DNA of 64,000 bases from Candidatus Omnitrophota bacterium (lineage in GTDB: Bacteria > Omnitrophota > Omnitrophia > Omnitrophales > Aquincolibacteriaceae): assembly GCA_016196545.1 (NCBI GenBank), contig JACPXM010000040.1, positions 5,263 through 69,262 on the forward strand. The letters run 5' to 3'. Position 1 is the stretch's first letter, and every line of letters begins with the position of its first letter. This document shows, in pieces, positions 1 through 64,000 of the stretch. The notes below the pieces were generated by a model that saw only the letters and a list, made by a program, of their open reading frames with translations, ran no database searches and was not told the origin of the DNA. A program made the position numbers and the translations under genes.

Positions 1-111
1 TTTTTGAAGCAAGCGAATTCCGGCTCGGCCTTGTAGTCTTTCAAGGGCCTGATGAAGGTAGTGTTCACGATTTCCCAAGTTGGAACCGACGGCAATATAG
101 ACTTTATTCAA
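1..111 (-). CDS. folK: 2-amino-4-hydroxy-6-hydroxymethyldihydropteridine diphosphokinase (HPPK), 5' fragment truncated by window edge
   Basis: Reverse translation from TTG at 111 gives LNKVYIAVGSNLGNREHYLHQALERLQGRAGIRLLQK. The xYIAxGSNLG motif is the HPPK N-terminal signature. The start lies 2 nt after the dapL stop. This ORF is not in the supplied track because it is truncated. Confidence 0.55.
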   Translation of the reverse strand, partial: MNKVYIAVGSNLGNREHYLHQALERLQGRAGIRLLQK

Positions 112-113
112 TT

Positions 114-1310
114 TTATTTTTTATGCGGATGCGAGTGCGTGCTTTCGATTCGGCCAATGGCTTCTTCAAGACGCGATTCACTCACTGTGAGGGAAATACG
201 GAAATAGCCTTCGCCATTCGGGCCAAAGCCGTTTCCGGGCGTCACGACCACATGAAGCTCTTTTAAAAATTTCAGCGCGAGTTCCGCGGAGGTGGATCCG
301 GGGGGAACGGGGATCCAGCAATACAGCGTTGCCTGGGGGGCATTAAAAGGCCAGTTCATTCTCTGAAATCCTTGAACCACAATGTCGCGGCGCTTTTGAT
401 AGAGTGCGAGATTCTTTCTCAGGAATTCTGCACCCTCCTCTAGGGCTTTTTTTCCGGCCAGCTGAACGGCCTGGAAAATTCCGGAATCCACATTGGATTT
501 GACTTTTGCGAGGAGGGCAAGCGCCTCGCGGTTTCCCACGGCAAAGCCCACGCGCCATCCGGTCATGTTAAACGTTTTAGAAAGCGAGTGAAATTCCACA
601 GCCACCTCCCGGGCCCCTTCCGTTTCAAGGATGCTGGGTGCCTCATAACCGTTATAAGTGATTTCGGAATACGCGGCGTCTTGCGCAATCAAAAACCCGT
701 GTTCGCGTGCAAACTCCACGGCATCCTGAAAAAAGGCCTTTGTGGCAATTGCGGCGGTGGGATTGTTGGGGTAATTCAAATAAAGAAGTTTGGCCCGTTT
801 AAGCGCCTCGGGATCGATGGCTTTTAAATCCGGAAGAAAATCGTTGGTTTCGGCAAGCGGCATAAAGGAAGGGATACCCCCCGCAAAAAGCGTCCCCGAC
901 CGATAAGGGGGATAACCCGGATCCGGAATAAGCGAAACTTCTCCCGGGTGTAAAACCGCAAGTGGGAAATGGGCTATCCCCTCCTTCGAACCAAGGAGCG
1001 GAAGAATCTCTTTTTCGGAATCAAGTCTAACTTTGAAGCGTTTTTGAAACCAGCGGCTGATCGAGTCCCGGAATTCCGGCATGCCGCTATCGAGCGCATA
1101 GCGGTGATTACGCGGGTCACGAGCACCCTGAATGAGGGCCTCGACAATGAAATCCGGGGTGGGGATATCGGGATCGCCCACACCCAGATCAATCACGTCC
1201 TTTCCCTGGTGTACGAGTTCGCGCTTGGCCTTGTCCACCTCAGCGAATAAATAAGGGGGTAGCAGCTTCAGACGGTCAGGAGCTTCCAGGGAAAAGGTTT
1301 TGCGAGCCAT
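114..1310 (-). CDS. dapL: LL-diaminopimelate aminotransferase (class I/II PLP aminotransferase)
   Basis: 398 aa. N-terminal LPPYLFAEVDKAK...DVIDLGVGDPDIPTP, NYPNNPT, and the PLP-lysine motif SLSKTFNMTGWRVG are typical of the DapL family. Confidence 0.75.
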   Translation of the reverse strand: MARKTFSLEAPDRLKLLPPYLFAEVDKAKRELVHQGKDVIDLGVGDPDIPTPDFIVEALIQGARDPRNHRYALDSGMPEFRDSISRWFQKRFKVRLDSEKEILPLLGSKEGIAHFPLAVLHPGEVSLIPDPGYPPYRSGTLFAGGIPSFMPLAETNDFLPDLKAIDPEALKRAKLLYLNYPNNPTAAIATKAFFQDAVEFAREHGFLIAQDAAYSEITYNGYEAPSILETEGAREVAVEFHSLSKTFNMTGWRVGFAVGNREALALLAKVKSNVDSGIFQAVQLAGKKALEEGAEFLRKNLALYQKRRDIVVQGFQRMNWPFNAPQATLYCWIPVPPGSTSAELALKFLKELHVVVTPGNGFGPNGEGYFRISLTVSESRLEEAIGRIESTHSHPHKK

Positions 1311-1430
1311 AAGGAAATTGAATTATATCAAAGGAAGCGCTCTTTGCAAAATCAAACCCTACCGGTCCTGCACACCGGGCGTGTAGAGGTGCGATGGGTC
1401 ATAGCGGGAACCTGGAACCGGTAAGTTTTG

Positions 1431-1625
1431 TTAGATTTGGAATGAGAAGGACGAATCGAGCATGCGAAGTTCGTAGGCTTTGAGCTTCAGGTCATCTTTG
1501 ACCAGACTAAGTCGGGTCCTTTGATAGAGTGAGTAAACATCGAGAAATTCATCGATCTTTTTTTGAATTTCACCGCGTAAGTCCGATTCGGTTTGAACAC
1601 GCAATAACAAATAGGGAGCATTCAT
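1431..1625 (-). CDS. small hypothetical protein (64 aa), third copy of a ~45-aa helical module
   Basis: The ORF starts directly after the stop of the upstream small ORF. Its sequence KIDEFLDVYSLYQRT...LRMLDSSFSF aligns with the C-terminus of the 274-aa protein. Confidence 0.4.
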   Translation of the reverse strand: MNAPYLLLRVQTESDLRGEIQKKIDEFLDVYSLYQRTRLSLVKDDLKLKAYELRMLDSSFSFQI

Positions 1626-1808
1626 TTAAAAGGCCTTTTGAAATTCATGACGAAGACTGAAACGCGGTTCCACCAAAAGGATTTCCCCCAGAAGGACCAC
1701 ACAACGTCGCTGCAAATCCTCCCGATGCGTTTCATGCCATTGGGAATAAAGTCTTAACAGCCGCCTTGCCTTGACCCTGACCCTACGCGCATTTCCTCTC
1801 ATCGCCAT
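1626..1808 (-). CDS. small hypothetical protein (~60 aa from MAMRGNARR), second copy of the same module
   Basis: ORF 1626..1892. An internal ATG at 1808 avoids most of the overlap with the upstream gene. KARRLLRLYSQWHETHRED...LLVEPRFSL resembles the upstream C-terminus. Confidence 0.35.
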   Translation of the reverse strand: MAMRGNARRVRVKARRLLRLYSQWHETHREDLQRRCVVLLGEILLVEPRFSLRHEFQKAF

Positions 1809-2607
1809 ACCCTTCCTCTCCAAAAGAAAGCTTGTTTTTATCAAAACGAAATGTCGGATCCAGCATTTCCATTTCCCTGGCCAAATATTCAATTTCCTTG
1901 GCTACCCTCGGATTACGGGTGTCAATCCATTGGGCATAGAGCGCCAGAAAATGATCCATTTTTTCTTTCACCACCATGTCCCTTTCAAAGGTCTTCATCT
2001 CATTCATAAAATGATGAAAGGCCTGATCGCGAAAGCTGGTAACAAAGCTAAAATATTCCCGGCGCACGACTTTCAAAAGCCCCTGATAGGCCTCAAAATA
2101 ATGCGAGAGTTTTTCGAGGACTTCCCCGACACCGGTACGGCGCCGGTAAATGCGCTTGTGATAGGCCGCGGCCTGATCGTAGTAAAGTTTAGCGAGTTCG
2201 GCAAAATGCTTCTGCGAGCGCTTGAAGATTTTCTGCGAAGGTCTATGATTCAAATCGTCAAAGATGGAAGAGTGAATCAACAGGTGATCCGCGTTGACCT
2301 TAAAAATAAAATAGCGAATCGTCCGGTCTTCGGTCGCCCTGACCCAACGCAGGATATCGCTGGTATCCACGGACAAATACGGCTCGGCCATTTCGCGATA
2401 TTCCGGAAGTGAAACCGCGAAAAGTAAATGCGCCATATAGATGTTGACGTCTTCATCATAGGTGTAATAGTTGGAGGGAAAATTTCCATCCTTGCGGCTT
2501 TTGATAATGGCGCCCAGAAGGTAGCGAATAGCGGAATCCCGCTCTTGTTTGGAAATATCAAAATACAAGCAATTCGATTCGGATTCGGGTTCTTCTTTCT
2601 TTGACAC
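1783..2607 (-). CDS. hypothetical protein (274 aa), no recognisable family
   Basis: Long ORF with good coding appearance. I recognise no motif. Confidence 0.6.
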   Translation of the reverse strand: MSKKEEPESESNCLYFDISKQERDSAIRYLLGAIIKSRKDGNFPSNYYTYDEDVNIYMAHLLFAVSLPEYREMAEPYLSVDTSDILRWVRATEDRTIRYFIFKVNADHLLIHSSIFDDLNHRPSQKIFKRSQKHFAELAKLYYDQAAAYHKRIYRRRTGVGEVLEKLSHYFEAYQGLLKVVRREYFSFVTSFRDQAFHHFMNEMKTFERDMVVKEKMDHFLALYAQWIDTRNPRVAKEIEYLAREMEMLDPTFRFDKNKLSFGEEGYGDERKCA

Positions 2608-2754
2608 GTGCGGGCTCCTTCCGGGTTAAAAAAGCTAATTAAAACGTAACATGTGCCCTAGAGGCTGTCAAATTTAGAAAAATCCATAAAAAGTTATCTA
2701 ACTCATTTGTTTAATTATAGTTACGATAAGATTTAATGAAAAAAATATTTTGCG

Positions 2755-3516
2755 CTAAATCGAGAGGACAGGTCTTATTTTTTCGAGGAATTGAAGACTC
2801 TTAAAGGGACGGGAATGGCGATCCGCAATAAATTGACGAATGATGCTTCGGAATGGGGCCAACCCATAGGCCGGAGTGGATTTTTTAAGGCTGATTTCAA
2901 AGTCGTGCTTCACAAAATAACGCATGCAAGCAAGGGTTTGGGCCTCAATGGGCTTGGCGTCTTGTGCCATTTTTCGGGCACAATCCTCGCACAAAAGTCC
3001 TCCCTGCCGAATCGAAAAAAACCCTTCTTCCGGGACCTGTTTTTCACAGCCGAGGCAAGCCTCCAGAAAGGGTAAAAGTCCGATTTCGCTTAAAAGGTGA
3101 ATTTCGAAAATCGCGGCAATTTTTTCAAATGAAATGGAGGCGAGGTAACGGAAAGATAAATCCAGAAGGTCAAAGATCGGCCGGTGGGGATCGTAAAATT
3201 CGGTTAACTCTTCAACAAGCTCCACGAAGTAGCTTGCGGTAGCAATTCTCCTAAGGTCCTCGCGCAACGATGCATAACTTTCCAGAAGAGAACCCTCAGA
3301 AACGAGATGCAAATCGGATTTTAGTTTTTCGTAATAAATAATTTCAACCCGGCTGAAAAGCTCATAAAGGGATCCGCGCATTTCACCTTCCTGACGGACT
3401 CCTTTGACAATGCCTTTTATTTTTCCAAACTCGCGCGTGTAAAACGTCACAATCAGTGAGGTGGACCGAAACGGCATCGTCTTCAGGACAATCGCCTCTG
3501 TCTTTTGTATGGCCAC
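2755..3516 (-). CDS. recO: DNA repair protein RecO
   Basis: 253 aa. It has the N-terminal OB-fold pattern (TEAIVLKTMPFRSTSLIVTFYTREFGKIKG) and a C-terminal CxxC...CxxC zinc motif (CLGCEK...CEDC). Confidence 0.85.
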   Translation of the reverse strand: MAIQKTEAIVLKTMPFRSTSLIVTFYTREFGKIKGIVKGVRQEGEMRGSLYELFSRVEIIYYEKLKSDLHLVSEGSLLESYASLREDLRRIATASYFVELVEELTEFYDPHRPIFDLLDLSFRYLASISFEKIAAIFEIHLLSEIGLLPFLEACLGCEKQVPEEGFFSIRQGGLLCEDCARKMAQDAKPIEAQTLACMRYFVKHDFEISLKKSTPAYGLAPFRSIIRQFIADRHSRPFKSLQFLEKIRPVLSI

Positions 3517-3624
3517 TTCTCTCTCCTTAACAATCTCTCATTCTTAGTACGATATTCGCCAAATACGTGTGTCATCCTGAGTCACGCCACAGGCGGGACA
3601 CAGAAGGACACTTTATTTAAAGGA

Positions 3625-4053
3625 TCACTTGAATAAAAAACTTTTTAGGATTTCTTCTTGTTTTCGCCACATGCGCCGGCGACCTGCCGCTCGGGAGTCA
3701 TCCCAACCCAGGATGTGAAGAATTCCGTGGCAGACATAAAAACAGAGCTCGTAAAAAAATGGATTCCCATAATGGGCAGCCTGTCTTTGCGTGGTGTCGA
3801 GTGAAATCACAATGTCCCCTTGAAGCCCACCCCGATACTCCCCCCACGTGATCACGTCCGTCACACGGTCATGTTTTAAAAAACGGCGGTTCAACATGCG
3901 GATTTTTTCGTCTCCCACCAAGACTAAATTGAGGGACGCTTTATGAATCCCGAGCGAACGCAAAATTTTGGCCGTGCTTTTCTTTAATTTGGAGCAAGAC
4001 ACTTTGAAGCGACGCGTTCTTAAAATTACTTCGATCGAAACCGGATCTGCCAC
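3625..4053 (-). CDS. ybeY: rRNA maturation endoribonuclease YbeY
   Basis: 142 aa with the HGILHILGWDD metal-binding motif characteristic of YbeY. Confidence 0.9.
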   Translation of the reverse strand: MADPVSIEVILRTRRFKVSCSKLKKSTAKILRSLGIHKASLNLVLVGDEKIRMLNRRFLKHDRVTDVITWGEYRGGLQGDIVISLDTTQRQAAHYGNPFFYELCFYVCHGILHILGWDDSRAAGRRRMWRKQEEILKSFLFK

Positions 4054-4060
4054 TGCGATG

Positions 4061-6280
4061 TCACTTTATTGGACGAAAAGATTTTCCGGAGGTTTTCGCT
4101 TGGGGCGCAGCACGAAAAAGATCCATATATTCGGGATTTTCCAACAAGTCGGGGTAACTGACTCGGGTATGAAAAATCGCCATGAGATTATGGACAAAGC
4201 TTTCCTGAATGCGGTGAAGATCACGCAGCGTCAGATCGCATTCATCCAGCTGGCCGTCAATGAATTTATCATTGATAATTTTTCGCACCAGCTGCCGAAT
4301 CCCTTCGGCTGTGGGATGCTTCAAAGATCTCGAGGCCCCTTCCACGGAATCCGCGAGCATTGCGACAGCTGTTTCGCGGGATTGGGGCTTAGGCCCCGGA
4401 TAACGGTAATCTTCGGGGTTGATCCGCTCACCGGGTGAGGCTCGGTCCATCGCCTTTTTATAAAAAAAGTAAATAATCCCCGTACCATGATGCTCGGGGA
4501 TAAAGCGGAGAATATGCTCCTTTAATTTGTGCTGGCGGCCGAGTTCGACGCCCTCTTTGACGTGATTCATAATCACAAGGGAACTTGCAACTGGCGGAAG
4601 CTTTTCATGCTGGGTATCCGCCTGATTGAGCATATTTTCCGTAAAATACTGCGACTTTGCGATTTTACCAATGTCGTGGAAATAACATCCCACGCGGGCC
4701 ATAAGCGCGTTGGCCCCGACAACCTGGCACGCTGATTCAGCCAGTGTGCTCACCACGAGGCTGTGATGATAGGTTCCCGGAGCCTCCACGATCATGCGCT
4801 TTAAAAGCGGGTGATTCAAATCGGAGAGCTCGAGCAACGTAATATCCGTCACAAGATTAAAGACCCATTCCAGAAGGGGCAACAAAAGAAAGGAAAGCGT
4901 CATAACCAGCATCCCGTTGGCAAGCCCCCAGGCGCTGCGATGGAGGGAATCCAAAAGCGAATTTTCCTGTAAAAATTGAAAGGAAAAAACCACAAAAAAA
5001 TACGTCAGTCCGGTAATCAACCCCACCCGCAAAAAATGGATTCTCTTACGCAAACGTGTCCCGACAAACGTGGCGGAAAATCCGGAAAGGAGCGACGCCA
5101 AAATTATTTCGGCCGAAAAATGAACTAAGGGGGCTACAAGCACGGAGGCTGCCAAAGCGCTTAGAAGCCCAAGACGGATATGTGCCAGAAGTACCACCAA
5201 AAGCGGGGCCAAGGCCACAGGCATAGCGTAACCGGGCAGCCAAAGCGAAAAAATTTTCGAAAGTCCTATCGTGATCAAAAAAATGCTGTGAACCAAAGCA
5301 ACATTTTTTGAAGAAGCAAGCGTTTTTTTATCGAAATAAAGGAAATAGCTGAAAACCAAAAGATAGATTAGAAAAACCAGAATCCCAATCCCAATGACTT
5401 TGTTCATGGCCTGCTTTTTGGCAAGCATCTTTTGAATCTCGTCGATTTTTTCTTTCTCCTCGGCGGATAAAAGTTCACCGCGCTGGACCACGAGCTCCCC
5501 TTTTTTTATCATTCCTTCCAGAGGTTTCACGGATTCTTCTGCTTTCTTACGCAGTTCCAGGGTCCGAGGCTCGTCATACCTCATGTTCGCGGAAAAAACC
5601 GCGTTGAAAATGTCAAGTGTGGTGCTGCGAAACCCCTTGTGCTTCGCAAAGGAGGCGGGAATTTTCCGAACCGCGGATTCCCGTACGGCACTCGTCGAAA
5701 GGATGTCCGAAAAGGCAGTCGCACGCTCTCCTTTCGGTTCCGGGTATATCAAAGTCAGTATTTTGACGCCGGATTTTTCAAGCTCCTTCTTTTTTTCATC
5801 CTCCATCACTCCGGATTCAAGCCCCGAGGCCATCAGTTCCAGCACCTGTTCTTTGACGGCATCCAGATGCTCGTCTTTTTCAATCCATGCGAGCGCAGCA
5901 TCCGAAACGGGAAGGCTGACCGGCATAGGAATTTTCTTTTTACGGCTTTGGATTTCATAGAAAAGGCGGCTGATCTTTAAGGCCGTCTGTTCCAAAAAGG
6001 GATCTTTGACTTGATAAACCGGTGGTAGGGCCTGGCTCTTTTCCTTGCGAAGCCGCCGGGTCTCCTGCTCTTTAACGTAACTGAGGGAAAAGGGGGAAAA
6101 AAGGGTGCGCGGGGCGGGATCCCCGACGGTCAATTCCTGGCGCATCCCCTGATTTTCGGAATCAAAAACCAGAATCGTCGTAACCGCAGCCCAGGATAAA
6201 ATAAAGAGGGCGATTGAGACGATCCACCCAATTTTCGTCATCTTCTTAGGATGAATGTTTGTTCGGAATTTTTCGCTCAT
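4061..6280 (-). CDS. 7TM-receptor HD/HDIG-domain phosphohydrolase (PgpH-like)
   Basis: Extracellular domain, then a multi-TM block, then an HD domain (YHHSLVVSTLAE...YFHDIGK...PEHHGT). The track ORF extends to 6376 but that start lies deep inside phoH. Likely starts are ATG 6280 (MSEKF) or ATG 6241 (MTKIGW). Confidence 0.8.
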   Translation of the reverse strand: MSEKFRTNIHPKKMTKIGWIVSIALFILSWAAVTTILVFDSENQGMRQELTVGDPAPRTLFSPFSLSYVKEQETRRLRKEKSQALPPVYQVKDPFLEQTALKISRLFYEIQSRKKKIPMPVSLPVSDAALAWIEKDEHLDAVKEQVLELMASGLESGVMEDEKKKELEKSGVKILTLIYPEPKGERATAFSDILSTSAVRESAVRKIPASFAKHKGFRSTTLDIFNAVFSANMRYDEPRTLELRKKAEESVKPLEGMIKKGELVVQRGELLSAEEKEKIDEIQKMLAKKQAMNKVIGIGILVFLIYLLVFSYFLYFDKKTLASSKNVALVHSIFLITIGLSKIFSLWLPGYAMPVALAPLLVVLLAHIRLGLLSALAASVLVAPLVHFSAEIILASLLSGFSATFVGTRLRKRIHFLRVGLITGLTYFFVVFSFQFLQENSLLDSLHRSAWGLANGMLVMTLSFLLLPLLEWVFNLVTDITLLELSDLNHPLLKRMIVEAPGTYHHSLVVSTLAESACQVVGANALMARVGCYFHDIGKIAKSQYFTENMLNQADTQHEKLPPVASSLVIMNHVKEGVELGRQHKLKEHILRFIPEHHGTGIIYFFYKKAMDRASPGERINPEDYRYPGPKPQSRETAVAMLADSVEGASRSLKHPTAEGIRQLVRKIINDKFIDGQLDECDLTLRDLHRIQESFVHNLMAIFHTRVSYPDLLENPEYMDLFRAAPQAKTSGKSFRPIK

Positions 6281-7217
6281 ACTTTTCGTACGCCTTAATG
6301 ATCTCCTGCACGAGAGGATGACGCACCACATCCGTATCGTCCAAATAACAGAAGCGCACCCCTTTAATATCGGCAAGGACGGTCTGTACTTCCACCAGGC
6401 CTGATTTTTTGCCCACGGGCAAATCGATTTGGGTGATATCGCCCGTCACCACGGCCTTCGAGGAAGCGCCCAGGCGGGTCAAGAGCATTTTAATTTGGGC
6501 GTGCGTGCAGTTTTGGCCTTCATCCACAATCAAAAAACAATCATTGAGCGTGCGGCCCCGCATGTAGGCAATGGGCGCGATTTCGATCAATCCCCGCTCC
6601 AGAAGCTTGGACACTTCTTCGCCTTCCATCATATCGTAAAGCGCATCATAGAGAGGCCTTAAATACGGGTCTACCTTTTCATGAAGGGAGCCCGGCAAAA
6701 ACCCGAGGCTTTCCCCGGCCTCCACGGCAGGGCGCGTCAAAATAATTCTCGAAACAATTTTCTTTTTCAGAAGGTCAATTCCCGCAGCAACGGCCAAATA
6801 GGTTTTTCCCGTTCCGGCGGGGCCGATGGAAAAAACGATGTCGCGGTCGCGAATCGCCTCGAGATATTTTTCCTGGTTTTTGCTGATGGGCCGAATCATT
6901 TTCCCACGGTGAAAAAAGCTGATGGCCGATTCATAAACACTTTTCGGGGGATGACCGGACACATCGGCGTGCGCGGTGGGAAGCAGCGAAGCACGAAGAC
7001 TTTGACCCGAAAAGCCGCCGCGAATTTCACTTAGGCGTGCTTGAAAAAAACGGAGGGCCTTCTCCACATTGCTTTTGTCACCCGTAATTTTGAGGCGAAA
7101 ATTCCTTGCGGCGATGTGAACGCGGTACTCTTTTTCTGCGTAGCGGAGATTTTCATCCAGGCTGCCGTAAAGCGCGATGGCCTCTTCGGTCGAATTTAAC
7201 TTTAAAATCTTTTCCAA
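6246..7217 (-). CDS. phoH: PhoH-family ATPase
   Basis: Walker A motif GPAGTGKTYLAVA, the conserved PhoH C-terminal region, and the usual phoH / 7TM-HD / ybeY neighbourhood. Confidence 0.9.
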   Translation of the reverse strand: MEKILKLNSTEEAIALYGSLDENLRYAEKEYRVHIAARNFRLKITGDKSNVEKALRFFQARLSEIRGGFSGQSLRASLLPTAHADVSGHPPKSVYESAISFFHRGKMIRPISKNQEKYLEAIRDRDIVFSIGPAGTGKTYLAVAAGIDLLKKKIVSRIILTRPAVEAGESLGFLPGSLHEKVDPYLRPLYDALYDMMEGEEVSKLLERGLIEIAPIAYMRGRTLNDCFLIVDEGQNCTHAQIKMLLTRLGASSKAVVTGDITQIDLPVGKKSGLVEVQTVLADIKGVRFCYLDDTDVVRHPLVQEIIKAYEKYERKIPNKHSS

Positions 7218-7236
7218 GGAATGGCTCCTCTCACCT

Positions 7237-9000
7237 TTAAGCTTTCAAATGGATATACAATTCCTTCAATTGTTTTGCACTCACAGCCGCCGGGGCTTCT
7301 GTCATGAGGCACGTCCCCTTTTGCGTCTTGGGAAATGCAATCACCTCACGAATGGATTCGCGTCCCAAAAGAAGCGTCACAAGGCGGTCCAGGCCCAGCG
7401 CGATTCCCCCGTGCGGCGGCGCACCATAGCTTAGAGCCTTTAAAAGAAAACCAAACTTATTTTCCGCCTCCTCGGGACCTATTCCGAGCACGCGAAACAC
7501 CTTTTCCTGAATTTCCTGGCGGTGAATACGAATGCTTCCGCCGCCGATTTCCGTGCCGTTTAACACCAGGTCATAGGCACGGGCCCTAACCTTCGCCGGC
7601 TCGGATTCCAAGAACTGAAGGTCTTCGAGTTTTGGTGAGGTAAAAGGATGGTGCATGGCCTGAAAGCGTTTTTCTTCTTCATTCCATTCCAGCATTGGAA
7701 AATCTTTGACCCACAAAATTTCAAATTTTCCGGGCGGAATAACTTTGAATTTTTCCGCCAAATGACAACGCAAGGCCCCGAGCGACACCGCTGAAACATG
7801 GGGGTCGCTTGCAACCATAAAAAGGACATTACCTGCTTTGGAGCGGGTTTGGGTCGTCAGCTTTTGAAGACACGCTGCGTCAAAAAATTTTGCAATCGGA
7901 GAATCGACCTCGGAGGGCCCTTTGACTTTCATCCAGGCAAGGCCTTTGGCGCCGAAATCCCCAATCCATTGCGTCAGCTCGTCAAAATCCTTTCGGGAAA
8001 GGTCCATGCCCGCAGGAAGGGGCACCGCGAGGGCGCGGATCTTTCCTTTTTTGGCAAGGCATTCCTCAAAAATTTTAAACCCGCTCCCCTGAAAAATTTC
8101 ACTTACATCGCAGAGTTCCCAACCAAAGCGAAGGTCCGGCTTGTCGGAGCCGTAGCGATCCATCGCTTCGTCATAGCTCATTCGTTTGAAGGGGCGCGTA
8201 AGCTTGACCTTTAAAGTCTTTTCCATAATTTCACCGACCATGCCCTCGACAAGCCGCATCACATCTTCTTCCTCGACAAAGGACATTTCGATGTCAATTT
8301 GCGTATGTTCGGGTTGACGGTCACTCCGGAGGTCTTCATCGCGAAAACAGCGCGCAAGCTGAAAATAGCGGTCGTAGCCGGCAACCATCAAAAGCTGCTT
8401 AAAAAGCTGAGGCGATTGGGGCAGCGCGTAAAAAGTCCCCGGCGTCAGGCGCGACGGAACCAAAAAATCGCGCGCGCCCTCAGGGGTGCTGCGCGTGAGG
8501 TAAGGAGTTTCGATTTCAAGAAACCATTCACGGTCCAAATAATCACGTGCGATTTTAGAGACGCGGTTGCGAAAACTAAGCGCTTCTACCATCTCGCGGC
8601 GGCGTAAATCGATATAACGGTATTTCAGACGCAGCTCTTCGTTTACGGATTTCTCGCCGATTTCAAAAGGCGGGGTAGGGCTCGTATTTAAGATTTCCAA
8701 AGAATCGACGATGATTTCGATTTCCCCAGTGGGAATTTTTTGATTGACCGTTCCTTCGGGCCGACGGCGCACTTTTCCCTTGATTTGAATTACAAATTCC
8801 GTGCGCAAGTCCTTGGCCTTGGCATGCGTTGCACTATTGTGTTTGGCATCAAAAACAATTTGAGTCACACCCCAGCGGTCACGTAAATCGACGAAGGTAA
8901 GTTCGCCATGGTCACGGCGCGTGTTCACCCAGCCCGCCAGCGTGACTTCCCGATCCACGGTACGTGAATTGAGTTCCCCGCAATTGGCCGTGCGCATCAT
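7237..9000 (-). CDS. aspS: aspartate--tRNA ligase
   Basis: 587 aa. It has the N-terminal anticodon-binding OB fold and class II motifs (FRDEDLRSDRQPEHTQID, GGGSIRIH, GGIALGLDR). Confidence 0.95.
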   Translation of the reverse strand: MMRTANCGELNSRTVDREVTLAGWVNTRRDHGELTFVDLRDRWGVTQIVFDAKHNSATHAKAKDLRTEFVIQIKGKVRRRPEGTVNQKIPTGEIEIIVDSLEILNTSPTPPFEIGEKSVNEELRLKYRYIDLRRREMVEALSFRNRVSKIARDYLDREWFLEIETPYLTRSTPEGARDFLVPSRLTPGTFYALPQSPQLFKQLLMVAGYDRYFQLARCFRDEDLRSDRQPEHTQIDIEMSFVEEEDVMRLVEGMVGEIMEKTLKVKLTRPFKRMSYDEAMDRYGSDKPDLRFGWELCDVSEIFQGSGFKIFEECLAKKGKIRALAVPLPAGMDLSRKDFDELTQWIGDFGAKGLAWMKVKGPSEVDSPIAKFFDAACLQKLTTQTRSKAGNVLFMVASDPHVSAVSLGALRCHLAEKFKVIPPGKFEILWVKDFPMLEWNEEEKRFQAMHHPFTSPKLEDLQFLESEPAKVRARAYDLVLNGTEIGGGSIRIHRQEIQEKVFRVLGIGPEEAENKFGFLLKALSYGAPPHGGIALGLDRLVTLLLGRESIREVIAFPKTQKGTCLMTEAPAAVSAKQLKELYIHLKA

Positions 9001-10277
9001 AAGCCCAATTCCTTATGAAGGTAAGAAAGGATATCGCCTTCTTTGATTTCAGTCTGGATTTTTTGTTTCATATCCTTGACCGTCCAAATCCCTTTTTTAA
9101 TTTCCTCTGAACCCAAGATTAGAACAAAGCGTGCGGCGGCTTTGTTGGCTTGTTTTAGATGTTTCGAGAGAGATGTTTCGCGTAAATCCAATTCTATGGA
9201 ATAACCTTTTTCACGTAATTTTAAGCCAAGGTCCTTCACGATTTCCTGCACTTTAAAATTTTCTTCAAGAGGGGCTAAATAAACCCGGTACCCGATAAAT
9301 TTGTCAGCTATTTTCCCGCTGGATTTTTCAATGGCTTCCAGCAGTCTTTCCATTCCCAGACTGAAACCTGTGCAAGGCGTTTTTGTACCTCCAAGATCTT
9401 CAAATAAATGATCATACCGTCCGCCCCCCGCAATCGCATTTTGAGCCCCTAATCCTTCCGCTGAGACTTCAAAGACCGCATGATTATAGTAATCGAGACC
9501 ACGCACAAGCCGGCGGTCGACTTCAAACGGAATAGAACCGGATTGAATACAAGAAATCAGATATTCAAATTCCTTACTTAAAGGAGCGATTTCATTCCAC
9601 GGAACTTTGTTAATGATTGGCTGACAGGATTCGTTTTTACAATCAAAAATCCGGAGTACGTTTTTTTCAAGCCGATAACGGCAATCCGGGCAAAGCTTTG
9701 ATAGTTCACGAGAAAAATACTGCTTTAATTGAGGGGTCATTTCCTTCTGCTGATCAAAGGAACCAAGATCATTCAGCCTGAGCTTAAAATTTTTTAGCCC
9801 AGCGTATCTAAGGAAGGAGCACAACAGGAAAACAACGTCGAAGTCAACGTTAAACCCGCCTGAATTTGTTTCATTAATAATTTCGACGCCAATTTGATGA
9901 AACTGCCGTTTGCGTCCCGCTTGGGGGCGCTCTGCTCGGAACATAGGACCGATGTAATAAAGGCGGAGGGACTTGTTGGTTTTGAGAAGACCGTGCTCAA
10001 TAACAGCACGAGCCACGGAGGCGGTCATTTCGGGACGAAGCGTGATCTGGCGGCCACCGCGGTCTTCAAAGGAAAACATTTCTTTGTGAATAATGTCGGA
10101 GGCCTCGCCCACGGAACGGCTGAAAAGATCGGTGTATTCCAAAAGCGGGGTACGTATTTCCTTGAATCCACAGGATTCAAAAAAAACACGCGCTTTCTCC
10201 TCCACCCACTGCCATTTTTCGACTTCCCCAGGGAGAATATCCTCCATTCCCCTGAGCGCTCCGAGTTTCTGGGCCAT
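8997..10277 (-). CDS. hisS: histidine--tRNA ligase
   Basis: 426 aa with GMEDILP, RLYYIGPMFRAERPQAGRKRQFHQ and GGGRYD motifs. It overlaps aspS by 4 nt. Confidence 0.95.
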   Translation of the reverse strand: MAQKLGALRGMEDILPGEVEKWQWVEEKARVFFESCGFKEIRTPLLEYTDLFSRSVGEASDIIHKEMFSFEDRGGRQITLRPEMTASVARAVIEHGLLKTNKSLRLYYIGPMFRAERPQAGRKRQFHQIGVEIINETNSGGFNVDFDVVFLLCSFLRYAGLKNFKLRLNDLGSFDQQKEMTPQLKQYFSRELSKLCPDCRYRLEKNVLRIFDCKNESCQPIINKVPWNEIAPLSKEFEYLISCIQSGSIPFEVDRRLVRGLDYYNHAVFEVSAEGLGAQNAIAGGGRYDHLFEDLGGTKTPCTGFSLGMERLLEAIEKSSGKIADKFIGYRVYLAPLEENFKVQEIVKDLGLKLREKGYSIELDLRETSLSKHLKQANKAAARFVLILGSEEIKKGIWTVKDMKQKIQTEIKEGDILSYLHKELGL

Positions 10278-10339
10278 AAGCGTTGAATCATATCATAGGG
10301 CAACTTGGCTCCGCAATAAAAGGAAACTCCAGGCGGGTA

Positions 10340-11731
10340 TCAAGAAAGAATCATGGGATGCAAGGCATCCACGGAAATGAGGCCCGAGCTAACCTTATTC
10401 ATTCCGTCTTGGGATAAGCTAATCATACCGTGTTTCAAGGCATGGCTTCTCAGAAAGGATGCGGGCCTTCTCTCAAATATCAACTCCCTTAGCCCCTCAT
10501 CGACGGCCATCATTTCACAAATCGCAACTCGGCCGAAATATCCCGATCCTTGGCATTTTTCACACGGCTCGCAGCGCTTGCGCACAAGCCGCTGCGCCAG
10601 CACCGCCTCCACGGAGGAGGCCACCAGATAAGGCTCAATACCCATTTCCACAAGCCGCGTGACGGCCGAAGGAGCGTCATTGGTATGAAGTGTGGAGAAG
10701 ACAAGATGACCCGTAAGGGCCGAACGTATGGCAATCTCCGCGGTCTCTTTATCCCGGATTTCCCCGACCATTAAGATGTCCGGATCATGACGCAACATGG
10801 AGCGAAGTGCGCGTGAAAAAGTAAAATCAATTTTGGGATTCACCTGCATTTGAATGATCCCTGGGACTTTGTATTCCACAGGATCTTCAATCGTGATGAT
10901 TTTCCTGTCCATTTGATTCACTTCCCGAAGACAGGCATAAAGCGTGGTGGTTTTCCCGGATCCTGTAGGCCCTGTGACAAGCATCATGCCATGAGGCTTT
11001 TGACAGAATTTTCTTATCTTTTCAAGCATCGGGGGACTCATTCCAAGCTCTTCAAGCGATAAAAAATCCAGCGGCTTTAAAATACGAATCACCACGGCCT
11101 CCCCGTAAGTGGAAGGAAGAATGGAAACCCGCAAATCAAATTCCCCGCTCTTCGTTTTGACTTTGATTCGGCCGTCCTGGGGAAGGCGCTTCTCGCCGAT
11201 ATCAAGCTTGGCCATAATCTTGACCCTTGAGACAAAATGAGCGGCCACCTTTTCAATTCCTTGAGGGAGATTCGCCTTCATTAAATAACCATCCACACGG
11301 TAGCGAATACGGAAGCTTTTTTCAAAGGGTTCAATGTGAATGTCTGAAGCCCGGTGTTTTAAGGAGTCCATAAGAAGCTCGTTCACAAGCGCGGGCAAGG
11401 AAGCGACTTTAATTTCTCCGTCCAAAGTTTCAGCCTCCGCGGTCTCGGAAGCAATGACGGTTTCCTGCTCCATTAATTCGTCCATGACCGCGGCCCCCAC
11501 ACCGTAAATTCTCTGGATTTCCTTTTCAATGAATTCACGGGAATGCTCCTGAAACTCGAGAGGCTTTTGAATCATAATGAGCAGCTCTTCCTTATATTGG
11601 GAAGGAAAATCCGGAGGGATGGCGAGCTTTACAAGCCGGTCCTCGTAAGCAAGGGGCAGCACTTTATAATGAAAGGCGATTTTGGAAGGGACCAGATCCG
11701 TCACTGAAGGCTTCTTTAAAGCTTCCATCAA
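10340..11731 (-). CDS. type II secretion / type IV pilus assembly ATPase (GspE/PilB family)
   Basis: Walker A GPTGSGKTTTLYA, Asp box, Walker B (ILMVGEIRD), His box (TGHLVFSTLHTN) and a Cys-rich C-terminal motif. Confidence 0.9.
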   Translation of the reverse strand: MMEALKKPSVTDLVPSKIAFHYKVLPLAYEDRLVKLAIPPDFPSQYKEELLIMIQKPLEFQEHSREFIEKEIQRIYGVGAAVMDELMEQETVIASETAEAETLDGEIKVASLPALVNELLMDSLKHRASDIHIEPFEKSFRIRYRVDGYLMKANLPQGIEKVAAHFVSRVKIMAKLDIGEKRLPQDGRIKVKTKSGEFDLRVSILPSTYGEAVVIRILKPLDFLSLEELGMSPPMLEKIRKFCQKPHGMMLVTGPTGSGKTTTLYACLREVNQMDRKIITIEDPVEYKVPGIIQMQVNPKIDFTFSRALRSMLRHDPDILMVGEIRDKETAEIAIRSALTGHLVFSTLHTNDAPSAVTRLVEMGIEPYLVASSVEAVLAQRLVRKRCEPCEKCQGSGYFGRVAICEMMAVDEGLRELIFERRPASFLRSHALKHGMISLSQDGMNKVSSGLISVDALHPMILS

Positions 11732-12249
11732 AGTCCTCCCTGAATAGGCTTCGCCAGTATGATTTCATAGTGAAAGAGTTTCTCGCCCTCCGGTTTTTTC
11801 AGGGATAAACCTTCCAGCCTTGCGGCGGGATCTTTTTCCATTAAATGATAGAGAAACCGGACTAGCTTTTGAATATCCCCTTGAAACTCAAGGTATAGCC
11901 ACGCCTCTTTCTTGCCCTTTTTCTCCTGAATCCCTTGAGGCTCGAGCTTTGAAAAAACCAGGGATTCGGAGGAAGAATAATTCAATAAATCTTGAGTCCA
12001 AAGATTCATAATATTTTCTGTTTGAGAGGGCTCAATCAAAGAGGCTTTATGCTTATCCCATTCCATTTGAAGGCTTTCATTTTGCAATAAAAGAGATTTA
12101 TAACTTGAGAGGATTTGAGATTTTTGTGCTCTCTTCTCGTTTAATCCAAGAAACCAGGGGCTGAAAAGGGCCCACGCAAGACACACTAAAAGCGCTGTTA
12201 TCAATAGCGCCCCTAAGATACTCGTAATCTGTTTTCTCATAGCTGCCAC
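11728..12249 (-). CDS. GspM/PilO-like inner-membrane assembly protein
   Basis: 173 aa with a single N-terminal TM, a coiled region and a small C-terminal domain. It sits between the L-like and E genes and has 4-nt overlaps with its neighbours. Confidence 0.5.
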   Translation of the reverse strand: MAAMRKQITSILGALLITALLVCLAWALFSPWFLGLNEKRAQKSQILSSYKSLLLQNESLQMEWDKHKASLIEPSQTENIMNLWTQDLLNYSSSESLVFSKLEPQGIQEKKGKKEAWLYLEFQGDIQKLVRFLYHLMEKDPAARLEGLSLKKPEGEKLFHYEIILAKPIQGGL

Positions 12250-13535
12250 TTCCCTGTGATTTCAAAGTCAAAATAATCTTCGTTCAAGCGTTTCCTTAAA
12301 CCCGTGCGTTCCAACTTGATCTCATGAAGCCCTTCTATTTCTTCCATTGTTTTCACGGTTTCGGACAAAATTTGATGCGAAGGGCATTCTCCTTTGAAGA
12401 GAAAATCAGCACCTTTAATTTCAAGCTTCCTTAATACCACTTTGGGAGAGATTTTTTCCGCCATGCTCTTCAGAAACTCCAGAACGTTGGCTTTGGAATT
12501 CTGAGAAGTTTCAATGAGTTGAACACGGGAGCGAATTTCTTTAAGCTTTTCTATTTCAGGTTTCAACCGCAGGATTTCTGATTCCATTTGAGACAGCCGA
12601 ACATTTTCAGAATAAGCCTTGAGGGAAAAGGCAAGAATAAAAGCAAAAAAGACAGCCAAACCCGTGAGGATTAATTCCCGGAAAGTTCTCTTCACTGTCC
12701 TTTGCTTTTTTAAAAGCTTCTCGGCATGGGGCAATAGGCTTAAAGGGGCATGACGATCCATGAATTTTGCCCCATAAAGCACGGCGGGAATTGATTCATC
12801 GCTTACAGGTAACTTTTCTATGGGAATTGAGAAATGGCGTGTCACTCCTTCAAGTGAGGCCTTGTCCCATTGGCCTAAAACAAATATCTTTTGAGGTTTG
12901 GCGGCTCTTTCGAGTAAAAGAAGCGAGATTTCTTCGGCCATATCCTCTGTGGGACCGGCAAAGACTCTTGAAAAATAAAGCCTTCGTTTGGAAATGAAGA
13001 TAGCGACGACTTTTCCCTCTTCACCATAGAGAAGCAGCGTCGGGCCATTCTCCCCTTTTTCAAGGAAGTGCCAATAAAGGGATTGATCTTCGGTAATAAT
13101 CTCTGTGGGAAGAATAGAAAATTCGGCAAGCTGATCGAGTATTTCCCTTAAATTCCTCTCGGGCAAGCCCATCAAAATACCATTGGCAGCATCCTTTTCT
13201 TCTTCAAGGGATATCCCAAACGCCATTTGTTTGGCGGAATAAGGCAAAAGCTCGCTGATTTTTTCCTGAAGTCTGCCGCGTAAATTCTCACTTGGGCCTG
13301 TCAATACAAGCTCTTTTTGCAATACCTCAGAACGGCTTAACGCGAGAATTGTTTCTTCTAGCTTTGAACTACCGACAAAAGATTGGACCTTCGCTTTTAC
13401 TATGGCCTCCGGCATTTCGCGAAGAAAGATTTTCTCGAAAATCATCCCGCCCTTTGCTTCAACTTTAAGCAAAGCTAAAGAATCGGGTCGATAGCTCACA
13501 ATCAATCTTTCTTTTTTATTCCATCTATTCTTCAT
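12237..13535 (-). CDS. GspL-like protein (PilM-like cytoplasmic domain + TM + PilN-like periplasmic domain)
   Basis: 432 aa. A central TM segment (LILTGLAVFFAFILAFSL) is followed by a coiled coil. Called from position and architecture. Confidence 0.5.
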   Translation of the reverse strand: MKNRWNKKERLIVSYRPDSLALLKVEAKGGMIFEKIFLREMPEAIVKAKVQSFVGSSKLEETILALSRSEVLQKELVLTGPSENLRGRLQEKISELLPYSAKQMAFGISLEEEKDAANGILMGLPERNLREILDQLAEFSILPTEIITEDQSLYWHFLEKGENGPTLLLYGEEGKVVAIFISKRRLYFSRVFAGPTEDMAEEISLLLLERAAKPQKIFVLGQWDKASLEGVTRHFSIPIEKLPVSDESIPAVLYGAKFMDRHAPLSLLPHAEKLLKKQRTVKRTFRELILTGLAVFFAFILAFSLKAYSENVRLSQMESEILRLKPEIEKLKEIRSRVQLIETSQNSKANVLEFLKSMAEKISPKVVLRKLEIKGADFLFKGECPSHQILSETVKTMEEIEGLHEIKLERTGLRKRLNEDYFDFEITGKWQL

Positions 13536-14424
13536 GCCAGCTCAAGACCTCAAATTTAAAATTCTCAATTTCTTTGATAACAGCTTCCGCGGTTTTGTGA
13601 TTCGTTTTGATCTTTATCCGGTAATGCGCGGAATCCGTTGTCACCCCATTTAAAAATAGCTGGACGAGAGACAGGATTTGCGGGGTTTCGTCCAAATCAA
13701 GCCGTTTGGTAAAGTCCCGCGGAGTAAGTTCCTTACTTTGAATCGAGGACTGCCTTTGGCGGTCCTCAAGGATTTTCTTAAGCAAATCTGCTTTCGCGAA
13801 TTCATCGCCTGAAATGGACTTCAAATAAGCTTCCAGCACAAGCGGTGAAGCGGTATTGAGATTAATTTGGCCCGTCGTTGGAGCTACCGTTATATAAGGA
13901 AGGATTTTGGCTAACTCCATAACCGGTATTTCATTCCATAAATAAAGCTCATCCAGAGACCCAATCCCCTTTTCACGCGCTTCCATAAGGCGTTTGATCC
14001 AGGCCTTTTTGTCCGCGTTTACAAGAGGTTCGACCTGCGATTCAAAAATCTCAAAGAAGCTTTTGAGCAGTTTCTCTGAGGCAAAGTTTAAATTGATTTT
14101 GGACTCTTCGTCTTCAACTTCCAAAACCAGAGGGGGTCTGACCCCTTTAACTTTTAAGCCCGAGGGGTCAGACCCCTTTTGTTTTATGTACCATTTGTCC
14201 TGTAGAGAATCCTCATGAGGAAAAGGATCTGACAAAATCGCTTCCTTGACCTGACTCAGAGCCGTCTGAAACTGCATTTTGTCTTCAAGGCCTTGAAGCT
14301 CCCGCTTCATCATCAACGTGTGCTGGCTGGCCTCAAACCCCAGGCTTGCTGCAGTGATCGATAAAATCGAAATCAAAAAGACGGAGGCGACAAGTACGGA
14401 CCCTTTCTTATTTTTCATCCCCAT
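13525..14424 (-). CDS. GspK-like minor pseudopilin
   Basis: N-terminus MGMKNKKGSVLVASVFLISILSITAASLG and an EDEESKINLNFASEKLL motif, as in GspK. ATG 14424 is preceded by GGAAGGA. The longer track start (14559) overlaps the upstream gene. Confidence 0.6.
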   Translation of the reverse strand: MGMKNKKGSVLVASVFLISILSITAASLGFEASQHTLMMKRELQGLEDKMQFQTALSQVKEAILSDPFPHEDSLQDKWYIKQKGSDPSGLKVKGVRPPLVLEVEDEESKINLNFASEKLLKSFFEIFESQVEPLVNADKKAWIKRLMEAREKGIGSLDELYLWNEIPVMELAKILPYITVAPTTGQINLNTASPLVLEAYLKSISGDEFAKADLLKKILEDRQRQSSIQSKELTPRDFTKRLDLDETPQILSLVQLFLNGVTTDSAHYRIKIKTNHKTAEAVIKEIENFKFEVLSWHEE

Positions 14425-15103
14425 GCCCAATCCTTCCTTGAGGAATAGAAACCACTTTTTCAAATTCTCCAATCTTAATCTGAACCGCCCTTGGCAGGCC
14501 CTGATACGGATCATCCAACCAATCGTTTTCAAATTCCCGCATACCGTCGTCATTTTCATAAGGAAAGAAGAATTCCGCGGCCGGACCTTCCTTAAATAGG
14601 ATTTGTTCCTTTGCTTTTTCCTGCTTTAATCCTTGGGTGATTTTTCGCTCTTTTCGATAAAGTTTGTTTCCTTCCATCTTATATTCCACCGTAAAAAGCG
14701 TGTCTCCTTTTCGAATGGGAAATTCAATTCCGGAGTGCTTTCCCTTAAAAGGATGTTCCCGGAGTCTGACCATATTCCTTAAATCCTGATCCATCCGCAT
14801 AAAGGTAAGCCGTATGGGATCATATTCCCTGAAACTTTCCCGAATCCTTGCCTCAGCCTTGACGGCCTGATAAAACGATGTCGTCACTCCCGCGCCTGCA
14901 ATTCCAAAAAGCGTCAACGCAATCAAGCTGTCAATTAATAGAAAACCATGTGCTCGCTGTATGACGGGTCCTGTCGCTGCGACATCCCATTTGTGCTCGG
15001 TAGATACCTGCGCGCAAATGGGAGCCCTGTCTCCGCGCCACCCGTCATACAGCTCTCTAAGAAGAAAGAACGGTTTCAAAATTCCATTCATCTCTGCCTG
15101 CAC
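14408..15103 (-). CDS. GspJ-like minor pseudopilin with atypically long N-terminal extension
   Basis: Prepilin motif ...RAHG|FLLIDSLIALTLFGIAGAG, with Asp rather than Glu at +5. The only in-frame ATG codons (15103, 15091) lie inside the upstream gene. The 5' region contains a 98-bp hairpin element. Confidence 0.55.
   Translation of the reverse strand: MQAEMNGILKPFFLLRELYDGWRGDRAPICAQVSTEHKWDVAATGPVIQRAHGFLLIDSLIALTLFGIAGAGVTTSFYQAVKAEARIRESFREYDPIRLTFMRMDQDLRNMVRLREHPFKGKHSGIEFPIRKGDTLFTVEYKMEGNKLYRKERKITQGLKQEKAKEQILFKEGPAAEFFFPYENDDGMREFENDWLDDPYQGLPRAVQIKIGEFEKVVSIPQGRIGHGDEK
14956..15053. repeat. 98-bp GC-rich nested palindromic element in the 5' part of the GspJ-like ORF
   Basis: Perfect 14-bp terminal inverted repeat: GCTGTATGACGGGT (14956-14969) and ACCCGTCATACAGC (15040-15053). 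There is also an inner 9-bp inverted repeat, TCCCATTTG / CAAATGGGA. I counted about 61% GC, above my by-eye estimate for the flanking sequence. Confidence 0.7.
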
Positions 15104-15578
15104 CTTTCAGCTGAATTTGGGTATCATAGAATTCGATGGGAATTGAGACTTCCTGCTGATGAAGTTTGGTTATGATTTCAAATAAATAACCATCCTTATT
15201 TTCTTTTCCACCAAAAAGTAATAGATCCATGCGTTCGCTGATTTCCAGCTGATACAGTAACTTTTCCGTAGCCAATAATCCTTTAGTAATAAATTCTCCT
15301 TTTCCAGTTACTTTGAGACTTCCCGATAAAACTCCCATTAAGGAAACACAAGCTATGGAAATTATGACTAAGGCAATCAAAGCTTCGATCAACTGAAAAC
15401 CGTTCTCATTTGTTATTAAGATGCGAGAGGCTTGTGGCAGGGCACGCTCGCGAGGCGTAGCGGGCACGGATTCCGCCGTTTTGTGGCGGAAGAGCGAAGC
15501 CGAGCGTTGCGAGTGAGTCCCGCCTCGCAGGGGCGGGACGAGCGGTGCCGTCGACACAAGCCTCTCGCATCTTTTCAT
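15057..15578 (-). CDS. GspI-like minor pseudopilin carrying a 52-codon in-frame insertion in its leader peptide
   Basis: The ATG at 15578 overlaps the gspF-like stop as ATGA. The mature part is G|FQLIEALIALVIISIA, with canonical Glu at +5. Codons 3-54 are encoded by the palindromic element at 15418..15573. Confidence 0.65.
   Translation of the reverse strand: MKRCERLVSTAPLVPPLRGGTHSQRSASLFRHKTAESVPATPRERALPQASRILITNENGFQLIEALIALVIISIACVSLMGVLSGSLKVTGKGEFITKGLLATEKLLYQLEISERMDLLLFGGKENKDGYLFEIITKLHQQEVSIPIEFYDTQIQLKGAGRDEWNFETVLSS
15418..15573. repeat. 156-bp GC-rich palindromic (MITE/RPE-like) element inserted in frame
   Basis: Perfect 19-bp terminal inverted repeat: AAGATGCGAGAGGCTTGTG (15418-15436) and CACAAGCCTCTCGCATCTT (15555-15573). 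Internal hairpins are TTCCGCC-N7-GGCGGAA and GTCCCGCC-N7-GGCGGGAC. The length is 3 x 52. Confidence 0.75.
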
Positions 15579-16654
15579 TGCACTAATCCGTTCATTTCGA
15601 TAATGGGTAAAATGACACTTAAAACTACAAATCCCGTGACAAGCCCCACGATTAAAATCAAGGACGGCTCAAGCAGCTTCATTAGAATTTGTATGCGCGA
15701 TTCCATCTCCCGCGCAGCATCTTCACTAATATCCTTCAGTGCTTCGGGCAAATGACCTGCCTCTTCACCCGCACTGATTAAAGCAAGCTGGGATTCACGG
15801 ATCCAGCTCACATCCTGACATGAAACAGAAAAAGATTTCCCTTCGGAGAGTAACGCCTTAATTCTTGCTAGGGACTGCGGCTCTCCTCCCACCGCCTCAA
15901 GTGCTGAGACAATAGATACTCCGCTTTCAAGTAAAAGCGATAAAAGAGAACTAAATTGATAAAGTTTCTTTTGACGTATCAGTTCCCCAAAGAGAGGCGT
16001 GCTTTTAAAGAGAATCTCTACACCAATCCCGAATCTCCTCAGGAAATAAAAAATAAGCCCCGAGAGGAGAATAAATAAAATGAGGGCAGGAAAGAAATAC
16101 TGAGAAGCCATTAAAGTAAAAGAGGTAAGCGCTGGAAGTTTCCCTCCAAAGCTGTCATAAACAGGCAAAATCTTCGGAATCACCCACTGAAAGAGCACGG
16201 CCATGGCAAGTACGCCAAAACCCAGCACAAACAGAGGATAAGCCAGGGCTTCTTTGATTTTCCGGTTTCTTTCCTCAGTGGCTTCAAAATGCTTCGCCAG
16301 AAGCATAAGAATTCTCTCAAGCGTTCCCGAGATTTCCCCGGCCTGAACCATATCGATAAAATACCTCGGGAAATTACCTTCTCCCGTCTCAAGTCCCGCC
16401 GAAAGACTTTTTCCTTCTTCAAGAGATTGATGGAGATTTACAAGAACCAATTGAAATGACTTTGCGGTGATTTCCTTTTTGATAATCTCAAGCGCCCTTA
16501 AAATTGGTACTCCACCCCGGATCAACCTTGAAAGGCTTGCAGAGAATATCCTAAGATCTTTAATTTTGATTTTGAGTTTGTGATTAGAGGCGACCGATTT
16601 TGACTTGGTCTCTTTCTCCTCACTTAAAACGAGCTCTAATTCATTTAGAATCAT
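15575..16654 (-). CDS. type II secretion / type IV pilus platform protein (GspF/PilC family)
   Basis: Two GspF-type repeats with three TM segments. The start at ATG 16654 (MILNELE) overlaps the secretin stop by 14 nt. The track start at 16777 is probably too long. Confidence 0.85.
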   Translation of the reverse strand: MILNELELVLSEEKETKSKSVASNHKLKIKIKDLRIFSASLSRLIRGGVPILRALEIIKKEITAKSFQLVLVNLHQSLEEGKSLSAGLETGEGNFPRYFIDMVQAGEISGTLERILMLLAKHFEATEERNRKIKEALAYPLFVLGFGVLAMAVLFQWVIPKILPVYDSFGGKLPALTSFTLMASQYFFPALILFILLSGLIFYFLRRFGIGVEILFKSTPLFGELIRQKKLYQFSSLLSLLLESGVSIVSALEAVGGEPQSLARIKALLSEGKSFSVSCQDVSWIRESQLALISAGEEAGHLPEALKDISEDAAREMESRIQILMKLLEPSLILIVGLVTGFVVLSVILPIIEMNGLVQ

Positions 16655-18308
16655 GCTTTGTCTTTTCCCAATACGGCAGTTCTCCCACTTTTGCATGTCG
16701 CAGTGGATCGACATAAGTATTTCGATAGGAATACTCTCCAAATTTTTCAAAGGGCAATATTTGATCTTTGGAATCAACGAAACGGGAAACCTCTTTGGAT
16801 TGCTCCGTGGGACGAATAATCGTCGGCGTCAAAAACGTGACGAGTTCGGTTTTTGTAAAATCATTCGAACGGCTGTGAAAAAGACGACCGAATACGGGAA
16901 TGGATCCTATTATCGGGACTTTGGAGGACTGTTTATCTTGTGAATCTTGAATCAATCCCCCAATGACAATTGTCACTCCTGATTTCACCTGCACTGTAGT
17001 TTCAAGTTCTTGAGTTGTAACAATGGGAATGCTTGTTCTTGTGAAGGCAGTGTTGGAGCCTTGAGCCACTCCTTCAAGTTCAAGGGTTTGACTGGAACTA
17101 GAAACTTCCGGTTTAATTTTCATTTCCACGAAATCATCGTTTGAAATCCGGGGCAGGACTTTTAAGGTAACTCCCACATCCACAAATTGCACATTGTCTG
17201 CGGTATTAGTCGAATTGGTGGTTTGCACAACAGTTTGTGAGACAAACGGCTGTTTGGTGGCTACGGCGAGTTTTGCTTCTTCATTATTCATCACGGTTAC
17301 GCGGGGACTTGAAAGCGTATTGGTTTTGCCGATTCGTTCCAGTAAATCCAACACCACTCGAAAATCTTCTCCACTTTGACCCAAGGCAAAAGTCGTAAGT
17401 GCTGCGGCACTCGCAGGCGGTGAAACTGCAAGCGGCGCAGCCGCCCGAATATTTTCAAAACGCCCGACTTCCTGAATAATATATTCCCAATCGATTCCCT
17501 GCCTGAAACTGTCGGTTAATGTGACCTCTACAATTTTCGCTTCAATCAAAACCTGCGGAACTTGCACATCCAACGCATCCACCAGTTTTCCGACTTCCTC
17601 AATTCGGCTGGGAATATCCATAACAACAATTCGATTCGCACGCTTATCGACTTGAACTTTACCAGCACCTCCTTCAAGCATGCCTTTGAGCTTTTCTTCA
17701 AGATCTTCTACCTTGGCATAACGAAGACTAAATACTTTGGTTTCTTGCGGCTTGTCCCATTCTGTGATCATCAGTTTCATTTCCGCTAAAATCTCAGGGT
17801 TGTCGGTAATCACAAGAGAATTGGTGCGGGGTTCCGTCAAAATTCTTCCCATGGCACTTTTGACATCCGCCAGCTTCCCGGCAAGCATTTCCGCCTTGGC
17901 AAAGCGAAGGCTGAAGGACTCAGTTTTTCTTATGTCTCGATAGGGCCTCCCAGTTTTTAGCAAATATTCCTCTTCGGTCATCACCTTGATGACATTCCCT
18001 TCTGTCACGCTTGCAAGACCTTGGGATTCCAGAATAGTCCTTAGCGCTTCTTCAATTGGGACATCCTGCAGGAATATAGAAACTTGCCCTTGCACATTTT
18101 TTCCCGCAACAATATTGAGGCCAGATTTTTTCGAAAGAATCTTAAAAACATCAAAAATACTGACGCCTTGGAGTTCAAGAGTGAGATTGCCGGAAATAGG
18201 GATTACATTCTCCGGGACAGGAGAAGCCTCTGCCTCCCCCGCAAAAGAATTGGGAATTAAAACAAAACATGTAAAAATCAGACAAGAAACAAAAATTATT
18301 TTTTTCAT
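16641..18308 (-). CDS. secretin (GspD/PilQ family) outer-membrane channel
   Basis: 555 aa with a signal peptide, N-domains and a C-terminal secretin core (VIGGLIQDSQDKQSSKVPIIGSIPVFGRLF). Confidence 0.9.
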   Translation of the reverse strand: MKKIIFVSCLIFTCFVLIPNSFAGEAEASPVPENVIPISGNLTLELQGVSIFDVFKILSKKSGLNIVAGKNVQGQVSIFLQDVPIEEALRTILESQGLASVTEGNVIKVMTEEEYLLKTGRPYRDIRKTESFSLRFAKAEMLAGKLADVKSAMGRILTEPRTNSLVITDNPEILAEMKLMITEWDKPQETKVFSLRYAKVEDLEEKLKGMLEGGAGKVQVDKRANRIVVMDIPSRIEEVGKLVDALDVQVPQVLIEAKIVEVTLTDSFRQGIDWEYIIQEVGRFENIRAAAPLAVSPPASAAALTTFALGQSGEDFRVVLDLLERIGKTNTLSSPRVTVMNNEEAKLAVATKQPFVSQTVVQTTNSTNTADNVQFVDVGVTLKVLPRISNDDFVEMKIKPEVSSSSQTLELEGVAQGSNTAFTRTSIPIVTTQELETTVQVKSGVTIVIGGLIQDSQDKQSSKVPIIGSIPVFGRLFHSRSNDFTKTELVTFLTPTIIRPTEQSKEVSRFVDSKDQILPFEKFGEYSYRNTYVDPLRHAKVGELPYWEKTKHDSK

Positions 18309-34324: not shown

Positions 34325-34852
34325 ATGAAAAAAAAGCAGGCACTTATCTTCCTTGTATGGACCCTGAATTTTCTGGGCCTCAACTTTCCGGCGGCCTCCG
34401 CCAATCTCGAGATTTATTCTCCGATCGATTATCTTTTTGAATTCACGAATTCCCCCGACGACCTCTCCAATTTCATGAAGCGGAATTTTAAATTTACGGA
34501 GGATGAAACCTTATTTGGGGAAATCGATTACTGGCAGTCGCCCGAGGAATTTTACAGCCGTAAAAAGGGGGACTGCGAAGATTATGCCCTCTTTGCGCAA
34601 TACGTTTTGGCGAGGCTGAATATGGAATCCTACGTGGTGAGTATTTACGCAGCCAACGGTTATGCCCACACCCTTTTGATTTACCGGGAGGGCGGCCGCT
34701 ATCAAGTCCTCAACGAAGACCGCCTGATTCGCTACAATGCTTCTTCCCTTGAAGATGCTATCGGCCAAGTGAATTCCGATTGGTCTTGGGCCGCCATCGC
34801 GCGCCGCCAAGACACCCGCGGCTTCGCCCTTCAAACTTTTTTCAATCTTTAA
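34325..34852 (+). CDS. secreted transglutaminase-fold cysteine protease (BTLCP / LapG-like)
   Basis: Signal peptide MKKKQALIFLVWTLNFLGLNFPAASA. Candidate Cys-His-Asp/Asn triad: GDCEDYALFAQYVL ... GYAHTLLIY ... YQVLNED. Confidence 0.6.
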   Translation: MKKKQALIFLVWTLNFLGLNFPAASANLEIYSPIDYLFEFTNSPDDLSNFMKRNFKFTEDETLFGEIDYWQSPEEFYSRKKGDCEDYALFAQYVLARLNMESYVVSIYAANGYAHTLLIYREGGRYQVLNEDRLIRYNASSLEDAIGQVNSDWSWAAIARRQDTRGFALQTFFNL

Positions 34853-34864
34853 TTCAATTCCTGT

Positions 34865-34917
34865 ACCTTTTTACCGGTTCCAGGTTGCCAGCGGCAACCT
34901 GGAACCGGTAAAAAGGT
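34865..34917. terminator. perfect 25-bp stem / 3-nt loop hairpin between convergent genes (bidirectional terminator candidate)
   Basis: ACCTTTTTACCGGTTCCAGGTTGCC-agc-GGCAACCTGGAACCGGTAAAAAGGT. It starts 13 nt after the + gene stop and ends 3 nt before the stop codon of the giant minus-strand gene. Confidence 0.7.
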
Positions 34918-34920
34918 CGA

Positions 34921-37900
34921 CTACGCCGCGCTTTCGAGGAGCTGGGCCATTGCAGCTTGGAGGAGAATTTCGCGGGCCTTGTCGTGGATAATCCATGAGC
35001 GGCTTTCGGCATTGTAGCCAATGACGCCGTCCAGTGCAGCAAGGGAAAGGATTTGCTTGATGAGCTCTGCGGTGATATCAAGCGCTTCGGCTGTTTTGAA
35101 ATGAAGGAGGGTGGAAACCGCGAAGGCCTGCTCCCAAAGCAGCCCCTCTTCTAATTGGACAGAGCGTCCTTTCAGCACATTGCGTTGAAGCTCCGAAGGA
35201 AGGCCATAAGCGAGCGCATTCGGATTTTGAGCAAGAAAAGTATTTAATTCCCGAATCGCCTGCTTTGCATTTTCGAGTGAAATGGCTTTTGCATGTCCTG
35301 CTGGCAATTTTTCAAAGAAGGCTGGATTTTCAGCAAGCTGTTCCGAGGTGGCGAAAATCCGGATATCGGCCGTGATTTTATAACTCTTGGAAAGATCCTG
35401 AATTTTTTTCAAAAATTCCAGCACCCATTCCTGAATCACGGGATTCGGAGAAAATGGAATCGCAAAGGCAAAGTGAAGGCGCTCCGCATTTGTTTTGAGA
35501 AAATGATTGCGGACAAACTTTTCTAAGCCCGCGATACTTTGCTGGCTAAAGGCGCGGAGTTTTTCATCCTCGTCATCGGAACCGATGAAGAAATGGGCCG
35601 AGGACCCAAAAGTTTGGCCCGCCGCAAAGACTTCTAAATATTTCCGCCTCCCCGCTTCAACCCGAATATCGGTTAGGATTTGATCCCATTGCGGCAAGGG
35701 TAAGGCATTGAAAGCAACTACCGCTTCTCCCGCAACGACAGGAGGCAAAGGCATATTGTGTGCAAGGTATAGAAGCAAACCGGGAGCGCGCAGCTCGGAG
35801 CGAGACGCAGATTTTTTATCCCCAGTAAGAGAAGGTACAACTGCGGCGGATTGAAGCTCGGAAACAAATTGATTGGCCATCGTTTGAAGCACAAATTCCT
35901 TGCTAGGAGCTTTAAAGATCAAAACAAGATGATCGCCGGGATTAACGCGCGCAAATCGAAAATCGGAAGCATTCTGCAACAGATCCGGATGCAAAACAAA
36001 TTGCCGACCTTGGGTTTTATTCTCCAAAAGGATCAGAACTTGATCCCCGAAATCGTTGTAAAAATCTTGCAGCTTCTTCAAAATCTGAGGTGAAGGAGAC
36101 TGAAAGGTTGCGCTTGGAATATCCAGCTTAAGTTCTGCCCACATCTGGGTTCGGTCAAAAGCGGTGAATAAATCCGCTTCTTGGGCAAAGGCATCGTGAT
36201 AAAAAGAAAGGGTGAAATCATCTAATTTTTCGGGAGTAAAGGCAAGAGCAAGAATTCGCTCAATGACCGAAATCGATTTAGAGAGGGTCTCTCCTGTTAC
36301 TGAATCTCCTTCAGCCATGAGAAGGGTTGGACTATTGCCTCCAAAGCGGGATAGAAAATGGGTCAAATCACTCTGGGTTTGTAACCGATTGGGATCGTAG
36401 ACAGTCGGCATCTTATCTCTCGCCCTTGCAGGGTTCGCGAGATAAAAATCAACACCCAGAAAATTAAAACGGTAAATTACTTCGGAGAGAATTCCTTGGA
36501 TCTTTGTCAAATTGGCTGGAGGCCCAATTTTGACTTTTTGAATCCTACGAGCCGGAATTGTTTTTCTTGTCGGTGTTTTCTCCACAGGAATCGTATAGAC
36601 CCAAACCGGCTTGTGATTCAGCTCCGCCTCGACACTTTGCTCCACAAATCCCAATTCCTGTAAAGTTCCCCGGGAAAGGACTATTTGCCGGATTTGAATA
36701 TGCTCAAATCCCAACTTTTTTGCGAAGGGCAGCAGATTTTTTTTGAACCAACCATAAAAAACTTTGTCTTCTCTAAAAATATTGGCGGGAACTTCCGAAG
36801 AAAAGTCCTCATAAGGCTGAATTTTTCCATAACCAATCTCTAACCTATCTCTATCGGCGGTTAAATCAATGTGAGCAAAGGATTCGCCTGTAAAAGCTGT
36901 ATTGCTCCGTGAATTTGGATCCGAAATTCCTTTAAAGGTACGTGAGAGAGTTAGAGAAAGGCGGCCGTCACCTTTATTCACCACAAGATAATACCCTTTC
37001 TCATCCCATTTTTTTTGCGCTTTAGGTTCTAAACCTTCGTGCGGCGTCCAAACCACTAGATCTTTTTGGGCATAACCCTTTTTCTCCAACTCCCGGAGCA
37101 AGCCTTGAGGAATTAATGAAAGCACAGCACCCATCAATGCCGGAGTCGCATTATCCCACCAGAAAATAGATCGCCTATTGACTTCTACGGTATTTTCAGA
37201 TTCAGATTTGGGCTCAGGAATAAAATTCAAAATTTGAATACCCATGGAAGGTATAATCAAAACAAGTCCTGACTTGAGAAGATAATCTTGGGTGTAGCTG
37301 CCGTAAACAGCCCCTGTAATCGCATCCTTGATGAGCACCTGATCTTCTTTTTTTAAGTTTAATCCCGATAAAAGTTTTTTTATGACTTTAGAATTTTGGA
37401 TCCACCGAGTGGCCTGCGAATCATCCTGTCTTATCCCTGATTCTATGGCTAGAAGACCGGGATGGCCTGTAAAATTCTCGGAACCAAAGACTCGAATAAA
37501 AGGTGTTTTGTCCTCGCGATTTTCTTTGGGGCCATCAAAATCATAAAAAGTTTCTTCTTCATTTTCTGCTTCGAGTGAATAAATCAAATCTTTCCGAAGC
37601 CATTCTGAATTAAAAAATGCCCCGACTCGCTTACCTTCGGCGAATTGCCGCACGGTTTGAATAGGATGCTCTTTTCTTTCAATGGCATTATTGAATTGGC
37701 GAAGATATTCTGCCGCTGGCAAACGTGCATTGAGGATGCCGCTCAACCGAACCGAGGTTACCTGATAAGCGGCAAATTGGAATCGGTCACGATTAAATTC
37801 ACGCAAAACTTTAAGAAGAACGCGTAACCAGGCTACCTCGCTCTCGTCCTCAGGAATTGTAGTGTTTCCTGAACCCGGAATATTCCAATCCAAGATTTCA

Positions 37901-40900
37901 CCCTGTTGTTGATAAATTCCTTCAATATACGGAGGTGCAATTTCGATTCCGCCATTGACCGCAACGTCCGTTTCGGTAAAACCCGCGGCTTCGGTACCAC
38001 GATTGTTATACCTTTCGCGAAGCGAATCATTAATTTGGGCATCCGTTGCAGGTAAAAGATAACGCTGCTCAGGAATTCCCCAGCCTGTCGCAACAACAAG
38101 AAGGCCGGAACCATACTGATTCACTTCTGTTTGGAGGATTCTTAACCTTCTATAAGTCTCCGCAGATTCAGGACCGGATTGAACATTTCCAAAAATAACG
38201 ACTTGAGCTCCGGCGTGAACTAAGCCGCGAATATTATTATCGGATAACGAACGATCTCGCCCGACTTTTTCCTCGACGAGACGCCCCGAATAAGAAAAAA
38301 CAATTTTATGAGGATCAAGCTTCTTAATGGCAGGATCTAAGGCGGCTACTTGCACATTATCTCGCAAGAATTCTTTAGCCCGTTTTTTTGCTTCGAGATT
38401 CTGTTCGGGTGTGGGATTTTGAGAATCTGCTCCGGGAAATTGTTTTTGAAATTCCTGACTGTCAAAAATGGAACGGTAGATTGTACTTGAAGCGCTGAGA
38501 TCATCGCCATTCGTAATCGCCAAAGGTCGAATAGGATCATAAATCGATACCTCATGAACATGAACGGCCGCTACGCCATTTGAACCATCGGCTGCCCGAA
38601 CACCGGCACTTGTGGAATCATAAGTGTTTGAGTCTCTGTGTTTGAAATAAGTCCACCATTCTTTTGGAATATTCATAAAATGAGGGAATTCCCAACCTTT
38701 GAAACCGCGGTTGCGGTAGGTGTGCGTGGTCATCCATACTAAAGCATTTTCAAGGGCGTATCTTTCTTTTGCCTGCCTGGCATTGTGTTCATGAATCCGT
38801 TTCATGAGAGGAAGCGGCCCGAGTTGTCCATCATTTCCCCAAATAACAGGAGACTTATAGCCTTCAGGGTTTTTATTAAATGAATCTTCTTCGAGGCTCT
38901 CGATCAACTTAAGAGAGGCGGCTGAAAAAAATTCGGTAAATTCTTCCCACGTGGCAGAGCCAAAATCCGGACCGTATTTATAAAGGAGCTTGGTAAAATA
39001 CTCATCTTCACCATCTCTGGAGGGTTTATCTTTGATCAAATAGACATCAACCCCATTCTTTGAACCTTTGAAAACTTGAGCAATGACAATTTTTCTCTGT
39101 CCCCCTTTGTTGGTTTCCATTTCAAACTCATAAAGGGGAGTCCTGCTTAAATTTTCGATGGGGGTTGGTAATTTTCGGTAATCGACATCCCGAATTAATT
39201 TGTTATCTTTATCAAAACGAAAAGGATACCAGGGCTCAATGGTGGCGAGACGAGCCTCAGAGGCCATTAATAATTTGGCAGCCGTAGTATGATATTGTCC
39301 AACTCGACCCAATCCTCCGGCGGCATTCTGTGTTTCGGGTGAAACGTAATAAATCATGCGATTACGAAGATTGTTCGCGAAACGGCGAAGCCAATTTTGG
39401 GGAACCTCGGATTTGGACATCAAAAGAATTGAATCGATTAAGGGAAGATCGATAAGGTCACCGTCTCTTTTCTCGAGAAATTCTAATAGTGCTTTTATTT
39501 TTTCTTGCTTTAAGAGCCTGACCGCCTTTAAAACAGGCCACCTTGCCTCCCCTTCATAGAGGGGCCAACGTTGAGTGGCTTTCGCATATTGCTTGAGAAG
39601 TATCTCGAGCTGAAGTTTGGCATGTTCAACTTTGTTTTCAACCGCTTCCAAGGCAGCTTCTAAATCTCGCAGTATGTAGCGAATATGATTCGTTTTAATC
39701 GCAAAAACTTCCGGCTGTACGGCAAGCTCATATCCTTTTTCGCTCTGGCTCAGCAAGCCTTCTTTGACAAGCCGGCTCAGCAAGTAATCCATCCGATGGG
39801 TTTGTCCATTTAGGTTTTGGCCTTCAAGTTTTTTAACAACAGGGGCGAGAATCTCTTCTTTTTTTATCGGGCCAGGACGCAAAATATCTAAAAAGGCATG
39901 GCCGACTACATTGGTACGATGCCAATCGGGTTCGCGCTCTCCGACACCCATGAGCAACGTTTCTTGTTCTTTAATAATCGCATCGGCAGTATTGCGCACT
40001 TCGGAGCGGGCAATGGGTTCACTTTTCGAATCAGGTTTGCTTCCCGAATAGGGGTCGCTTCCATTTATACTTTTGCCAATGAGTTCGGGTTTAATGATCG
40101 CTTTAACCTGGTCCATGATTTCGGCGGACGTTTGACTTTTCGGATTGATGGGCGGAAGCACCTTCATGTGGAATTCAAAAGGTTGCATCCGACCGCGGCT
40201 GGATATCCATCTCAAAAGCATTCTCCGAAATCGCGGCCATTTTCTATTACCCCCGTAAATAATATTACCCCAGAGAACAACAGGGACCACTTGTATCAAA
40301 TTTTCCTCACGAAAAACTCCTTCGTTGACTTGAACCGCAACGCGCGCCAAGGTATCCCGCCACGGCTCTACTTCTCCGGTTTGTTTGTTTCGAGGTCCGT
40401 CCAAGGCGTTTTCAGCACGAAGTTTGATTTCTTGGGAGGGAAATCCGCCCACACTCCAAACTTCCAAGACGTGGCTCCTGAGGCCTTCGACAATTCTAGC
40501 CAGTCTCGCCTTTTTTTCTTCCTCGGTCATGCCTTCCTTTTTGCCTTCGATTTTAATGGCCAACCCCAAGTAAAGAAGAAAATTTTGAAAAACGCCGAGA
40601 TCTTTGGGATTGGCCATCATCAAAACCAGACGTCCGGTACGGAGATAAATTTCAAAAGAGAGGATGAGCCCGTCGAGCAAACTGAAATGAGTGCTCATGA
40701 GAATGAAATTCTTCTTGGGGAGATTTTCTAAGCCTTCGACGTGGATCGCGATCAAGGGACGGATGAAGAGCTTGTAAAACCCAATTAAAAAAGGCTTGAG
40801 AAGCCGTAGCTTCCAGGACACGGGAGGATGTAGAGGCTGCGCTGAAACGGGTTCTTCTTTCTCTTCGCCCTCCAATGCAAAATCCGATGCAATCGACTGC

Positions 40901-43695
40901 GCGTCCGTCGCCAGCCGTATTTCGGAGCGCATATTTGGCGGCAAAGCATTATGATTGTGATAGATTGATGCTTCGAACCGTGGAATCGGGTTTGGACCGA
41001 CTTCATTTTTTCGCTCGCGATTTTGATCTTCCATCCATTTTTTGACGATGGAAAAATCCACGAGATATCCAATTTCAGTTAAAAAATGGGCCACATGGGC
41101 GGAAGAGTTAATATGGAAAGGGTTATCTGAGTCGTCTGTATTCGACCATTGGGTCAGCTGTTCGAATAATTGAAGGTCATCTTTAATATTAAATTGACCT
41201 TTAGAAAACTGGTCAAGGAATGCTTTAACATGGGGATCTTGATTTTTATTTTCTTTTTTCATTTTTTGGCGATAGCCAAGGAGTTGTGTTAATAGAACTG
41301 TCGATCCCTGCTTGGGAGCTTGCAGCGCCCATTCAGAAAGTAAGCGCATCTTCCATTCAGAAAGTGAATCATCAAAATGCATTTCGTCTCGACTTAAATT
41401 GTCGATACGGACTCTGAGATAATTTACATCGATTTTTTTATCGATATTATTAATGCGATACGCCTCAGCCAGTTCGTTATCAGCCGCTATTTCGGCGAGG
41501 TTACCCTTATGTTTTTTCAACGAATTAAGTAACAAACTCTCCTCATTTTCAAATAGCGGCCCAAAAAACTGTTCAGGATCACGGTAGAATTCAGAATGGC
41601 GTTTACTTCGCCGCGCGGAAGGGGAACGACCCCCCTTGCCATTTGGACGGAATTTTCCGTTTTCGTTCAGTGCGCCACTCAAGAACTTTTTTTTGAGAGC
41701 TTGAGCCAAAAATTTAGCCGGCGTTTGGTAATTAGAGAAATCATCTGAAAAACGCCCGCTATCGGGCGGAGTTTCGTAAAGCGATGTCGCAATCTTTTCT
41801 ACCAGCCATCTCTGCTCACGTTTTTCGCGTCTGGCTTCTTCCACCAGCTTTGCCCACCGATTGTAGAGCTTATCATCGAACCTCTCATGAATTTCCCACA
41901 TTTCAAAGAAATTCCGCGCTTCGCCATTGGTGCGAATCATTTCTGTTACGGCATTCTGAACACTCGCAGCATCAATCTTGAGCTTCTTACTGCGGAGTTC
42001 GGACCGCACGGGGACTGTTAAGCCGGGGCGTAAAGGATTCGCTGCGTAAAATTGAACGGTGTGAGCAGGCTGAGTGAGACGGATGAGATTTTCGGACGTG
42101 AGCTGATTTTTTTCTTTGAGGCCGCGAAGGCCTTGGATAAACTCCTCCACTTTTTCGATCCATTCTTGTCGGAACGATTCGCGTTGTTTTTTATCAAAAG
42201 ATTCGAGTAAAGCTCGATCAAGGAATCTCGTATATTCCCCCGCTTTGGCCAATTTCCCCTGCTGAGCCAGTTCTTTGATGATCTGATTTCGCCAGCGCTT
42301 CAAGAAAGTAGGGGCAGGCCCCTGTGCCTGCCCGGTTTTTAGTAAACGATCCACCGTGGCGCGGGCAAAGGATTCGTATAAATTCAGTCGGCCGCTTTTT
42401 ACAATAAAATAATCTTTCCACGAAACCTCACCGCGCATAAAGGCTTCGTAATCTTTTGTTTCCGAATTTTTAATCGCCGGCGAAATAATCGCGTAAGAAA
42501 TCCCCTTCTTTTTCAAACGCTCCGCCAGGCCGTCGGTATGAAAACCTCCCGCAACAAGAATTGCCGTATTTGTTTTTCGTAAACTCATTCGCTTTGTAAG
42601 GTTTTCAAAAAACGCCCCTTCGCGCACCTCGGCATTGCGGTAAAAATCAAAATGAGAAGTCCACAAATTGTCGTCCGGGCCTGCCTTGACCTCTTCCCAT
42701 TCCTCACGGCTCAATTTCAACTGCGCCAATTTTTTTAGAAGAGCGAGCTCGCGGCTTTGGATATCGAGTTCCCGTTCTTTATCGCTTCGGAAAAGAGCCT
42801 TTTTGGTTTGGCGGACATACTCGTCCCATTCTTTGAAAAAGGATTCCCCCGTTGCTTTCTCAAGAATGTCGGAGGCTTGATTTTTGCCGCCTTCTTCTTG
42901 CTTTTTGATTTCTATCGCAAACGCGCTAAGGTGCCGAAAAGGGCGGGCGGATTCGGGACGGGATAAAGGAATCGGAGAAAGCGCGGAAATTTTTTCAAAT
43001 GCAGCGGGAAAATTTGAGAAATCGGCTCCCTCGAGAGAGCGAAGCAAGTGGTCCAATTCCAATAACGCGGCGGAATAATGCCTGGCCTTTTCTTGATTCA
43101 GCTTTGATTCCGATTGCTTCAATTTGCGAAGAATTTGCTCTCGGCCCTCCCGCGCCTCAAGGAATAGCGCAATGCCCTCTTCGTACAACGCCTTATTTTC
43201 AACCCCATAGTAAAGGCCTCTCTTGCGATTGAGCACGGCAGCCGCAGAAACGCCGGAGAGCTCACCGCGGTCAAGATAATCGTGAAAGACTTCCTTTAAT
43301 AAGCCCTCGTCAGGGAGGGTGCGGAACAATGTAGGATCGAGCTGGCCGGAGGTTCCTTCCAGGGCAATGAGTTTCACGCCTTGATTTTGGAAATAATCGA
43401 TCAATTTGCGTATCGCATGCTGGGCATCCGGCAGGGCGTGCGCATCCTGGATTAAAAGAAGGGTGCGTTCATCCTTGCCTTGATAGATGGATTCGATGGC
43501 GCCAATTTCAGCGGGCAACTTCGATAGGCGAAGCGCTGCTGAAAGTTCAGGTTCGGCCTCAGAAACGGAAAGCGCAAAAAGGCGCGGGTCGGGAAAAAGT
43601 GAGGAAAATGAAAATATCAAAAGGACAAAAGAAGTGAGCAGCCGTCGGAAATCGCAATATGAGGCTTGGGGGGTAGCGTCGAATTGCATCATCAC
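34921..43695 (-). CDS. giant multidomain fusion protein (2924 aa): Tiki/TraB-like N-domain, PlsC-type acyltransferase, GT-B alpha-glucan phosphorylase/synthase-like domain, several unassigned modules
   Basis: Uninterrupted ORF with an N-terminal hydrophobic anchor. aa ~70-410: LLLIQDAHALPDAQ...ILVAGGFHTDGL. aa ~960-1185: H(x)4D acyltransferase motif MSTHFSLLDG. aa ~1445-2000: YYVSPETQNAAGGLGRVG, WMTTHTYRNRGF, SNGVAAVHVHEVS, ITNGDD, RGTEAAGFTETDVAVNGG. These resemble GT35/GT5 motifs but lack the PLP lysine. Confidence 0.85.
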   Translation of the reverse strand: MMMQFDATPQASYCDFRRLLTSFVLLIFSFSSLFPDPRLFALSVSEAEPELSAALRLSKLPAEIGAIESIYQGKDERTLLLIQDAHALPDAQHAIRKLIDYFQNQGVKLIALEGTSGQLDPTLFRTLPDEGLLKEVFHDYLDRGELSGVSAAAVLNRKRGLYYGVENKALYEEGIALFLEAREGREQILRKLKQSESKLNQEKARHYSAALLELDHLLRSLEGADFSNFPAAFEKISALSPIPLSRPESARPFRHLSAFAIEIKKQEEGGKNQASDILEKATGESFFKEWDEYVRQTKKALFRSDKERELDIQSRELALLKKLAQLKLSREEWEEVKAGPDDNLWTSHFDFYRNAEVREGAFFENLTKRMSLRKTNTAILVAGGFHTDGLAERLKKKGISYAIISPAIKNSETKDYEAFMRGEVSWKDYFIVKSGRLNLYESFARATVDRLLKTGQAQGPAPTFLKRWRNQIIKELAQQGKLAKAGEYTRFLDRALLESFDKKQRESFRQEWIEKVEEFIQGLRGLKEKNQLTSENLIRLTQPAHTVQFYAANPLRPGLTVPVRSELRSKKLKIDAASVQNAVTEMIRTNGEARNFFEMWEIHERFDDKLYNRWAKLVEEARREKREQRWLVEKIATSLYETPPDSGRFSDDFSNYQTPAKFLAQALKKKFLSGALNENGKFRPNGKGGRSPSARRSKRHSEFYRDPEQFFGPLFENEESLLLNSLKKHKGNLAEIAADNELAEAYRINNIDKKIDVNYLRVRIDNLSRDEMHFDDSLSEWKMRLLSEWALQAPKQGSTVLLTQLLGYRQKMKKENKNQDPHVKAFLDQFSKGQFNIKDDLQLFEQLTQWSNTDDSDNPFHINSSAHVAHFLTEIGYLVDFSIVKKWMEDQNRERKNEVGPNPIPRFEASIYHNHNALPPNMRSEIRLATDAQSIASDFALEGEEKEEPVSAQPLHPPVSWKLRLLKPFLIGFYKLFIRPLIAIHVEGLENLPKKNFILMSTHFSLLDGLILSFEIYLRTGRLVLMMANPKDLGVFQNFLLYLGLAIKIEGKKEGMTEEEKKARLARIVEGLRSHVLEVWSVGGFPSQEIKLRAENALDGPRNKQTGEVEPWRDTLARVAVQVNEGVFREENLIQVVPVVLWGNIIYGGNRKWPRFRRMLLRWISSRGRMQPFEFHMKVLPPINPKSQTSAEIMDQVKAIIKPELIGKSINGSDPYSGSKPDSKSEPIARSEVRNTADAIIKEQETLLMGVGEREPDWHRTNVVGHAFLDILRPGPIKKEEILAPVVKKLEGQNLNGQTHRMDYLLSRLVKEGLLSQSEKGYELAVQPEVFAIKTNHIRYILRDLEAALEAVENKVEHAKLQLEILLKQYAKATQRWPLYEGEARWPVLKAVRLLKQEKIKALLEFLEKRDGDLIDLPLIDSILLMSKSEVPQNWLRRFANNLRNRMIYYVSPETQNAAGGLGRVGQYHTTAAKLLMASEARLATIEPWYPFRFDKDNKLIRDVDYRKLPTPIENLSRTPLYEFEMETNKGGQRKIVIAQVFKGSKNGVDVYLIKDKPSRDGEDEYFTKLLYKYGPDFGSATWEEFTEFFSAASLKLIESLEEDSFNKNPEGYKSPVIWGNDGQLGPLPLMKRIHEHNARQAKERYALENALVWMTTHTYRNRGFKGWEFPHFMNIPKEWWTYFKHRDSNTYDSTSAGVRAADGSNGVAAVHVHEVSIYDPIRPLAITNGDDLSASSTIYRSIFDSQEFQKQFPGADSQNPTPEQNLEAKKRAKEFLRDNVQVAALDPAIKKLDPHKIVFSYSGRLVEEKVGRDRSLSDNNIRGLVHAGAQVVIFGNVQSGPESAETYRRLRILQTEVNQYGSGLLVVATGWGIPEQRYLLPATDAQINDSLRERYNNRGTEAAGFTETDVAVNGGIEIAPPYIEGIYQQQGEILDWNIPGSGNTTIPEDESEVAWLRVLLKVLREFNRDRFQFAAYQVTSVRLSGILNARLPAAEYLRQFNNAIERKEHPIQTVRQFAEGKRVGAFFNSEWLRKDLIYSLEAENEEETFYDFDGPKENREDKTPFIRVFGSENFTGHPGLLAIESGIRQDDSQATRWIQNSKVIKKLLSGLNLKKEDQVLIKDAITGAVYGSYTQDYLLKSGLVLIIPSMGIQILNFIPEPKSESENTVEVNRRSIFWWDNATPALMGAVLSLIPQGLLRELEKKGYAQKDLVVWTPHEGLEPKAQKKWDEKGYYLVVNKGDGRLSLTLSRTFKGISDPNSRSNTAFTGESFAHIDLTADRDRLEIGYGKIQPYEDFSSEVPANIFREDKVFYGWFKKNLLPFAKKLGFEHIQIRQIVLSRGTLQELGFVEQSVEAELNHKPVWVYTIPVEKTPTRKTIPARRIQKVKIGPPANLTKIQGILSEVIYRFNFLGVDFYLANPARARDKMPTVYDPNRLQTQSDLTHFLSRFGGNSPTLLMAEGDSVTGETLSKSISVIERILALAFTPEKLDDFTLSFYHDAFAQEADLFTAFDRTQMWAELKLDIPSATFQSPSPQILKKLQDFYNDFGDQVLILLENKTQGRQFVLHPDLLQNASDFRFARVNPGDHLVLIFKAPSKEFVLQTMANQFVSELQSAAVVPSLTGDKKSASRSELRAPGLLLYLAHNMPLPPVVAGEAVVAFNALPLPQWDQILTDIRVEAGRRKYLEVFAAGQTFGSSAHFFIGSDDEDEKLRAFSQQSIAGLEKFVRNHFLKTNAERLHFAFAIPFSPNPVIQEWVLEFLKKIQDLSKSYKITADIRIFATSEQLAENPAFFEKLPAGHAKAISLENAKQAIRELNTFLAQNPNALAYGLPSELQRNVLKGRSVQLEEGLLWEQAFAVSTLLHFKTAEALDITAELIKQILSLAALDGVIGYNAESRSWIIHDKAREILLQAAMAQLLESAA

Positions 43696-43707
43696 GAATT
43701 GTGCTAA

Positions 43708-43736
43708 ATATTACCTTACATTGGGAGAAGTTGCAA
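43708..43736 (-). promoter_or_regulatory. putative sigma70-type promoter of the giant gene
   Basis: On the minus strand, TTGCAA (43736-43731), 17 nt, then TAATAT (43713-43708). The ATG at 43695 is only about 12 nt downstream with no SD, so the leader is short or absent. Confidence 0.4.
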
Positions 43737-43813
43737 ACAAGATGTTTTTAAAATCGAGGATTTAATCGCAATCGTTCTAATTTGATAGAAAAAGCGAGTC
43801 GCTTCGCCATTTT

Positions 43814-45034
43814 TTATAAATGAATGACATCGCCTTCATGAAAAAGTGAAAGGAACAGGAGAAGGTAATCCCTGAGATGGCGCGTCAGGAGGAAATTTTG
43901 GCGGATGTGCTCCCGGCCGTTTTCACCCAATTTTTTTCCGTAGTCGGGGTTCTGAAGAAGCTGCTTAATGGCGTGTGCCGCGCCTTCAATGCTATGACAG
44001 AGAAGACCAGAATATTTGTGCGTGATCTGAAGCGTAATGCCCCCGACCGCAGAAGCTACGGTGGGCCTCCCCTTCCAGAGGGCCTCGGAGACGGTCAAAC
44101 CAAAACCTTCTTTAATGGATTTCTGGACAACGACGCTCGAGGCCCGCTGAAGGGCATTGATTTCGATATCGCTGCCGGAAGGAATCGCCAAGACATGAAT
44201 ATCGGGATTTGCCGACGCGCGATCCCTCACTTTCATCAGCACTTCCGTAGATTCCGGGTCATCCGTGGCCTCACCCCCCGCTAAGACCAGTTGACAATCG
44301 ACGCGGCGCTGCACCATCTCGAAAGCATCGATTACGCCCAGAGGGTCCTTGAGATAATCGAATCTTGAAATTTGCGTCACCATGGGTTTTTCGGGATCCA
44401 GCCCGAACCGGTTGAGCACCTCTCCAATGACGGACTCAGACAATTCTTTATTTTTGTCGCTCAGTGGATCAATAGAGGGCGGGATGAGAAATTGACGGAT
44501 GGGCAGCTCCTGACTGAAAGCGGGCGCGGAAAAAACCGAGCCATCGTAGCGATCGATAAAGGGCCGGAGAAAACTCCATACTTTTTGATCGGGGTTGGAG
44601 ACATCGATATGACAGCGCCAAAGCCATTTGGCCTTTTTTTGTTCTTTTTCTTGGATGAGCGTGATGGGTTGCGGGTCATGGACGAAAATCACATCCCCTC
44701 CAAGCTCCATGGTCCGGCGATTAGCCTCTCCGGTCTCCAGAAAGGCCGTGAAATCATCAGGCTGAATGTCTTCATTTTTTCCATGCAGGGCATTGTGAAA
44801 TTTTTTAGTAACTTTGAAAAACCTCTCCCCTCCCTTAATCACATCCCAACGAGCATTGACACCGAGCTCTTGAAGGAGCGGCACCATCCGGTTCAGGATT
44901 TCCGCTACCCCCCCACCCACGGCCGTGGAATTAATATTTTGAACCTGAAGGCCTTGGGTTTTCTCCGCGATAAAACGCAGTTCTTCGATCACTTGGGGGC
45001 CGGCAACCGGCTCATAATCTTTAAGGCCTGCCAT
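43814..45034 (-). CDS. treT: trehalose glycosyltransferring synthase (TreT-type GT4 glycosyltransferase)
   Basis: 406 aa. Resembles Thermococcus-type TreT as I recall it: NSTAVGGGVAEILNRMVPLL, FFKVTKKFHNALHG, VHDPQP, WLWRCHID, IPPSIDPLSDKN, ISRFD..KDP, KEGFGLTVSEALWKG. Confidence 0.8.
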   Translation of the reverse strand: MAGLKDYEPVAGPQVIEELRFIAEKTQGLQVQNINSTAVGGGVAEILNRMVPLLQELGVNARWDVIKGGERFFKVTKKFHNALHGKNEDIQPDDFTAFLETGEANRRTMELGGDVIFVHDPQPITLIQEKEQKKAKWLWRCHIDVSNPDQKVWSFLRPFIDRYDGSVFSAPAFSQELPIRQFLIPPSIDPLSDKNKELSESVIGEVLNRFGLDPEKPMVTQISRFDYLKDPLGVIDAFEMVQRRVDCQLVLAGGEATDDPESTEVLMKVRDRASANPDIHVLAIPSGSDIEINALQRASSVVVQKSIKEGFGLTVSEALWKGRPTVASAVGGITLQITHKYSGLLCHSIEGAAHAIKQLLQNPDYGKKLGENGREHIRQNFLLTRHLRDYLLLFLSLFHEGDVIHL

Positions 45035-45036
45035 GT

Positions 45037-45777
45037 TTAGGACTCCCTTTTTTCCGAGGGCAAAACCCCGGTTGTGGATTCCGATTTCGCGATTTTGCTC
45101 AACCGATCTTCGATGAAACGAATGAGTTTTTCCCTGAGCCTTTCCATCGTATGGGTGTAAGGATCCAGTTTCAGCATCTTGCGCGCAAGCTCATTTTCTC
45201 CGATCAATTCAAACCAGCTCGTAAAATCATTGGAACTACTTTCCAGCCTGAGCCGGGCCTCAAAGATATGAAAATATAAGGAGTGAATGGAAATTTTTTT
45301 CAGGGCATTCCTAAATTCTTCCAACGTCGAAGCCGCATAAGGGGTCGGAAAAACAAAACTGACGGATTTCATCAAATGAAATTCCTCGCCTTCGTTGGCC
45401 TCTTTCAGGGATCCCTTCGAGCTCGATAAATAATTCTCAATAATTCCTGCAATTTGATCCCGGATGGCACGAATGGAGGAAAAATCGCAAATATTAATGC
45501 TGGCGAGCCGCTCGCCCAATTTCGTCTCATTGAGGGCCTCCGTCACCCAGTAGGCAAAATCGTTCGGAGGCTCTGGGCTTAAAAACTGGTGCTGCTGCAG
45601 AAAATGATGGGTATGATGATAAATGACGGAGCCGGGAACGGTCTTGACGTGATAGAGAAGTTCTTTGATATTTTTTGCCTTGAGTCCCGTCAGTTCGCGC
45701 AAATGCACTTGCGTTCGGAATCTGAAAGGTTCAGGCGCTTTGGGCTGCTTTGTCTCGTGCTCCATATTTTCTCGCAA
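45037..45777 (-). CDS. hypothetical protein (246 aa) between otsB and treT
   Basis: ORF tightly packed with both neighbours. The conserved-looking core is PGSVIYHHTHHFLQQHQFLSPEPPNDFAYWV. No function recognised. Confidence 0.55.
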   Translation of the reverse strand: MRENMEHETKQPKAPEPFRFRTQVHLRELTGLKAKNIKELLYHVKTVPGSVIYHHTHHFLQQHQFLSPEPPNDFAYWVTEALNETKLGERLASINICDFSSIRAIRDQIAGIIENYLSSSKGSLKEANEGEEFHLMKSVSFVFPTPYAASTLEEFRNALKKISIHSLYFHIFEARLRLESSSNDFTSWFELIGENELARKMLKLDPYTHTMERLREKLIRFIEDRLSKIAKSESTTGVLPSEKRES

Positions 45778-46573
45778 TCTTCATTTGATAAATCCGTTTC
45801 AAAAATTCTAAGACTTCACCGGCGGATTCAAGATAATAGGGCGCCTCCGTGGCTTCGCGGGAATCCTGGGTGACTTTAACGGCGAGGCCTTTGCCTTTTA
45901 AGACTCGAAAGGCATCCTCATCCGTAAGGTCATCGCCCACATAAACCGGCCACACCCGTCCCCGTGCGCGGGTCAGCACTCGCGCAAAAAGCCAGAGCAC
46001 GGTTTTTCCCTTGTCCCATTCCACCGCGGGGCGTAATTCCCAAACCATTTTTCCTTCCTTAAATACAATTTGCGACTTGCCAAGCAAATGGCCGATTTCT
46101 TTGAAAAGAAGGCGTTTGGCAAAATCAATTTTATTGGGATCCAGTTGACGGTAATGAACGCTCAGGGTAAAAATTTTGTTCTCAACGATGATTCCGGGTA
46201 AGGGCCCGAAGGCCTTTTTAAGCCGCATTGCAATTTTGTGAAGAAGCAATTTCGATTCCTGTGCCGAAGGGTGCACATGACGAATTTTAGGGCCGTGAAG
46301 TTCGAGGCCGTGATTGCCTACGTACGTGAGCCCGGGAATACGAATAAGTTTTTCCAAATTACTCAATGACCGCCCGCTGATGATAGCAATTTGAACATCT
46401 TCCTGACGGGCCAAGGCCCTCAAAATATTTCTGACCTCCGAATGGAGCTTGGCCATTTCGGGTCGTTCCTTAATGGGAGTCAGAGTCCCGTCATAATCCA
46501 AAAAAAGCAGGATATCACGATCTCTTAAATCCGGCCTCACTTCATCCCATTCGTCAAAAAGATGCTGTGGCAT
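45731..46573 (-). CDS. otsB: trehalose-6-phosphate phosphatase (HAD family)
   Basis: HAD motif I LFLDYDGTLTPI, plus motifs GNHG and VYVGDDLTDEDAF. Confidence 0.8.
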   Translation of the reverse strand: MPQHLFDEWDEVRPDLRDRDILLFLDYDGTLTPIKERPEMAKLHSEVRNILRALARQEDVQIAIISGRSLSNLEKLIRIPGLTYVGNHGLELHGPKIRHVHPSAQESKLLLHKIAMRLKKAFGPLPGIIVENKIFTLSVHYRQLDPNKIDFAKRLLFKEIGHLLGKSQIVFKEGKMVWELRPAVEWDKGKTVLWLFARVLTRARGRVWPVYVGDDLTDEDAFRVLKGKGLAVKVTQDSREATEAPYYLESAGEVLEFLKRIYQMKIARKYGARDKAAQSA

Positions 46574-46755
46574 CGGGCCCCCAAAATCGATTGAACGCGA
46601 GACATTATATCAAGGAGTGGGCCTATCTGTCTAATTGCAACCCCACCCACGGATGCCTACCAGTTCATGCAATTGTCATTCCCCCGACTACCATCCCCCC
46701 ATCCGGTGTGAAAAGCATTTACACACCGGGTGTGATGGGAGTAATGAGGGCGGGA

Positions 46756-47475
46756 TTAAACAGGCAGAAACGAGGGATAAGTAATGAAAAGGGCCGAGCA
46801 GCCTTTCATTAAATCGGGATTGTAGAGTTCGTAGGAGGCCCTTCCGGAAAAGGCGAAACAATCGCCGGCCTTCAAGAGGAATTCTTTTCCCTCGCGGTTT
46901 AAGAGAATTTTTCCGTCGAGGGCATGCAGATAAATTTGCTCCGGATGCGGCAGCCGCTCGGTCGCAACGGCCTTGTGCGCCTCAATTTCAATTTTTCCGA
47001 AGAAAAAATCCCGGCGCTTCGGAATATGAGAAACAATGCGAAAACCCTCGCCCGGAAAATCGAGGCTGAATTCCACGCGCGTGGTATCGCTTCGACAACT
47101 TAAAGACTCGCCCATCGATTCGGCCTTTATCAGGAGAGTTTTTATGTCCATTCCAAGTGCGGCCGCTATCCCCTCCAGTTTATCCATGGAAATCGTTTTC
47201 ATGATGCCGCATTCCAGACGCGCGATGGTCGTACGATCCACTCCGGCCTTGCCCGCGAGTTCTTGCTGGCTGAGGCCCAATTGCTTTCGGAAATGGCGAA
47301 TCACGTTCCCCAGTGAATGCCCGTCCTCGGGCCGCTGAATCGCGGGAACACTTATGCTGAGAAACCCCGCATGCTCAAAGCGGGGCTGTGATTTCTCTGC
47401 CGCAGAGGCCGCTTCCTCGGGACCGTGAGATCCGTAACGCGCCTTCGGATTCTCCGACACCATCGGGGGTTTCAT
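46756..47475 (-). CDS. XRE-family HTH + cupin-domain transcriptional regulator (paralogue of 33374..33955)
   Basis: The HTH is IRHFRKQLGLSQQELAGKAGVDRTTIARLECG. The C-terminal region is a cupin. It overlaps the upstream response regulator by 4 nt. Confidence 0.75.
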   Translation of the reverse strand: MKPPMVSENPKARYGSHGPEEAASAAEKSQPRFEHAGFLSISVPAIQRPEDGHSLGNVIRHFRKQLGLSQQELAGKAGVDRTTIARLECGIMKTISMDKLEGIAAALGMDIKTLLIKAESMGESLSCRSDTTRVEFSLDFPGEGFRIVSHIPKRRDFFFGKIEIEAHKAVATERLPHPEQIYLHALDGKILLNREGKEFLLKAGDCFAFSGRASYELYNPDLMKGCSALFITYPSFLPV

Positions 47476-47894
47476 GACCTTGGCTCCCCGGAGGGATTGG
47501 CGACTCGAAGATGCTTTTTAATCAAGGTGATTAATTTTTCATTATCAAAGGGCTTCATTAAGAATTCCGCAACCCCGATTTTTTGAGCCTCTTCTCTCAC
47601 TTCCCGGATGTCATAGGCGGTCAGAATGATTTCGGGGACCTGCGGCCGCTCAAACCCGCTTTGAAGTTCGCGGAGCGCTTTAAGCGCTTCAAGCCCGTTC
47701 ATTCCCGGCATGCGGATATCGGCGATAATCAAATCAAAGGATTCGTGAACTCCAAGATCAAGCGCCGCAAGGCCAATCGGCGCGACAAGAACTTCAAAAC
47801 CTTCTTTCTCTAAAAGGTTTTTGAGGGATTGGCTCACCAGGGGGTCATCCTCGATTACAAGAATACGCTGGGAATGCACGTCTTTATCCGCCAT
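47472..47894 (-). CDS. single-domain response regulator (CheY-like receiver)
   Basis: RILVIEDDP...DLIIADIRMPGMNG...KP receiver motifs. ATG 47894 is preceded by GGGAGG. The track start at 47969 is probably too long. Confidence 0.8.
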   Translation of the reverse strand: MADKDVHSQRILVIEDDPLVSQSLKNLLEKEGFEVLVAPIGLAALDLGVHESFDLIIADIRMPGMNGLEALKALRELQSGFERPQVPEIILTAYDIREVREEAQKIGVAEFLMKPFDNEKLITLIKKHLRVANPSGEPRS

Positions 47895-47975
47895 GACAGG
47901 GTTCCTCCCATTCGGAATTGGAATTTCCTTTTGTAACATTTTTCGATAAAAAGTCAATGACTTTATCATGATTTA

Positions 47976-48734
47976 TCACGCCTTCCTCACGGGAAATTTA
48001 AGTAAAAAAGTGGTGCCCCAGCCGGGAAAACTGAAAACGGAGATGTCACCTCCGTGCTTACGGAGGAGCCCCTCGGCAAGATAAAGCCCCAGTCCGTTTC
48101 CTTCTTGAGGATGCTTCGTGGAAAAAAAGGGCCGGAAAATCTTGGGCATATTTTGCGCCGCAATGCCGGGACCGGTGTCAGAGATTTGAATTAAGGCAAT
48201 TTCCTCCCCGAGGTGAACTCCCAGGCTGGCGCGCAAAATCAATTTTTGCTCTGAATTTTCCTTCCGAATTCCGAACCCGCGCTCGATCCCCGGTTCCCTA
48301 TTGTTCATCGCCTGCACGGCGTTTTTGGTGATATGAAATAGAATTTCGACAAGTTCATTCCCCGGAATCGGAAGTGCGGGAAAATGATCGGGGATTCTTT
48401 CCATGATTTCAATGCGAATGAGAGATAGTTTCTGATTGAGCGTCTTCAGGGTTTCCTGCCAGGCATCCTTAAGATCCGACGTCCTTTGCTCTCGCCCCTT
48501 TTCTTGAATCCTCACCTCTTCATTTTCCCTCGACCTCATCATTTCCCTCAACCGGCGGGTGATTTCAAGCGCACGGGAGGATTGCCCAAGCACCTTTCGA
48601 AGAATGGTTTCGGCATGGAAAATCCTGTCGGAGGATTCGCTGAATCTTCCTTCGTCGGCCCGCAATAAATGGGCCTCGCTGAGTCCTTTAATCGAATAGA
48701 GGAGGCTTACAATATTATGGTCGAGCTCACTCAT
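47976..48734 (-). CDS. soluble histidine kinase (HATPase_c) without recognisable sensor domain
   Basis: N, G1 and G2 boxes: HITKNAVQAM, ISDTGPGI, GNGLGLYL. Confidence 0.7.
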   Translation of the reverse strand: MSELDHNIVSLLYSIKGLSEAHLLRADEGRFSESSDRIFHAETILRKVLGQSSRALEITRRLREMMRSRENEEVRIQEKGREQRTSDLKDAWQETLKTLNQKLSLIRIEIMERIPDHFPALPIPGNELVEILFHITKNAVQAMNNREPGIERGFGIRKENSEQKLILRASLGVHLGEEIALIQISDTGPGIAAQNMPKIFRPFFSTKHPQEGNGLGLYLAEGLLRKHGGDISVFSFPGWGTTFLLKFPVRKA

Positions 48735-48852
48735 AGCATCCCTCGCTTAAAAGCAATTTTTCAGGCCCTTTTTGCGCTATTGAAAGGCGTGTGTTACACT
48801 TTTTTAAAAGAGAAAATAAGCCGACTTTTTGAGCAAAACCGAAAGAAAACGC

Positions 48853-49449
48853 ATGGCTAAAATCTTGGTCGTCGATGATGACACCAGAGTCCTTGAAGCA
48901 ACCGGTGAAGTCCTGAAGGCCTACGGCTTTGAGCCGATTCTCATGAACTCGCCGGAAAAGGCTGTCGGCACTCTGAAGCAAAATCCCACGGCTTATGATT
49001 TGATTCTCATGGACTGGAAATTGCGCTGTCCCCTGGATGGCGACATGGTCATCAAACTTATTAATCATATTTTCCCTGATTTTAAAACTCCGATTATTTT
49101 TATTACCGCTCATACTCACCTTTCCTCCAAATATTTGATGCGCCTCGGCGCCTATGACACGCTTACAAAACCTGTCGCGCCTGATCTCTTAATCGACGCC
49201 TGCCAGCGCGCCCTCGGCCTTAAGCCTTCGGAGAATCCGCATCCCAAGGCACCGGCAGATCTTAATTCCGAGGAACTCAAAAAACACGAAATGGCCAAGC
49301 GCATTATTGACGCCATTTCCGAATCCCGCTCCCTCACCGATGCGGCCGCAAGGCTCGGATGTTCGCGCCGGAGCCTCTACCGCTGGCTTTCCAAAACGGG
49401 TCTTGATACCTTCGTCGTTGATAAAGAGCAGGGATACAAATTAACCTAA
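48853..49449 (+). CDS. response regulator with C-terminal Fis-type HTH
   Basis: The receiver is MAKILVVDDD...DLILMDWKL. The C-terminal part, SLTDAAARLGCSRRSLYRWLSKTG, is an HTH_8-like motif. There is no AAA+ sigma54-activator domain. Confidence 0.75.
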   Translation: MAKILVVDDDTRVLEATGEVLKAYGFEPILMNSPEKAVGTLKQNPTAYDLILMDWKLRCPLDGDMVIKLINHIFPDFKTPIIFITAHTHLSSKYLMRLGAYDTLTKPVAPDLLIDACQRALGLKPSENPHPKAPADLNSEELKKHEMAKRIIDAISESRSLTDAAARLGCSRRSLYRWLSKTGLDTFVVDKEQGYKLT

Positions 49450-49616
49450 AACCTACTCGATGGATTCCCTCTTGTCAAATGTAACTTATTATAAATTAAC
49501 AGGTTATGAGCGTAATGAGGCACAAAATGGCAGGCTTTTGTAACCCGCGGCGAAAGCCATGACACAAATTGCATTAAATTTGTGCCACTCGCCGCTCAAA
49601 AAATATTTTTAAAAAA

Positions 49617-51830
49617 ATGGAAATATTGGGACATTATCTATTTCTTGCCGTAGGAAATTACTTAACGGGAATTTTTTGCTTTATACTCGCATTCCTGGTT
49701 TATCACGCAAATCCTCATTCCAAGAGTTGCCGATTAACCGCCTGTTTTAACTTTTTTGTCGGAGTGTGGGCAACTTTTTACGCCACTTCCTATCTGGTTC
49801 AAGATGATCGCTTCGGAATGCTCATCTGCCAAATATTTACCGCCGCGAGTACATCCATTGGTGCATTTCTAACACACTTTGTTTTGTTGGAAACAAATAA
49901 AGAAAAATCCTACAGGATTTTTCTATTCATGAATTATCTTGTGACGACTCTTCTCGTCGCAGCCATATTCACCCCAGGTTTAATTGTTGAAGGTGTTCCC
50001 CCAAAACTGGACCTCCCCTCCTACATTAATGGAGGACAGTTCTACTTTTTAGCTCCTTTGCAACTTTTCTTTAATTTATTTTTCAGCCTTTATCATCTAA
50101 TATGCGAAATTCGAATTGCAAAGGGTTACAGAAAGTCTCAGCTTGCCCTTTTTTTGACAGCTTTCGTCATTGGATACATAACGGGTACTCCAGGCTATTT
50201 GCTGGCAATGAATGTCCCCATCAAACCCATTTCTTCTCCATTAGTTATCCTTTATCCCCTTATCCTAACCTACGCGATTATCCGGCACCGGTTCTTGGAT
50301 ATTCAAAAGCTGATTAAGAACACGATTATCTTTTCTCTGCTCTATGTTCTGCTTCTAGGATTCGTTGCGGTGCTTCTTTTTCTGCTTAAAGAAACCGTCA
50401 GCCGGTGGATTGGCATGCGGGAATCGGTAGCGCAGGGCCTGGCGATCGCACTGGCCATCGCACTTTACACGCCGCTGAAAAATGGGCTCTCTCGCATCAC
50501 CCACCGCATGCTTTATCAGCACTCCCAAAATCCAGAAATTATATTTCGCGCGCTTTCCGGAGACTTGATGCATATTTTAGACGCCTCCAAGCTCATGGAA
50601 ACAATGGTTCAAAGGATTTCGCAAATTTTATCTGTGGAAAAAATCGCTTTTTACACGCGCACCACGAGCAATCCCTATGCCCTGGAGAGGGCTGCCGCTT
50701 TAGGCTTTTGGAGAAGAAAGCATCTTCTTTTTTCAAAATCCCTCGTGCTTTATCTGGAAAAGGCTAGGGGATTTCTCGTTAGTCCGCTCACGCAGGCCGA
50801 GGGCCGGAGGCTAGAAAAACAAAAGGGGAAAAATTTTGTGGATACCGCCAAATGGAAACTCCAGGCGGAGGTTGAAATCGCGGCGCTGGGAGGCATCACA
50901 GCCTTTCCTGTTTTCGGCAAAGGCTTGCTGCGCGGCATACTCTTGGTCGGTGCAAAAAAATCCGACATGCCGTGGCGGGAAGAGGAGTTTCAAATCCTCG
51001 CGAGTTTTATGCGTCATCTCGCACTGGCCTTTGAAAACGCCGACTACGCGGAGACAATTCGACGCTCCCGTTACGAAATCGCCATGCGCGAGCGTGACAA
51101 TTTGGCCGGCGCCATCATCGCGGCCGTCGACCACGAAGCAAAAAACCCGATTCATGCGGTCAGCCTGAATCTCGGAACATTAATTGCGAGACTAAGTCCG
51201 TCCTCTGCCGCTGAACCCTCAAAAGAAGAGCTTGAGGCTCTCACCCAAAAAATTATGAAACGCGTCATGGAAGATATTCAGGATGTCAGCGTGATTATCG
51301 AGCATTTGTCCAATCTCGCGGATAAAAAGCCGCTATTAATTCAGGAAAATGTCCGCCCCCGGCAAATCGTTCAAAAGGTCATGGAAGGTTTCGCCGCTGA
51401 ATTGTCGGCTGCAAAAATAAAACTCCGGCTCGAAATCCCGGAAGACTTCACCCTCGTTTGCGATCCGGCGGCACTCACGGAAATATTTGTCAATCTCTTA
51501 CGAAACGCCATTCAGGCAACTACCTCCGCCGGGGAAATTATCGTAGAGAGCCTGTCTGAGAACGGCAAGACATTCATCCTTCAAGTCAAAGACACGGGCA
51601 GCGGCATACCACCCGCGGTTCAAGGCCGGATTTTTGAGCCGTTTTTTACCACCAAGCAAAAGGGCGATACGCCCGCCAAGCGGGGCACCGGCATGGGGCT
51701 TTTTATCGTAAAAGAATATATGCAGGGCATAGGCGGGCGCGTTGAAGTTCAAAGTAAAATTGGGCGCGGAACGATTTTCAGGCTTCATTTTCCCTTGCTG
51801 GATTCTGTGATGGAAAGGACGGCCGCATAA
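49617..51830 (+). CDS. membrane sensor histidine kinase (N-terminal 7TM domain, GAF-like, HisKA, HATPase_c)
   Basis: 737 aa with about 7 TM helices, then a GAF-like region. The H-box is AAVDHEAKNPIH. The ATPase boxes are NLLRNAIQAT, DTGSGIP, GTGMGL. Confidence 0.85.
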   Translation: MEILGHYLFLAVGNYLTGIFCFILAFLVYHANPHSKSCRLTACFNFFVGVWATFYATSYLVQDDRFGMLICQIFTAASTSIGAFLTHFVLLETNKEKSYRIFLFMNYLVTTLLVAAIFTPGLIVEGVPPKLDLPSYINGGQFYFLAPLQLFFNLFFSLYHLICEIRIAKGYRKSQLALFLTAFVIGYITGTPGYLLAMNVPIKPISSPLVILYPLILTYAIIRHRFLDIQKLIKNTIIFSLLYVLLLGFVAVLLFLLKETVSRWIGMRESVAQGLAIALAIALYTPLKNGLSRITHRMLYQHSQNPEIIFRALSGDLMHILDASKLMETMVQRISQILSVEKIAFYTRTTSNPYALERAAALGFWRRKHLLFSKSLVLYLEKARGFLVSPLTQAEGRRLEKQKGKNFVDTAKWKLQAEVEIAALGGITAFPVFGKGLLRGILLVGAKKSDMPWREEEFQILASFMRHLALAFENADYAETIRRSRYEIAMRERDNLAGAIIAAVDHEAKNPIHAVSLNLGTLIARLSPSSAAEPSKEELEALTQKIMKRVMEDIQDVSVIIEHLSNLADKKPLLIQENVRPRQIVQKVMEGFAAELSAAKIKLRLEIPEDFTLVCDPAALTEIFVNLLRNAIQATTSAGEIIVESLSENGKTFILQVKDTGSGIPPAVQGRIFEPFFTTKQKGDTPAKRGTGMGLFIVKEYMQGIGGRVEVQSKIGRGTIFRLHFPLLDSVMERTAA

Positions 51831-53969
51831 ATGGACTGGAGCGCTGCCCTTCATCCTTATGCCGCAACCGGGTTTCTCACTTCTCTGATCACTCTGGCTG
51901 TCGGTTGTTTTGTTTTCGTACAAAATCGAAAATCCTCCATTCACCTATCCTTTCTCATTTTTTCGATTGCCATCGCGGAATGGAGTTTCTTTACCGCCCT
52001 GCAGGCTTTGCCCCGAAATCCTGCATGGTCTTTTCTTGCTGCGAAAATTTGTCAAATTGGAGCCATGCTTATTCCCGTTTTTTTTCACTACTTCACTTTA
52101 AAAATCATCGGAAGAGACCAAAAACCAATCTTAAGGCTCGGGTTCTTGCTCGCATCGATAAATATATTCGCAATATTTTTCAGTCCGCTCTTCAGCGCAG
52201 GGACGCGCAGCATCGGCGGAATAAATTTTTACTATAAAGCGGGACCGCTTTATATCCTTTGCGTGATTTTCTTCGTCAGCTATGTTCTTTTCGCAATCTA
52301 TCAATTGTGGGATGAGATCCACAGTTCTCAGGGCGCACGAAAAAAGCACTTAGAGTACCTTTTCTTCGCCTCTTTGGCCGGCTATGGAATCGGTGTGGTC
52401 AATTTTTTTCCGGTCTACGGCATTATCGTTCCGCCGTTTCCTTTCTCGCCGATTTGCGGGGCTATTTATTCCTGTGTCATCGCGTACGCGATTCTCAAGC
52501 ATCAGCTTTTTGATATTGAAGTCATTCTGAAAAAGACCGTGATTTTTGCCGTGCTTTTTATCGCGATTTATTCGGCGGTTTCGGCCGCAGTTTATTTCGC
52601 GACGGCGTTTTTCGCCTCCAAAAACGTCCCGCTCCTTTCGGGAATTTCGATTGCGCTGGCCATGCTGCTTTATGAACCGCTTAAGAAAACGCTGACGGCC
52701 GTGACGAACCGTGCCCTTTTTCAGAAAAAAATCCCTTATTCGGTGCTTGTGCAGAACCTCACGGACCGCCTGGCCAAAATTCACGAGGCCGGCGCCCTCG
52801 CGCATGAAATCGTGGACTTTTTAACGCAACAAATGGGTCTTGATTGGGCCGGACTTTATTTGAAGACTGCCGACGGGCTTCACTTTCGGCTTGCTTCATC
52901 CGAACTCAAGGCATTAGTCACTGAATTCGGCATGGAAAGTCCCGTGGTCCGGGCTGCAGCGGAAGGTGCAAAACCTCTTATTTTAAGCCCCTTTGATACC
53001 GAAGCCGACCAAGCGCTTGAAAAGGAATCGCTCCGGAAACTGAAAGTGGAAGCCCTCGTGCCGGTCCTTGTGGAGGGAAAGCTGGATGGTATTTTATTGC
53101 TGGGCAAAAAGCTATCCGATGACGTCTTCACAGCCGAAGACGCGGCGCTGCTTGAAACACTCATGGAAGAATTGGGGATGTTTTTTCTTTCTGCGAGGCT
53201 TTTAAAGGAAGCCACACGCACCCACTTGGAGCTCGGACAGCGCCAAAAAATGGCGGCCGTCTCAAAACTTGCCCGCGGTGTCCATCACGAGGTCCGTAAT
53301 CCCCTGCATACCATCAACCTCTTCGCGCTGGCCACGCTTCACAACCTTGAAATCGGCCGGTGGCACCCCGCCTCACGAGAAGAATTTTCTCAGGACATCG
53401 TCTACCGGTCACGCACGATGCTCGAGGAAATTGAACGCATCAAAAACTCGCTCAGCCGATTCGCTCAGTTTGCCCGGCCCCAGCAGGAATTGGATTGCTC
53501 CCCGATTCGCATTAAGGAGGCCAGCGAGCGATTCCTCGCCCTGATGCGCGAGGCCCATAAAATGGATGGTATCCAGGTTCGCCTCAAAATACCGGAGACC
53601 CTGAGTCTCCTGGCCCATGAAGGGGTGCTGCAGGAAATTTTCTTCAATCTATTTACGAATGCCTATGAAGCCATGCAAGGAAAGGGCGAAATCATTGTCG
53701 AAGCGCTCGAGACAAGCGACGCCTGTGAAATCGTATTTTCAGATTCAGGGCCCGGGATTCCGCGTGAAATTCTTTCCAGAATTTTTGAGCCGTATTTTAC
53801 GACCAAAACGCGCTCAGAGGCCGCGGGGATCGGCCTTTCCGTAGTCCGCCATTATATGGAAATCTTAAACGGCGATATTCAAGCTGAAGCCTGCGGACCT
53901 CTTGGGGGCGCCTCCTTCCGCCTTCGCTTTCAAAAAGCATCGCAAGTAGCGGGAAAAAAGGCCGCATGA
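51831..53969 (+). CDS. membrane sensor histidine kinase, paralogue of 49617..51830
   Basis: 712 aa with the same architecture. The H-box is GVHHEVRNPLH. The ATG directly follows the upstream stop. Confidence 0.85.
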   Translation: MDWSAALHPYAATGFLTSLITLAVGCFVFVQNRKSSIHLSFLIFSIAIAEWSFFTALQALPRNPAWSFLAAKICQIGAMLIPVFFHYFTLKIIGRDQKPILRLGFLLASINIFAIFFSPLFSAGTRSIGGINFYYKAGPLYILCVIFFVSYVLFAIYQLWDEIHSSQGARKKHLEYLFFASLAGYGIGVVNFFPVYGIIVPPFPFSPICGAIYSCVIAYAILKHQLFDIEVILKKTVIFAVLFIAIYSAVSAAVYFATAFFASKNVPLLSGISIALAMLLYEPLKKTLTAVTNRALFQKKIPYSVLVQNLTDRLAKIHEAGALAHEIVDFLTQQMGLDWAGLYLKTADGLHFRLASSELKALVTEFGMESPVVRAAAEGAKPLILSPFDTEADQALEKESLRKLKVEALVPVLVEGKLDGILLLGKKLSDDVFTAEDAALLETLMEELGMFFLSARLLKEATRTHLELGQRQKMAAVSKLARGVHHEVRNPLHTINLFALATLHNLEIGRWHPASREEFSQDIVYRSRTMLEEIERIKNSLSRFAQFARPQQELDCSPIRIKEASERFLALMREAHKMDGIQVRLKIPETLSLLAHEGVLQEIFFNLFTNAYEAMQGKGEIIVEALETSDACEIVFSDSGPGIPREILSRIFEPYFTTKTRSEAAGIGLSVVRHYMEILNGDIQAEACGPLGGASFRLRFQKASQVAGKKAA

Positions 53970-54319
53970 AAAAAATTCTTATTGTAGATGATGAACCGCG
54001 AATCACTGAGGCCTTTATCGATGCCTTCGGACTTGATTATGTAGTGGCCTCCGCCAATGACGGCCGGCGGGCGCTGGAACTTTTGGAAAGTTTTAAACCG
54101 GACCTCGTGGTGCTGGATTGGCGGCTCGGCGGAGACATTCAAGGCCGGGATGTTTTAATCACCATTAAAGAGAATCACCCTCACCTTCCGGTTTTTGTAG
54201 TCACAGCAAGCTTTCAATTCATGGATGAAATCAAATCCCTGGGTGCGAATTCATGTCTTCTTAAACCCTGCACGGATTTACGCGAGCGTATTCTCGAAGT
54301 ACTTCCTACCGGACGCTAA
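53966..54319 (+). CDS. single-domain response regulator
   Basis: MKKILIVDDEP...DLVVLDWRL...KP. It overlaps the kinase by 4 nt. Confidence 0.85.
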   Translation: MKKILIVDDEPRITEAFIDAFGLDYVVASANDGRRALELLESFKPDLVVLDWRLGGDIQGRDVLITIKENHPHLPVFVVTASFQFMDEIKSLGANSCLLKPCTDLRERILEVLPTGR

Positions 54320-54516
54320 AAGAATAAATCACCTCAAAACTGTATAGTTTGATAGATCTTAAAGCATTTAAATATGTCATTACATAGCAAACTATAACAA
54401 TACACTTGAAATATTTGTAATTATTGTTAGTTATGTTATCACTTGAATTAGATGCCTTGAATGATTCACGTTGATGGATTTGGTTAGGGGGATGTTGGAG
54501 ACAGGAGAGTAAGTCA

Positions 54517-54945
54517 ATGAGTCAAAAAGGTCAATCCCTGACCGAGTTCGCAATGTCCCTGCCGCTTCTGTTACTTCTCTTCTTAGCTTCGAGCGATATC
54601 GCCAATATCATTCATATTTATAATCGCATGGTGGACTGCACCTGGGAAGGCGCGCGCCTTGCCTCGGAAGTTTCACAATCCTACGGTTCCAACAACTTAA
54701 AGAAAGTTGCCGTTGCAAGAACGCAAAGTGCCCTTACCAATTCCGGAATCCCGTGGTGGGAAATAAAAACCACGGCTGAAGTTAAGAAGGTGCAGGACGG
54801 CGATAAAAGTTATGACCTTCTGGAACTTGCCTCCAGCTATCAACCTTCGGGATTCTTATCCAACATTTTGAATAAAATTGGCTTTAATTTTTCCTTTCCA
54901 TTAACTTTAAATGCCAAGGCGGTGGGGTATGTTAACTACCAGTAA
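54517..54945 (+). CDS. TadE-like pilus assembly protein
   Basis: The N-terminus KGQSLTEFAMSLPLLLLLFL is the TadE/TadF-type motif. Confidence 0.65.
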   Translation: MSQKGQSLTEFAMSLPLLLLLFLASSDIANIIHIYNRMVDCTWEGARLASEVSQSYGSNNLKKVAVARTQSALTNSGIPWWEIKTTAEVKKVQDGDKSYDLLELASSYQPSGFLSNILNKIGFNFSFPLTLNAKAVGYVNYQ

Positions 54946-55789
54946 AAAAGGACAGGCCTTAGCGGAGAGCGCCCTTGCGCTTCCCCTTTTCTTTTTGCTG
55001 CTTTTTTTCATCATTGAATCAGGTCGCGCCTATTATGTCGTGATGGCCGCTCAAAATGCCTCCCGCATTGGCGTGCGCGAGGCCGCGATGAGCGCACAGG
55101 ATAAAATCAAAGCCGTGGGAAAACAAAAAACCTTGGACGCATTGAAGCCTTATAACTTTAATGGCGTCAATGTTCAGGTTACGGTCCCGCCTTCAAGCAA
55201 TATTTATATTGACCCCATACGAGTTGCCACGACGGTGCCGTTTAATTCCATTTTGACTAAAATGTTTCCCCGTCTCAGTAATTTAACAGCATCGGCGGCT
55301 TCATTTCTCGCCAATGCAGGCCCGCCGGCGGCGCCAAAATTACAGCCCAAACCCGCTCCGGTTATTCCTGGAACCGCAGGAATGGGAAGCGCAAATCAAG
55401 GCGGCGCAGGATCTTCAGGCGGCTCTAAATCTGGAAAATCAAAAAAATCGGGTTCGAAATCAGGCAGCGGTTCAGGTGCAGGGACCTCCATGGGAGGAGA
55501 CTCCGGAACATCGGGATCCTCCGCATCCGGCTCCACCTCTTCTTCCTCAGGCACTAAAGGTAAGGGAGGCAAAGGGAAAAAGGCTGGCAAAGGAAGTGGA
55601 AGTGGTTCAGGTGCCGGCAGCGGTGGAGCTTCAGGTTCAGGCTCAGGATCAGGTTCGGGTTCAGGAACGGGCGGTACAGGAAGCAGCGGTTCCGGAACGG
55701 GTTCTGGCAATTCAGGCACATCCGGATCAGGGACGGGCACGGGAGGCTCGGGAAAACCTTCCTCGCCCGGAGCCTTGATTGAGCCCTAG
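54929..55789 (+). CDS. TadE/TadF-like protein with long Gly/Ser/Lys low-complexity C-terminal tail
   Basis: The N-terminus is MLTTSKKGQALAESALALPLFFLLLFFIIESGRAY. The C-terminal ~130 aa is almost entirely G/S/T/K (GSGSGSGSGTGGTGSSGSG...). Confidence 0.6.
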   Translation: MLTTSKKGQALAESALALPLFFLLLFFIIESGRAYYVVMAAQNASRIGVREAAMSAQDKIKAVGKQKTLDALKPYNFNGVNVQVTVPPSSNIYIDPIRVATTVPFNSILTKMFPRLSNLTASAASFLANAGPPAAPKLQPKPAPVIPGTAGMGSANQGGAGSSGGSKSGKSKKSGSKSGSGSGAGTSMGGDSGTSGSSASGSTSSSSGTKGKGGKGKKAGKGSGSGSGAGSGGASGSGSGSGSGSGTGGTGSSGSGTGSGNSGTSGSGTGTGGSGKPSSPGALIEP

Positions 55790-55797
55790 GAGTCCTT

Positions 55798-57216
55798 ATG
55801 AAATTTTTAAGGGGACTTTTGATGTTTCAACTTTTTACCCAACAAAAACAATCCGAAAAAGGGGTCATTCTAGTCATTCTCGCCGCGGCCATGATTCCCT
55901 TACTTGGCATCGCGGCCCTTTCCATTGATTTGGGATTCGCTTATCTTGTCACCAAACAAATGAAAAACGCAGCAAGCCTGGCCGCACTCGCCGCGGTTAA
56001 GACCTTCGCGACAAAACCGGCCAGCTATCAGGACCTCTATGATTCCGCCCGCGTTGTCGCCGAGCAAAATATTATTCATATCAATGGGCCCAAGCAAGTA
56101 CAGCTTGCAGCCGGGGATTTGGAAGTCGGAACTTATGATTTCACGGCGAAAAAATTTACTAAAAATAGGATGAATGATCCTGCGATTCCGGGCACCAACG
56201 CAGTGCGGGCCAACGTGAGGCTCGCCGAGGATACCAACAAGCCCTTCACTTGGAAATTTGCGCAGGTACTTGGATTTGACGCGCCGGAGGGTTGGCAGCG
56301 TCACGGAGTGGCCGTGCTCGGCAAAAGGCATTTTGTGGCCCTCGTGGATATTTCAGCTTCCATGGATGATAAAAGCTATCCCTCTTATTTTCCGAATCCC
56401 ACGGCCGAGTGTCCTTCCGCGGTGGAGGATCCTTACAATGACTGGATGAGCCGGAATTTCCGCTCCTTGCCGATTGCCTCTTACAACGGCACCTATTGTT
56501 TAGGAGGAAAACCTCAGCCGATGTTTGATCTGTTTACTCACGTCCGCGATTCGTTTCTGGAAAACACTCAGCTCTTTAATGACGCCAATTATCGCGTGGG
56601 GCTTATCACTTACGGCACCTTGATCGACACACAAATTGAATTAAACAAAGATGATAATCGGAAAGAAGCCCAAACTTTTATCACGAAGAATGTCTTAGAT
56701 CAGCTGGATGCTTACCGCATCGCGGAAAATCCGGGGATTTTCAAACTCGGAGGCGGTCAAATCTTCCCCGGAGGAGATGATCCCCTGAATGAATTGGGGA
56801 AAGGTTCAACGGGCTTCACCAACACCCCTCAGGCTTTGGAGTCTGCCATCAGCATGCTAACCACGGCAAGCCAGAGCACCAACGTAAAAACCAGCAACAC
56901 GATTATTTTACTCACCGACGGCGAGGCCAATTGCAGTAAATCCAAAAAACCCACTTGCGGGAACACCACGCCGCATATCGCCGCTTCCAAGAAAGACATG
57001 TTTGCTCAAGCAACGACCGCGGGAAAAAACGACATCATTATTCACGCGCTTTATTATGCCACCAACGATTCCTGCCCCAGCGCCCAGGGATTCAAAGACC
57101 TTCAGCAGGTAGCCCAGAAATCCGGCGGCCAGGCCTATTGTGCGACAAGCATCGCCGAGGTTTCCGATATTTTCACCAATCTCACGCTTCAGCCTGTCTT
57201 CGTCCTTGTGGAATAA
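55798..57216 (+). CDS. TadG-like protein with von Willebrand factor A domain
   Basis: The N-terminus EKGVILVILAAAMIPLLGIAALSIDLGFAY is a TadE/G-like motif. The vWA MIDAS-like motif is VALVDISASMDD ... LLTDGEAN. Confidence 0.7.
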   Translation: MKFLRGLLMFQLFTQQKQSEKGVILVILAAAMIPLLGIAALSIDLGFAYLVTKQMKNAASLAALAAVKTFATKPASYQDLYDSARVVAEQNIIHINGPKQVQLAAGDLEVGTYDFTAKKFTKNRMNDPAIPGTNAVRANVRLAEDTNKPFTWKFAQVLGFDAPEGWQRHGVAVLGKRHFVALVDISASMDDKSYPSYFPNPTAECPSAVEDPYNDWMSRNFRSLPIASYNGTYCLGGKPQPMFDLFTHVRDSFLENTQLFNDANYRVGLITYGTLIDTQIELNKDDNRKEAQTFITKNVLDQLDAYRIAENPGIFKLGGGQIFPGGDDPLNELGKGSTGFTNTPQALESAISMLTTASQSTNVKTSNTIILLTDGEANCSKSKKPTCGNTTPHIAASKKDMFAQATTAGKNDIIIHALYYATNDSCPSAQGFKDLQQVAQKSGGQAYCATSIAEVSDIFTNLTLQPVFVLVE

Positions 57217-57370
57217 TCGTTACTTATTGGAAATCCTTGCGTCTCTTAAGAGGGCAGGATGCTACCGGGGGGCGCCACGTCCACAAGCTTGCAGGTACTG
57301 TTCATCTTCAATCAAAAGACTCGAATACCAGTCTCAACAAATTTAATGTAAATATTCATAGACCGTTTTT

Positions 57371-57643
57371 CTAGTACTTTTCTGCATTTCTGATTTTCTT
57401 CTTTTTTTTCTTCTCTACCGAATTCGAATCTTTCTTCAAATAAGGTGAGAACAATGCATCCTTAATCCAAGGAGTGCGGCCTGAGTACCATTTCATTGGT
57501 CCCGGCACATAGGGACGGTCTTCCGGCCAAGGCTCTACATCCATTTGTTGAATTTCTTCATACTTGTCTAACAAATGACGCGCAAGGACAAAAGAAAACA
57601 TCGAAATAGAAAAAAGAAAATATAAAAATGAAAGAAAACCCAC
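57371..57643 (-). CDS. small membrane protein (90 aa)
   Basis: N-terminal TM (FLSFLYFLFSISMFSFVLA) and a lysine-rich tail. No family recognised. Confidence 0.4.
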   Translation of the reverse strand: MGFLSFLYFLFSISMFSFVLARHLLDKYEEIQQMDVEPWPEDRPYVPGPMKWYSGRTPWIKDALFSPYLKKDSNSVEKKKKKKIRNAEKY

Positions 57644-57689
57644 TCTAAAAAAATTTCTCCGGCAGCGGGGATGGAGATTACAGTCTTGC

Positions 57690-58079
57690 TTAAAAAAAAT
57701 ATTGAATAATGGGTACGATAAATAGCAACAAAAACAGATAAATAAAAGTTTTAAGAATTAACTTTTGAATCTGCGCTGATGATTTCCAGTAGGTAAGCAT
57801 TTTTCTTTGCCCAATCGACAAACCCGAAACGGATCTTGTTTTTAATGCCCCTTGTCCGGAATCAAAGGGATAAGGTCGTTCCAACCAAAGAATAAGCGCG
57901 GCCGGAATGCTCCCAATCGCAACCGCAAAGCAAATCCAGAAATCAGAGCGATAGTCTCTTAATAGAAGATAAAAAATAATAGGTGGATAGAGGCTAACCC
58001 ACATCCAAAAAAGCCACCATTCTCCAGCAATGGTCATCCAGTTCTCGCCGCTGAAAGGGTATTTTTTTTGTTTCTTCAT
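57690..58079 (-). CDS. multi-pass membrane protein (129 aa)
   Basis: Four predicted TM segments. It starts 11 nt after the stop of the giant YD-repeat gene. Confidence 0.45.
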   Translation of the reverse strand: MKKQKKYPFSGENWMTIAGEWWLFWMWVSLYPPIIFYLLLRDYRSDFWICFAVAIGSIPAALILWLERPYPFDSGQGALKTRSVSGLSIGQRKMLTYWKSSAQIQKLILKTFIYLFLLLFIVPIIQYFF

Positions 58080-58090
58080 TTCATCTTTTC

Positions 58091-61000
58091 TTAAATCGTG
58101 GAGTTTGTTTTTATCATTTTCTTCAGCCTACGTTTTTTAACCAATGTCTCTTTATTATCTGTTTGGTACCGTCGTGCCAAGGCATCCCAAATAAGAGGTG
58201 TGCGATCAGATTCTTTCGCGATTTTCTGATCCGGAATAAGGTCGTCTAATCTCTGAGGCAAATGATTTTCAGATTCAATCCGTTCTGAATCATTTGCGGC
58301 CAAAGGAACGATGGATTCCTCCTCTGTTTTTGTGACAGCTATTTTATTTGGCAGAATCGCCGCATCCGTTGACCTTACCCAAGGGAGTGGAGCAGGTAGC
58401 GGTTCATTGATATCGGGAAAAGTTTGTAGAAGATTCGGCGTATTTTGCTCTTTCCATTCACTATAGAGGACAGGCTTTTCAAGAGACACATTTTCTCTTT
58501 GAGACAAAGCTTCAACCTTAACAGGCGAAGGAGAGGGGGTGTGATGCAAGGAACCATTTACTGAAACTTGATCCTCAAAAGCCCGAAGGACATTTCGGCC
58601 GCTCAAAAATGAAGCGGACAGAGCCGGTACACTGAATGCCGCAGAAGCAGGCAACCATTTCTCAATCCGCTCAGCAAAATCAACCGCTTTTAATGACGTT
58701 CGATCAATCGGCTTAAAAGGCTCAGGCCCAAAATGAGAATGGGAATGATGAGCTTCCGGAAATTCGACACCGATTGTGCCGCTAGAACCATTACTCCCCG
58801 AACTCGAAGCGCTATTTACGGACTCTCCGGCGAGAGGGACTAAACTGCCGAGGCCGCGGGTCATTTCTTCAAAAAACCGCATGAACTCATCGCGAAAACG
58901 CTCAAGTTTTTGATTCATTTCCAAGGAATCAATGGCCGCTTCTTCTTCATTGTCGACAGTTACAAAAGCGACTTTGAAATCCTTGGGGGCCTGAGAGGAA
59001 GAAGGATTTCTCATCCCCTCCAGAGCCGCAATTTCATCCAAAGTAATAACTCTTTTTGTTCCCAATACCTTGGTACCGTTCCCTAGATGATAGAGGCCTT
59101 CCCAACTGCCGTCCGAATTTTGAATTTCAACGTAAGGGCCTTCCGAATAAGGACGAATGCTTCGGCCGTCCTGAAGCCGGGGATTCTCAATCACAAAGGA
59201 AGCCCCAACTTGAGTTGGGTCAAGCAAGCCCATGGAGTAAAGATCCAAGTCATTATAAAGCATCGCATTTTCAGTCCTCTCGAAAGCTGCTTCATCGATA
59301 TAACTTTTGGCAAGCGTAAAGCTCCCATCGCCGTTATCGATCCAGTCATTACCGTCCATCGGAGAGAAATCGGCATCAAAGAAAACTCCCCAATGAGCCA
59401 GTCCCCTGCCGAGGATTCCCAATGGATTTCCGTCTTCGCTTGTAAGAAAACTTCCATAGCGATGCGACAACTCCTGGGTTAAGACATTTTGCCATAAAAG
59501 GCGATTGCGTTCCTGGGTAAAATCGGAAGATGCAAAACGAAAATCATCGCCGGAAGAAAGTCCTGCATCGAGGAAAACAATTCCTTCAAGCTCGCCCGCA
59601 CTGCCGGAACCAAATTCATCCCGAAAATCAACCAGTTCCTGGCCAAGGCCATTGACATCGTTAAAAGCGCCCAGATAAAAACTGCCATTATAATTATCAG
59701 ACGTAGAATCTTCAGCCGCAAGACTTAGGCGTTTAGCCGCACTGAGACTTGGAGCAAAGATGAGGAAATCATATTGATCCTGAAAACTCGATAGTAGTTT
59801 TTTTGATAATTCCAAGCCTATTCCAACCGCGCCTGATTGGGCCGCTTGTGAAAGTATGGCACCATCCAAATTCAATTGAAAAATCCCATTTGCCTCTTCA
59901 GCGGCAGGCACCGATGGCCTATTGCTTAATACAAGCGGCTGCCAATCTTCCAGAATCCTGTTTTCACTTGCATCCACAGCTCGAATTCTATATTCGTAGT
60001 CTTTCCCAGACGCTAGATCATTCACTAACAATGTTGTATTACGCGTTGACGGCACCGTGGATACAAATTGCAAAGCCCCGGAATCAAGTTCCCGGTAATC
60101 GGCCACAATTTCTTGCGGGATTTCATCGGTCATGATGGCGATGTTTGCAGACGTTGGGGTTCTTTCTATTACCTCATTTTTTAAAATCAAGGTCGAATCT
60201 CCATCAAAACTGTCCGAATAGAAAATCTTCCCGTAAGCCGACGTCACCGCATTACCGGAAAGATCCGTCGGGAATAAGTAGTAAGAATAAACGGAATCAG
60301 GTTTCAGATCCGGAATCAAAAGTCTTCCCGAGGCACCGGGAGCATAATAAAAATAATCCTCTCTCTCGCCGGTGAAATAGTCAATAACTGCAAGATCCAT
60401 CCATAACAAAGGTTCATCCGTTTGAAATTCAAGCACCGCCTGATCAATGTCAGCTGTAACTTCATCGACTTGGACGACAGGCTTTGTTTGATCCGCAGGA
60501 TTGGCTGTTTTAAAACTTCCCAGGAGCGGTGCCGGCTCATCAAATGGAACAGAGGAATAACCTACTACTTCGATTGTAAAATCATATTCTGTATTTGCCG
60601 TAAGACCGCTTATTTCAGCACTAAATCTTAGCCACCAAATACCATTTTCATCCTGATAAATATCAGAAAAAGTCTGCGTGATTGAATTGCCGCCATTTTT
60701 GGGTGTAACTGTGATTTTATATTCCTTCACGGCCGCAAAAGGAACATCCGGATCATAGACTCCGATTACAGCGGTTGTTGAAGTAATGTCTAACACTTGA
60801 CCCGCAAATTTCTCGGAAGATTCGATAAGCGGCGGGATGCCGGGACTCTCACCCGTTGTGATAAGGGCTCTTTTTTTCGATATCGAATGATGCGCCGCGG
60901 CACCCATGACCTCAATTTCATATTCATACTCCGTTCCCGCAAGAAGGCCCTCGACATCAAATACAATTTCTCCGGATAAAGGCCCTTCGAGTGTTACGGT

Positions 61001-63997
61001 TTTGTAAGCCGTACGACCCGTTTCATAAATTCTTAATTCTGCACGTGCAATTGTTTCAGAAACTGAGGCATGAATTTGCGCAGAATTTTCACTCATGTTT
61101 CCAACTTGAATATTTTCCACTCTTGCGAGCGGCGTAGATTCGGGCGCCATGATGCGTGTAAGGCGATTGAGCAAATCATAAGTAAAGGCCGTGGCGCCGC
61201 CAAGGGGCCCGGCAATGGAAGTGAGATTGCCCAACCGGTCATAGTCAAAAGCGGCTAAAATGTCATCGAGAGCATCCGATGGATTTCCAATCTCGCGCGT
61301 TTCAATCAATTGATCATTCGCGTTATATTGAAACTGCGTTTTGCGGTTGACGGCATCGGTAATTTCCGAAAGCCTGTCGCGGGAATCATAATCGTACTGT
61401 GTCTGGCCCGCAGCATTTTGTATGGATTTCACCCTTTGATTTACGGGATCATAGGTGAAGTTTATGAAGTGGTTCAGAGGATCTTTAATGGAAGAAAGCC
61501 GGTTTGTCGTATCTTGACTCCCGGTTGTTTTATAAAATTGCGGAGAACCATCAGCTCCGTTGAAACGCAGGAGAAGGGTCGTATTATTATCTGGGAAAAC
61601 TTCTTCTGGGGCTGGATTAAAATTAGACGTCCACCTTGCCACTCCATTTGAAATCCGGAAATCATCCATCCATCCTTTATAATATTGAGTCAATCCTTCC
61701 CAAAAAGATCCGATTTCAAAAATTCCCGCATAATTTTTCGTTCGAGCAGACGTGATTTGACTTCCCACTTCTGTGCCGTCCAAATAGATTTTCCAGGAAT
61801 CGCCATTTTCCACAAGCGCCACATGATGCCAAGCCTGATCTTGAATCACGACCGGCGTCGTGATTTCGACAACCGACATCCCACCCTCAATAACGCGAAA
61901 CCAGATTTTTCCATTGCTGATTCCCATCCTTGAATAATTCTGAGTATCGGTTTGCTGATTGTAGAGTGTTCCACTCTGGCTGTTGCCTCCCTCGGGCTTT
62001 ATCCAAAAATCCACAGTGTATTGCCCGCCCGAAAAATCGAAATCTTCGGAATCAGGCAGTGCGAGATAATCCGCATCTCCGTCAAGATAGAGGGAGGAGC
62101 CGCCAAACCGGAATTGCGTCGTATCGATTTGTGCCTGACCATGCGCCATCGCACCTGAATCAATCTCTGTAATGTCGGATTGCGTTTCATATGTCCTATC
62201 GGTTGATTTTCCCAAGGCATCGGTGCTTCTCGTAAGATTTCCCAAGGAATCGTAATCAAAGTTTGTGGAATGAAGATTCGCGTCTGTTACTGAAGACAGA
62301 TTTCCGTTTGCGTCATAGCCGAACTGCGTACGAAAGGGATAAACCCAGTAATTCGTTGGATTTCCATCAGCATCCCGTTCCGCATAAGCCGCTTGCCATA
62401 AATCGGTAAGATTACCAGCAACATCATATTCCATATAAGGACCGTAGCCGGTTCCGTCTTCGCGAAGAATGAGCCGCGCGTCTCCAAAGCCTGCGGAGTA
62501 ATCAAAATAAGTCGTATGGTTTAAAGCATTTGTTCTTGATGTCTGAAGACCCAAAGTATCATAAGTCATGCTTAGCGCGTTTCCGCGAGAATCCAAAATC
62601 TGAGTCGGACCATAATCCCCGCCATAAACAAAGTTCGTAAGATTTCCAAGCGCATCCTGAGATTCCGTAAGACGCAGCAGGGAATCATAAGTCAAGCGGC
62701 TTTGGGCGCCGCTTACCGGATCTGTTACCACAGTCTCCTGCGCAAGCAGATCCGGATTCATCTCACGGTAATTGCCTGCGGCATCGATTTGACTTGTCAA
62801 GCGCCCCATCAAATCATAAGCATTCACGAAAAGCACTTTGCCGGTGTGATCCATGGCGCTCAGTAAGCGATGCTCATTATCATAAACATAAGTGGTGGTT
62901 CGATTGGTCCAGCTTTCCGTTGAAGTCTCAAGATCCCCCGTATTAACATCATAGGCGTAGCTGATATTTTTGTTTTCAGGACCATTTACTGCGGAAACCC
63001 TTCCGGCAGCGTCATAAACGAGATTCAATGCCCTTTGAGAAGCAACATCCGATATGGAAATCAATTTACCCGCGGCATCATAACTATATTGAATCTGGTT
63101 TCCGTTTTGATCTTCCAAATTATCCAGCCTTCCATCTGACAAAAATTGGACTTTTTTGCGATCTTGATACCGAACCGTAAAGCTTCCTTCCGCATTCATC
63201 GTTAAATAGGTGCTCGTATCTTTCCCTTCCGGACGGTAAACCGGTGTGCCATCTGAAAAAAATCCGGTTAAAAACATGGTCTCAGTCATTTGATGGATGC
63301 GGTCAATGAAACGAAGACGCGGGAAAAGATCCCGAGTACTTCCGCTAAAAACATAGCTCTGACTTTTTTCCGTAGTTTCAATGGTATAAGGCGCAAACCG
63401 CCATCCAAAGCCAAGCTGGGTTTGAGAAGTATTAAAGGAATCATAAAATCTCAACCATGACAAATCAAAATCTCCGGCAGTTGAAAAACCAAGGTCTCTT
63501 TCTCTCCATGAAAAATTTCCATCCTTACGGGTCGGCGCAAAGGAAAAGGCTGAGGCATCATAAAGCGCGCTTCCTGAAGAAAAATTCCACTGCGTTTCCA
63601 AATCCGAGAGCCTTTCACCAAGAGAATTTGTCCGCAGTCCGGCAGCATTTTCTAAAGTGTCGGGGAGGTAAGTAAAATTCTCACTATTGATAAAATCCAT
63701 GGTAACGCCACCGATAATGCCCGTGGTATCGTTACTGTTTTGTCCGACGGGCGTTATTCGCGGAGTTGGATGCGCAACCAACGACGCTGTTGCCAGCCAA
63801 TTGAGATCCACGGGAATATTGTGATCTAAAATGAACTTTGCTAACGCTACTGCCCTCGCCGCTTTTTTAAGCTCCTCATAAATGGGGTATAGCTCCGCGA
63901 ACTGATCGTAATGCTCTGTGAAGAAGTCAGCAAATGCCTGTGCATCAGGGTCTACATTCCCATTTCCGGAATTTATTAATTCAGTGCGAAGTTCCAC
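58091..63997 (-). CDS. very large YD-repeat / LamG / FN3-like-repeat surface protein, N-terminus beyond window end
   Basis: The ORF is open to the window edge (more than 1968 aa). It contains YD repeats (YDAAGRV, YDSLGNLT...). The LamG_3 block is DSEDFDFSGGQYTVDFWIKP...WHHVALVENGDSW...KGWMDDFRISNGVARW. Four ~95-aa FN3-like repeats end in EYEYEIEV / EYDFTIEV / YSYYLFP / YEYRIRAV. The C-terminal domain has a QELSH motif. Confidence 0.85.
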   Translation of the reverse strand: MELRTELINSGNGNVDPDAQAFADFFTEHYDQFAELYPIYEELKKAARAVALAKFILDHNIPVDLNWLATASLVAHPTPRITPVGQNSNDTTGIIGGVTMDFINSENFTYLPDTLENAAGLRTNSLGERLSDLETQWNFSSGSALYDASAFSFAPTRKDGNFSWRERDLGFSTAGDFDLSWLRFYDSFNTSQTQLGFGWRFAPYTIETTEKSQSYVFSGSTRDLFPRLRFIDRIHQMTETMFLTGFFSDGTPVYRPEGKDTSTYLTMNAEGSFTVRYQDRKKVQFLSDGRLDNLEDQNGNQIQYSYDAAGKLISISDVASQRALNLVYDAAGRVSAVNGPENKNISYAYDVNTGDLETSTESWTNRTTTYVYDNEHRLLSAMDHTGKVLFVNAYDLMGRLTSQIDAAGNYREMNPDLLAQETVVTDPVSGAQSRLTYDSLLRLTESQDALGNLTNFVYGGDYGPTQILDSRGNALSMTYDTLGLQTSRTNALNHTTYFDYSAGFGDARLILREDGTGYGPYMEYDVAGNLTDLWQAAYAERDADGNPTNYWVYPFRTQFGYDANGNLSSVTDANLHSTNFDYDSLGNLTRSTDALGKSTDRTYETQSDITEIDSGAMAHGQAQIDTTQFRFGGSSLYLDGDADYLALPDSEDFDFSGGQYTVDFWIKPEGGNSQSGTLYNQQTDTQNYSRMGISNGKIWFRVIEGGMSVVEITTPVVIQDQAWHHVALVENGDSWKIYLDGTEVGSQITSARTKNYAGIFEIGSFWEGLTQYYKGWMDDFRISNGVARWTSNFNPAPEEVFPDNNTTLLLRFNGADGSPQFYKTTGSQDTTNRLSSIKDPLNHFINFTYDPVNQRVKSIQNAAGQTQYDYDSRDRLSEITDAVNRKTQFQYNANDQLIETREIGNPSDALDDILAAFDYDRLGNLTSIAGPLGGATAFTYDLLNRLTRIMAPESTPLARVENIQVGNMSENSAQIHASVSETIARAELRIYETGRTAYKTVTLEGPLSGEIVFDVEGLLAGTEYEYEIEVMGAAAHHSISKKRALITTGESPGIPPLIESSEKFAGQVLDITSTTAVIGVYDPDVPFAAVKEYKITVTPKNGGNSITQTFSDIYQDENGIWWLRFSAEISGLTANTEYDFTIEVVGYSSVPFDEPAPLLGSFKTANPADQTKPVVQVDEVTADIDQAVLEFQTDEPLLWMDLAVIDYFTGEREDYFYYAPGASGRLLIPDLKPDSVYSYYLFPTDLSGNAVTSAYGKIFYSDSFDGDSTLILKNEVIERTPTSANIAIMTDEIPQEIVADYRELDSGALQFVSTVPSTRNTTLLVNDLASGKDYEYRIRAVDASENRILEDWQPLVLSNRPSVPAAEEANGIFQLNLDGAILSQAAQSGAVGIGLELSKKLLSSFQDQYDFLIFAPSLSAAKRLSLAAEDSTSDNYNGSFYLGAFNDVNGLGQELVDFRDEFGSGSAGELEGIVFLDAGLSSGDDFRFASSDFTQERNRLLWQNVLTQELSHRYGSFLTSEDGNPLGILGRGLAHWGVFFDADFSPMDGNDWIDNGDGSFTLAKSYIDEAAFERTENAMLYNDLDLYSMGLLDPTQVGASFVIENPRLQDGRSIRPYSEGPYVEIQNSDGSWEGLYHLGNGTKVLGTKRVITLDEIAALEGMRNPSSSQAPKDFKVAFVTVDNEEEAAIDSLEMNQKLERFRDEFMRFFEEMTRGLGSLVPLAGESVNSASSSGSNGSSGTIGVEFPEAHHSHSHFGPEPFKPIDRTSLKAVDFAERIEKWLPASAAFSVPALSASFLSGRNVLRAFEDQVSVNGSLHHTPSPSPVKVEALSQRENVSLEKPVLYSEWKEQNTPNLLQTFPDINEPLPAPLPWVRSTDAAILPNKIAVTKTEEESIVPLAANDSERIESENHLPQRLDDLIPDQKIAKESDRTPLIWDALARRYQTDNKETLVKKRRLKKMIKTNSTI

Positions 63998-64000
63998 CGA

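Follow-up and report, generated by a model that had tools for sequence, protein, structure and literature searches.

A two-tier palindromic element in the leader of a J-like minor pseudopilin gene of Candidatus Omnitrophota, a probable lineage-specific insertion

A T2SS-like operon of Candidatus Omnitrophota carries, at the junction between its I-like and J-like minor pseudopilin genes, a 98-bp GC-rich palindromic element, here named E2, that is probably a recent and lineage-specific insertion of a small non-coding palindrome of the MITE, REP or Rickettsia palindromic element (RPE) kind. Compared with its homologues, the J-like gene is interrupted by E2 just ahead of the prepilin cleavage site, and the composition of E2 is foreign to the operon in which it lies. 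The pseudopilin leaders of other lineages are occupied by different elements, and a conserved RNA function of the E2 hairpin is not supported. The stretch of DNA analysed, hereafter the window, is 64,000 nucleotides long. Handles beginning with L denote related loci and those beginning with P related proteins; an arrow in a protein sequence marks the prepilin cleavage site.

The element and its operon

ORF and profile analysis of the window placed the two pseudopilin genes within an operon of nine genes (Table 1). The J-like gene (locus tag HYZ85_04590 in the NCBI record, annotated start ATG 15091) overlaps the 3′ end of the I-like gene with its first 33 nt; this record, on a 72-kb contig, is the sole match of the J-like protein there. 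The J-like protein scores 25.6 bits against PF11612 (GspJ), below the cut-off of 28, and the database record holds a precomputed PF11612 match; the synteny F-I-J-K-L-M-E backs its assignment as GspJ. In their mature parts, the I-, J- and K-like ORFs are intact: each can be aligned with its homologues over the full length and keeps the conserved motifs, with the J-like protein 43-45% identical to its best relatives. No GspG gene was found in the operon or elsewhere within the 64-kb window. This GspG-less layout is common to the window, the L001 locus and the P0158 contig, which identifies it as a stable subtype.

Table 1. Coordinates of the operon genes and of the hairpin elements in the window
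Feature	Position	Strand	Remarks
T2SS-like operon	10340..18796	(-)	Host of E2; Candidatus Omnitrophica MAG contig; from ORF and profile analysis
163-aa protein	18305-18796	(-)	
Secretin	16641-18308	(-)	
GspF	15575-16654/16777	(-)	
I-like minor pseudopilin	15057..15578	(-)	173 aa; ATG overlaps GspF stop codon (ATGA)
J-like minor pseudopilin	14408..15091 (ATG) or 15103 (GTG)	(-)	227 aa
K-like protein	13525-14424	(-)	
PilM/N-like (GspL-like) protein	12237-13535	(-)	
GspM-like protein	11728-12249	(-)	
GspE ATPase	10340-11731	(-)	
E1, GC-rich hairpin	15418..15573	(-)	156 bp (52 codons); perfect 19-bp terminal repeat; inside I-like leader
E2, two-tier palindromic element	14956..15053	(-)	98 bp, 61% GC; J-frame translation (E)LYDGWRGDRAPICAQVSTEHKWDVAATGPVIQ(R); terminal inverted repeat GCTGTATGACGGGT at 14956-14969 with its reverse complement at 15040-15053, perfect over 14 bp
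E2 outer stem, mRNA 5′ arm	15040..15053	(-)	GCTGTATGACGGGT; begins 3 nt after I-like stop
E2 outer stem, 3′ arm	14956..14969	(-)	ACCCGTCATACAGC; ends 8 nt before Gly(-1) codon
E2 inner stem-loop	14985..15023	(-)	15-nt loop region; arms 9 bp perfect or 12 bp with one mismatch
Third in-frame hairpin pair	14124..14185	(-)	GGGGTCTGACCCC / GGGGTCAGACCCC; length-variable loop of K-like gene

The initial annotation had described E2 as a 98-bp segment with a perfect 14-bp terminal repeat, a nested 9-bp repeat and about 61% GC. Both repeats are present in that segment, the nested one (TCCCATTTG/CAAATGGGA) extending to 12 nt with one mismatch (14985-14996 / 15012-15023), and the computed GC fraction is 0.61, compared with about 0.36-0.45 in the flanking operon. 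The outer arms contain CGTCAT and are separated by 70 nt, and non-complementary spacers link the outer stem to the inner one. Folded as RNA, E2 reaches -58.7 kcal/mol (z = -5.4), and 0 of 200 shuffled sequences were equally stable. The flanks read TTAGAGA-E2-GAGCAC, in which GA or GAG is a possible but ambiguous target-site duplication. As had been pointed out, removal of exactly 98 bp (3x32+2) breaks the reading frame; removal of 99 or 102 nt keeps it. Like a MITE, E2 is a short transposase-less element bounded by terminal inverted repeats, and in the manner of an RPE it is a palindrome inside an ORF that reads without interruption between ATG 15091 and its stop at 14408, and orthologues lack the segment. 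An intrinsic terminator was rejected, the first T-run lying 11 nt past the stem and a terminator scan making no call, as was an assembly artefact or inverted chimera, given the non-complementary spacers and the unique interior of E2.

On the coding strand, the I-like stop codon TAG (15059-15057) is followed by AGA and then by E2, the 3-nt spacing noted previously. Counted from GTG 15103, ATG 15091 or TTG 15079, the J-like frame runs without a stop codon through E2 to GGT-TTT (14947-14942), which encodes the cleavage site RAHG↓FLLIDSL (cut between 14947-14945 and 14944). These canonical in-frame starts all sit within the upstream gene, with no canonical start between E2 and the G↓F site, and the leader counted from ATG 15091 is 49 aa long, matching the earlier estimate of about 50 aa for an open frame with ATG codons in the upstream gene only. 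An SD-like AAGGTG lies 9 nt upstream of ATG 15091. The opening energy at this start is 10.0 kcal/mol, within the range of about 4-14 kcal/mol for starts in the operon, and E2 should therefore not block initiation. The predicted prepilin has Gly at -1, Phe at +1 and ~20 hydrophobic residues (RAHG↓FLLIDSLIALTLFGIAGAGV), and aligns here with the N-termini of J-like homologues. Its +5 residue is Asp (FLLID) rather than the usual Glu, which is present in all aligned relatives, and its 49-aa leader exceeds the short basic leader expected of a prepilin (about 5-10 aa, or up to about 30 aa in type IVb).

The preceding gene carries a hairpin of its own, E1, with a computed fold of -86 kcal/mol. Removing E1 in silico yields an I-like leader of MKITNENG↓FQLIE, and the element is missing from the closest relative, L001 (68-70% GspF identity), which reads MNQKG↓FQLIE at this position. 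E1 buries the I-like ATG at an opening cost of 25.4 kcal/mol, so that initiation there should depend on ribosomes that terminate at the GspF stop codon overlapping it. A relationship between E1 and E2 was rejected, as blastn found no similarity between them, in line with the view of the initial annotation that the two are unrelated. Two of three sense frames of E2 and all three of E1 lack stop codons; because the elements are stop-free in most frames anyway, the open J-like frame counts for little as a sign of selection.

The window contains 4 perfect inverted repeats that are 14 bp or longer and have a gap of 150 nt or less, whereas 200 dinucleotide-shuffled sequences averaged 0.055; three of the four fall in the I-, J- and K-like genes, which follow one another. 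When the 64 kb were folded in sliding segments of 120 nt, the hairpin sites of these three genes made up three of the five most anomalously structured segments. The suspicion that hairpins in neighbouring pseudopilin genes go beyond coincidence is borne out by this excess and by the fold shuffles of E2.

Pseudopilin leaders in related sequences

To place E2 among homologues, we searched the 227-aa J-like preprotein with phmmer against 1.84 billion representatives and examined the best 150 of 191 matches. Among these 150, nearly all alignments begin at query residues 44-49, just before the G↓F site, and none covers the E2-encoded segment, the furthest upstream reaching residue 30 (P0292); related J-like proteins align with that of the window from the G↓F site to the C-terminus. 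Annotated leaders are short in most of the 168 J-like homologues with a recognisable cleavage motif: 91 have at most 8 aa and 42 have 9-15 aa, so that ~80% have at most 15 aa and the median is no more than 8 aa, and leaders above 40 aa occur in 7, including that of the window. Examples of the short form are MNQRG↓F in L002, MKSQKG↓F in L006, MKRG↓Y in L007 and MSAQRG↓F in L012, together with the proteins P0122 (MKTRKG↓F) and P0158 (MIPKVRG↓F). The refuting case named in the initial annotation, an inverted repeat missing from relatives that keep the leader, does not apply in that form: the relatives lack the repeat, and they lack the long leader too.

Two related operons are free of insertions. 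In L012, the G, I and J leaders read MSGMNKYG↓F, MKKRKSRDG↓F and MSAQRG↓F, and the I stop and J start share the overlap TTGA. On the P0158 contig, the genes follow the order of the window, namely GspF, a 127-aa I-like gene and then a 200-aa J gene that overlaps I by 4 nt, and no GspG lies between GspF and the I-like gene. Leaders of 4-12 aa and 4-nt start/stop overlaps are seen in L012, the J genes of L002, L006 and L007, and the P0158 contig. L001 (run SRR22388038) departs from the window immediately after the I-like stop, and its contig ends 51 nt further on with no G↓F motif; this tail is non-homologous to the window and holds the direct repeat TGTCATCCCCG twice, consistent with yet another insertion. 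A GspF-based locus search of the genome_contigs collection returned no confirmed relatives, and a locus search with a 3-sequence alignment yielded no contigs beyond those compared here.

Several relatives carry palindromes of other sequence in equivalent leaders. A multicopy family of 71-103 bp, with outer stem CGTCATTGCGAG/CTCGCAATGACG and inner stem CGAAGCAATC/GATTGCTTCG, sits in the GspG leaders of L002, L004/5 and L006. It is also found in the J-like leader of L004/5, where it begins 3 nt after the upstream stop, leaves the frame open and has its sole in-frame ATG upstream, an arrangement that mirrors E2. NCBI and JGI annotate different starts for this same L004/L005 J-like gene. Further L004 copies lie just after the starts of a DsbA-like and a GspM-like gene, with one copy intergenic, so that 17 kb hold 5 copies. 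In L002, L004 and L006, the GspG gene has no in-frame start after the element, so expression of this major pseudopilin would require read-through, which suggests that extended leaders are tolerated. A different hairpin occupies the I-like leader of L006 (2767-2844 of that locus), that of L007 holds an imperfect hairpin, and the L004 I-like gene is cut off exactly at an element. Translated repeats are recognisable in the long J-like leaders of P0131, P0202 and P0266, and those of P0178, P0269 and P0297 probably hold them too. Of the two alternatives raised in the initial annotation, a hotspot for palindrome insertion is supported by these unrelated elements in the GspG, I-like and J-like leaders of orthologous Omnitrophota operons.

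Searches for further copies and for known RNA families gave no assignment for either element of the window. By blastn, neither E2 nor E1 recurs within the 64-kb window or across 12 related loci, and neither has a match among plasmids. The two-arm pattern of E2 had 0 matches in genome_contigs, metagenome_contigs and viral_contigs, and that of E1 had 0 matches in viral_contigs, all of them collections without the source MAG. Rfam 15 contains no match to E1 or E2 at gathering thresholds and none to E2 at E <= 10, the relaxed setting at which E1 shows a chance-level overlap with Guanidine-III (14.2 bits compared with a gathering score of 36, E = 6.3).

Origin of E2 and competing explanations

The reading that we favour, insertion of a small palindrome at the I-/J-like junction, can be laid out as a sequence of steps. 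In the ancestral state, the J-like start would have overlapped or abutted the I-like stop with a leader of about 5-8 aa, as in L012, L002, L006, L007 and the P0158 contig. After insertion, the sole route to an intact G↓F prepilin would be initiation at ATG 15091 and reading through the stop-free E2, which would produce the 49-aa leader. Prepilin peptidase cuts the subunits of type IV filaments at Gly(-1), detaching a leader that lies in the cytoplasm. The extended J-like leader would likewise stay in the cytoplasm and be cut at Gly(-1), leaving the mature pseudopilin unchanged and making the insertion nearly neutral. The same logic would cover E1 and the differing leader elements of the relatives, such that elements land at gene junctions and survive in cleavable or cytoplasmic N-terminal tails. 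We further infer that E2 is mobile or multicopy. The single copy of E2 in the sequence searched, the lack of a clear target-site duplication, a length of 98 bp that is not a multiple of three, the small weight of the open frame, the unusual length of a 49-aa prepilin leader and Asp at +5 count against the insertion reading.

The alternatives to insertion into a translated leader differ in where the J-like protein begins and whether it is made at all. E2 could be an intercistronic hairpin, with the J-like protein starting at the near-cognate AUA at 14962-14960 in the 3′ arm and having a 6-aa leader, (M)QRAHG↓F; AGGA-N6-AUA would become accessible once a ribosome terminating on the I-like gene had unwound the 5′ arm, an arrangement that would enforce translational coupling with low minor-pseudopilin yield and might also shield the upstream mRNA. 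We regard this as unlikely. AUA is a very poor initiator codon, and its opening would cost 19.0 kcal/mol compared with 10.0 at ATG 15091. The spacing of 6 nt between AGGA and AUA is suggestive, as are the position of the hairpin 3 nt past the stop, within the footprint of the terminating ribosome, and the similarity of IQRAHG↓F to the canonical xQRG↓F leaders of L002, L012 and L006; however, both AUA and AGGA are part of E2 itself rather than ancestral sequence, and the arrangement is not conserved among relatives. Many N-terminal REPs may be non-coding post-transcriptional elements, as proposed by Di Nocera et al. (PMC3733652), but the J gene of L004 and the GspG genes of L002, L004 and L006 also lack an in-frame start past their element, which makes read-through the common solution, even for the major pseudopilin. 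A distinctly unlikely scenario is that the insertion inactivated the J-like gene by displacing its original start, so that the protein is unmade or unprocessed, with E1 and the K-like hairpin marking an operon under relaxed selection. With E2 open in two of three sense frames, an open frame would arise by chance about two times in three, and hairpin insertions in three consecutive genes, the missing GspG and the L004 I-like gene truncated exactly at its element all fit such decay. Against it stand the intact mature I-, J- and K-like ORFs with end-to-end homology and the J-like identity level given above, the preserved G↓F motif and hydrophobic segment, and the in-frame ATG with an SD-like sequence upstream, whereas absence of GspG also characterises L001 and the P0158 contig. 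The perfect stems point to a recent event, for which decay would not yet be visible either way.

Two further alternatives concern the nature of E2 itself. A one-off inverted duplication, generated locally by template switching or hairpin-primed repair and not mobile, would account for perfect terminal stems, the single copy of E2 in all sequence searched and the absence of an unambiguous target-site duplication. It is nevertheless improbable: the GC content is 61% compared with about 40% locally, an interior unmatched elsewhere in the window leaves no local template, the non-complementary spacers between outer and inner stems are unlike a fold-back copy, and the two-tier layout and 70-100-bp size recur in the clearly multicopy CGTCATTGCGAG family. 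Under this model, three differing hairpins in adjacent genes would also have to be three independent accidents. We assign a very low probability to E2 being a dedicated regulatory RNA, such as a riboswitch, thermometer or protein-binding site, that controls pseudopilin expression. Its fold is very stable (z = -5.4), and the start of the preceding gene is indeed buried by E1 (25.4 kcal/mol), but E2 has no Rfam match even at E <= 10, the hairpin is missing from all orthologous operons compared, and no U-run follows the stem, so that E2 is no terminator either. Shared RNA-structure-based control, the second alternative of the initial annotation, is likewise not supported, as sequence, position and presence of the hairpins are not conserved. 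E2 leaves its canonical start accessible while E1 buries its own, and these different RNA-level effects argue against a shared designed control. The insertion reading treats the hairpin at this single locus as an insertion rather than a conserved regulator.

A broader and more tentative proposal is that selfish palindromic DNA finds a safe harbour in the prepilin leaders of Omnitrophota and of further uncultured lineages, with inserts erased from the protein by clipping; we consider this possible but on balance doubtful. Peptidase clipping would then be a functional analogue of splicing, and elements would pile up in the G, I and J genes. In a stronger version, some hairpins could have been co-opted, with E1 restricting synthesis of the I-like protein to ribosomes terminating on GspF, in which case GspF coupling would keep the minor pseudopilins at their low stoichiometry. 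If cleaved leaders are favoured survival sites, this would explain puzzling long N-terminal extensions and mis-called starts in MAG annotations. Such leaders would also provide a natural experiment on what length and what arbitrariness of sequence in a class III signal peptide remain compatible with processing, and would extend the RPE concept from Rickettsia to a free-living or episymbiotic candidate phylum, at a site where a host protease removes the insert.

Comparison with known leaders and palindromic elements

Type IVb pilins have long class III signal peptides of 15-30 aa that are cleaved at Gly(-1) by prepilin peptidase. The J-like leader resembles these in being long and, by prediction, cytoplasmic and cleaved. 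Type IVb leaders are conserved and family-specific, however, whereas the extra J-like segment is an unconserved palindromic insertion and brings the leader to 49 aa, beyond the usual range.

Rickettsia palindromic elements, reportedly described by Ogata et al. in 2000, are a close analogue in their relation to coding sequence. Like E2, they are small (about 100-150 bp) non-coding palindromes that lie in frame within genes and are stop-poor in several frames, and they are translated as an extra peptide at permissive sites including N-termini, as E2 is predicted to be. RPE-1-decorated N-termini are expressed in vivo (PMC3733652). RPEs share no sequence with E2, belong to another phylum and are demonstrably multicopy, in contrast to the single copy of E2 in available sequence. 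The permissive site of E2 is a leader that would be removed by proteolysis, and literature searches found no description of such a site for RPEs.

E2 also shares features with REPs and MITEs. REPs and CGTC-tagged REP dimers (Di Nocera et al. 2013, PMC3733652) are GC-rich hairpins located a few nt past the upstream stop between co-directional gene pairs, as E2 is, and intragenic REPs are documented, a fraction lying inside ORFs with an excess at N-termini. The REP unit is 20-40 bp long, with an 8-9-bp stem, a 4-5-nt loop and an unpaired terminal GTAG/CGTC tag (PMC3733652), whereas E2 spans 98 bp with a 14-bp outer stem and holds its CGTC at the inner end of a paired arm, so that it falls outside the REP definition. 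The CGTCAT in the E2 arms recalls the CGTC tag, and the CGTCATTGCGAG element of the relatives has a similar CGTC-AT end. MITEs (reviewed in PMC2229807 and PMC10969869) resemble E2 in their terminal inverted repeats, length of about 100 bp, non-coding nature, strong hairpin and occasional in-frame insertion; for E2, the sequence searched shows no clear target-site duplication, parent IS or additional copies. E2 works like these elements, but we assign it to no named family.

A close structural counterpart of E2 is the CGTCATTGCGAG...GAAGCAATC family of L002, L004/5 and L006. Literature searches found no published account of palindromic elements in prepilin leaders, of Omnitrophota repeats or of the CGTCATTGCGAG motif, and the repeated presence of unrelated palindromic families in cleavable prepilin leaders across an uncultured clade seems to be new. 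The family differs from E2 in its stem sequences and is absent from the 64-kb window. In common with E2, it has a two-tier architecture of 71-103 bp, a location in pseudopilin leaders, a position 3 nt past the upstream stop in the J gene of L004, and an apparent reliance on read-through from an upstream start.

The CGTCATTGCGAG element in pseudopilin leaders of relatives

The multicopy palindromic CGTCATTGCGAG element occupies an identical codon position in the leader of the major pseudopilin GspG (..PRND, two amino acids and F) in three related Omnitrophota lineages, L002, L004 and L006. The element is not present in the GspG leader of L012, a locus placed among these lineages in a GspF neighbour-joining tree, and its absence from a locus nested among carriers implies either independent site-specific insertions or precise loss. 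The I-like minor pseudopilin gene of L004/L005 is truncated to 65 aa, compared to 118–132 aa in relatives, and its stop codon is followed by 3 nt and then the CGTCATTGCGAG element, an insertion that may have been accompanied by deletion. L004 and L005 also represent the same element-bearing J-like gene called by two annotation pipelines with different starts, with the NCBI start positioned past the prepilin peptidase cleavage motif (G|F site; 185 aa) and the JGI start upstream (230 aa), an example of element insertions corrupting start-codon calls in MAGs.

Coordinates of operon-associated features in the window and related loci
Feature	Locus	Positions (strand)
CGTCATTGCGAG element in GspG leader	L002	9135-9219
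CGTCATTGCGAG element in GspG leader	L004	9038-9119
CGTCATTGCGAG element in GspG leader	L006	2279-2381
GspG leader	L012	4230-4260
Truncated I-like gene	L004/L005	9486-9763
Region of differing start calls, element-bearing J-like gene	L004 and L005	9655-9800
Direct repeat	L001	4311-4358
K-like repeats	Window	14124-14185 (-)
GspF/I-like interval	Window	15575-15578
GspF/I-like interval	L001	3948
GspF/I-like interval	P0158 contig	
MQDAG-type ORF	Window	22298-22981 (-)
N-terminus of MQDAG-type ORF	Window	22958-22981 (-)
SpvB/TcdB/RHS-repeat protein	Window	23919-30566 (-)
SpvB/TcdB/RHS-repeat protein	L002	1-3422
SpvB/TcdB/RHS-repeat protein	L008	1-1965
c-di-GMP-I aptamer	Window	34222-34319 (+)
25-bp hairpin	Window	34865-34917

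Repeats and candidate repeats at gene starts, junctions and within genes

Immediately 3′ of the I-like stop codon in L001, the closest relative, TGTCATCCCCGGTCGC...TGTCATCCCCGCAATC forms a direct repeat starting with TGTC-AT, and this is where the contig ends; the assembly is possibly broken at a repeat in the same junction as E2, the window's 98-bp palindromic insertion. Within the window K-like gene, AAAGGGGTC(T/A)GACCCC occurs twice, both copies in frame, in a loop of variable length (window, 24 aa; L002, 17 aa; L004, 3 aa), and either copy is terminator-like on both strands. Another window ORF begins with MQDAGYGM, and because an MQDAG-type peptide recurs in the hairpin-encoded part of the L006 I-like leader (KMQDAGTNRF), this start hints at a further translated repeat at a gene start.

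Operon subtype and neighbouring features

The interval between GspF and the I-like gene holds no GspG gene in the window, L001 and the P0158 contig, defining a subtype that differs from L002, L004, L006 and L012; no further prepilin-motif ORF occurs anywhere within the 64-kb window. In several Omnitrophota the T2SS-like operon adjoins a gene for a giant SpvB/TcdB/RHS-repeat protein (~2200 aa) that may be a cargo or partner of the secretion system. The window also encodes a c-di-GMP-I riboswitch aptamer (57 bits versus a gathering score of 35). Of all segments in the window, the one with the most anomalous structure is a hairpin ~550 nt downstream of this aptamer, whose perfect 25-bp stem encloses a 3-nt loop.

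Follow-up and report, generated by a model that had tools for sequence, protein, structure and literature searches.

Most of the in-frame palindromic inserts known within genes are from Rickettsia, in which they lie in loops of the mature protein. REP and REPIN sequences are GC-rich imperfect palindromes that are mobilised by RAYT transposases and cause no duplication on insertion. REPs are extragenic by definition and highly repeated, and those located inside operons modulate mRNA stability. The occurrence of in-frame palindromic elements within genes is an established phenomenon, represented by the Rickettsia palindromic elements (RPEs), ERIC, and BOX (PMC10969869). RPEs are palindromes of about 150 bp found in frame in coding genes whose proteins remain functional, and their transposition mechanism is unknown (Ogata et al., 2000; PMC10969869).

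The element described here lies in the leader of a pseudopilin, i.e., in a class III signal. Under the positive-inside rule, class III leaders are cytoplasmic, and the prepilin peptidase removes them by cleavage after Gly-1 (PMC4471445). The known class III leaders are 6-26 aa long, and those of type IVb reach up to about 30 aa (PMC4471445).

In this work, we analyzed a 156-bp GC-rich palindromic insert, E1, in a minor pseudopilin gene, pp1, of an Omnitrophota bacterium. An earlier note, made from the letters of the same DNA, had described it as an element inserted in frame in the leader of a pseudopilin and had compared it with RPEs. Below, the window is the whole 64-kb stretch of DNA that was analyzed, and the sign | marks either the prepilin cleavage site or the insertion junction.

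The Host Gene and Its Operon

The window carries a type II secretion-like operon in which an HTH_17 regulator, a 163-aa protein, a secretin, and GspF are followed by pp1 (GspI/PilV-like), pp2 (GspJ-like), and a GspK-like protein, and then by a PilM/N-like protein, a 173-aa protein, and the GspE ATPase. The window proteins are identical to MBI3317262 to MBI3317266 (locus tags HYZ85_04590 to HYZ85_04610), which are encoded on a 72-kb contig of a metagenome-assembled 'Candidatus Omnitrophica bacterium'. No transposase domains were detected among the window proteins scanned, and no Y1_Tnp (RAYT) match was detected among the scanned window ORFs. The features of the host gene are as follows.

15057..15578, minus strand: pp1, minor pseudopilin gene (GspI/PilV-like), 173 aa from the ATG
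15575..16654, minus strand: gene of a GspF-family platform protein, 359 aa (MBI3317264.1; PF00482, E = 4e-42), the upstream coupling partner
15576..15578, minus strand: ATG of pp1, overlapping the GspF stop TGA (15575-15577) as ATGA
15465..15467, minus strand: in-frame GTG inside E1, codon 38, the GenBank start of pp1 (MBI3317263.1)
15396..15401, minus strand: GGT TTT, Gly(-1)|Phe(+1), the predicted prepilin-peptidase cleavage site, followed by QLIE

The earlier note had considered the ATG at 15578, which overlaps the GspF stop codon as ATGA, very likely to be the ancestral start. The overlap was confirmed; the same ATGA joins GspF and the pseudopilin in the orthologous locus L001 and in the related locus L007, and GTGA is found at this junction in L011. 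This ATG is probably the ancestral, translationally coupled start of pp1. In GenBank, pp1 is a protein of 136 aa (MBI3317263.1) that starts at the internal GTG and has a 23-aa leader, MPATPRERALPQASRILITNENG|F. The pp1 leader is therefore either 60 aa from the ATG, the length that the earlier note had also given, or 23 aa from the GTG. The former exceeds the reviewed range of 6-26 aa and the latter falls within it. Between E1 and the cleavage site there is no in-frame ATG, GTG, or TTG. With no canonical start codon available after E1, translation must include some of the element.

After E1, the frame continues as ATA ACA AAT GAG AAC GGT|TTT CAG TTG ATC GAA, which encodes G|FQLIE with Glu at +5. 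Thus pp1 has the Gly(-1), the hydrophobic helix, and the Glu at +5 of a class III signal, G|FQLIEALIALVIISIA. PF07963 (N_methyl) matches pp1 residues 57-79 with E = 0.0024, below the cut-off, and the GspI/XpsI/PilV models begin at residues 58-60. In addition, the prepilin motif is invariant in a 25-member alignment. The 60-aa leader has a net charge of +6, and R, P, A, S, and L are abundant in it.

Anatomy of E1

E1 and its parts are located as follows.

15418..15573, minus strand: E1, 156-bp GC-rich palindromic insert forming codons 3-54 of the pseudopilin ORF, missing from the orthologue L001
15418..15436, no strand assigned: terminal inverted repeat, arm proximal to the cleavage site, AAGATGCGAGAGGCTTGTG on the plus strand (inverted-repeat scan)
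15555..15573, no strand assigned: terminal inverted repeat, arm proximal to the start codon (inverted-repeat scan)
15517..15539, minus strand: inner hairpin 1, GTCCCGCC / 7-nt loop / GGCGGGAC
15471..15491, minus strand: inner hairpin 2, TTCCGCC / 7-nt loop / GGCGGAA

The earlier description of a 156-bp segment after codon 2, bounded by a perfect 19-bp inverted repeat and containing two further GC hairpins, was reproduced at these positions. The arms are 19 nt each, 100% complementary, and 118 nt apart; their 19-mer occurs at the two arm sites and nowhere else in the window, with 0.01 occurrences expected. The stem extends imperfectly inward, where GGCAC.GCTC pairs with GAGC.GTGCC. The two inner hairpins are alike in design, being (T)CCCGCC-N7-GGCGGG(A) and TCCGCC-N7-GGCGGA, and the interior of E1 is branched rather than a simple doublet. 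In the window, the motif CCGCC-N-GGCGG is confined to E1 except for one likely chance match.

As had been claimed, E1 is richer in GC than its surroundings: its GC content is 66.7%, 31 points higher than the 35.8% of the remainder of pp1. The 300-nt flanks have GC contents of 35% and 45%, and GC content taken over 80 nt reaches its maximum for the 64-kb window (0.71) within E1. Folded as RNA, as the earlier note had proposed, E1 reaches -86.1 kcal/mol (z = -6.9), and none of the 200 shuffled sequences was equally stable. A scan of E1 for intrinsic terminators and promoters gave nothing convincing. Neither E1 nor E2, a palindrome in the neighbouring gene, matched Rfam 15 at the gathering score or at E <= 10, apart from a chance-level match of 14 bits to Guanidine-III.

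The 156 nt of E1 amount to 52 codons with zero stops in the pp1 frame, in agreement with the earlier note. The open frame is weak evidence by itself: E1 is free of stops in four of its six frames, and about 30% of 52-codon frames are expected to be so at its GC content. It is best seen as a filter that surviving inserts must pass. E1 is flanked by ATGAA| on the left, where the junction is exact, and by |AATAAC on the right. No target-site duplication is visible, the flanks sharing at most 'AA', and if this 'AA' is counted as a duplication, the ancestral pp1 falls out of frame. Conceptual deletion of E1 gives ATG AAA ATA ACA AAT GAG AAC GGT TTT, i.e., MKITNENG|FQLIEAL, a prepilin leader and cleavage site as the earlier note had deduced.

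E1 as an Insertion Into a Short Leader

Among 5.8 billion proteins, P0002 was the sole close homologue of pp1 (60% identity). Its locus, the Logan contig L001, is syntenic with the window, with the order HTH_17, 155-aa protein, secretin, GspF, and pseudopilin, and the secretins of the two loci align closely across most of their length. The earlier note had pointed to empty sites in orthologues as a way to check the insertion, and L001 contains one: the junction GTGCAATGAA leads directly into TCAAAAGGGC TTT CAG, giving a 5-aa leader, MNQKG|F. Apart from E1 with its 52 codons, no large indel separates L001 from the window over the 4.3 kb compared.

When 1.84 billion representatives were searched with full HMMER, 46 representatives of the pp1 family were found, of which about 31 have leaders of 4-10 aa. 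The seemingly truncated members are miscalled genes, with real leaders of 3 aa in L011, where GTGA overlaps with GspF, and of 16 aa in L010. For L008, the long leader is a gene-calling artefact and was set aside, since an internal ATG gives MSSKG|F. In the same search, no protein matched the E1-encoded residues 1-42, all alignments beginning at query residue 43 or later, and no Pfam or NCBIfam model covered residues 1-54 of pp1. A search of metagenomes for related loci through GspF returned only relatives of 27-30% identity, with junctions that were not informative.

Since L001 has an empty site and short leaders are the family norm, E1 is most parsimoniously read from these sequence comparisons as an insertion into an ancestrally short leader. 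Its arrival after the host lineage split from the lineage of L001 is the best explanation. These results support the in-frame insertion into a GspF-coupled pseudopilin leader that the earlier note had claimed. One finding that would have spoken against it according to that note, a homologous long leader in all orthologues, was not obtained, given the short leaders of L001 and of about 31 of the 46 representatives and the unmatched residues 1-42.

The same data bear on the possibility that the extended N-terminus has a function of its own as a propeptide or domain, e.g., a cytoplasmic docking or regulatory segment, and that the palindrome is secondary. Such a role would fit the frame that is open through both E1 and E2, the long leaders of several family members, and the extended N-termini that GenBank gives to pp1 and pp2. 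However, the extensions have no sequence in common, neither proteins nor Pfam or NCBIfam models correspond to the added residues, and the orthologue does without the extension. Moreover, the R, P, A, S, and L composition of the leader is expected from a sequence with 67% GC, whichever frame is read. We consider a functional propeptide highly improbable.

At the junction of the short-leader orthologues, no unusual structure was found (z = -1.45 in L001 and 0.0 in L011). Because L001 and L011 are without structure at this site, the hairpin in the leader is not a conserved functional feature. The earlier note had raised a processing gate or an RNA switch for E1; this is speculation, and any such role is not conserved, the short-leader orthologues being unstructured.

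Palindromes in Neighbouring Genes and in Relatives

Two further palindromes, E2 and E3, lie in the genes that follow pp1. These, as well as the inserts in relatives reported below, were not in the earlier note.

14956..15053, minus strand: E2, 98-bp palindrome with a 14-bp perfect inverted repeat, 61% GC (fold -56.3, z = -7.0)
14408..15091, minus strand: pp2, GspJ-like pseudopilin gene as annotated, 227 aa
14124..14185, minus strand: E3, 62-bp palindrome within the GspK-like gene (z = -5.6)

E2 is located after the pp1 stop and before the G|FLLID of pp2. The annotated pp2 leader, 49 aa long, reads through E2 and overlaps the 3' end of pp1; the pp2 frame is open through E2, and precise excision of E2 leaves pp2 without a start codon. 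At the site of E3, the GspK-like protein diverges from three orthologues and is 7 aa longer. E1, E2, and E3 are mutually unrelated in sequence. When the 64-kb window was scanned for folds in sliding stretches of 120 nt, E3 ranked second, E2 third, and the core of E1 fifth, and the other two of the top five were a convergent-gene terminator and a 5' leader.

Inserts also recur in the pseudopilin leaders of relatives. In L007, which has the ATGA overlap with GspF, an imperfect hairpin of about 96 nt directly follows ATGAA, and the leader is 36 aa long (z = -3.7). L005 has a 53-aa leader with a 66-bp palindrome, CGTCATCCTGAGG...CTCAGAATGACG (z = -4.65). The L005 and L007 inserts come from independent assemblies of other samples. 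The 32-aa leader of L006 has 61% GC vs. 41% in the mature part and is not significantly structured. In the L005 palindrome, the unit that forms the arms, GTCATYCTGAGCGAAGCGAAGRATC, is a true dispersed repeat: 68 copies of it were found in 58 unrelated IMG/VR loci, often as inverted pairs with variable loops. This repeat belongs to no Rfam family, and no literature match was found by sequence. The stretch TAATAACA, which follows the inserts in both the window and L005, was considered as a tail of the element and rejected, because other copies of the L005 repeat are without it. In the secretin genes of L001 and L006, palindromes of about 110 bp were observed over the start and the region coding for the signal peptide.

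E1, E2, and E3 might be selected cis-regulatory RNAs at cistron boundaries that set the stoichiometry of the GspI/J/K-like tip pseudopilins, by strict translational coupling, by downstream attenuation, or as RNase barriers or processing sites. Given the overlap of the genes, a regulatory structure would have no room except in the leader-coding region. REP hairpins act similarly in the malEFG operon of E. coli. The folds are very stable (z = -6.9, -7.0, and -5.6 for E1, E2, and E3), the arms are perfect over 19 bp in E1 and 14 bp in E2, and the E1 stem starts 5 nt past the start codon. Furthermore, three of the five most structured places of the 64 kb are found within 1.5 kb over exactly the three tip-pseudopilin genes, and L005 and L007 have hairpins at the same position as E1. 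The perfect 19-bp arms could indicate selection for the stem instead of a recent insertion, and palindromes in three consecutive tip-complex genes could indicate function instead of tolerance. However, the inserts are conserved among themselves neither in sequence nor in structure, and no Rfam family matched. The site is unstructured in the closest orthologue L001 and in L011, so the operon works without a hairpin. The insert in L005 belongs to a promiscuous dispersed repeat, a finding that fits parasitism better than a dedicated regulator. Weighing these points, we regard selection for a regulatory RNA as unlikely.

The inserts in relatives also raise a broader idea, that the few codons between a coupled start (ATGA/GTGA) and the cleavage site in Omnitrophota type II secretion-like operons form a hotspot to which unrelated hairpin elements come repeatedly, either because the stop/start overlap (ATGAA|) is favoured as a target or because hairpins are recruited that would enforce coupling and adjust the dosage of the GspI/J/K-like tip pseudopilins. 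Both a targeted hotspot and the recruitment of hairpins for dosage tuning are unsupported, and we hold the idea to be doubtful. If true, it would point to an undescribed interplay of small palindromic DNA with class III signal peptides and, in relatives, with the class I signal peptides of secretins.

Search for Further Copies and Independent Assemblies

The searches for copies covered the 64-kb window, the GTDB species genomes, JGI metagenomes, IMG/VR, plasmids, and phages, with exact 19-23-mers used in the collections. Neither the window nor the public collections searched yielded another copy of E1, E2, or E3. Exact scans with the 19-nt end of E1 gave no match in the JGI metagenomes and none in IMG/VR; likewise, both inner hairpins of E1 and the arm pair of E2 had no matches in IMG/VR, and blastn of E1 against plasmids and phages returned nothing meaningful. 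In the GTDB genomes, the 19-nt end matched once, on an Anaerolineales contig, where the similarity ends at 20 nt; this match was taken as chance. The repeated, mobile, RPE-like family suggested by the earlier note was thus not borne out, with no other copy in the window, GTDB, JGI, IMG/VR, plasmids, or phages and no target-site duplication.

E1 is known from a single metagenome assembly. Exact-protein look-ups gave no independent contig with an identical pp1 or GspF protein, and the only independent contig found, L070 (SRR12113417), is 100% identical and covers positions 18121-19625 of the window, not E1. Because neither a target-site duplication nor a transposase among the window proteins scanned was found, we infer the mobility of E1 only from its architecture and by analogy.

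These results also fit an E1 that is a non-mobile one-off, either a foreign high-GC fragment captured in repair or an assembly artefact, the inverted ends being incidental. E1 is single-copy wherever searched, occurs in one assembly only, has no target-site duplication, and lies 31 GC points over its host gene. However, by our own estimate, a perfect 19-bp inverted repeat exactly at the edges of the GC block has a chance of about 1e-4 in 64 kb, and a random chimera would be in frame with an intact ORF in about 1/10 of cases. In addition, E2 and E3 next door and the analogues in independent assemblies point to a biological process. A one-off acquisition therefore appears quite improbable to us.

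A Model for the Persistence of E1

On balance, E1 is probably selfish or foreign palindromic DNA that is tolerated since the class III leader is cytoplasmic and removed. According to this model, GC-rich self-complementary DNA would have inserted after the fifth nucleotide (ATGAA|) of pp1 in a type II secretion-like operon. An insert that is free of stops and a multiple of three would alter only a disposable, positively charged, and probably disordered N-terminal extension. Given its net charge of +6, in line with the positive-inside rule, and its many R, P, A, S, and L residues, the 60-aa leader would stay on the cytoplasmic side and be cleaved off, and the mature pseudopilin would be the same as without E1. 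Landing in a leader that is cut off after Gly-1 would explain why E1 persists, and the same logic would explain the unrelated palindromes of the two following genes and the unrelated inserts at the same few codons in relatives. In gene-dense, overlapping operons, cleavable N-terminal signals may be among the few permissive landing sites.

E1 might also affect the coupling of pp1 to GspF. The 19-bp stem extends from +6 of the AUG (5 nt after the AUG), and free 30S initiation would be strongly hindered. By the time a ribosome terminates at the overlapping UGA, it would have opened the lower part of the stem, and re-initiation could follow. From a hairpin of -86 kcal/mol right after the AUG, it follows that pp1 synthesis would probably be strictly dependent on GspF translation, and lowered.

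An insert in a removed signal suggests a rule, according to which disposable leaders are safe sites for selfish DNA in gene-dense uncultured bacteria. Such inserts also have practical consequences. Gene callers pick wrong or arbitrary starts at them, as with the GenBank start of pp1 inside E1, and leader length is no longer a reliable guide to pilin class. Stable hairpins after coupled starts may alter the stoichiometry of the secretion machinery. The unnamed and widely dispersed hairpin repeat of the L005 type deserves description.

Comparison With Known Systems

Of the described elements, RPEs resemble E1 in being about 150 bp long, palindromic, inserted in frame, and translated as an extra peptide, and in both cases the host ORF stays intact. 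RPEs, compared here by description, form sequence families in Rickettsia, where each genome has tens of copies and the peptide that they encode is conserved, whereas E1 is single-copy as far as searched, belongs to an omnitrophote, and is GC-rich in an AT-richer gene. They also differ in the site of insertion, which is a surface loop of the mature protein in RPEs and a cleaved leader in E1.

E1 has the size of a MITE (156 bp, below about 300 bp) and 19-bp perfect terminal inverted repeats. Similar to the intragenic MITEs (ERIC, BOX, and Correia-type; PMC10969869), it is small, forms a strong RNA hairpin, and is fused in frame with an ORF. Unlike them, it lacks a visible target-site duplication, and neither further copies nor a related insertion sequence or transposase in its vicinity were found.

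E2 and the L005 and L007 inserts resemble long hairpins of the REPIN type. E1 differs from REP/REPIN sequences in its branched interior, as opposed to a simple doublet, in its location within the sole available ORF instead of an extragenic site, and in that no RAYT gene was seen in the window. The L005 repeat with its GTCATYCTGAGCGAAGCGAAGRATC arms is similar to E1 in its site in a pseudopilin leader, its ability to form a hairpin, and its in-frame translation. However, the two have no sequence similarity, and the L005 repeat has conserved arms and variable loops and is demonstrably multi-copy.

The pp1 leader itself is similar to type IVb prepilin leaders (15-30 aa; PMC4471445), which are hydrophilic and positively charged, end in Gly, and are removed by the peptidase, as predicted for pp1. 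Type IVb leaders are native and conserved, whereas the pp1 leader is nearly all inserted DNA that is missing in the orthologue.

Since the defining traits of the named families are absent or were not found in the searches made, we file E1 as an orphan palindromic insert, RPE-like in its working and outside every named family. In our judgement, what is new here is an insert in a cleaved class III leader, together with the recurrence of unrelated inserts there and in neighbouring signal-bearing genes in Omnitrophota.

Palindromes E2 and E3 in the secretion operon

Two palindromes of the secretion operon, E2 and E3, lie in the genes coding for the GspJ-like and GspK-like proteins.

10340-18999: secretion operon of the window
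14956-15053: E2, 98-bp palindrome with 14-bp perfect arms, directly upstream of the predicted cleavage site (G|F) of the GspJ-like pseudopilin
14124-14185: E3, 62-bp palindrome with the core GGGGTCTGACCCC, within the GspK-like gene

The length of E2 is not a multiple of three, and its precise excision leaves the GspJ-like gene without a start codon. The ATG annotated as the start of this gene (15091) falls within the 3' end of the gene that precedes it. E3 lies at a segment of the GspK-like gene that is unlike its counterpart in three orthologues and exceeds it in length by 7 aa.

Palindromes and repeats in related loci

Palindromes of about 110 bp were also observed in the secretin genes of relatives, where they span the start and the signal-peptide coding region (L001, 1131-1238; L006, 1092-1208). 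In L006, the A-rich arm codes for the Lys-rich n-region of the signal peptide and the T-rich arm for its hydrophobic h-region. The leader of the L006 GspJ-like gene (5484-5545; MDHKRINSTFSIQHSTCAKRG|Y) holds a short repeat of the TTCAACATT type, from which the AT-rich palindromes at L006 2853-3103 are also built.

The palindrome inside the pseudopilin leader of L005 belongs to an unnamed hairpin repeat.

L005 173-240 and IMG/VR loci L012-L069: dispersed hairpin repeat

Its arms, GTCATYCTGAGCGAAGCGAAGRATC, are conserved and its loops are variable. The repeat is widely dispersed, with 68 copies in 58 loci of the viral collection IMG/VR, and its translation yields the peptide '...EILRFAQND...'. 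It matched no Rfam family, and no paper on it was found by sequence.

Other structured sites in the window

Three further structured sites were located outside the secretion operon.

30616-30735: GC-rich intergenic leader that folds strongly; the gene downstream of it (23919-30566, minus strand) codes for 2215 aa
34222-34319: c-di-GMP-I riboswitch (57 bits, E = 1.6e-8)
34865-34917: hairpin with a perfectly paired stem of 25 bp and a loop of 3 nt, flanked by the convergent genes 34325-34852 (+) and 34921-43695 (-)

The intergenic leader, which matched no Rfam family, could be an undescribed cis-regulatory RNA. Directly downstream of the riboswitch is a transglutaminase-like ORF (34325-34852). 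The hairpin is the most structured spot of the window and is probably a bidirectional terminator.

Gene content of the secretion operons

Besides the secretion operon, the window carries a separate Tad/Flp-type pilus gene set (54517-57216), which codes for two TadE-like proteins and a TadG/VWA protein and adjoins two-component sensor genes. In the related operon of L006, GspF and GspG are separated by an inserted gene (4240-4608) whose product belongs to the 23S_rRNA_IVP family (four-helix bundle).

The gene coding for the major pseudopilin GspG is absent between GspF and the minor pseudopilins in the window's operon. This arrangement is common to L001, L005, L007, and L011, whereas the related loci L006, L008, L009, and L010 differ in that the GspG gene is present.
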